Source: Verrucomicrobiota bacterium (GTDB taxonomy: Bacteria; Verrucomicrobiota; Verrucomicrobiia; Chthoniobacterales; UBA6821). Taken from it: DNA of 32,000 nt. This document shows positions 1 through 32,000 of this stretch, in pieces. The notes below the pieces were generated by a model. The model was not told the origin of the DNA and searched no databases. It was given only the letters and a program-made list of their open reading frames with translations. Every line of letters starts with the position of its first letter. Position 1 is the stretch's first letter. Made by a program: the position numbers and the translations under genes. The stretch covers positions 1 to 32,000 of the forward strand of contig WBXG01000013.1 of assembly GCA_008932965.1 (NCBI GenBank), written 5' to 3'.

Positions 1-89
1 ATACTGTCCAAATCACAATTCGAGACCAACGCAGTAATGATGAGCTTTCCACAAGCCGTAATAGATTTAGTGTGAAATATCCGGGTTAA
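1..89. mobile_element. MITE-like palindromic element, subfamily B-prime, truncated by the window edge
   Basis: Ends in the terminal repeat GTGTGAAATATCCGGG followed by TTAA. Manual alignment shows it is the reverse complement of 19549-19637, with 87 of 89 positions identical. Confidence 0.85.
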
Positions 90-188
90 AGCCAGGGCAG
101 TCTCCACCGCGGTCTTCCGACCGCCGGTGGTGTCTACATCAGGATTCGCCGTGCCTCGCGACGAACCAGTATGAAATATGCGGGTTAA
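86..188. mobile_element. A-module repeat: one MITE arm with terminal repeat, joined to a 45-nt GC-rich hairpin module
   Basis: Bounded by TTAA (86-89) and TTAA (185-188). The right end CAGTATGAAATATGCGGG is the family terminal repeat. The internal stem-loop is CCACCGCGGTC-ttcc-GACCGCCGGTGG (104-130). It is the reverse complement of 19450-19552 with about 11 mismatches in 103 by manual alignment. Confidence 0.8.
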
Positions 189-227
189 TGCAAAAGCTTT
201 GACACAGTTCCGTTATTGAATATTAAT

Positions 228-251
228 AAGTCCGGTCATTTCATACTCTAG
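228..251. repeat. Solo terminal-repeat-like remnant of the MITE family
   Basis: AAGTCCGGTCATTTCATACTCTAG resembles TTAACCCGGATATTTCATACTGA. No partner repeat lies nearby. Confidence 0.35.
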
Positions 252-449
252 TGCATTCAGTAGAGAGGGAGCATTAGGAGTGATGAATTTTTCTTAGGAT
301 AAGGACAAGGATTTCAGCGCAACAATGGCTGTATCAGCACCTGCTACTTAGGAGCGATTCAAACCTGATGCAGCATACAAAAGGTTCCTGCCTGGCATGA
401 AATAGTACGACTCAGCAAGTTGATTGCAGGAGGCCTACATAAAAAATTT

Positions 450-539
450 GGAGGGGTGGTAGAGTGGTTTATTGCACCGGTCTTGAAAACCGGAGAGGTG
501 TTAAAGCCTCCGTGGGTTCGAATCCCACCTCCTCCACCA
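450..539 (+). tRNA. tRNA-Ser (anticodon UGA), with encoded CCA
   Basis: Hand-folded cloverleaf. Acceptor stem GGAGGGG/CTCCTCC. D stem GTA/TGC. Anticodon stem CCGGT/ACCGG with loop CTTGAAA (anticodon TGA). Long variable arm GAGG-tgttaaag-CCTC. T arm GTGGG-TTCGAAT-CCCAC. Discriminator A followed by CCA. The layout parallels E. coli tRNA-Ser(UGA). Confidence 0.93.
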
Positions 540-581
540 TTCGGTTATTCCTTTCAAGAGTGGAGTGAATCATTCATTCCT

Positions 582-683
582 CTAGCCCGCATATTTCATA
601 CTGATTCCTTGCGAGGTGCCGCGAATCCTGATGGGGCACCACCGGCGGTCAGGAGACCGCGGGGGAGACTGCCCTGGCTTTAA
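582..683. mobile_element. A-module repeat, same orientation as 19450-19552
   Basis: Starts with CTAG followed by CCCGCATATTTCATACTGAT. Contains the GC-rich hairpin CCACCGGCGGTC-agga-GACCGCGGGGG. Ends in GCCCTGGCTTTAA. Confidence 0.8.
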
Positions 684-855
684 GTGGGCAGCCCTAAAAG
701 GGCGAGACGAGCGGGAGCGAGCAAGTCAACGCAGGCGAGCATTTTGATGCAGGGCTGTATGTGTACATACTGTCCAAATCAAAATGTGAGTCTAACGCAG
801 CATCGATCTGACTTCTCGGCTTACGCAGTAGATCGGTATGAAATATCCGGGCTAG
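680..855. mobile_element. MITE-like element, subfamily B, with a degenerate left terminal repeat
   Basis: The interior (GCAGGCGAGCATTTTGATGCAGG...CAAATCAAAATG...GACTTCTCGGCTTACGCAGTAGATCGGTATGAAATATCCGGG) aligns with the copy at 14241-14424. The right flank is CTAG (852-855), matching CTAG at 582-585. Confidence 0.8.
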
Positions 856-942
856 GTTACCCATTTTACTACCATGTTTCTTAGCTTGGCAGCTGTAACA
901 CTCTGGAAAAGGGTATGACAGAGAGTCATTTTTTAATAAGAA

Positions 943-1209
943 CTACTCCAAAGCACGACTTTGGTCATTCATTTCGTGAGGTGCACAAACAAAGAGTTTA
1001 TCTAATATACGATCTGCAATCATCAATGCTCTCATCATGGCCTCCAAGCATTTGACTTTTCCTTGATCTTTTTCATCTTTGAGTTTCACCTCGGTTTCTT
1101 GACGCAGAGAGATAACACGGTCGCGCAGAGTCAAGCGATACTTACCACTATGATCATTTTGAAGAGATTCCCCCATCTCCATGATCTGTTTTTTTTTGTT
1201 ATTAATCAT
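943..1209 (-). CDS. Small, probably helical hypothetical protein (88 aa) at the last position of the sctV-sctD block, possibly a YscE/CdsE-position protein
   Basis: ATG-initiated ORF co-oriented with sctD and 66 nt downstream of it. It is charged and has coiled-coil-like composition. No motif was recognised and its C-terminus does not resemble a needle protein. The functional guess rests on position only. Confidence 0.45.
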   Translation of the reverse strand: MINNKKKQIMEMGESLQNDHSGKYRLTLRDRVISLRQETEVKLKDEKDQGKVKCLEAMMRALMIADRILDKLFVCAPHEMNDQSRALE

Positions 1210-1275
1210 AAGTTTTTAGGATTTTTTATTGTAAGCCTATTGTTACGCAATCAAACAAAAAAGATAATACCCGGA

Positions 1276-2697
1276 CTAGGGAGACTCATCACTAATATTC
1301 AATTCCGGAATTGATGACTGTCCGTTGAGTGGAATAGTTTTTTTGTCACCATGATTGATTAATTGGATTCCATTCCGAGTGATTGAATCGACCGTATATC
1401 CGTTATTCGTTTTTGCTCCAGGAAAAATACGTTCTCCATTGCCAAGAATTGCATAAGGGGAGGAAGAGATTGATATTGAAACAACTGGGGCATTAAAAAA
1501 ACCATATATCTTACTAGGAGCCGCACCAACGGTAACCATATTTAAGAATTTAACATTATCATGAAATTCTTCTTTGAGTTTTTTCAAGACCTCTTCCCAT
1601 CGAATGCTATCCCCCATCCCAATAGTGCCAGTGAGTGTAATATTTTGTCGTTCTGGAGTTGAGGTAATATTACCAAAATAGTTTTTTGTTAATATTTCAC
1701 GAACATGCTTGATTGCCTCATCTCCTAAAACAATATGAAATTCTTGCTCTGTGATTGCAGGCAAATCTCTTTCGATCTGTTTTTTCATGGCATCATAGAG
1801 CTCTTGATTAGGAAGGTAGCCACTCCATGTCACGTTCCCAGTGGAATCATCTACGGCAACTGAAACAGCTAAGTTCATCGCTTGCATCATCGCAAGACCA
1901 CTATCATCAATATTACCAATATTGATGATATTGCAGACGATAGAAACATTTGCCTCATTCATTGTTTTGCGAACATAGTCACTCTGCATTTGATCATGCA
2001 CATAGATGTAGAGAAGAGATGTTCCATTTCTTTCCACAACCTTGATTTTGTTTTTTGGAAATTTTTTTTCCAGCTCCTTGGCAGTGACTTCAGCAGCAAT
2101 TCTCTGTTCTTTGACTCTTTCCTGATCTTCCTTATCAAATGATGTGGGTTGAAAAGAGTTTTGTGGAACCATGAGATTCTTGTGTGCAATAATTCTAAAA
2201 AGCACCACCCCCATAAAAAGACAAGCCCCTACAATGATAAGAATAGCAATGGAAATATTAGAAAAGGGCCGTTTATTTTGAGATGGTGAGTTTGATCCTA
2301 CTGCAGGTGGCTCCGGTAAAGTCTCCGGTGGACTTTCTGGAGCAACTAATCCAATTTCTTGCATTTCAGGAATCTTAACTGGTGGCCAAAGCTGCTCGCT
2401 AGGCCCTCCAGTGAGATGGGTACTACCAAGCGTTAAAACATCACCTAATGTTAGTAAAGCCTGCTTCTCTAACACCTGAACTCCATTAATAAAAAAAATC
2501 CCATCTCTTGGAATGATATCAAACCCCTCCTCTTTCTCCTTCTTAATTTGACAATGAATGGGGGCAATATGAGGGTCGTTAAGAACCAGATCGCTCTCCA
2601 ATGAAGTGCCTATAGTAATTTCCTTGGATACCATGATCTGAGCTCCTGCATTTGGGCCATTCAATACTTTGAGGAGCCAAGGTTTTGCTGCATTCAT
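1276..2697 (-). CDS. sctD: T3SS inner-membrane ring protein SctD (YscD-like) with an N-terminal FHA-like domain
   Basis: The N-terminus (WLLKVLNGPNAG...DLVLNDPHIAPIHCQI) matches the FHA-like pattern of YscD (DIVLSD..IAPVH). It has a single TM segment (ISIAILIIVGACLFMGVVLF) and then a ~300-aa periplasmic region. The ATG lies 11 nt after the sctV stop. Confidence 0.8.
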   Translation of the reverse strand: MNAAKPWLLKVLNGPNAGAQIMVSKEITIGTSLESDLVLNDPHIAPIHCQIKKEKEEGFDIIPRDGIFFINGVQVLEKQALLTLGDVLTLGSTHLTGGPSEQLWPPVKIPEMQEIGLVAPESPPETLPEPPAVGSNSPSQNKRPFSNISIAILIIVGACLFMGVVLFRIIAHKNLMVPQNSFQPTSFDKEDQERVKEQRIAAEVTAKELEKKFPKNKIKVVERNGTSLLYIYVHDQMQSDYVRKTMNEANVSIVCNIINIGNIDDSGLAMMQAMNLAVSVAVDDSTGNVTWSGYLPNQELYDAMKKQIERDLPAITEQEFHIVLGDEAIKHVREILTKNYFGNITSTPERQNITLTGTIGMGDSIRWEEVLKKLKEEFHDNVKFLNMVTVGAAPSKIYGFFNAPVVSISISSSPYAILGNGERIFPGAKTNNGYTVDSITRNGIQLINHGDKKTIPLNGQSSIPELNISDESP

Positions 2698-2708
2698 GAT
2701 ATCATCTG

Positions 2709-4826
2709 TTAGTTAATACCTATACGACCTAGAGGCTGTATATTAATTTCCTCTGTTAATTCTTGATGGGAAAGCACAGTGAGTTGTGGAATTTCGAGTT
2801 CAATGAGTTTTTTCATGTAACGACGTACATCCATGGAAGAGATAAGAACAGGGGGGCGTTCTTTATTCGCAATATCACCTACCTGTTCCTTAACAGCATT
2901 AACAAGTTTTTTGCTAACCACAGGATCCATTGCTAAAAAACTTCCAGCAGAAGTTTGTCGAATTGATTTTCTGATTTGTTCCTCAGCGCTCGGCTCCAAG
3001 ATATAGGCCACAAGAACATTTCTACCACCGCTGAAATGATAGCTAATATAGCGGCGCAAGGCAATTCGTACATATTCCGTTAATAATAACACATCTTTTT
3101 CTTTGGGAGCCCATTCAATAAGTGCTTGGAAAATAGTGCGTAAATTTCTGATAGAAATTTCTTCCTGAACCAAGCGTTGTAAGACCTCTGCAATTTTCGT
3201 TGGTGGCAACACCCGCTGCACCTCACGAACAACCTCAACATTATCTGCTTCCATTTGGGAGAGAAGCGTTCTGGTTTCCTGTAGGCCGATGAAATCAGCA
3301 GCATATTTTTTCAATACAAGCGAAATATGAAAACTCAATAGTTTCGGAGAATCCATCCCGCTTAATCCAATTTGTTGAAGTAATTGTTGTTGAGCAATAG
3401 GCACCCAGACTGCAGGAACTTGATCAGGAGGTGTTTCAACAGGTTCAAAAGGAATATGAAATGCTAATAGGTGCTCCTGGCTTTCTCGAACATAGAGATA
3501 TTCAGGCCGAAGAACTCCCGAAGACATCGGCACTTCCTGCAAAAGAAGTTGATATTCTCCCTTTTTAAAATTTTCATTAAATCGCAAATGAATCCCTGGA
3601 AATGGGACACCTAAATCATGATAGAGGGCACGTCTCACTTGAACGAGCTCTGTATTGAGGGCATCTGGAGAAATGAATTCTTGAATAGCAGCATCCACTT
3701 CAAGCAAAACCGGAACAGTAATTGAAAATTCTTCTTCATGTGAGGCCTCTTTTGTTTCATCAGCAGAGGATTCTCCAGGAGGAGTAGCTGCTTTTTTAGA
3801 GCCTGGAGAGAGCAATAATGAACCTCCTTTTTTTAGGAGAGGGAGGGGACCTCGCTCCAGCATATACCCAAGCACAAGAACAATAATTGATAATAAGCCA
3901 AACTGAATTTTGGGAAAACCTGGAACAATTGCAAAAAATAATAAAATCGTTCCTGCAATCATCAATGCTTTGGGAATTGCTAGCACTTGGCCAAAAATAT
4001 CTGAACCCAATCCTGTTTTTTCCTCAGAACCAACACGCGTTACAATAATTCCTGCAGTAATCGTGATCAGCAATCCAGGAATTTGGGAAACTAAGGCATC
4101 TCCGATCGATAAAATAGAGTAGGTTTCAACGGCCCTGCCAATCACCATTTTCTTTTGTAAAATTCCAATTGTAATTCCAGCAATAATATTAATCGAAACA
4201 ATAATTAATGTCGCAATAGCATCTCCCTTAACAAACTTCATAGCACCATCCATCGAACCAAAAACCTGACTCTCTTTTTCTACATTGTGACGCCTTTTTT
4301 GTGCTTCCTTAATATCGATCACTCCGGCCCGCATATCAGCATCAATACTCATCTGTTTACCTGGCATCGCATCCAAAGTAAAACGTGCAGCTACCTCTGC
4401 AACTCGCTCTGCACCTTTGGTTACGACAATGAACTGAACTACAAGGAGAATCATCCACACAACAACACCAACAACAAAATTTCCTCCTACCACAAAATTA
4501 CCGAACGCATAAATTATTTCTCCTGCATAACCATCCAATAGAATCATTCGTGTTGATGTAATATTAAGCGATAACCGAAACAACGTTGTAATTAAGAGCA
4601 AACTTGGGAACGTTGAAAAGGCTAATACATTAGGAACATAAAGCGCCATCATGAGCATCACGATAGAGATCGTGAGATTCAGTGAAATCAATGAATCCAG
4701 AAGCCATGGAGGTACAGGCAGGATGAAAAGCCCGATAATGGCAACAATCAGAAATGCTATATAGAAATCTCCGAATTTCTTAGAACGTGTAATCCAACTG
4801 TGAAATTGTTCTAAAAATTCGTTCAT
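2709..4826 (-). CDS. sctV: T3SS export gate protein SctV (LcrD/YscV, FHIPEP family)
   Basis: 705 aa. Motifs include VVTKGAERVAEVAARFTLDAMPGKQMSIDADMRAG, GSMDGAMKFVKGDAIA, RRALYHDLGVPFPGIHLRFNE and a C-terminal INIQPLGRI, which closely resemble LcrD as recalled. Confidence 0.97.
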   Translation of the reverse strand: MNEFLEQFHSWITRSKKFGDFYIAFLIVAIIGLFILPVPPWLLDSLISLNLTISIVMLMMALYVPNVLAFSTFPSLLLITTLFRLSLNITSTRMILLDGYAGEIIYAFGNFVVGGNFVVGVVVWMILLVVQFIVVTKGAERVAEVAARFTLDAMPGKQMSIDADMRAGVIDIKEAQKRRHNVEKESQVFGSMDGAMKFVKGDAIATLIIVSINIIAGITIGILQKKMVIGRAVETYSILSIGDALVSQIPGLLITITAGIIVTRVGSEEKTGLGSDIFGQVLAIPKALMIAGTILLFFAIVPGFPKIQFGLLSIIVLVLGYMLERGPLPLLKKGGSLLLSPGSKKAATPPGESSADETKEASHEEEFSITVPVLLEVDAAIQEFISPDALNTELVQVRRALYHDLGVPFPGIHLRFNENFKKGEYQLLLQEVPMSSGVLRPEYLYVRESQEHLLAFHIPFEPVETPPDQVPAVWVPIAQQQLLQQIGLSGMDSPKLLSFHISLVLKKYAADFIGLQETRTLLSQMEADNVEVVREVQRVLPPTKIAEVLQRLVQEEISIRNLRTIFQALIEWAPKEKDVLLLTEYVRIALRRYISYHFSGGRNVLVAYILEPSAEEQIRKSIRQTSAGSFLAMDPVVSKKLVNAVKEQVGDIANKERPPVLISSMDVRRYMKKLIELEIPQLTVLSHQELTEEINIQPLGRIGIN

Positions 4827-4857
4827 GAGCCGATAATCTTGGTTTTTCTAGAAAAAA

Positions 4858-5238
4858 TCATACTTTAAGATTTAGAAGTTTTCTGAGACTTAAAAATTCA
4901 GCTATAGCATGAGAGGAATCCTCCAGGCGCTGAAGGCGCATTAAAACCCGACCTAGAAGAAGAAATGTTGCAGCTCGTTCCTCTTGATCCATACTCATAT
5001 TTAAACTATTTTCCAAGATCTCCTTCGCCTCCTCCATGTTGCCAGACTCCATTTCACTACGTGCTAACGACCTTAGAAGGCGACTATCACTAGGTCTCAA
5101 TTTAATTAAAAGACGTAAATAGTGACGTGCCCTTTCTGGTTTTCCATAAACCATATAAAAATAGCTGAGCAAATCCAACAAAGCATGTAATCGCTCTCTA
5201 TTGGGGGAATGCTTTTCTTGCGTCATAGTAATATTCAC
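4858..5238 (-). CDS. sctY: Small TPR-like T3SS chaperone, YscY (SctY)-like
   Basis: 126 aa with a GTG start. The N-terminus MNITMTQEK resembles the recalled YscY N-terminus MNITLTKRQ. It has helical TPR-like repeats and lies immediately upstream of sctV, as in yscX-yscY-yscV. An alternative ATG start is at 5226. Confidence 0.6.
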   Translation of the reverse strand: MNITMTQEKHSPNRERLHALLDLLSYFYMVYGKPERARHYLRLLIKLRPSDSRLLRSLARSEMESGNMEEAKEILENSLNMSMDQEERAATFLLLGRVLMRLQRLEDSSHAIAEFLSLRKLLNLKV

Positions 5239-5276
5239 TTTGAGATTAAAAGAATTTTTGCGAAACAGACCACTCT

Positions 5277-5717
5277 TTATCCTCCGAGAATAGTTCTTCT
5301 AAGGGCAGCAAGAAGTTCGTGATTCATAACCTCCTCAAGTAACATCTCTTTGACGCAACCAATTTCGTGCATCGGGGCAATTCCTTGTGCAGAACTTAAT
5401 AGTGATGAGCCATCTGCAATAAGCGACTTGAGCGACTCTTGAGCAAGAACCTTGAGCGTCTCCGCAGGGAGTGCTAAAGAACTTAATTCAAGATTCTCTA
5501 ATTCATTTCCACGAAATAGCTCCTGTAATTTACTCAAAACAGGAGCATCACCCATGAGAGGAGAGAGCTCTTCAGTTGGAAGTTTTTCAGGACGAGACTG
5601 AGGTAAGAGTGTTAATCCACCTTCTCTAAAATCAAAGGGGGAAATTCTTTTAAGCTCCATTATAAAAACGGTAATGAGAAGTGATTCAGTGAGGCAAGGA
5701 TTTAATCTATCAATCAC
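5277..5717 (-). CDS. Hypothetical T3SS-associated protein in the YscX (SctX) position
   Basis: The ORF lies between the SycN-like and YscY-like genes. Its GTG start overlaps the upstream stop (GTGA). An alternative ATG at 5660 would give 127 aa, close to the YscX size. The assignment rests on synteny only. Confidence 0.45.
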   Translation of the reverse strand: MIDRLNPCLTESLLITVFIMELKRISPFDFREGGLTLLPQSRPEKLPTEELSPLMGDAPVLSKLQELFRGNELENLELSSLALPAETLKVLAQESLKSLIADGSSLLSSAQGIAPMHEIGCVKEMLLEEVMNHELLAALRRTILGG

Positions 5718-6085
5718 AAACTTTCAAACACCTGGCTCATCAGTTCTGTGAGAGAATCTAGTGCATTTGATAGCACAGAAGGGTCAATTTCTTGCTCTTC
5801 GAAGATAAAGTAGAATCCTAGGATATCGTCATGAAGCTGAGCGTGCAGAGGCTTAATTCTAGGTTCTTTAAAATGAGCACGAGCTAAGATTTTCCGAGCA
5901 TTTAGCAAGTATGGATTTTCTACTTTTTTGCTTAGACCTATAAGAAAGTGAGGTGCTTTATGATCAAGCTGAAGAGTGCCAATGCTATCAATGATTAAAT
6001 TTAAACTTGCTCCTTCTTCCATCGATACACCGGAAAGACCATACTGTTGACAAAACTGTTGAACGGCATCTGTAATCATAGTCAT
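5714..6085 (-). CDS. sycN: Class I T3SS chaperone, SycN-like (gatekeeper chaperone)
   Basis: 123 aa, acidic, the same length as SycN. The N-terminal pattern I..FCQ..GL.....L.L......GTLQL parallels SycN as recalled. It is the first gene downstream of sctW. Confidence 0.6.
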   Translation of the reverse strand: MTMITDAVQQFCQQYGLSGVSMEEGASLNLIIDSIGTLQLDHKAPHFLIGLSKKVENPYLLNARKILARAHFKEPRIKPLHAQLHDDILGFYFIFEEQEIDPSVLSNALDSLTELMSQVFESL

Positions 6086-6170
6086 TGATATAAAGAGTGT
6101 TGATCACTCTATTCTTAATTAAAGTTTGCTGGAAGCCTCTCTATGAACTCCAATCTAAATGGTAAAGGGT

Positions 6171-6197
6171 TCACCTGAATATTTCATCCTAATTCTG
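6171..6197. repeat. Solo terminal-repeat-like fragment abutting a full MITE copy
   Basis: TTCACCTGAATATTTCATCCTAATTCTG resembles the terminal repeat. It shares the variant ATATTTCATCCTAA with the remnant at 8063. Confidence 0.4.
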
Positions 6198-6380
6198 CTA
6201 ACCCGGATATTTCATGCTTATCTTGACTAAGAGGCCGCGAAGGCTGATGGAAGAGGGCACGTGATGAAGTCTGAGGACGGCTGTAGTAGTCCCTACTGGC
6301 CGAGGAAGACTTCGAACTCAAGCAGCATCGACCCTTGCTTTCAACCACCACAGGTGATCAGTATGAAATATCTAGGCTAA
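6198..6380. mobile_element. MITE-like element, subfamily B, full length
   Basis: Left end CTAA+CCCGGATATTTCATGC and right end CAGTATGAAATATCTAGG+CTAA. The flanking CTAA is a direct repeat, not an inverted one, which argues for a target-site duplication. It lies 25 nt downstream of the sctW stop. Confidence 0.85.
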
Positions 6381-6405
6381 GGCTTTAAAAGCTTATTACC
6401 CTCTC

Positions 6406-7602
6406 TCACGCGATCTCACTCTCTCGAGCAATGGCAGAATCTAAGGAGCATTGTATCGCTCTTAAGCAATTTTCTCGATTAGCGTCACTAGGAAAGATTC
6501 TTTCTGGAAAAAGCCTCATCATTTCATAAATACGAGTTAGGAATTCAATGGAGAGTTGAAGTGGGGGAACAGAAAATTTTTCTGCAATACGCAAAAACTC
6601 ATCATCTAGAAGTGTCTCTTTGGTCACACGCGTCAATATTTCATTGATGAGTAGAGAAGGTTTCACAGGAATAACAGGGTTATTCATATTCATTTTTGTG
6701 AGCATTTGAAGAAATGAACGGTATGCATTACGAAAAAATTCTATTTGACACAAGCCGTCCATAACACTTTTTAAAAATGAAGGTTCTAGAGAGGGAGCAT
6801 TGGACTTTAATTCTGCTGCTAATGATTTCAAAAGAAACTCTAATGCCTTCTCAAGGCGCTCCTGGCCTTCTTTTCCATCTGGCTCTTCCCCTTGTCCCTG
6901 CTTATTTTTTTTCTTGTTTTTATCCCTCTTCACTCGATCTAATTCCGGAAAAGAATTCATGATAGTGCGATAGTTCGTTACTAAATCTTGATTGCTAAAA
7001 ACGACCTGACAGTAAAAATCTCTGAGTGCAGCTACAAGATCGGCCTCATCCCCTATTGTTGATGCGGCAATTTGAGAAATATTGTATCCAGCTCGAATTT
7101 CAGCTCCATTAGACTCATCCAAATCACTCAGAATTTGTTCTAATAATTCCTTAAGCAAGGGATCATCTAATTGGCTTTCAAGAACCTTAATAGCACCTTT
7201 GAGCGCTGCACTTTTTAAGGTGGGATCATCAAACAGAGAATCTAATGTTTGCTTGATCTCATCATAACTTCCGCCTCGTTGACTCCTTCTAATTTGAGCC
7301 ATAAATTTTTTAAAATTAGGAGATTCGGAGAATTCTTCAAAATCAGGAAGGCTTTCTTGCTCATCCTCAAATGCATTTTTCTCCTTTTTTTGAGAAGTGC
7401 TTTTGAGTTCGACTTTGCTGCTTGAGGCAGATTGCCCCCCACGATCATCACCCTCATCATGAATTCCAAACTCAATATTATCATCAGCACGAGATTTTTT
7501 AATTTCCTTACCTCGATACAGCCCTACACCCTGTAAATCAGCAGTGTCGATTTCACCCCCTACAGGCCTTGATACACGAGCTTGAACCCTCGGATTCATC
7601 AT
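6406..7602 (-). CDS. sctW: T3SS gatekeeper SctW (fused YopN/TyeA type, CopN/MxiC/InvE family)
   Basis: 398 aa. It has a disordered N-terminal secretion-signal-like region. The central region NGAEIRAGYNISQIA...LRDFYCQVV matches the HrpJ/YopN domain pattern. The length equals YopN plus TyeA. It is followed by the SycN-like chaperone gene. Confidence 0.8.
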   Translation of the reverse strand: MMNPRVQARVSRPVGGEIDTADLQGVGLYRGKEIKKSRADDNIEFGIHDEGDDRGGQSASSSKVELKSTSQKKEKNAFEDEQESLPDFEEFSESPNFKKFMAQIRRSQRGGSYDEIKQTLDSLFDDPTLKSAALKGAIKVLESQLDDPLLKELLEQILSDLDESNGAEIRAGYNISQIAASTIGDEADLVAALRDFYCQVVFSNQDLVTNYRTIMNSFPELDRVKRDKNKKKNKQGQGEEPDGKEGQERLEKALEFLLKSLAAELKSNAPSLEPSFLKSVMDGLCQIEFFRNAYRSFLQMLTKMNMNNPVIPVKPSLLINEILTRVTKETLLDDEFLRIAEKFSVPPLQLSIEFLTRIYEMMRLFPERIFPSDANRENCLRAIQCSLDSAIARESEIA

Positions 7603-7605
7603 CTC

Positions 7606-7995
7606 TTAAGGACTCACTATTTTTGTGATCTGAAGAGAGGGGACTCCCTCCACCAAAATTAAATCGGCTTGAGCAATAGTTTTTTCTTGAAGCATCACGG
7701 ATGCTTCAAATTGAGAACCTCCAAGAGAAATCACTTTTCCCTCTACAAGGGAGTTGAGCTCCTCCATAGGAATCATTTGATTTCCTAATACAAAAGATAA
7801 TTCCACTTTCAATTGGAGGGAGGTGCTAGGCTCTTTTGATAATTCTTGAGGTGCTACTTCCTTTGGAGGTGAGGTTATTATCTGAGGCTTGACCTCAGGT
7901 GATTCTATTTCAGTAGAAGTTTCCTTACTCTTCAATAAAACCTCATCTGGTAATTGTTCTACTAATTCTGGTTTTGTATCATCAGGATTTGCCAT
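7606..7995 (-). CDS. Stand-alone SpoA (FliN/SctQ C-terminal) domain protein
   Basis: 129 aa. The C-terminal ~75 aa (LKVELSFVLGNQMIPMEELNSLVEGKVISLGG...IAQADLILVEGVPSLQITKIV) fit the FliN/SpoA pattern. The N-terminal half is Pro/Glu/Lys-rich and looks disordered. Its stop lies 3 nt before the sctW start. Confidence 0.75.
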   Translation of the reverse strand: MANPDDTKPELVEQLPDEVLLKSKETSTEIESPEVKPQIITSPPKEVAPQELSKEPSTSLQLKVELSFVLGNQMIPMEELNSLVEGKVISLGGSQFEASVMLQEKTIAQADLILVEGVPSLQITKIVSP

Positions 7996-8062
7996 GCGCT
8001 AACAAATATCTCACTTTCTTCAAGAGGTCAAAAATTATAGTCAAATTACTCATCTCGGATAA

Positions 8063-8125
8063 CTAACCCAGATATTTCATCCTAAATCGTTATGAGTCGT
8101 CACATAGCCAGATTGAGGACCAATA
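8063..8125. repeat. Degenerate left arm of a MITE-family element
   Basis: CTAA+CCCAGATATTTCATCCTAAATCGTTATGAGTCGTCAC...AGCCAGATTGAGG parallels the left arm (CCCGGATATTTCATACTGAATCGTCATGAGGCGCCGC...CCTGATG). No right terminal repeat was found. The right boundary is approximate. Confidence 0.5.
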
Positions 8126-8212
8126 GGGGTCGTGAGATAACGCTGGGATCGCTCCTAACTTCACCAATAGCCGTTTGACTATCGGACTCAAAACACGATT
8201 TTCAAACCTCTT

Positions 8213-8872
8213 TTATTGAGGTATTGAAAGTAACTTCTTTTGCTTCTGAGCTATCATTCTCTTTCTTACTCGGTTCCAAATTGGAAATTTTTCAAAGCGA
8301 CTATTTCGATGAACTTCTGCGTAAATGAAAAAAACTCCATTATGCTCATAAGATTCAATCTCTCCTAAAATACGATTATAAAAAGTAATGAGGTTTTCCA
8401 TTTTTAGATTATTTTTATTTTCTTTGATATTGAAATTCTTATCAATATTCCCTCCCACATAGTTGATGCCTTCGCACTCGTAACGAGTAAAAGCAAAAAA
8501 CTCTGTTATTCCAAATAGAGGTGATAGCATTTTTGGCCCCTCCTCCCTTTTCATAAAACAGACGGCTAAATCATGAGGAGTTGGCTGACGAAAAACAATA
8601 CGAAGTCCACTCATGGAGACTTGAGAAGCCAACCAGTCTGAGTCTGTATATTGAGGGTATAACGGATAATCCACTACAGTATAGCCATAGGCAACTAAAG
8701 CACGGGCCATAGGACTTTCGCCTGGATTTGAACGAAAGGCTTGTTCTTGAAAACGCTCATTTAATTCTTTTCCAATGGGACTTTTAGGTACCAGATTTTT
8801 TGCTGAAGAATAAATCTGAGGCTTCCGATTGGCACTGGCAGCAGTAGTGGAATTGTTAATATCAAGTTTCAT
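8213..8872 (-). CDS. Hypothetical protein (219 aa), candidate T3SS substrate or accessory protein
   Basis: ATG-initiated ORF 52 nt downstream of sctU on the same strand. The first ~50 aa are Ser/Thr/Asn/Lys-rich with only one acidic residue in the first 30 (MKLDINNSTTAASANRKPQIYSSAKNLVPKSP). The remainder looks globular. No family was recognised. Confidence 0.6.
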   Translation of the reverse strand: MKLDINNSTTAASANRKPQIYSSAKNLVPKSPIGKELNERFQEQAFRSNPGESPMARALVAYGYTVVDYPLYPQYTDSDWLASQVSMSGLRIVFRQPTPHDLAVCFMKREEGPKMLSPLFGITEFFAFTRYECEGINYVGGNIDKNFNIKENKNNLKMENLITFYNRILGEIESYEHNGVFFIYAEVHRNSRFEKFPIWNRVRKRMIAQKQKKLLSIPQ

Positions 8873-8924
8873 AATTTTTAAAAATAAATGAACCCGCCTA
8901 CAGGGTGAAGGAGGTGTGAAAAGT

Positions 8925-9989
8925 TCACTCTGCTACGCGTGGCGGCAGAGTTCTGACCCAACGTAAGATTTCAGTCACTGGCTCAAGAAGACTTTTGGGA
9001 ATGATATCATTGACCTCAAGTTCATTGTAGAGAGCTCGTGCTAAGGGAACATTCTCAACAATGGGAATATTCTCTTCGCGCGCTACAGAAATCATCCTTA
9101 ATGCAATAAAGCCACTTCCCTTTGCCCTTAAAACTGGCAGCGGGGTTTTGCCTCTTTCATAATAAATTGCAGCTGCATAGTGAGTCGGGTTGGTTACAAG
9201 CACTGTAGATTTACGGGTTGCTGTGGAGGTATCTTCAAAGATCATTTCGCGTTGCAGACGACGCCGATTCCCTTTGATTTGTGGATCTCCTTCCATATCG
9301 TGCATTTCACGTTTTGTCTCATCCTTAGTCATTCTGAGCTCTTTTAAGAGCAGTTTTTTTTGAATAATAAAATCAAAAAGAGCAATAACGACATAAATGG
9401 CCATGAAAGAGCCAATGAAATTTAACAACATAGGTTGAACAACATCTAAAGAATTCATCAGGGTTGCAAAAGGTAATGTTGCCAAAGGCCCTATTGATTT
9501 TGAAATAATAAAACAGAGAAGAATACCAAAAATGCTGAGCTTGATCGTTGACTTTACTAGCTCAAAGAGTGTTTTCATTGAAAAGATTTTTTTAAATCCA
9601 CTCATAGGACTTATCTTATTTATGTCAGGTTTGAGGGGGTCCAATGAAAATAGAAAACCAAATTGGCCTACATTAGCAATAATCACTGCGATTGCAGCAA
9701 CAATGCAGACTGGATACATGGAGGAGATGAGTTGAGGGATAGACAATTCTAACATATTCAACATTGAATTATTGTTAGGACTAGAAATTGCTAAAAAAAC
9801 AGCATCAAAGAATTTGATGAGTGATTTATAAATATCCCCAAGAGTTAAATAAATTGTTTCTAATACAAAAAAAGTACTAACAGTAGTGACAACATCTGTG
9901 CTTTTAGCAACTTGTCCCTTTTCTCTAGCGTCGCTGAGACGCTTCGACGTGGGCTCCTCTGACTTTTCTCCACTTGGTTGATCAGCCAT
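8925..9989 (-). CDS. sctU: T3SS autoprotease and substrate switch protein SctU (YscU/FlhB family)
   Basis: 354 aa with four N-terminal TM segments and an intact NPTH autocleavage motif (VLVTNPTHYAAAIYY). It overlaps sctT by 8 nt. Confidence 0.95.
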   Translation of the reverse strand: MADQPSGEKSEEPTSKRLSDAREKGQVAKSTDVVTTVSTFFVLETIYLTLGDIYKSLIKFFDAVFLAISSPNNNSMLNMLELSIPQLISSMYPVCIVAAIAVIIANVGQFGFLFSLDPLKPDINKISPMSGFKKIFSMKTLFELVKSTIKLSIFGILLCFIISKSIGPLATLPFATLMNSLDVVQPMLLNFIGSFMAIYVVIALFDFIIQKKLLLKELRMTKDETKREMHDMEGDPQIKGNRRRLQREMIFEDTSTATRKSTVLVTNPTHYAAAIYYERGKTPLPVLRAKGSGFIALRMISVAREENIPIVENVPLARALYNELEVNDIIPKSLLEPVTEILRWVRTLPPRVAE

Positions 9990-10764
9990 GGAAAAGCCCC
10001 TTTAAAAAAAGTGCGACTCCGGTAGTCGTGAATAGTTCATGCTGAAATCCCTCGATAAGGTAACGCATATAAAATGGTAAAAAAATAAAACAAAGTCCGC
10101 TTTTGATAGGAAGGGAGATAAAAAAAACATTTAGCTGCGAAACAAAACGATTCGCTAAGCCGAGCCCAAAATCCATAAAGAAAAAAATAATTAATAAAGG
10201 GGCCGAGTAAAGAATTCCAAGTTCAAAAACTTTTGTAAAAAAAGGAAATACTAATTTTTGCCAGCCAATGGAAAATGGAGGAAAGAGCTTATCAACCGGA
10301 TAGGCCTGATAGCTTGCAAACATAATCTCTAACAAGGAGAGAAAACTTCCTGTAGAAAAAAAGAAATAACTGACAATACGCAAAAAGAGTCCACCAATGG
10401 GGGATTCTTGAGCTCTTAACATTGGATTATAGATTCCCCCGGCAGTGGTGCCACGCTGAAGATCGATGAGCTCACCTGCAATTTCAATTCCCCAAAAAAT
10501 AACGGAAACAAAAAAAGAGATGATAATGCCTAAAAAAATTTCTTTAACTATAAGGATTGCTATTAAGAACAAATCTAATTTTTCAAGCGAAATCATAGGA
10601 GATGTCATGGGAACAACAATCCCTACTGTAATGATTAAAAAAACCTGTCTAGGCAGACCACTTGCAGAAAAAAAAGGAACAATGGTCAATACAGTCCCAA
10701 AGCGAACTGATCCAAGAGCTAACAACATGGGAGCTTGGATCATTAACTGAGTAATATCACTCAT
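9982..10764 (-). CDS. sctT: T3SS export apparatus protein SctT (YscT/FliR family)
   Basis: 260-aa polytopic membrane protein in the conserved position between sctS and sctU. Confidence 0.9.
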   Translation of the reverse strand: MSDITQLMIQAPMLLALGSVRFGTVLTIVPFFSASGLPRQVFLIITVGIVVPMTSPMISLEKLDLFLIAILIVKEIFLGIIISFFVSVIFWGIEIAGELIDLQRGTTAGGIYNPMLRAQESPIGGLFLRIVSYFFFSTGSFLSLLEIMFASYQAYPVDKLFPPFSIGWQKLVFPFFTKVFELGILYSAPLLIIFFFMDFGLGLANRFVSQLNVFFISLPIKSGLCFIFLPFYMRYLIEGFQHELFTTTGVALFLKGLFHG

Positions 10765-10807
10765 ATCAAGACCATTTTATGCAAGAATAGAATCCCATAA
10801 CGTTTAG

Positions 10808-11080
10808 TTAATAATTCAACATGGATGGAAAATCCCGAAAAGAAATTATTGCAAAGTTCAAAAGATCTCCAAAAACATAATTCATTGCGTAAACAATTAC
10901 TAAAAAAGTGGCTATAATTTTTATTGCAAAGGGAAGCGTCTGATCTTGAATTTGAGTGAGCGCTTGAAATAAAGCCACCAATAAACCTACTGCAGTAGCC
11001 ATAATAATAGGAGGAAGTGATGATGTTAGAACGAGTAACATCGCCTGAGAAACAAGATTTACAGAGACATCTTGATTCAT
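10808..11080 (-). CDS. sctS: T3SS export apparatus protein SctS (YscS/FliQ family)
   Basis: The ATG at 11080 (MNQDVSVNLVSQAMLLVL...) gives a ~90-aa two-TM protein typical of FliQ/SctS. The longer tracked ORF (to 11152) would overlap sctR by 64 nt and is probably an over-extension. Confidence 0.88.
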   Translation of the reverse strand: MNQDVSVNLVSQAMLLVLTSSLPPIIMATAVGLLVALFQALTQIQDQTLPFAIKIIATFLVIVYAMNYVFGDLLNFAIISFRDFPSMLNY

Positions 11081-11088
11081 AACATTCT

Positions 11089-11748
11089 TTAGGAAATTCG
11101 GTACGTCATAATTAATCCATCCATGAGACGTGTCCAGCCGTCGACAAAACAAAAAAGAAGCAACTTGAAAGGGAGTGAAATCGTTGTTGGTGACAGCATC
11201 ATCATTCCCAGTGCCATAAGAATATTCGAAATCACGAGATCGATAATAATAAATGGAAGATAAAGAATAAATCCTATCTGAAAAGCTGCGGTTAGTTCAG
11301 AAACAAGAAAAGAAGGAACTAAAATAATAAAATCTTTTTGTGAAACGGTACTTCCATATTTAGGGGGCCAGAGGCGTTTTGCGGTAACGACAAAGAACTT
11401 CTGAACACTCATTTTACTGTTATTACTTAAAAAAGTCTCTATTGGCTCCTTAATAGAATTCACCATCGGCCCGATACTCGCTAGGGTCACATTAGAAATG
11501 TTTAATTTTTCGCTCAAATAATAGGTGTCAGAAAGAACAGGAAACATAACGTAAATCGACAAAATAATCGCCATTCCATTAAGAACCATATTGGGTGGGC
11601 TAGATTGAAGGCCCAATGCTGTTCTCACTAAACTAAAAACAACAATTACTTTTGCAAACGAAGTAACCATCACAGCAAGAAATGGAATCATTGCAATTGC
11701 AACCAAAACCAAAATCATCTCCAGAGGATTTCCAATATTAAAATTCAT
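11089..11748 (-). CDS. sctR: T3SS export apparatus protein SctR (YscR/FliP family)
   Basis: 219 aa with the FliP-like segment SFAKVIVVFSLVRTALGLQSSPPNMVLNGMAIILSIYVMFPV. Its start overlaps the sctQ stop (ATGA). Confidence 0.95.
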   Translation of the reverse strand: MNFNIGNPLEMILVLVAIAMIPFLAVMVTSFAKVIVVFSLVRTALGLQSSPPNMVLNGMAIILSIYVMFPVLSDTYYLSEKLNISNVTLASIGPMVNSIKEPIETFLSNNSKMSVQKFFVVTAKRLWPPKYGSTVSQKDFIILVPSFLVSELTAAFQIGFILYLPFIIIDLVISNILMALGMMMLSPTTISLPFKLLLFCFVDGWTRLMDGLIMTYRIS

Positions 11749-12809
11749 TTTATGAGGTTAAGTTGAGTAATAAAAACCGCATGCTGTCCATGGAGTTCTA
11801 CTAATTCTCCAGCACCAATACATGCTCCATGAGCATAAATTTTCAATGGATTACTAACTGTCGTGGTATCTGGTATTTTTAATAATTTAGCACCATGGGT
11901 GATCTCATCCTTTGTTAAAAAAAGTCTACCGGCACTGAATGAGAGCTCTCTATTGACACGTTTTTCTAGCGAAGCAAGCTCGTCTTCTTGAACATTTTCT
12001 TTTTTTTCTAATTCTGGGGTCTCTTTTGGTATCAATGGAGAAATAACTATTTTTTCTAGGGGACGAATTAGGGAATTGAGTTTTTTTTCACCAAGTGAAA
12101 TCGGCAGGCGTTGATTATTACCAAAATGAAAAAAAACTTCCCCTGTTACCAATGCGGATGGTTCTTCAAAAAAAACAAGGTCCCCTAATGTAAGTTTATT
12201 AAATTGAAGCGGGGATACTTGTGTCGTACCAATAACAATTTCTCCCTGAAAAGGAAATTGATTAAGATCGGAACGTATTGCACGTGGGAGTGTTGCAGCC
12301 ATTGCAAGAAGCTTTTCAAGCAACACGCTGGGAAGTTTTATTGCACCATAGATTTCAACTAGGGAATCCTTATTTAGAACTTCAAAGCAGAGGTTTTGTT
12401 CTCCTTCTACGGCATCATCGCCGTCCTCTTTCTCTTCGGCTTTTCTTAATGAAACCGGTAACTGAAAAAAACTCTCTACGAGTTGAAGTATTTTTTGACT
12501 GCAAAAAGCTATTACTGCATCCAGGAAATCCTTGGGAATAGACTCCTTGCCACCAAATTGTGAAAGGCTTTTAGTAATGTTACTTTCTATTGTCGGTTTT
12601 AGTGCTATGTCGATGTGGTGATGATCTATCTCCAAGGGGAGGTGAAAGTCAAATGATTCATTACAATTCACTGCAGGAAAAACAAATCGGAGTCGTTGAG
12701 AAAAATCTTTTTTAGAAAGTGGAAAAAATCTTTTAGAAAAAATTAATTCTTCATAAACCGCCACATCACTTTGAGAAAATTCAAGAGGCCTATAGGGTAT
12801 CTTTATCAT
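11745..12809 (-). CDS. sctQ: T3SS cytoplasmic sorting platform protein SctQ (YscQ/FliM-N family)
   Basis: 354 aa with a C-terminal SpoA-like segment (NPLKIYAHGACIGAGELVELHGQHAVFITQLN). It lies between sctP and sctR. Its ATG overlaps the sctP 3' end by 20 nt. Confidence 0.85.
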   Translation of the reverse strand: MIKIPYRPLEFSQSDVAVYEELIFSKRFFPLSKKDFSQRLRFVFPAVNCNESFDFHLPLEIDHHHIDIALKPTIESNITKSLSQFGGKESIPKDFLDAVIAFCSQKILQLVESFFQLPVSLRKAEEKEDGDDAVEGEQNLCFEVLNKDSLVEIYGAIKLPSVLLEKLLAMAATLPRAIRSDLNQFPFQGEIVIGTTQVSPLQFNKLTLGDLVFFEEPSALVTGEVFFHFGNNQRLPISLGEKKLNSLIRPLEKIVISPLIPKETPELEKKENVQEDELASLEKRVNRELSFSAGRLFLTKDEITHGAKLLKIPDTTTVSNPLKIYAHGACIGAGELVELHGQHAVFITQLNLIK

Positions 12810-14100
12810 CGTTTAAGTGCCCTCTATTTTCTTGATTCAAGCTTGCAAAATCATTTTCAGCCTCTCTTTGATTACTAAATTCTGAAGATGATGATGAAGG
12901 TAGAAATTGAGTTTTTACCTCAACTGTTTGCCCAGAACAAAGAGTAGCAAGATGATTCTGAAGTGTAGCAATATTGGCATTGAGCAAATCATTACTTGCA
13001 AGACTTCTGGTAGAGAAAAAAACCTCCATTTGTTCTGTATTTGCATTAATATGAACAGTGGTTGCATCAAGAACGTCACTACGAAACTGGAATGAAATAT
13101 CTTGGCCATTAGAACTATTAAGGCGTGCTCGATCTACGGTAGATGTGAGTTCACTTAAGAAGGTGGATACATTACCAGTACGTATAGCACTTGCCAAAGA
13201 AGCAGGAATCTTTCCTCCAAGTGCATCTGACGAGCCTATGGATCCTTCATTTTTAAAATTAGAAATAGACTGATTTGCCAAAGAGGAAGTAGAAAATCCT
13301 GGGACCTCATCTAGGGAACTCAATTTATTCTCATTGAATTCTTTCATAGTTGTTGCACTCTCACCATCAGAAGCAGCATTCGTATCGAGGCCTTGCGAAA
13401 GACTGGGAACACTGGGAAGACTACTCACAACCTCATCAATAAGAGCATTGGTATCGGGGCCTTGCGAAAGACTGGGAAGACTACTCACAACCTCATCAAT
13501 AAGAGCATTGGTATCGGGGCCTTGCGAAAGACTGGGAAGACTACTCACAACCTCATCAATAAGAGCATTGGTATCGGGGCCTTGCGGAAGACTGCTTGTG
13601 CCATCGTCTTTAAAGGAAGCCGAGCTTAGAGAGGCCATTGCTGCTGATAAAAGAGTTGAAAGGTCTTCTTTATTTTCATCGAGTATTGAAACAGTTACAG
13701 TATTTATTCCCATGCCGGCTCCTTGAAGAGAAAAAGCCCGTTCTTTTTGAGGATGATCATCATCTCCATCATCACTTTTTACTTTGAGAAAATCGCTTTT
13801 TTCATCAACATCCTCGACATCATTTTGATGAGAAGAGGAGGAAGCTGCCAACTTTTTCTGATGAACAGCAGATGATGATTTTAATTGGGAAGTGTTAAAA
13901 TTGCTCTGATCTTTTTTCTCTGTGTTATCTTCTGCAATAGCCTTATTGTTATAACTTCTATTGCTTGAAGACTCCAAGGAGTTCTGAAGATTATAGAGAC
14001 TGTACGATTCCTCCACAGGCTTGGAAGAATGAATCGTAGCAGAGGAAACCTCTGATTTGGACTGGGTCTGATAAGCTTTTGTTGCTCGTATAGTACTCAT
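12790..14100 (-). CDS. sctP: T3SS needle-length ruler and substrate-specificity switch SctP (YscP-like)
   Basis: It occupies the position between sctO and sctQ. It is Ser-rich and low in complexity, with internal 20-aa tandem repeats. The C-terminal ~100 aa (ISFQFRSDVLDATTVHINANTEQMEVFFSTRS...LQNHLATLCSGQTVEVKTQF) fit the T3S4/FliK C-terminal pattern. The ATG at 14100 (MSTIRATKAYQ...) is preferred. The tracked ORF extends to a TTG at 14193. Confidence 0.75.
   Translation of the reverse strand: MSTIRATKAYQTQSKSEVSSATIHSSKPVEESYSLYNLQNSLESSSNRSYNNKAIAEDNTEKKDQSNFNTSQLKSSSAVHQKKLAASSSSHQNDVEDVDEKSDFLKVKSDDGDDDHPQKERAFSLQGAGMGINTVTVSILDENKEDLSTLLSAAMASLSSASFKDDGTSSLPQGPDTNALIDEVVSSLPSLSQGPDTNALIDEVVSSLPSLSQGPDTNALIDEVVSSLPSVPSLSQGLDTNAASDGESATTMKEFNENKLSSLDEVPGFSTSSLANQSISNFKNEGSIGSSDALGGKIPASLASAIRTGNVSTFLSELTSTVDRARLNSSNGQDISFQFRSDVLDATTVHINANTEQMEVFFSTRSLASNDLLNANIATLQNHLATLCSGQTVEVKTQFLPSSSSSEFSNQREAENDFASLNQENRGHLNDDKDTL
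13371..13593. repeat. In-frame 60-bp tandem repeat inside sctP, about 3.5-4 copies
   Basis: 13441-13500 and 13501-13560 are identical 60-mers. 13371-13440 is a variant carrying a 9-bp insertion, and 13561-13593 is a partial copy. The repeat encodes SSLPSLSQGPDTNALIDEVV. Confidence 0.95.
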
Positions 14101-14240
14101 GGTTTTAGAACTACTATCGCATTCCGTTAGTAGTAAGAGACACCACATTAAAAAGGTGCGAAATGAGAATGACAACACTCTTATTAACGTCAATGAGAAA
14201 ATGGGAACCGATCTATAATTATTGACGCATTATTTTCATT

Positions 14241-14424
14241 TTAACCCGGATGTTTCATACTGATCGTGACGAGGAGGCCGCGAAGGCTGATGGGGTAAGG
14301 CAGGCGAGCATTTTGATGCAGGTCTGTATGTGTCCCTACTGCCCAAATCAAAATGGGAGTCTAACGCAGCATCCATCTGACTTCCCGGCTTCCGTAGTAG
14401 ATCAGTATGAAATATCCGGGTTAA
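14241..14424. mobile_element. MITE-like element, subfamily B, full length (reference copy)
   Basis: TTAA+CCCGGATGTTTCATACTGATC ... GATCAGTATGAAATATCCGGG+TTAA. The internal halves are partly complementary (GAAGGCTGATGG with CCATCTGACTTCC; CATTTTGAT with ATCAAAATG). It lies between sctO and sctP. Confidence 0.9.
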
Positions 14425-14478
14425 GGTCATGATTTTTCATGAAAGAAATGATCAGCATTTTTTCTTTGCCCCCTATTT

Positions 14479-14976
14479 TTATTCACCTTTGTTTACCCCG
14501 CCCATTGCAAACATGGTAGCAGCTATTTCCTCTAGATCAGATTCCTCTTCATATTCATCACGTAACATTTCCTCTTTCATCCAAAAATCACGATGTTGAT
14601 CTATTTTCCAAACTGCTTTGTATGCCTCCTCTTGGGCTTGGAGACAGGCAGCTGTCTCTTCTTTTGCAGTTTCTAATTTTTTATGAGCTTCCTCAACTTG
14701 GACAACATAAGTCGATTGCTGAGATCGATTCCAACTGATTTGGTGAGTAATATCGGTAACTTTTTTAATAGGGTTAATCGTACCAAGAACTGCTTTAAAA
14801 AGACGATCTGCCTCATTGTTCATCCATGTTAAATAATCCTCAAGACTCTTCTGGGCTCGTTGCACCTCTTCTTCTAAACGTGCTTGATAGGAACGAGCCG
14901 AAGCAAGCTTGCGCTGCGCCTCATCCTCTTTACGCATTCGTAATAATCGAATAGACTCAAGCGGATAAGCCTTCAT
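14479..14976 (-). CDS. sctO: T3SS stalk protein SctO (YscO/FliJ-like coiled coil)
   Basis: 165 aa, highly charged, coiled-coil composition. Its start overlaps the sctN stop (ATGA), which is the canonical position. Confidence 0.75.
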
Positions 14977-16373
14977 CGAACAATAGTATCTAATTTTTTA
15001 ATAGTTTCTTCAAAAGTAGAGCGATCTCCCAGGCCTTGCCGCAAAAATGCATCCATGACTTCTTTTTTGGCAATAGCCTCGTCGGTGATAGGATCATTTC
15101 CCGCTTTGTATTCTCCAATTTTAAGCAGCAGCTCTGCCTCTTGATATTTGGAAAGAAGCTCACGGAATTTGCCAGCAGCACTTAAATGCTTGGGTTGAGA
15201 AACCTGCGTCATCACACGACTAATGGATGCCAAAACATCAATAGCAGGATAATGATTAGCTGCTGCAAGTTTGCGGGAGAGAATAATATGACCATCTAGG
15301 ATCGATCTCACCTCGTCTGCCACTGGCTCATTCATATCATCTCCCTCCACAAGGACCGTATAAAGGGCTGTAATAGAACCTACGATACCGGGACCAGCAC
15401 GTTCTAAAAGTTGAGGTAAAATAGAAAAAACAGAGGGAGGATAACCACGACGTGCTGGAGGTTCACCTGTAGCCAAGCCAATAACACGCTGAGCTCGAGC
15501 AAAACGGGTTACTGAATCCATCATCAAGAGAACCTTTTTTCCTTGGTCCCTAAAATATTCTGCTATCGCCGTTCCGACGTAAGCAGATTTGAGGCGCTCT
15601 AGCGCAGGCCGATCGGAAGTGGAAACAACCATCACGGTTTTTTTTCTATTTTCGGGAGTTAACGTCATCTCTAATGTTTCTCGTACTTCTCGACCCCGCT
15701 CACCGATAAGCACCATGACCACTACTTCTGCTTCAGTATTACTAATAATCTGAGATAAAAGTGTGGATTTACCACCTCCAGCAGCAGCAAAAATGCCAAC
15801 CCGTTGTCCTTGACCACAGGTTAACAATCCATCAATACTCCGAATTCCAAGTGATAATGGTTCTTTAATGAGTGAACGTTGGAGAGGATCAGGAGGATCA
15901 GCAGTAACGTTATAATAGGTTTCAGGAATAAATACTTCTTTAGAATTATCCATGATTCTTCCGAGACCGTCTACAACACGTCCCATTAAACCAGGACCAA
16001 CACCTACCTGAAGAACTTTACCAGAGGCAATCACTTCTGTGGTCAAGGAGAGGCCAGTGAAGTCACCCAAAGGCATAATCAAAGCACTATCACCTCTAAA
16101 GCCGAGCACCTCTGCATCGAGCGGTTCCTTGATTCCAGGTCTTCTTAGTTCACACAATTCACCTATTTTACTATCTGGTAAAATAGCTTTCACCAGCATT
16201 CCAACAACTTCTGTAATTTGACCTCGTAGGGGTTTAGGCTCGGTAACCAGGGCTATAGATTGGAGCTTCGTTAAGAAATCTTCTCCCATTGCATGATAAC
16301 AGGGAACCACCACCGAGGAAGTTTCCTCCGAAGTGTGAGCATTTGCTGAGGTAGTCGATGTTTGTTCCATCAT
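14973..16373 (-). CDS. sctN: T3SS ATPase SctN (YscN family)
   Basis: 466 aa. Walker A is [14 protein letters not shown] and Walker B is [13 protein letters not shown]. The segments [14 protein letters not shown] and [24 protein letters not shown] match YscN as recalled. Confidence 0.97.
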
Positions 16374-16426
16374 GAGTGGTTTTTATAAGAGCTCATTGTG
16401 ACAATCACTCCTTTTTTCAAAAATAT

Positions 16427-17089
16427 TTATACTGATTCTGCTGAGGCTTTCAAAAGGGATGACTCAAGAATGGCCAGCTGACTTTCAAGAGAAGCATCTA
16501 CTAAACCTAAAGGAGATTCTAATACGCACGAATTAGGAGCTAATTCTTCACGTGCCCTCACTTCTATTTTAGAGCCTTCAGGCATCAGCTGTTGCAACTT
16601 TGGCATGACTGCATCAACGGCCTCTCGATCTTGAGGATGAATTTGAAGCACGATCCGTGGCTGCTGTTTTACTTCATCAAGTGCCTTACCAATCAATTGA
16701 TAAAATCGATCCTCAGGAGGTAGATCAAGGATGAAGTGCCGCATACAACTAATAACAACACCCACCAATTGATTTCGTGATCGCTCGAAATAATCTAGTG
16801 AAGCTAAGACTGTTTTAATATTATGTGCTGCTGCTGCTGCTCTCCCTTCACTCAGGCCCGTCTCGTAGCCTAATTTTTTTTGGTTTTCAAATTCCTTCTT
16901 TGCATTTTCCTCCATCACCACAACACGAGCTCTTCCTTTCTCCACTAGGTCACTAGCTTGCAAACAAATGGCTAATTCTTGTTGAGTCAGCACTGGACCT
17001 CGTAGAAGGTAACTTGGTAAATCTTTATCCCATTGTAGTAATGAGGAAGCGATTGGAGAGGGTGCAGTCTCTATATTCATGAATTTCAA
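16427..17089 (-). CDS. sctL: T3SS stator protein SctL (YscL/FliH family)
   Basis: ~217-220 aa, directly upstream of sctN. It has a charged helical N-terminal part and a FliH-like C-terminal part. The start is ambiguous: TTG at 17089 or ATG at 17080. Confidence 0.75.
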   Translation of the reverse strand: MKFMNIETAPSPIASSLLQWDKDLPSYLLRGPVLTQQELAICLQASDLVEKGRARVVVMEENAKKEFENQKKLGYETGLSEGRAAAAAHNIKTVLASLDYFERSRNQLVGVVISCMRHFILDLPPEDRFYQLIGKALDEVKQQPRIVLQIHPQDREAVDAVMPKLQQLMPEGSKIEVRAREELAPNSCVLESPLGLVDASLESQLAILESSLLKASAESV

Positions 17090-17204
17090 TGATGATGAGT
17101 CTATTCAACCTTGTGTGTTGTTGAATACTTAAAGTGGAAGAGGAATCGACTGGCACATGAAAAAGTGATTTCATGGTGCAGCATCCATAGATACTCGAGT
17201 GAAT

Positions 17205-18011
17205 CTATAACCATGATCCAGCCTCCCTCCAGAGTGCACAAAGAATTTTTTCTGCTACTGAAGCCGATGGAAGGGGAGCATCACAATATCCATGCGCAAA
17301 AGATCCTGGAAATTTTGTAGCTATACGCTCTTGAATTCCTCGTTCTTTGGATGAGAAAGCCTGTTGCACAATCATAAGAGCTCCTTGATGAATAGCCTCA
17401 GAAATATCATTTTGTGCAAGCGTGGAAAACTCTAAGTGTACTGATTCGAGAAAGTATTTTAATGAAGCGTTCGTTAAGAGAACAAATTGAAAAATATCCT
17501 CCCCTATCTGTTTTCGAAGTTTTCTTACAATAGCACCATCGATGATTTGAGTTATTTCATTCTTCATTGAGCAAGAAGCACTCAAGAAGGCTAATCTTCG
17601 AAATCGACCTGGGGGCATCATAGCTAAATTCCAGAGTGGATCCTCTGGAGACCAAGCCACGGAGGAACTCCAGGACAGTTGAGATTTTAAAAGTGGATCC
17701 ACATAGGCACTAACTCGAGAATCCGTTAAAAAGATCTTGAATAGAGAGCCAGGAAAAAAAGAAGTTAATAGCTCAAAAGAAGCATGACGTAGAGGTGAAT
17801 TATTCCAATAAATCCATTGATCAATAGCAGAAGCGGCAGCCTCTCTTTTTATCCAAGCGTCAAGAAGTTCATCACTCCAAAGGTGAGAGCTGCTGCTTGG
17901 GACGATCTTGTTAAGATCCGAAGATTCTAGTGTGGAGTTCATTCCTGCTTCTTGGTTTATCCAAAGGGCCTTGCTTTTGAAACGTAAATCTGAAGTGGTT
18001 TTCGCGTTCAA
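17205..18011 (-). CDS. sctK: Putative sorting-platform protein SctK (YscK position)
   Basis: The ORF lies between sctJ and sctL. SctK proteins are poorly conserved, so the call rests on synteny. The start is uncertain: TTG at 18011 or ATG at 17942. Confidence 0.5.
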   Translation of the reverse strand: MNAKTTSDLRFKSKALWINQEAGMNSTLESSDLNKIVPSSSSHLWSDELLDAWIKREAAASAIDQWIYWNNSPLRHASFELLTSFFPGSLFKIFLTDSRVSAYVDPLLKSQLSWSSSVAWSPEDPLWNLAMMPPGRFRRLAFLSASCSMKNEITQIIDGAIVRKLRKQIGEDIFQFVLLTNASLKYFLESVHLEFSTLAQNDISEAIHQGALMIVQQAFSSKERGIQERIATKFPGSFAHGYCDAPLPSASVAEKILCALWREAGSWL

Positions 18012-18091
18012 TCCAGCTGAAAAATTTCCTTAACAAACTTTCTTTTCTTTCTTTCGAAATCCAAAAACAGTTTGGAATGGGTGAAGCTGGA

Positions 18092-18949
18092 TTACGTTTT
18101 TTCTTCTGTATCAGTGGAGGAGATGACCGGAGGTGATACCGTAAGAGTTGGAACGGAGAGAGGAGCATCCGGAGGATTTTTATTTTCTGATACGATCTCT
18201 GATTTCTTATTCAACAATTCCAAAACAATTTTTTTTCCAAAAATAACAGCCACTACAAGAGCAATACTGATAAAAATAAATCCTAAAATCACGAACCAGA
18301 AATTCCACAAAGCGGACTTAGGAATTTTGATGCCAAAGAAAGAGACCTCTTGCTGCACATTCACAGGATAGTAGTAGTCAATGCTCTCGGACTGAACAAT
18401 AACAACAGAAACATTATCGTAGTTGAGACCTTCAACACTCTTCATCACCAGCGTTTTGATTTGAGGCACTAAAGTCGGAGGAACACTCCCTGGTCGGAAC
18501 TTGAGAAAAACAGAGGCAGAAGAGGGGGTTAATGTTTCTGTGTAGGGATCATTTTTAGGTAATACTAAAGAAACTCTTGCAACTAAGACTCCATCAATGT
18601 GACTGAGGGTTTCTGAAATCTGCTGACTTAAGGCATACATAAAGCGAATTTTTTCTTCGCTTGGCGAGGAGACAATTCCTGTTTTTTTAAAAACTTCACC
18701 GATACCAGAAAATTTCTCGGATGGTATGCCATACCATTTTAACAAGTCTGTTGCAGCAGCGAACTGCTGCCTTGGAACGGAGATTGAAAATAAATTTTCT
18801 TTCTGCGGTGTCTTGACCGCTTGAATATTTCTTACCAAAAGAAGCCCCATCATTGTATTGGCATCTGATTCTGATAAATTGGAATAGAGAATTTCCGGGC
18901 CACATCCTACAAGCATCAAGCAACCTAGGAGCACCACAAGAAATTTCAT
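18092..18949 (-). CDS. sctJ: T3SS inner-membrane ring lipoprotein SctJ (YscJ/PrgK family)
   Basis: The ATG at 18949 is preceded by GAAGGG and gives the signal peptide MKFLVVLLGCLMLVGC with a lipobox. The YscJ-like core includes ILYSNLSESDANTMMGLLL and GVLVARVSLVLP. There is a C-terminal TM segment. The tracked ORF start at 18991 is a GTG further upstream. Confidence 0.92.
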   Translation of the reverse strand: MKFLVVLLGCLMLVGCGPEILYSNLSESDANTMMGLLLVRNIQAVKTPQKENLFSISVPRQQFAAATDLLKWYGIPSEKFSGIGEVFKKTGIVSSPSEEKIRFMYALSQQISETLSHIDGVLVARVSLVLPKNDPYTETLTPSSASVFLKFRPGSVPPTLVPQIKTLVMKSVEGLNYDNVSVVIVQSESIDYYYPVNVQQEVSFFGIKIPKSALWNFWFVILGFIFISIALVVAVIFGKKIVLELLNKKSEIVSENKNPPDAPLSVPTLTVSPPVISSTDTEEKT

Positions 18950-19014
18950 ATAAAATTTCCCTTCAAGCAGTAAATATTTGAATCGTTTCACTCAATTAAA
19001 AAATAGAAGCTTTC

Positions 19015-19437
19015 ATGAAAAAACTTACCGTAGGCAACTCTCACGATCCAATCAAGCAAACTTCGTCTTTATTACCATGGAGAGTCAAGCATCTCCCCTA
19101 CCCACCAGAAACAGTTGAATATTCCCATCTTCAATTACGATGGGTCTCCTGTAAGAAAATCAAATTGCCTTGGATCACCATTCACAAAAGGGAAATAGAC
19201 AAGCCAGGACCTTCTGTAAACTATGACCTTCTATGTTCTCAGCTTGAATCAATATTGAACCAAGAGGAAGTCTCAGGTTATGAGCTTCAATCACTCTACC
19301 CGACCCATTCTGGCTCCTACTCGGTGACCACAACACAAAAGCGGCCTCATCATCAATTTTTAAAAACACAAACTCCAAGCCACCATCTTCACAGCAAAGA
19401 AGCACTTCTCCTTATTTTTAAAAAGAAGGTGAATTAA
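19015..19437 (+). CDS. Doubtful hypothetical ORF (140 aa) divergent from sctJ
   Basis: ATG-initiated ORF with no Shine-Dalgarno sequence and an odd His/Pro/Trp/Lys-rich composition. A 76-aa ORF (19175-19405) overlaps it antisense. The region is not AT-rich as typical spacers are. Coding status is unresolved. Confidence 0.25.
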   Translation: MKKLTVGNSHDPIKQTSSLLPWRVKHLPYPPETVEYSHLQLRWVSCKKIKLPWITIHKREIDKPGPSVNYDLLCSQLESILNQEEVSGYELQSLYPTHSGSYSVTTTQKRPHHQFLKTQTPSHHLHSKEALLLIFKKKVN

Positions 19438-19449
19438 GAATGAATTTCC

Positions 19450-19552
19450 TTAACCCGAATATTTCATACTGAATCGTCATGAGGCGCCGCGAATCCTGAT
19501 GCAGAAACCACTGGCGGTCGGGAGACCGCGGTGGAGACTGCCCTGGCTTTAA
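19450..19552. mobile_element. A-module repeat
   Basis: TTAA+CCCGAATATTTCATACTGAATCG...CCACTGGCGGTC-ggga-GACCGCGGTGG...GCCCTGGCT+TTAA. It shares its right-hand TTAA with the adjacent B-prime copy. Confidence 0.85.
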
Positions 19553-19734
19553 CCCGCATATTTCACACTAAATCTATTACGGCTTGTGGAAAGCTCCTCA
19601 TTACTGCGTTGGTCTCGAATTGTGATTTGGACAGTATGAAACATACAGCCCGGCATCCCAATCCTTTGCCCGCCTTGTACTAATAAGCTTTGCACGGCGC
19701 CTCATGACACTTCAGTATGAAATATCCGGGTTAA
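19549..19734. mobile_element. MITE-like element, subfamily B-prime, full length
   Basis: TTAA+CCCGCATATTTCACACTAAATC ... TTCAGTATGAAATATCCGGG+TTAA. It aligns along its whole length with the reverse complement of the 14241 copy, at roughly two-thirds identity by eye. It lies 25 nt downstream of the xfp stop. Confidence 0.88.
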
Positions 19735-19759
19735 GATTCTCTAAGAAAATATTAAGAGG

Positions 19760-22123
19760 CTATTCTCCCCATTTCCAATGACGTATTTCCGGCATATCCT
19801 CCCCATGCTTATTGATGTACTCCTGATGCTCGATAAGTTTTTCTTTCATCTGCTTTTTGAGATAGACTCCAGTATTGCCAGTTTGTGGAAGGCGATTAAT
19901 CACATCGATGACGAGATGGAAACGATCTAGTTCATTAAGCACGGTCATATTAAAAGCTGTTGTAATGGTTCCCTCTTCTTTGTAACCACGAACATGAAAG
20001 TTATGATGATTGGTGCGGCGGTAAATCAGTCGATGGATAAGCCATGGATAACCATGAAAAGCAAAGATGACCGGTTTGTTTTGAGTAAAAAGATCATCGA
20101 AATCACCTTCATTGAGCCCATGAGGATGTTCTGTTTGTGGTTGAAGTTTCATAAGATCGACCACATTAATGATACGAATTTTTACTGCGGGTAGGTGTTC
20201 TCGTAAAATAGAGACAGCTGCTAAGGTTTCGAGAGTGGGAACATCACCACAGCATCCCATAACGATATCGGTTTCCCCAGCCTGATCATTACTTGCCCAA
20301 TTCCAGATGCCAATTCCTTCAGTGCAATGCGTAACAGCCTCTTCCATCGAGAGCCATTGTGGAGAAGGATGTTTGCCGGCGATGACAACATTGACATAGT
20401 GGCGACTTCGCAAGCAATGATCCATGACCGAGAGAAGAGAGTTGGCATCTGGTGGAAGATAGACACGTACGATTTCAGCTTTTTTGTTCACGACATGGTC
20501 GATAAAACCGGGATCCTGATGTGTGAAGCCATTATGATCCTGCCGCCAGACATGAGATGAGAGGAGGTAATTTAACGATGCAATCTTACTGCGCCATGGT
20601 AATTGGGAGCTAACCTTTAGCCATTTTGCATGCTGATTAAACATCGAATCGATAATATGAATAAAAGCCTCATAGCAATTAAAAAGTCCGTGGCGGCCTG
20701 TGAGCAAGTATCCTTCGAGCAATCCTTCACATTGATGTTCACTGAGCATTTCAATAACGCGTCCCTCAGAGGCAAGAAATTCATCAGATGTAAGATATTC
20801 TCCCATCCACTGACGCTTGGTCACTTCGAAGACCGCTCCAAGTCCATTAGAGAGTGTTTCGTCAGGACCAAAAATACGGAAGTTTTTCTTTTCCTCATTC
20901 AGGGCAATAATATCACGTAAAAAAGGTCCTAGGATCCGCGTGTCGCCGATAGCCATGATTCCTGGCTCTAAAACCGGAATGGCATAATCACGAAAATCAG
21001 GTATCCGTAAATCGGTTAAAAGCATCCCCCCATTGGCATGAGGATTAGACCCCATACGTCGCTCACCTCGAGGGGCAAGTTCTTGAATTGCTGGTTTCAG
21101 ACGACCGTATTGATCAAAGAGTTCTTCGGGTTGGTAGCTTTTCAACCAATCCTCTAAGAGTTGAAGATGCTGGGGATCTTTTATGGGATTGGTGATAGGG
21201 ACTTGATGAGCATGAAAGGTTCCCTCATTGGGAATACCATCAATTTTTTTCGGCCCCGTCCATCCTTTGGGTGACTTTAACACAATCATCGGCCAACGAG
21301 GGCGTTCTTTTCTTTGAGACGAGAGGGCCTCTTCTTTTATTTTTTTAATCTCTTCGATGACGCAATCGAGTGTTGAGGCCATCTCCTCATGCATGAGCAT
21401 GGGGTCCTCCCCTTCGACAAAATAGGGGTTCCATCCATAACCACGAAGAAGCTGTTCTAATTCTTCATGGGAAATACGGGCTAGAAGTGTGGGGTTGGCA
21501 ATTTTATAACCATTGAGATGCAGAATAGGGAGAACGACCCCATCAGTTGAGGGGTTGAGGAATTTATTGGAATGCCAGGCTGTGGCGAGAGCTCCAGTTT
21601 CTGCTTCTCCATCTCCAATAACACAGGCCACATAAAGATCTGGATTATCCAGAGCTGCTCCAAAGGCATGGCTTAATGAATAGCCAAGCTCCCCTCCTTC
21701 ATGAATAGAACCAGGGCATTCAGGAGATACGTGACTTGGGATTCCTCCGGGAAAAGAAAATTGAAGAAAGAGTTTTTGGAGGCCCTCTTCATCCTGGCTG
21801 ATGTTAGGGTAAATTTCACTGTAGCTCCCTTCAAGGTAAGTATTGCTCACAAGCGCTGGACCACCATGTCCTGGGCCAGAGATATAGATCATATTGAGAT
21901 CATATTTTTTGATGATGCGATTGAGGTGCACATAAATAAAATTTTGTCCTGGAGTTGTACCCCAATGGCCTAACAACATTTTTTTGATATCCGTAGTGGC
22001 TAGGGGTCGTTTTAGGAGTGGATTATTTGCAAGGTAAATCTGTCCTACAGATAGATAATTAGCAGCTCTCCAGTAAGCATCAATGTTGTGAAGGAGCTCT
22101 TGAGAAAGGGTATTTTTTTTCAT
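19760..22123 (-). CDS. xfp: Xylulose-5-phosphate/fructose-6-phosphate phosphoketolase
   Basis: 787 aa. The N-terminus ([18 protein letters not shown]), [15 protein letters not shown] and the TPP-binding GDGEAETG are XFP family hallmarks. Its start overlaps the ackA stop (ATGA). Confidence 0.95.
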
Positions 22124-23280
22124 AAATTAAAAATCCGGCAGACAGAACGGGCAATCATGAGCTCCTCGTTTGTGGGGATCATATGTACGGTAACACGACT
22201 TTCTTTGGAAGAGATCAAGGAAGCATTTTTTTGGTTTGCTTCTTCATGAAGTTGGAGTCCTAAAAATTCTAATCCTCTACAAATACGTTCCCGGATGAGG
22301 GGAGCATTTTCGCCAATGCCACCACTAAAAACTAATGTGTCTAAACCTCCCAGTGCAGCAGTATAGGCACCAATCCATTTTTTTGTTTGATAACAAAAAA
22401 GTTCTACGGCTTCTGCTGCTCTAATATCCCTTTCTTCACAAGCAAGTAATTCGCTCATGTGAGAACTTGTCTCTGAAATGCCAAGCAGACCCGATTTTTC
22501 ATTTACCATCTCAGAGAAAGCCTCGCTGGTCATCTTTTCTGTTTGTTCGAGATAGCGTGCTACACCAGGGTCCAAATCACCGGAGCGAGATCCCATGATT
22601 AATCCTGAAGTAGGAGTAAAACTCATACTTGTATCAATACTTTTACCATGATGCACGGCAGCAAGGCTTGCTCCATTGCCTAAATGAGCAAGAATAATAC
22701 GGCCTTGAGCAGCATTTTTTTGAGATAATTCTTCCATGAGATATTCATAGGAGAGGCCATGAAATCCAAATCGCTCTAGGCCTTTATTAAGGTAGTGTCG
22801 AGGGAGGGGAAGTAATTTTGCAACACGCGGCATTGTCTGATGAAAGGAGGTATCAAAGCAGGCGCATTGATCAAGATGAGGATACTGATGATAGAATGCC
22901 TCAATGAGGTTGAGTTCCTGTGGTAAATGATCGGGTGCATAGCGCTTAAGAGTGTGCAACTCTTGGAGTAAATTTGAATCAATGCGTTGTGGCGTACGAT
23001 GAAACATTCCATGAACAACGCGGTGACCAATAATTGTTCCGCAACAGAGTGCTTTCTGATGTTCTAACCAGTTTAGAAGAAAGGAAGCTGCCGATGTATG
23101 GTCGATGACTGAAGTCGTATCAACTAGGTGAGGCTTTTCTCCTTTTTTTTGAAAAAAAAGCGATGTGTTCTCTTGATTGATATTTTGAACTTTCCCTTGA
23201 AATAAGAGCTCTGTTTTTTGATAAAGAGCGAATTTAATACTTGAAGATCCAACATTGATACTGAGGATTTGGAACTTCAT
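22120..23280 (-). CDS. ackA: Acetate kinase
   Basis: 386 aa with [25 protein letters not shown] and VFSGGIGEN motifs of the acetate/propionate kinase family. Confidence 0.93.
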
Positions 23281-23286
23281 GAAGTT

Positions 23287-23892
23287 TTATTGCAAGTGAC
23301 TCGTATCATTCCAAAGTCGAATAACAGGTTCAGAAGAATTATGCTCGTAACCAAGGATGCTTAGACTAGCAGTACTCAAAAGATAAAAGCGACCATCATT
23401 GGCTGGAAGGTCAAGCCATCGTGTAGCCAGCATCCTAAGAATGTGGCTATGGGCAAAGAGCAATATATCTCCTGGTGCTTCTTGTTGGAGTGATTTGATT
23501 TTTTGGATCAGTTGATCACAGCGCGTTGCAACCTGGTTCGGAGACTCCCCACCGGGGCATCCATCCTTAAAAATAAGCCAATCTGGCTTTTTTTGTAGAA
23601 TTTCTTTTGTGGTCAATCCTTCGTATTCACCATAATTCCACTCCAGTAAATAGGGCTCTGGTTGGACGAGATCCTTAAAACCAGCTAAGGCAGCTGTTTT
23701 CATTGCACGTTGCAAAGGACTTGAATAAACGTGAGTGAAAGATTTTTTTTTAAGACGCTCTCCGAGCTGTTGTGCGTTTTTTTCTCCCTGAGGAGTAAGC
23801 GGAATATCGGTGTGACCGGTATGTTGACCTGAAAGACTCCAAGCTGTTTCACCGTGACGTGCGAGGTAGATTTGAGGAAGGTTGGATGGCAT
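23287..23892 (-). CDS. Histidine phosphatase family protein (phosphoglycerate mutase-like)
   Basis: 201 aa with the RHGET catalytic motif near the N-terminus (YLARHGETAWS) and a second conserved His (LFAHSHILR). It ends 6 nt upstream of ackA. Confidence 0.85.
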   Translation of the reverse strand: MPSNLPQIYLARHGETAWSLSGQHTGHTDIPLTPQGEKNAQQLGERLKKKSFTHVYSSPLQRAMKTAALAGFKDLVQPEPYLLEWNYGEYEGLTTKEILQKKPDWLIFKDGCPGGESPNQVATRCDQLIQKIKSLQQEAPGDILLFAHSHILRMLATRWLDLPANDGRFYLLSTASLSILGYEHNSSEPVIRLWNDTSHLQ

Positions 23893-23951
23893 AAATAATA
23901 ATATTGTAGCGTTATTGATTCTATTAGAGCTGCTCGGTAGGGGATTCTTTT

Positions 23952-24122
23952 CTACCCTTCATAGTGCTCCATATGGCGAATAAGACGAGCAGAACCTTTA
24001 TTAAGATTGTTATCAAGACGAGCAGCATCTTTAGAAGATGTATCGATAGCTGTGCAGGAGCAGAGCATTCCAACAATGAAAGATAAAAAAATCCTCCTAA
24101 AATAATATTGGTTTTTTTGCAT
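23952..24122 (-). CDS. Possible small lipoprotein (56 aa), below the ORF-track size cutoff
   Basis: Hand translation gives MQKNQYYFRRIFLSFIVGMLCSCTAIDTSSKDAARLDNNLNKGSARLIRHMEHYEG. It has a basic N-terminus, a hydrophobic core and MLCSC, which fits the lipobox pattern. It lies 59 nt upstream of the phosphatase gene on the same strand. Confidence 0.35.
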   Translation of the reverse strand: MQKNQYYFRRIFLSFIVGMLCSCTAIDTSSKDAARLDNNLNKGSARLIRHMEHYEG

Positions 24123-24185
24123 TGCTGAAAAATGAATGTTTAAAAAAAAGATTCAATATAATTGTATTTCTGTCACTCTCATTAA

Positions 24186-25724
24186 ATGGAAGTTGAAATC
24201 TTAGCTAGGATTCAGTTTGCATTCACGGTAGCTTTTCATTACATCTACCCCCCTTTAACGATGGGCTTAGGGCTACTGCTAGTGCTGATGGAGGGGACAT
24301 TTATTGTCACCGGAGATCGCATGTATCATCGTTTAGCCCACTTTTGGACACGCATTTTTGCTGTTATCTTTTCCATTGGAACAGCCACAGGCATTGTCAT
24401 GGAGTTTGAGTTTGGCACCAATTGGGCTACCTATTCTCGTTTTGTTGGGGATATTTTTGGAAGTGCTCTAGCTGCAGAAGGTGTTTTTGCCTTTATGCTG
24501 GAGGCAGGCTTTCTTTCGTTACTTCTTTTTGGTTGGGATAAGGTAGGAAAAAAGACCCACTTTTTTGCTACCTGTATGGTTTGTTTAGGATCTCATTTCA
24601 GTGCTATTTGGATTGTTGTTGCTAATTCCTGGATGCAGACACCTGCCGGCTATCACCTGGAATTATTTCAAAATGGTGTGCACTCGATTCTACCTGCTGA
24701 TTATATTTTACAGACAGCTGATATAGGGCATGTACGTGCTGTAATCGATAGTTTTTGGGAAATGGTGTTCAATCCCTCATCGCTACAACGCCTCTGTCAT
24801 GTAATTTTTGGAACATGGCTATCGGGTTCTTTTCTTGTCATCAGTGTGAGTGCCTATTACCTCATTCGCGGTAGGCATCGTCGTTTTGCAGAGGCCTCGA
24901 TGACGATAGCCATTTTTTTAGCGGCTGCGACTAGTGTCTTTCAATCGATCAGTGCTGATGCTACTGCACGTGGTGTTGTTCAACATCAACCTATTAAGTT
25001 GGCAGCTATGGAAGGGGTTTATCATACCGCTCCTTATACTCCGATGAATCTCTTCGGCTATGTGGATGCATCGCAACAAACTGTCTACTCGATTCAAATA
25101 CCAGGATTGCTCAGTCTATTAGCATTTCATAATATAAAGACACCTGTGATTGGACTGGATCAACTACCTTCTGATGCATTTCTTGCCGCTAGAAATCCTG
25201 GAAAATCAGCTCAGGAACTTGCTGCACTACGTCCTCAATATTGGCCTAAAGTTCAAGGAGTTTTCCAAACATATCACATCATGATTATTTTTGGATCGAT
25301 CGTTTTTGGAATGGCCTTTTTCTCTCTCTTTCTATGGTGGAAGGGATGGCTCTTTAGGACTGATTCACTTCTGGTGCGCCTCTGGCTTTTCTTATTAATT
25401 TTCTCTGTTTTGTTTCCACAGATCTGCAATCAAGCTGGATGGTTTACTGCGGAGATGGGACGTCAGCCTTGGGTCGTGTATAATATCCTTAAAACCTCAC
25501 AAGCATTTTCAAAAAAAGTTTCCTCGGATCAAGTGCTAGGCTCTCTTCTTCTCTTCTTTGCTATTTATAGTCTCCTTTTCTTTGCCTTTCTTTATCTCTT
25601 AAATCGAAAAATTCAACATGGTCCTGATGATCCTGAAGAAGATCCTGAACCGTTGGAAGATGGAAAACGTGACTTTTTCTATCAACTTATGGTGGGTACT
25701 GACTCCTCACGTGCTTCTTCATAG
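24186..25724 (+). CDS. cydA: Cytochrome bd ubiquinol oxidase subunit I
   Basis: 512 aa. The N-terminus is LARIQFAFTVAFHYIYPPLTMGL. GWFTAEMGRQPWVVY is the family signature. It has an acidic C-terminal tail. Confidence 0.95.
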   Translation: MEVEILARIQFAFTVAFHYIYPPLTMGLGLLLVLMEGTFIVTGDRMYHRLAHFWTRIFAVIFSIGTATGIVMEFEFGTNWATYSRFVGDIFGSALAAEGVFAFMLEAGFLSLLLFGWDKVGKKTHFFATCMVCLGSHFSAIWIVVANSWMQTPAGYHLELFQNGVHSILPADYILQTADIGHVRAVIDSFWEMVFNPSSLQRLCHVIFGTWLSGSFLVISVSAYYLIRGRHRRFAEASMTIAIFLAAATSVFQSISADATARGVVQHQPIKLAAMEGVYHTAPYTPMNLFGYVDASQQTVYSIQIPGLLSLLAFHNIKTPVIGLDQLPSDAFLAARNPGKSAQELAALRPQYWPKVQGVFQTYHIMIIFGSIVFGMAFFSLFLWWKGWLFRTDSLLVRLWLFLLIFSVLFPQICNQAGWFTAEMGRQPWVVYNILKTSQAFSKKVSSDQVLGSLLLFFAIYSLLFFAFLYLLNRKIQHGPDDPEEDPEPLEDGKRDFFYQLMVGTDSSRASS

Positions 25725-25819
25725 AGGCTTTCTGTAAGAGTGAAAAAATAGCTAGGAAATTGGAAAGTTGAAATTGAAGAAACAATAAAGAAAAACTGTA
25801 GATTGCAACTTATAAAGAT

Positions 25820-26878
25820 ATGGCCATACATTTTTTGAGTCACCTTTTGGAAACCATCACCCCTTATTATACGATCATTTGGTTTGTGCTCGTAGGTGCT
25901 CTCTTTACGGGTTACTCCATGTTAGATGGATTTGATTTAGGAGTAGGTGTACTGCACCTCTTAGTTTCAAAGGATGAAGAGAGGCGCATTTTTCTCAATG
26001 CAATCGGTCCTGTCTGGGATGGTAATGAAGTCTGGTTAGTGGTTGGGGGAGGTGCTCTCTTTGCTGCTTTTCCGGGCGCCTATGCAACGGTCTTTTCTGG
26101 TTTTTACATGCCCTTTATTTTTCTCTTAGTCTTCTTAATTTTTAGGGCCGTTGCTATAGAATTTAGAAGTAAGGAACCGAGCACCTTGTGGAGGCAAACG
26201 TGGGATCATCTTTTTGCAGTAGGAAGTATTCTTGCTTCCTTCATGCTGGGAATCACCCTAGGGAATCTTACACGGGGAATTCCCCTTGATGCAGAGGGAG
26301 AATTTATAGGTACTTTCTGGGATCTATTAAATCCTTATAGTCTCTTTATGGGGGTCACGGTGGTAGTGCTCTTCGCGATGCATGGATCCATTTACTTAGT
26401 GATGAAAACCGAGGGAGCCTTGCAAGAACGAGTAAAATCCTGGGTGCCCTACCTTATTCTTCTTTTTGTTGCTTGTTATTTCATTTTTAATTTTTCAACG
26501 CTTATCGTTGCACCTCATCTTGCTGAGATAGTATTTTCTCGGCCATGGATATTTGGAGTTTTAGGCTTAGACATGTTTTTCCTTTGGAAAGTTTGGACCT
26601 TCGTAAAGCAAGGCAAAGAGCTCCTTGGGTTTCTTTGTTCCTGCATCATGATGGCCTTGTTGCTTGCTACTTTTGGTCTTACTTACTATCCAAATATGGT
26701 TCTTTCTCACCCCCATCCCGAAAACAGCGTTACTATTTTTAATGCTGCTTCTACCTCAAAAACATTAGGCCTTCTCTGTGTTATTGTTCTGCTAGGTATT
26801 CCAATGGTTGTCAGTTATACAACAAGTGTCTACTGGATATTTCGAGGAAAGACACGATTAACCGACACGAGTTACTGA
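25820..26878 (+). CDS. cydB: Cytochrome bd ubiquinol oxidase subunit II
   Basis: 352-aa polytopic protein with YSMLDGFDLGVG and WDGNEVWLV motifs. The last codons and the stop (26858-26878) lie inside the degenerate terminal repeat of the element at 26858-27038. Confidence 0.93.
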   Translation: MAIHFLSHLLETITPYYTIIWFVLVGALFTGYSMLDGFDLGVGVLHLLVSKDEERRIFLNAIGPVWDGNEVWLVVGGGALFAAFPGAYATVFSGFYMPFIFLLVFLIFRAVAIEFRSKEPSTLWRQTWDHLFAVGSILASFMLGITLGNLTRGIPLDAEGEFIGTFWDLLNPYSLFMGVTVVVLFAMHGSIYLVMKTEGALQERVKSWVPYLILLFVACYFIFNFSTLIVAPHLAEIVFSRPWIFGVLGLDMFFLWKVWTFVKQGKELLGFLCSCIMMALLLATFGLTYYPNMVLSHPHPENSVTIFNAASTSKTLGLLCVIVLLGIPMVVSYTTSVYWIFRGKTRLTDTSY

Positions 26879-27038
26879 TCACCTGCGAAAGCCGGGAAGT
26901 TAGACGGATACTGCGTTCGGCTCCCATTTTGAATTGGGGTCGGTGACTCATACAGCCCAGCATAAAAATGCTCGCCTGCCTTACCCCATCAGCCTTCGCG
27001 GCGCCTCGCGACGAATCAGTATGAAATATGCGGGTTAA
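26858..27038. mobile_element. MITE-like element, subfamily B, reverse orientation, filling the whole convergent intergenic space
   Basis: TTAA+CC-GACACGAGTT-ACTGATCACCTGCGAAAGCCGGGAAGT... ...CGACGAATCAGTATGAAATATGCGGG+TTAA. The left terminal repeat is partly degenerate. The interior aligns with the reverse complements of 14241-14424 and 30532-30715. Confidence 0.88.
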
Positions 27039-30000
27039 CCTCTTTTTCTTTAATTGCCGCTGCTGTTCTTTCCAGTTTTTTCCAGCGGACCCAGCTTCCC
27101 TCAGCTGCTTTAAAAAGCGATTTCCAGACGACATACCCTAACACCGGGCGGTATAAAAAGCGCATTGGAAGGGCTCTCCAAGCAGAGAGAAAGCTCCGTT
27201 TCGCTAAATGAGCGGAAAGTCCTGCAATAACAGTATCAATGAGTAGAGATAATATAAAATAAGGATAAATCGCTTTCCCTCGACCTAGGTATATTGAAAA
27301 AATAACGAGGAGATCAAGAATGGGGGTGATAGCAATAATGCCAATTTGAAAAATCCAAATGGAGGGAAGTGCCAACCATCCCAGCCAGCCTGAACCAGGG
27401 CTTAAGATGAGGGAGCGATGTTTCCAAACGCATTGCAATGTCCCAAATGCCCATCGAAAACGTTGAGAAAAAAGGGCTCGAATATTTTGAGGAGCCTCGG
27501 TATCGGCGATAGCCAAGGGTGCGTAGGTGACTTTCCAGCCGTATCGATGGAGTTGTAACGTCAGGTCTGTATCCTCTGCTAGGGTTTCCGTATTAAGTGG
27601 GCCCGCGTCTAAAAGAGCTTTGCGACGAAAGGCGCTTAATGCACCTGGAACAACGGTAATGCAATTTAAAAGATCTTGTGCACGTCGATTAATTTCAAAG
27701 GAAAATTCATATTCAATTTGTTGAAATCGTCCAAGCCAGTGGCGAAAATTACCAACACGTATATGTCCCGAAACGGCTCCCACTTCAGGATTGCTCAAAG
27801 GTTGAATCAAGAAACGTAATGCCTCGGAGGAGACCATTGTATCAGCATCTAGTGTAACAATATATTCGTGACTCGAGGAGGCGATAGCATCATTGAGTGC
27901 AGAAGCTTTTCCGGTATTTGGTTGTTGGAGTAAAATAATGCTGCGCTGACTGGTAGAATATTCGTTTACCCATCGCATGACTTTCTCAGATGTTTTATCG
28001 TGAGATCCATCATCAACAATAATCAATTCTATAGGAGCTTCATAGGAGCTAGCTAAAAGATGTTCTATGGTGGAGTCGATAACACACTCTTCGTTATAAG
28101 CAGCAACAATAACGCTTAGAGGAGGGAGAGAGCTATTGTATTGCAAATGAGATGAGACTTCCCTTTTTTCCCGTCGACGATGAAGCAAGGCACACGCAAT
28201 AAAAAAGAGAATGAATAATAATGATAATAGGGTTGTGATGATCAATAGTGTCCAGGCAGCCATTTCTATAAATCGAAGAGTTGCAAAGCTTCCATAAATA
28301 TAGCGCATCGCAACAGTAACATCTCCATGGCGCAATGGAGGCATGAGCACATCGCGTGGCAACTCAATAAAGCGTCCAAGTGGGACGATTTCATCTCCAC
28401 GTGCATGGAGGTAATCGATAATAAGTGGAAGTGCAGCGACAGTTTGAGACCGATTGCCACCCGCATCATGCATTAAAATCACACTCCCTCCATCAACACG
28501 TTCCTCCTTAATATTATTTAAAATCGTCTCTACTCCAGGACACTCCCAGTCGCTTGTGTCAATGGACTCCCCCACGGTGAGATAGCCAAGATCTGAAGCA
28601 ATTCCCAAAGCACGCAGTTCTCCTGGGGTTGATGGAGTCGCATCACTGTTGTAAGGGGGGCGAAAAAGAGAGGTGGAATGCCCGGTAATACTTTCAATGA
28701 GTCGCGTTGTGGCATTGAGTTCGAGGGAAATTTGCTCATCACTAGCTGCAGCAAGATTTTGATGTGTGTAGGTATGATTTCCTAATTCATGTCCCTCCTC
28801 TAAAATTTGTACTAGAAGGTCAGGAAATTGTTGAGCTTGTGAACCAACAACAAAAAAAGCAGCTGGAACCTTTTTCTCTTTTAAAATACGCAGAATGCGT
28901 GGTGTCCAAGTGGGGTCAGGTCCATCATCAAAGGTGAGTGCTACTTGATGCAGAGGTGCAGCTCCTTGGTGATATACACAAGCAGGACGAGGAAATTCTT
29001 CGTAGAGAGAACTCATGAACTCTGTGGGTTCTAAAGTAATATCACGCCATCCTTTGCTGGGCTCATCTCCAACGGAAAGAAAATCTCCCCTGCCAATCGA
29101 GGCTACTTCATTTTTAAGACTCAGGGTTTCGAAGGCTTCTAGTTCCTCGGTGGTCGGCTCATGACGATCTTCTGTTTTCATTTTGGATATGAATTTTAAT
29201 GCTTTCCAAATATCTGGATCCTCCTCCCCAAGACGGTCGAGCGCAATCCCTCCAATGGGATAGTGTGAGATGGTGTGTAATTGATTAAAAAAAGTGATGG
29301 CATCGAGAAACCAAATTTCATGTTCCTCTTTTTCATTAAGGCCAGAGAGATAATGAAATGAGGGTGAAAAATGAGGTGCTTCGACGCTAACATGTTCTGC
29401 TAAAGCAAGGTTGGCACGTGCCATGACATCGACAAAACTTAAAGTCTCAACGGTCCCTTTGGTTTCATTCCAATCAAGACCAAAGCAACCTAATCCAGCA
29501 ACCCATTGCTCCGCTTTACCGTAGCGGATTATTTCTTTGAGTTGTTCCTCAACCCAATCCTGCTCTGCTAGGGGGCCCGGTTCATCAGGCTCTGAGTTTT
29601 CATCATCAAGGGAGAGGACAAAACGATCTGCTACCTCGCTGAGGGCTTGTAGATCAAAAATTTTCTCTGCTTTCTCCGTTGAGATGCTGATCCAGAACTC
29701 ATAATGAGACTCATGAAGCTTCTTGCCAAAGCGAATCAGTAATTGATTTAGCTCCGTACGGTAGGAAGGATCGAGTTCATTCCAATCAAGGAGTAATCCG
29801 ATAGCTCCGGGTGGTAGACGTTTGATCAGATTACTGAAAAAAAGATCCTGCTCTTCGGTTGAGGATTTAAAGAGTCCTTCGATGGCTTCTGCTTGCCACG
29901 TTGTTCCATCAATGTTTCGTAAAATAGGAAGTAGGCCAAGATTCTTGCGCACACAACAAGAACGAATCTCCTCACTGGGTGATTCCACAAGTCTTCCTTC

Positions 30001-30486
30001 AACTCCAACGATATGAAACCAATCCGTTGCAACGTGTGTTAAAAAATCGGCATGCTGCTTGAGCGAAGAAATGCTTTGGGGGTCCCAATCTACAGCATAA
30101 CCCAGGCGAACAGGGAAAGAGGAGTACTCGAGTAGGTGCTGCTCTTGATTTTTTTGAGAAGGTGTTGCTACCGAGCTCACAAAAGCACTAATCCCACCCT
30201 CATGCTGAGAGTTTTTAGGAAAGGGGAGAGGGTTTGCTGTTTCTAAGAAGTGATGCCAATCTTCCGTGCTTGCCAGTAGACCTGGATCTTTAAATGCTTT
30301 TAGTGGTGTTCTGTATCCTCGCACTTGCTGGGGAAGACGTAGTTCGGGAGCAACCAGTAGGCTTGCTATAAAGTATGCAGAGGCACTAAGAAGAAGGAGT
30401 GCTATCACCACGATGGTGACTTGTAAAAAGCGGCGACGTCGCCCGTGAGGATCTGCAAAAATGGAGTTGTTAGAGTTCGAAGACAT
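27016..30486 (-). CDS. Three-domain membrane enzyme: GH18-like domain, NodB polysaccharide deacetylase and processive family-2 glycosyltransferase
   Basis: 1156 aa. TM1 spans aa ~21-45. The GH18-like TIM-barrel region spans aa ~125-425 (GLLLDWNE in place of DGxDxDWE; IGGIALDRLGEEDP). The NodB domain spans aa ~512-700 with TFDDGP, HTYTH, RPPY and LMHD. A second TM follows. The GT2 domain has VIVAAYNEE, IVDDGSHDKT, TLDADT, EDTDL and QRFRWAFG, and is followed by C-terminal TM segments. The last 7 codons and the stop lie in the element's terminal repeat. Confidence 0.9.
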   Translation of the reverse strand: MSSNSNNSIFADPHGRRRRFLQVTIVVIALLLLSASAYFIASLLVAPELRLPQQVRGYRTPLKAFKDPGLLASTEDWHHFLETANPLPFPKNSQHEGGISAFVSSVATPSQKNQEQHLLEYSSFPVRLGYAVDWDPQSISSLKQHADFLTHVATDWFHIVGVEGRLVESPSEEIRSCCVRKNLGLLPILRNIDGTTWQAEAIEGLFKSSTEEQDLFFSNLIKRLPPGAIGLLLDWNELDPSYRTELNQLLIRFGKKLHESHYEFWISISTEKAEKIFDLQALSEVADRFVLSLDDENSEPDEPGPLAEQDWVEEQLKEIIRYGKAEQWVAGLGCFGLDWNETKGTVETLSFVDVMARANLALAEHVSVEAPHFSPSFHYLSGLNEKEEHEIWFLDAITFFNQLHTISHYPIGGIALDRLGEEDPDIWKALKFISKMKTEDRHEPTTEELEAFETLSLKNEVASIGRGDFLSVGDEPSKGWRDITLEPTEFMSSLYEEFPRPACVYHQGAAPLHQVALTFDDGPDPTWTPRILRILKEKKVPAAFFVVGSQAQQFPDLLVQILEEGHELGNHTYTHQNLAAASDEQISLELNATTRLIESITGHSTSLFRPPYNSDATPSTPGELRALGIASDLGYLTVGESIDTSDWECPGVETILNNIKEERVDGGSVILMHDAGGNRSQTVAALPLIIDYLHARGDEIVPLGRFIELPRDVLMPPLRHGDVTVAMRYIYGSFATLRFIEMAAWTLLIITTLLSLLFILFFIACALLHRRREKREVSSHLQYNSSLPPLSVIVAAYNEECVIDSTIEHLLASSYEAPIELIIVDDGSHDKTSEKVMRWVNEYSTSQRSIILLQQPNTGKASALNDAIASSSHEYIVTLDADTMVSSEALRFLIQPLSNPEVGAVSGHIRVGNFRHWLGRFQQIEYEFSFEINRRAQDLLNCITVVPGALSAFRRKALLDAGPLNTETLAEDTDLTLQLHRYGWKVTYAPLAIADTEAPQNIRALFSQRFRWAFGTLQCVWKHRSLILSPGSGWLGWLALPSIWIFQIGIIAITPILDLLVIFSIYLGRGKAIYPYFILSLLIDTVIAGLSAHLAKRSFLSAWRALPMRFLYRPVLGYVVWKSLFKAAEGSWVRWKKLERTAAAIKEKEVNPHISY

Positions 30487-30531
30487 GAAAATCTCTGCTA
30501 AAAAACGATGCTAGGAGTGGAACAAAAAGAG

Positions 30532-30715
30532 TATACCCGGATATTTCATGCTAATCGTGGCGAGGAAGCTGCGAAGGCTGATGGGGCAAGGTAGACATGT
30601 ATTTTGATACAGGGCTGTATGAATCCCTACAGCCCAAGTCAAAATGTGAGTCTCATGCAGTATCCATCTGACTTCCCGGCTTACGCAGGTGATCGGTATG
30701 AAAAATCCGAATATA
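30532..30715. mobile_element. MITE-like element, subfamily B, full length
   Basis: TATA+CCCGGATATTTCATGCTAATCG ... GATCGGTATGAAAAATCCGAA+TATA. It lies in the divergent region between the 1156-aa gene and lolC/E. Confidence 0.85.
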
Positions 30716-30921
30716 GGTTAAAGATTCTGTGCTGAAGATGAAATCTAAAAAACAGAGAGCATTCTGGCATATCTCCTCTTTCCAAAATAATGAGACTCAC
30801 TGAGGTGTTATTTTTGGGTGATAGAATCATTGGGATATTTTATTGTGAGATGTAAAAATTAAAACCTACTCATCGATAAAAAAATCTTTAGGAGAGAGGG
30901 TAGAATCTTTAGGCTAGTGTG

Positions 30922-32000
30922 ATGTCAGCTTCTCTATTCTTAGCCCGCCGTTACTTGCAGCCCAAGCGCACCTTTCTTTCTGTTATTACACTGATCTCGG
31001 TGCTCGGAGTGACTCTTGGAATCACGGTTCTCATTTTAGTAATTTCAGTAATGACCGGATTTCAAAGGGAGCTACAACGTAAGGTCATTGGCTTTGATGC
31101 CCATTTAGTGATTTCTCAAGAAAGGATTCTTGATCATTGGCAGCAGCTTTCCAAAAAAGTAGAGCATCTTCCCGAGGTAGAGCAGCTCGCACCCTTTGTT
31201 CAAGGACCTGTTATCGTGGAATTTCAGCATCGACGTCTCACTCCCAATATGCGTGGTATCGATCCTGAGAAAGAAACAGAACTTCAAAAATTTATTAAGG
31301 AGGGATCCTTTGATTTAAATGGTGATAACGCCATCGTTGGTTCTGAAATGGCCTCCACGCTTGGTTTGCAGGTGGGAGACAAAATTACCATATTCTCCTC
31401 GCACAACCTGAATCAAATCTTAGAAGAACTCAATAAGATTCAGGAAAAACAAGGAAAGGCCAATTTAGATTCACTGCGCCAATTGGTTCTTCCAACAGAA
31501 TTGACCGTTACTGGTATTTTTGAAACAGGACGTTATTTTTACGACAGTGAATTTGTACTCGTACCACTTCACATTGGACAAGAACTCTATGGTCTTGGGG
31601 ACTGTGTTCATGGGCTTGCTTTATGGGTCAAAAATGCTGATCGAGCTGATGTGGTTCAAAAAAATATACGTAGTGAATTTACTAAGGACCTCATTGTTAC
31701 CACTTGGATGGATTCTAATAAGCAACTCTTTGATGCCATTGCAATGGAGCGTCACGTAATGTTTTTTTTACTGATGTTCATTGTACTGGTGGCTGCGTTT
31801 GGGATTATGAACACATTGATTACGGTCACTGTTCAAAAGACGCGTGAAATTGGTATCCTCCAAGCTCTTGGTGCACGTACAGGACAAATCATCATGATCT
31901 TCCTTGTGCAAGGAATGATTGTAGGCGTTGTTGGCGTTGCCTCAGGATTAGCACTAGGAATGACCCTCATTCGCTGGAGGAATGAAGTGAGTCAGGCACT
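30922..32000 (+). CDS. lolC: LolC/LolE-family lipoprotein-release ABC permease (FtsX/MacB type), 3' end outside the window
   Basis: Open frame from the ATG at 30922 to the window end with no stop, so it is absent from the closed-ORF track. The N-terminus is MSASLFLARRYLQPKRTFLSVITLISVLGVTLGITVLILVISVMTGFQRELQ. It continues with a periplasmic domain and then KTREIGILQALGARTGQI of the FtsX domain. An alternative GTG start is at 30919. Confidence 0.88.
   Translation, partial: MSASLFLARRYLQPKRTFLSVITLISVLGVTLGITVLILVISVMTGFQRELQRKVIGFDAHLVISQERILDHWQQLSKKVEHLPEVEQLAPFVQGPVIVEFQHRRLTPNMRGIDPEKETELQKFIKEGSFDLNGDNAIVGSEMASTLGLQVGDKITIFSSHNLNQILEELNKIQEKQGKANLDSLRQLVLPTELTVTGIFETGRYFYDSEFVLVPLHIGQELYGLGDCVHGLALWVKNADRADVVQKNIRSEFTKDLIVTTWMDSNKQLFDAIAMERHVMFFLLMFIVLVAAFGIMNTLITVTVQKTREIGILQALGARTGQIIMIFLVQGMIVGVVGVASGLALGMTLIRWRNEVSQA

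Follow-up and report, generated by a model that had tools for sequence, protein, structure and literature searches.

What decides where two convergent genes end when a mobile repeat fills the space between them? In the 32,000-nt stretch of DNA analyzed here (the window), cydB (25820-26878, plus strand) and the gene of a 1156-aa protein (27016-30486, minus strand) face each other across such a repeat. The first gene lies downstream of cydA (24186-25724) and encodes the 352-aa subunit II of cytochrome bd oxidase (Pfam Cyt_bd_oxida_II, 1.4e-98, residues 18-341). The second encodes a fusion of polysaccharide deacetylase (NodB) and family-2 glycosyltransferase domains (Pfam Polysacc_deac_1, 1.1e-34; Glyco_tranf_2_3, 2.6e-29) and, judged from its sequence, resembles a poly-N-acetylglucosamine or chitin synthase; we refer to it as the synthase. 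CydB ends in RLTDTSY followed by TGA and the synthase in VNPHISY followed by TGA, with the coordinates and sequences that an earlier, sequence-only reading had described. That reading proposed that one element sets both gene ends. We found that it does so for the tail and stop codon of the synthase, but that the protein end of CydB owes nothing to it.

The repeat belongs to a family with a core of ~176 nt, 21-nt terminal inverted repeats and a 4-bp target duplication of the form YTAR. The 24-mer GTTAACCCGCATATTTCATACTGA had eight matches in the window (with at most three mismatches) against none in 100 shuffles, and eight copies or fragments were recognized in these 32 kb, covering ~5% of the window. 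Within copies, the terminal arms are 21-25 nt long and 92-96% complementary, and the core of an intact copy runs from CCCGGATATTTCATACTGATC to GATCAGTATGAAATATCCGGG. Our reference is the intact copy at 14241-14424, which is bordered on both sides by a TTAA duplication, has arms that are 96% complementary and folds into a long hairpin (-94.9 kcal/mol, z -9.6). Matching duplications also border the copies at 582-855 (CTAG/CTAG, with extra internal repeats), 6198-6380 (CTAA/CTAA, with a second solo repeat just upstream at 6170-6195), 19450-19734 (TTAA/TTAA, with a second internal repeat 99 nt in; the reverse complement of positions 1-193 at 92%) and 30532-30715 (TATA/TATA, ~46 nt upstream of the start codon of the synthase). 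One further copy is cut by the start of the window (1-188) and another is fragmentary, with a single repeat at 8063-8088 (7980-8088).

We then followed the family beyond the window, whose best protein matches place it in uncultured freshwater Verrucomicrobia, in or near Chthoniobacterales. At least 84 matching stretches were found in GTDB species genomes, nearly all of them in four metagenome-assembled genomes (MAGs) of Chthoniobacterales. The 553 kb formed by these GTDB loci and the window contained 102 paired copies, 59 of which had a core in the modal class of 170-179 nt. In 64 of 100 pairs, the same 4-mer stood on both sides (TTAA 33, CTAG 18, CTAA 9, TTAG 2, TATA 1 and GTAA 1). Because of its small size, its terminal inverted repeats, its matching copy-specific 4-mers and its many dispersed copies, this family is a family of MITEs. 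It appears to be undescribed: Rfam at gathering thresholds returned a tRNA only and no family for the repeat, a plasmid collection gave no match to the intact copy, and a literature search on MITEs in Verrucomicrobia yielded no description of it.

No Pfam family and no transposase was detected inside the copies. Across the 553 kb, no pair of repeats 600-3000 nt apart enclosed a transposase-like ORF, and the ORFs adjoining solo repeats were ordinary genes only, with no autonomous insertion sequence among them. The family shares its 4-bp YTAR target duplication with the IS5 group of the IS5 family, since IS5 itself duplicates 4 bp with the consensus YTAR (PMC5009759). Based on the target site alone, IS5-group insertion sequences are a likely source of the transposase; unlike for IS5 elements, neither a transposase gene nor a complete element bearing these repeats turned up in the 553 kb sampled. 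The abundant Correia/NEMIS elements of Neisseria are likewise MITEs (~100-160 bp, with repeats of ~24 bp) that lie beside genes and are co-transcribed with them (PMC2229807). They resemble the present family in their abundance and their position next to genes, but Correia elements have a TA duplication together with IHF and promoter motifs, whereas the duplication of the present family is the 4-bp YTAR.

The copy between cydB and the synthase (copy c7, 26879-27034) is a relic: its body and right terminal repeat are kept, but its left repeat has lost the outer 17-19 nt. At 81-93% identity, it is collinear with other copies, among them that at 14241-14424. The same holds for the 137 nt that separate the two stop codons (26879-27015), so that the space between the stops is indeed element, as the sequence-only reading had it. 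The right terminal inverted repeat is complete (27014-27034, CCCGCATATTTCATACTGATT on the minus strand) and is followed by TTAA (27035-27038) at the position of the 4-bp target-site duplication; the flanking 4-mers of the family are YTAR, matched on both sides in the 64 of 100 paired copies given above. With a single terminal repeat the relic is no longer palindromic, contrary to the earlier description of the locus. Copy c7 is a decayed and immobilized MITE copy that fills the gap between the two genes. Five independent samples carried the arrangement seen in the window, with one SNP, and the arrangement is fixed in the species. A 107-aa ORF that runs through the element (26811-27134) is spurious.

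At the synthase end, the contribution of the element can be read directly. The gene ends in ...AAIKEKEVNPHISY-TGA, closing at the TAC-TGA of the repeat, and its tail V-N-P-H-I-S-Y with the stop codon (27016-27039, minus strand) corresponds base for base to the TTAA duplication and the right terminal repeat. In this tail, P-H-I-S-Y, the stop and the third base of the N codon come from the repeat core, and the remaining two bases of that codon, together with two bases of the V codon, are those of TTAA. The last 6-7 amino acids and the stop codon of the synthase are therefore encoded by a mobile repeat, as had been proposed. Comparison with 29 orthologs (52-86% identity) agreed with this. They share a common core through ...ERTAAAIKEKE (KLERTAAAIKEKE), which is followed by short variable tails (DTV, DTL, MIPKKYS, INEVST, QTNSTL, KSSTL, GVTL and others), and VNPHISY was absent from all of them. 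This tail is confined to the species of the window, where four further full-tail members of the protein cluster have identical tails.

A sister lineage (L004 and L181-L184) shows what this gene end looks like outside the element. There, a remnant of the right repeat is followed by TTAG or ATAG, by 2 nt and by a native TAA that lies outside the repeat, and the proteins end in EDTV or EDTL. The window is 13 nt shorter than this lineage at the synthase end, and its synthase ORF runs into the repeat because these 13 nt are missing. Megablast had aligned the native tail of L004 (GATACCGTATAATTC) to the repeat of the window, but its interpretation as a degenerate repeat was rejected, as it aligns without gaps to the VTL-stop and STL-stop tails of element-free orthologs.

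The end of cydB tells another story. The gene reads ...FRGKTRLTDTSY-TGA, and the same seven last codons (RLTDTSY, 26855-26875) were found in the element-free relatives L001, L005 and L010; L006 has them too, ahead of a complete repeat. With no element downstream, cydB ends in CTAACCGATACGAGTTAC-TAA in L001, in TTAACTGAAACCAGTTAC-TAG in L005 and in TTGACCGATACGAGTTAC-TGA in L010; the stop codon of the relatives is thus TAG, TAA or TGA. The nearest CydB homologs have an identical RLTDTSY end or KLTDTSY, with or without an element downstream. Among the 120 best homologs, with identities down to 59%, all end in Y and 113 in SY. Since homologs end this way throughout and element-free relatives carry the same codons, RLTDTSY is native and not encoded by the element; its residues are those that orthologs without the element also have, which by the criterion that the sequence-only reading itself had set refutes the claim for cydB but not that for the synthase. 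The stretch TTAACCGAYACGAGTTAC is cydB coding sequence that is also present in relatives without any element, and the 18 nt ahead of TACTGA are the conserved Leu-Thr-Asp-Thr-Ser-Tyr codons of the gene. What had been taken for a partly degenerate left repeat (TTAACCGACACGAGTTACTGA) is likewise no repeat but a run of native cydB codons, present in the element-free L001, L005 and L010. The contribution of the element to cydB is at most the GA of its stop codon.

This leaves the locus with no left terminal repeat. Ungapped homology to other copies of the element starts at 26873 (TACTGA), and the stop codon of cydB (TGA, 26876-26878) sits on the junction between native sequence and element, TAC/TGATC (the slash marks the junction), where TACTGATC is the inner end of the terminal repeat. 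L006 has the same 18 nt as the cydB end of the window and continues with a complete repeat in the same orientation (...GAGTTAC-TAG-CCCGCATACTTCATGCCGATC...). In a MAFFT alignment, the window showed a 19-nt gap exactly at the duplication and the outer part of the repeat of L006. Because homology to the element begins only at 26873 and L006 displays the intact state, we conclude that the left repeat is missing and that TAC, the native Tyr codon, is directly followed by the repeat's inner end. The truncated left junction TAC/TGATYACCT recurs in L180 (TAC/TGATTACCT...), and L004 and L181-L184 present a shortened form of it, TAT/TGATC. Overall, the 3' flank of cydB holds an element in the window, L006, L180 and L004, and none in L001, L005 and L010.

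Together, these comparisons make it probable that a decayed MITE copy lies in the gap and that two small deletions gave the locus its present form, with a native end of cydB and an element-coded tail of the synthase. The element would have inserted between, or on, two closely spaced stop codons, which are natural targets because YTAR contains TAA and TAG. On the cydB side, ~19 nt comprising the duplication and the outer left repeat would then have been lost, likely by slippage between two TACT motifs that are 19 nt apart in a state like that of L006, one in the native ...AGT TAC TAG and one in ...CATACTGATC of the repeat. After this loss, CydB would have kept its native protein end, with a stop codon that is now TGA and partly derived from the repeat. 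On the synthase side, the lineage of the window would have lost 13 nt, namely the last native codons, the native TAA and the 2-nt spacer, so that the frame would enter TTAA and the right repeat and end at the built-in TAC-TGA, replacing DT[VL] with VNPHISY. No clear microhomology was found for this 13-nt deletion, and the order and mechanism of both deletions are inferred.

We give the detailed history of the locus a roughly even chance of being correct, which leaves the main conclusions unaffected; it is drawn from few loci. The cydB tree was firm for three pairs (L004 with the window, L009 with L180, and L010 with L006) but not in its deeper branches. The insertion in L006 may be independent of that in the window, since L006 pairs with L010 in this tree and its contig ends inside the element. 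If the two were the same event, the right-hand TTAA would be at odds with the CTAG on the left; mixed TTAA/CTAG pairs account for only ~4% of copies. L009, which differs from L180 by 5% in cydB, does not have the shared left junction, so that the truncated junction either arose early and was lost since, or arose repeatedly. Instead, L009 has half a copy, oppositely oriented, with its repeat directly against the stop codon of the synthase (CTA-TAG/CCCGG...), and so the site between cydB and the synthase has been struck more than once. A metagenome scan with CydB returned only relatives at 75% identity or less, which were uninformative on this history. We also considered the cydB flank of L010 as a very old remnant of the element, but with ~55% identity over 27 nt the resemblance is too weak to call.

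Two other routes to the present gene ends can be weighed against this account. In the model of the sequence-only reading, an intact palindromic element inserted inside cydB at the TTAA at 26858, and its two repeats supplied the last codons and the stops of both genes. Indeed, 26858-26878 begins with TTAACC and finishes with TACTGA, similar to the duplication plus repeat at its two termini, and excision at this TTAA opens cydB as predicted. The extension reaches 404 codons, i.e., 52 extra codons rather than the ~57 reported; this run-on ORF is, however, an artefact, since the TTAA is a native Leu-Thr codon pair and thus the wrong boundary. The central 9-10 nt of 26858-26878 share essentially nothing with the repeat, the stretch is native in element-free relatives and precedes a full repeat in L006, and an end of the RLTDTSY type is universal in CydB. 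We consequently give this model almost no credence. Alternatively, the element could have inserted directly into a TTAA in the native tail of the synthase (GAG GTT AA...), truncating the gene at once and without any 13-nt deletion, in which case the L004 lineage would owe its remnant to another insertion event. The family inserts most often at TTAA, the native synthase tail of L010 (GGG GTT ACT TTG TAA) starts with the same GTT A, and the opposite copy in L009 attests to at least one more independent strike at this intergenic site. Yet the cydB tree pairs the window with the L004 lineage as sisters, and the two agree in orientation, in the truncated left junction TGATC and in where the right repeat lies; one shared insertion followed by an indel is the simpler account. 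Direct insertion is in our view unlikely, and we favor the shared insertion with later deletions.

We then asked how often genes end in this repeat. Read inward, as had been noted, the end of the element closes two frames (one by the TAA or TAG of the duplication, one by the TAC-TGA of the repeat) and leaves the third open as LTRIFHTD. An ORF of at least 100 codons ran into 50 of the 239 element ends examined: 28 of these ORFs stop in the duplication (TAA/TAG) with no residue added, 10 at the in-frame stop of the repeat (TGA in nine, TAA in one) and 12 further in. The split of the 50 ORFs over the three reading frames was 10, 28 and 12 (chi-square p = 0.003). The genes that stop at the repeat in related MAGs include those of a MurA-type enzyme, MurG, TrmD, a HAD phosphatase, a CorC-type transporter and an asparagine synthase. 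The Pfam domains of these proteins are complete ahead of the repeat-coded tail, and the tails (SPDISY, DPDISC, NPDISC, NPDISH and similar) are of the xPDISY type. When the elements were excised in silico, 16 of 67 non-coding insertions fell exactly on a stop codon against 6.5% of the available YTAR sites, an enrichment of ~3.7x (binomial p = 4.7e-6) that is based on crude ORF calling and in which target preference and selection are not separated.

Could the relic, or the peptide that it encodes, have been kept for a function? The hairpin had been suggested to act as a shared bidirectional terminator, and the relic might also serve as a 3'-end stabilizer or as an RNase III target for both convergent transcripts. 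The stability of the hairpin in intact copies (z -9.6) speaks for such a role, as do reports from Neisseria and Yersinia of MITE hairpins acting on the mRNA of neighboring genes (PMC2229807) and the conservation of the relic in five samples. However, within-species conservation is expected anyway, and copy c7, which lacks one repeat, folds no better than shuffled sequences (z -1.1 and -1.3 on the two strands). No terminator-like site was found in 26500-27400, where a stem followed by a T-run was absent from both strands (0 found against 1.2 expected), and in the sister lineage (L004, L181-L184) the element has shrunk to 43-51 nt. An RNA role is thus improbable. As the long hairpin of the family cannot form and terminator features are missing, copy c7 is most likely a neutral relic, to judge by its predicted folding. 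A selected function of the repeat-coded tail (x-N/S-P-D/H-I-S-Y), for instance as a sorting or degradation tag spread by the MITE, is very improbable in turn. The same tail does close at least 10 unrelated genes in related MAGs, but this is what one of the three frames of a conserved repeat yields by itself. Moreover, the host proteins are functionally unrelated and both cytoplasmic and membrane-bound, the tails drift with the DNA of the repeat (DISY, DISC, DISH, DILH, NISH), and the preferred outcome is the stop in the duplication that adds no residue (28 of 50).

That a MITE overlaps and rewrites the 3' end of a gene is already well documented (PMC5896051, PMC2229807, PMC2759123), and our findings leave the known behavior of MITEs unchanged. 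The closest parallel is found in Coxiella burnetii, whose QMITE1 and QMITE2, likewise small MITEs bounded by terminal inverted repeats, share 1-50 bp with the 3' ends of functional genes (PMC5896051). In enhC of strain Dugway, an indel links the ORF to a neighboring QMITE2, which yields a MITE-coded C-terminus with a stop codon just downstream of the insert (PMC5896051). An indel-linked C-terminus of this kind is the route that we infer for the synthase of the window. The Coxiella elements differ from the present family in sequence, host phylum and target duplication; the extension is 33 aa in enhC against 6-7 aa in the synthase, whose stop codon, unlike that of enhC, lies inside the terminal repeat itself. 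For annotation, the end of cydB is ordinary, and that of the synthase is a tail derived from a mobile element rather than a conserved motif. The locus offers a clean example of small indels beside a MITE that rewrite the last codons of a gene; the family itself is dense, tends to sit on stop codons and is tolerated in frame within proteins, in a phylum that has received little study.

Other palindromic mobile repeats, namely the RPEs of Rickettsia, RU-1/ERIC and YPAL/RU-2, keep one frame open throughout and are fused in frame to protein genes (PMC2229807, PMC2759123). The present family has no known sequence relationship to them. At the window locus, in contrast to these repeats, a closed frame ends the protein: the synthase frame closes after 7 codons, and the element is not read through as a whole there in the manner of an RPE. 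It is conceivable, if rather doubtful, that the family is built to land harmlessly on coding sequence, with a stop-rich target, two frames closed within 7 codons at each end and a third that is often open on both strands. If so, it would systematically remodel protein C-termini and donate inserts of ~50-60 aa in the uncultured Chthoniobacterales of freshwater, as a verrucomicrobial counterpart of the Rickettsia RPEs. In 83 elements, we counted 72 open frames that span the whole element. Similar to RPE, ERIC and YPAL, the same MITE lies in frame inside the synthase of L004 (3935-4091) and of L009 (5407-5590), and inside a large protein in L136.

Upon in-silico excision of the MITE, a small mobile repeat with a core of ~176 nt, 21-nt terminal inverted repeats and a 4-bp YTAR target duplication, 16 of the 67 non-coding insertions were found to coincide exactly with a stop codon; among the YTAR sites available for insertion, the share in such a position is 6.5% (p = 5e-6). 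Open reading frames spanning the whole element numbered 72 in 83 elements. Both counts cover loci L091-L170 from related genomes together with the window, and both are based on crude gene calling.

In relatives, a complete MITE copy with its flanking 4-mers was also observed in frame within the gene of the synthase, the deacetylase and family-2 glycosyltransferase fusion that is convergent to cydB (L009 5407-5590, and L004 3935-4091, where the gene is encoded on the minus strand). The insertion site is the linker between the membrane segment that follows the deacetylase and the glycosyltransferase domain, and the insert is translated through as ...MD-LARIFHTDRDEEAAKADDGCMSTYCPSKTSSSTQH...GDRYEISGL.... 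The synthases bearing the insert (P0122, P0245, P0246, and P0125) are 1234-1246 aa long and the window synthase, without it, 1156 aa; in P0246, the middle of the insert is translated in a different frame. Another locus, L136, presents an ORF of ~1190 codons at 2-3586 (+) with an in-frame MITE (…SLTRIFHTDRNEEAAKADGV…GDRCEIFGLSQ…) and, as its C-terminus, the repeat-coded tail TQDIFY*.

The open third frame of the MITE (LTRIFHTD...) corresponds in the window to an ATG-initiated ORF of 107 aa at 26811-27134 (-), which crosses the decayed copy between the cydB and synthase stops and continues on the antisense strand of cydB. This ORF is almost certainly not a gene. At the other end of the synthase gene, the MITE copy at 30532-30715, whose TATA/TATA duplication is atypical, is located ~46 nt upstream of the start codon (30486) and therefore lies within the 5' region of the gene. 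Two further copies, at 1-188 and 582-855, are found on either side of a tRNA gene (450-536; Rfam, 57 bits).

Three MITE copies of the window contain a second small palindromic repeat (ACCACCGGCGGTCRGGAGACCGCGGKGGAGACTGCCCTGGCTTTAA; 86-132, 637-683, and 19507-19552), which in all three adjoins an extra internal terminal repeat; together, these two additions account for the 250-290-nt size class. The copy at 6198-6380 has, on its left side, a tandem pair of terminal repeats 28 nt apart (6170-6223), an arrangement that looks like a solo repeat remaining from an earlier insertion.

Other repeats were also detected. A different short family (…GGTGCTCRCRTCCTCGAGYAT…) is present downstream of cydB in two relatives, L006 (4040-4124) and L009 (about 6790-6850), adjoining MITE fragments in both loci. 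Finally, within the window ORF 12790-14193 (-), a 60-nt unit is repeated in tandem three to four times at 13365-13602, with 97-99% identity between the copies; in the protein, this would be a 20-residue repeat.
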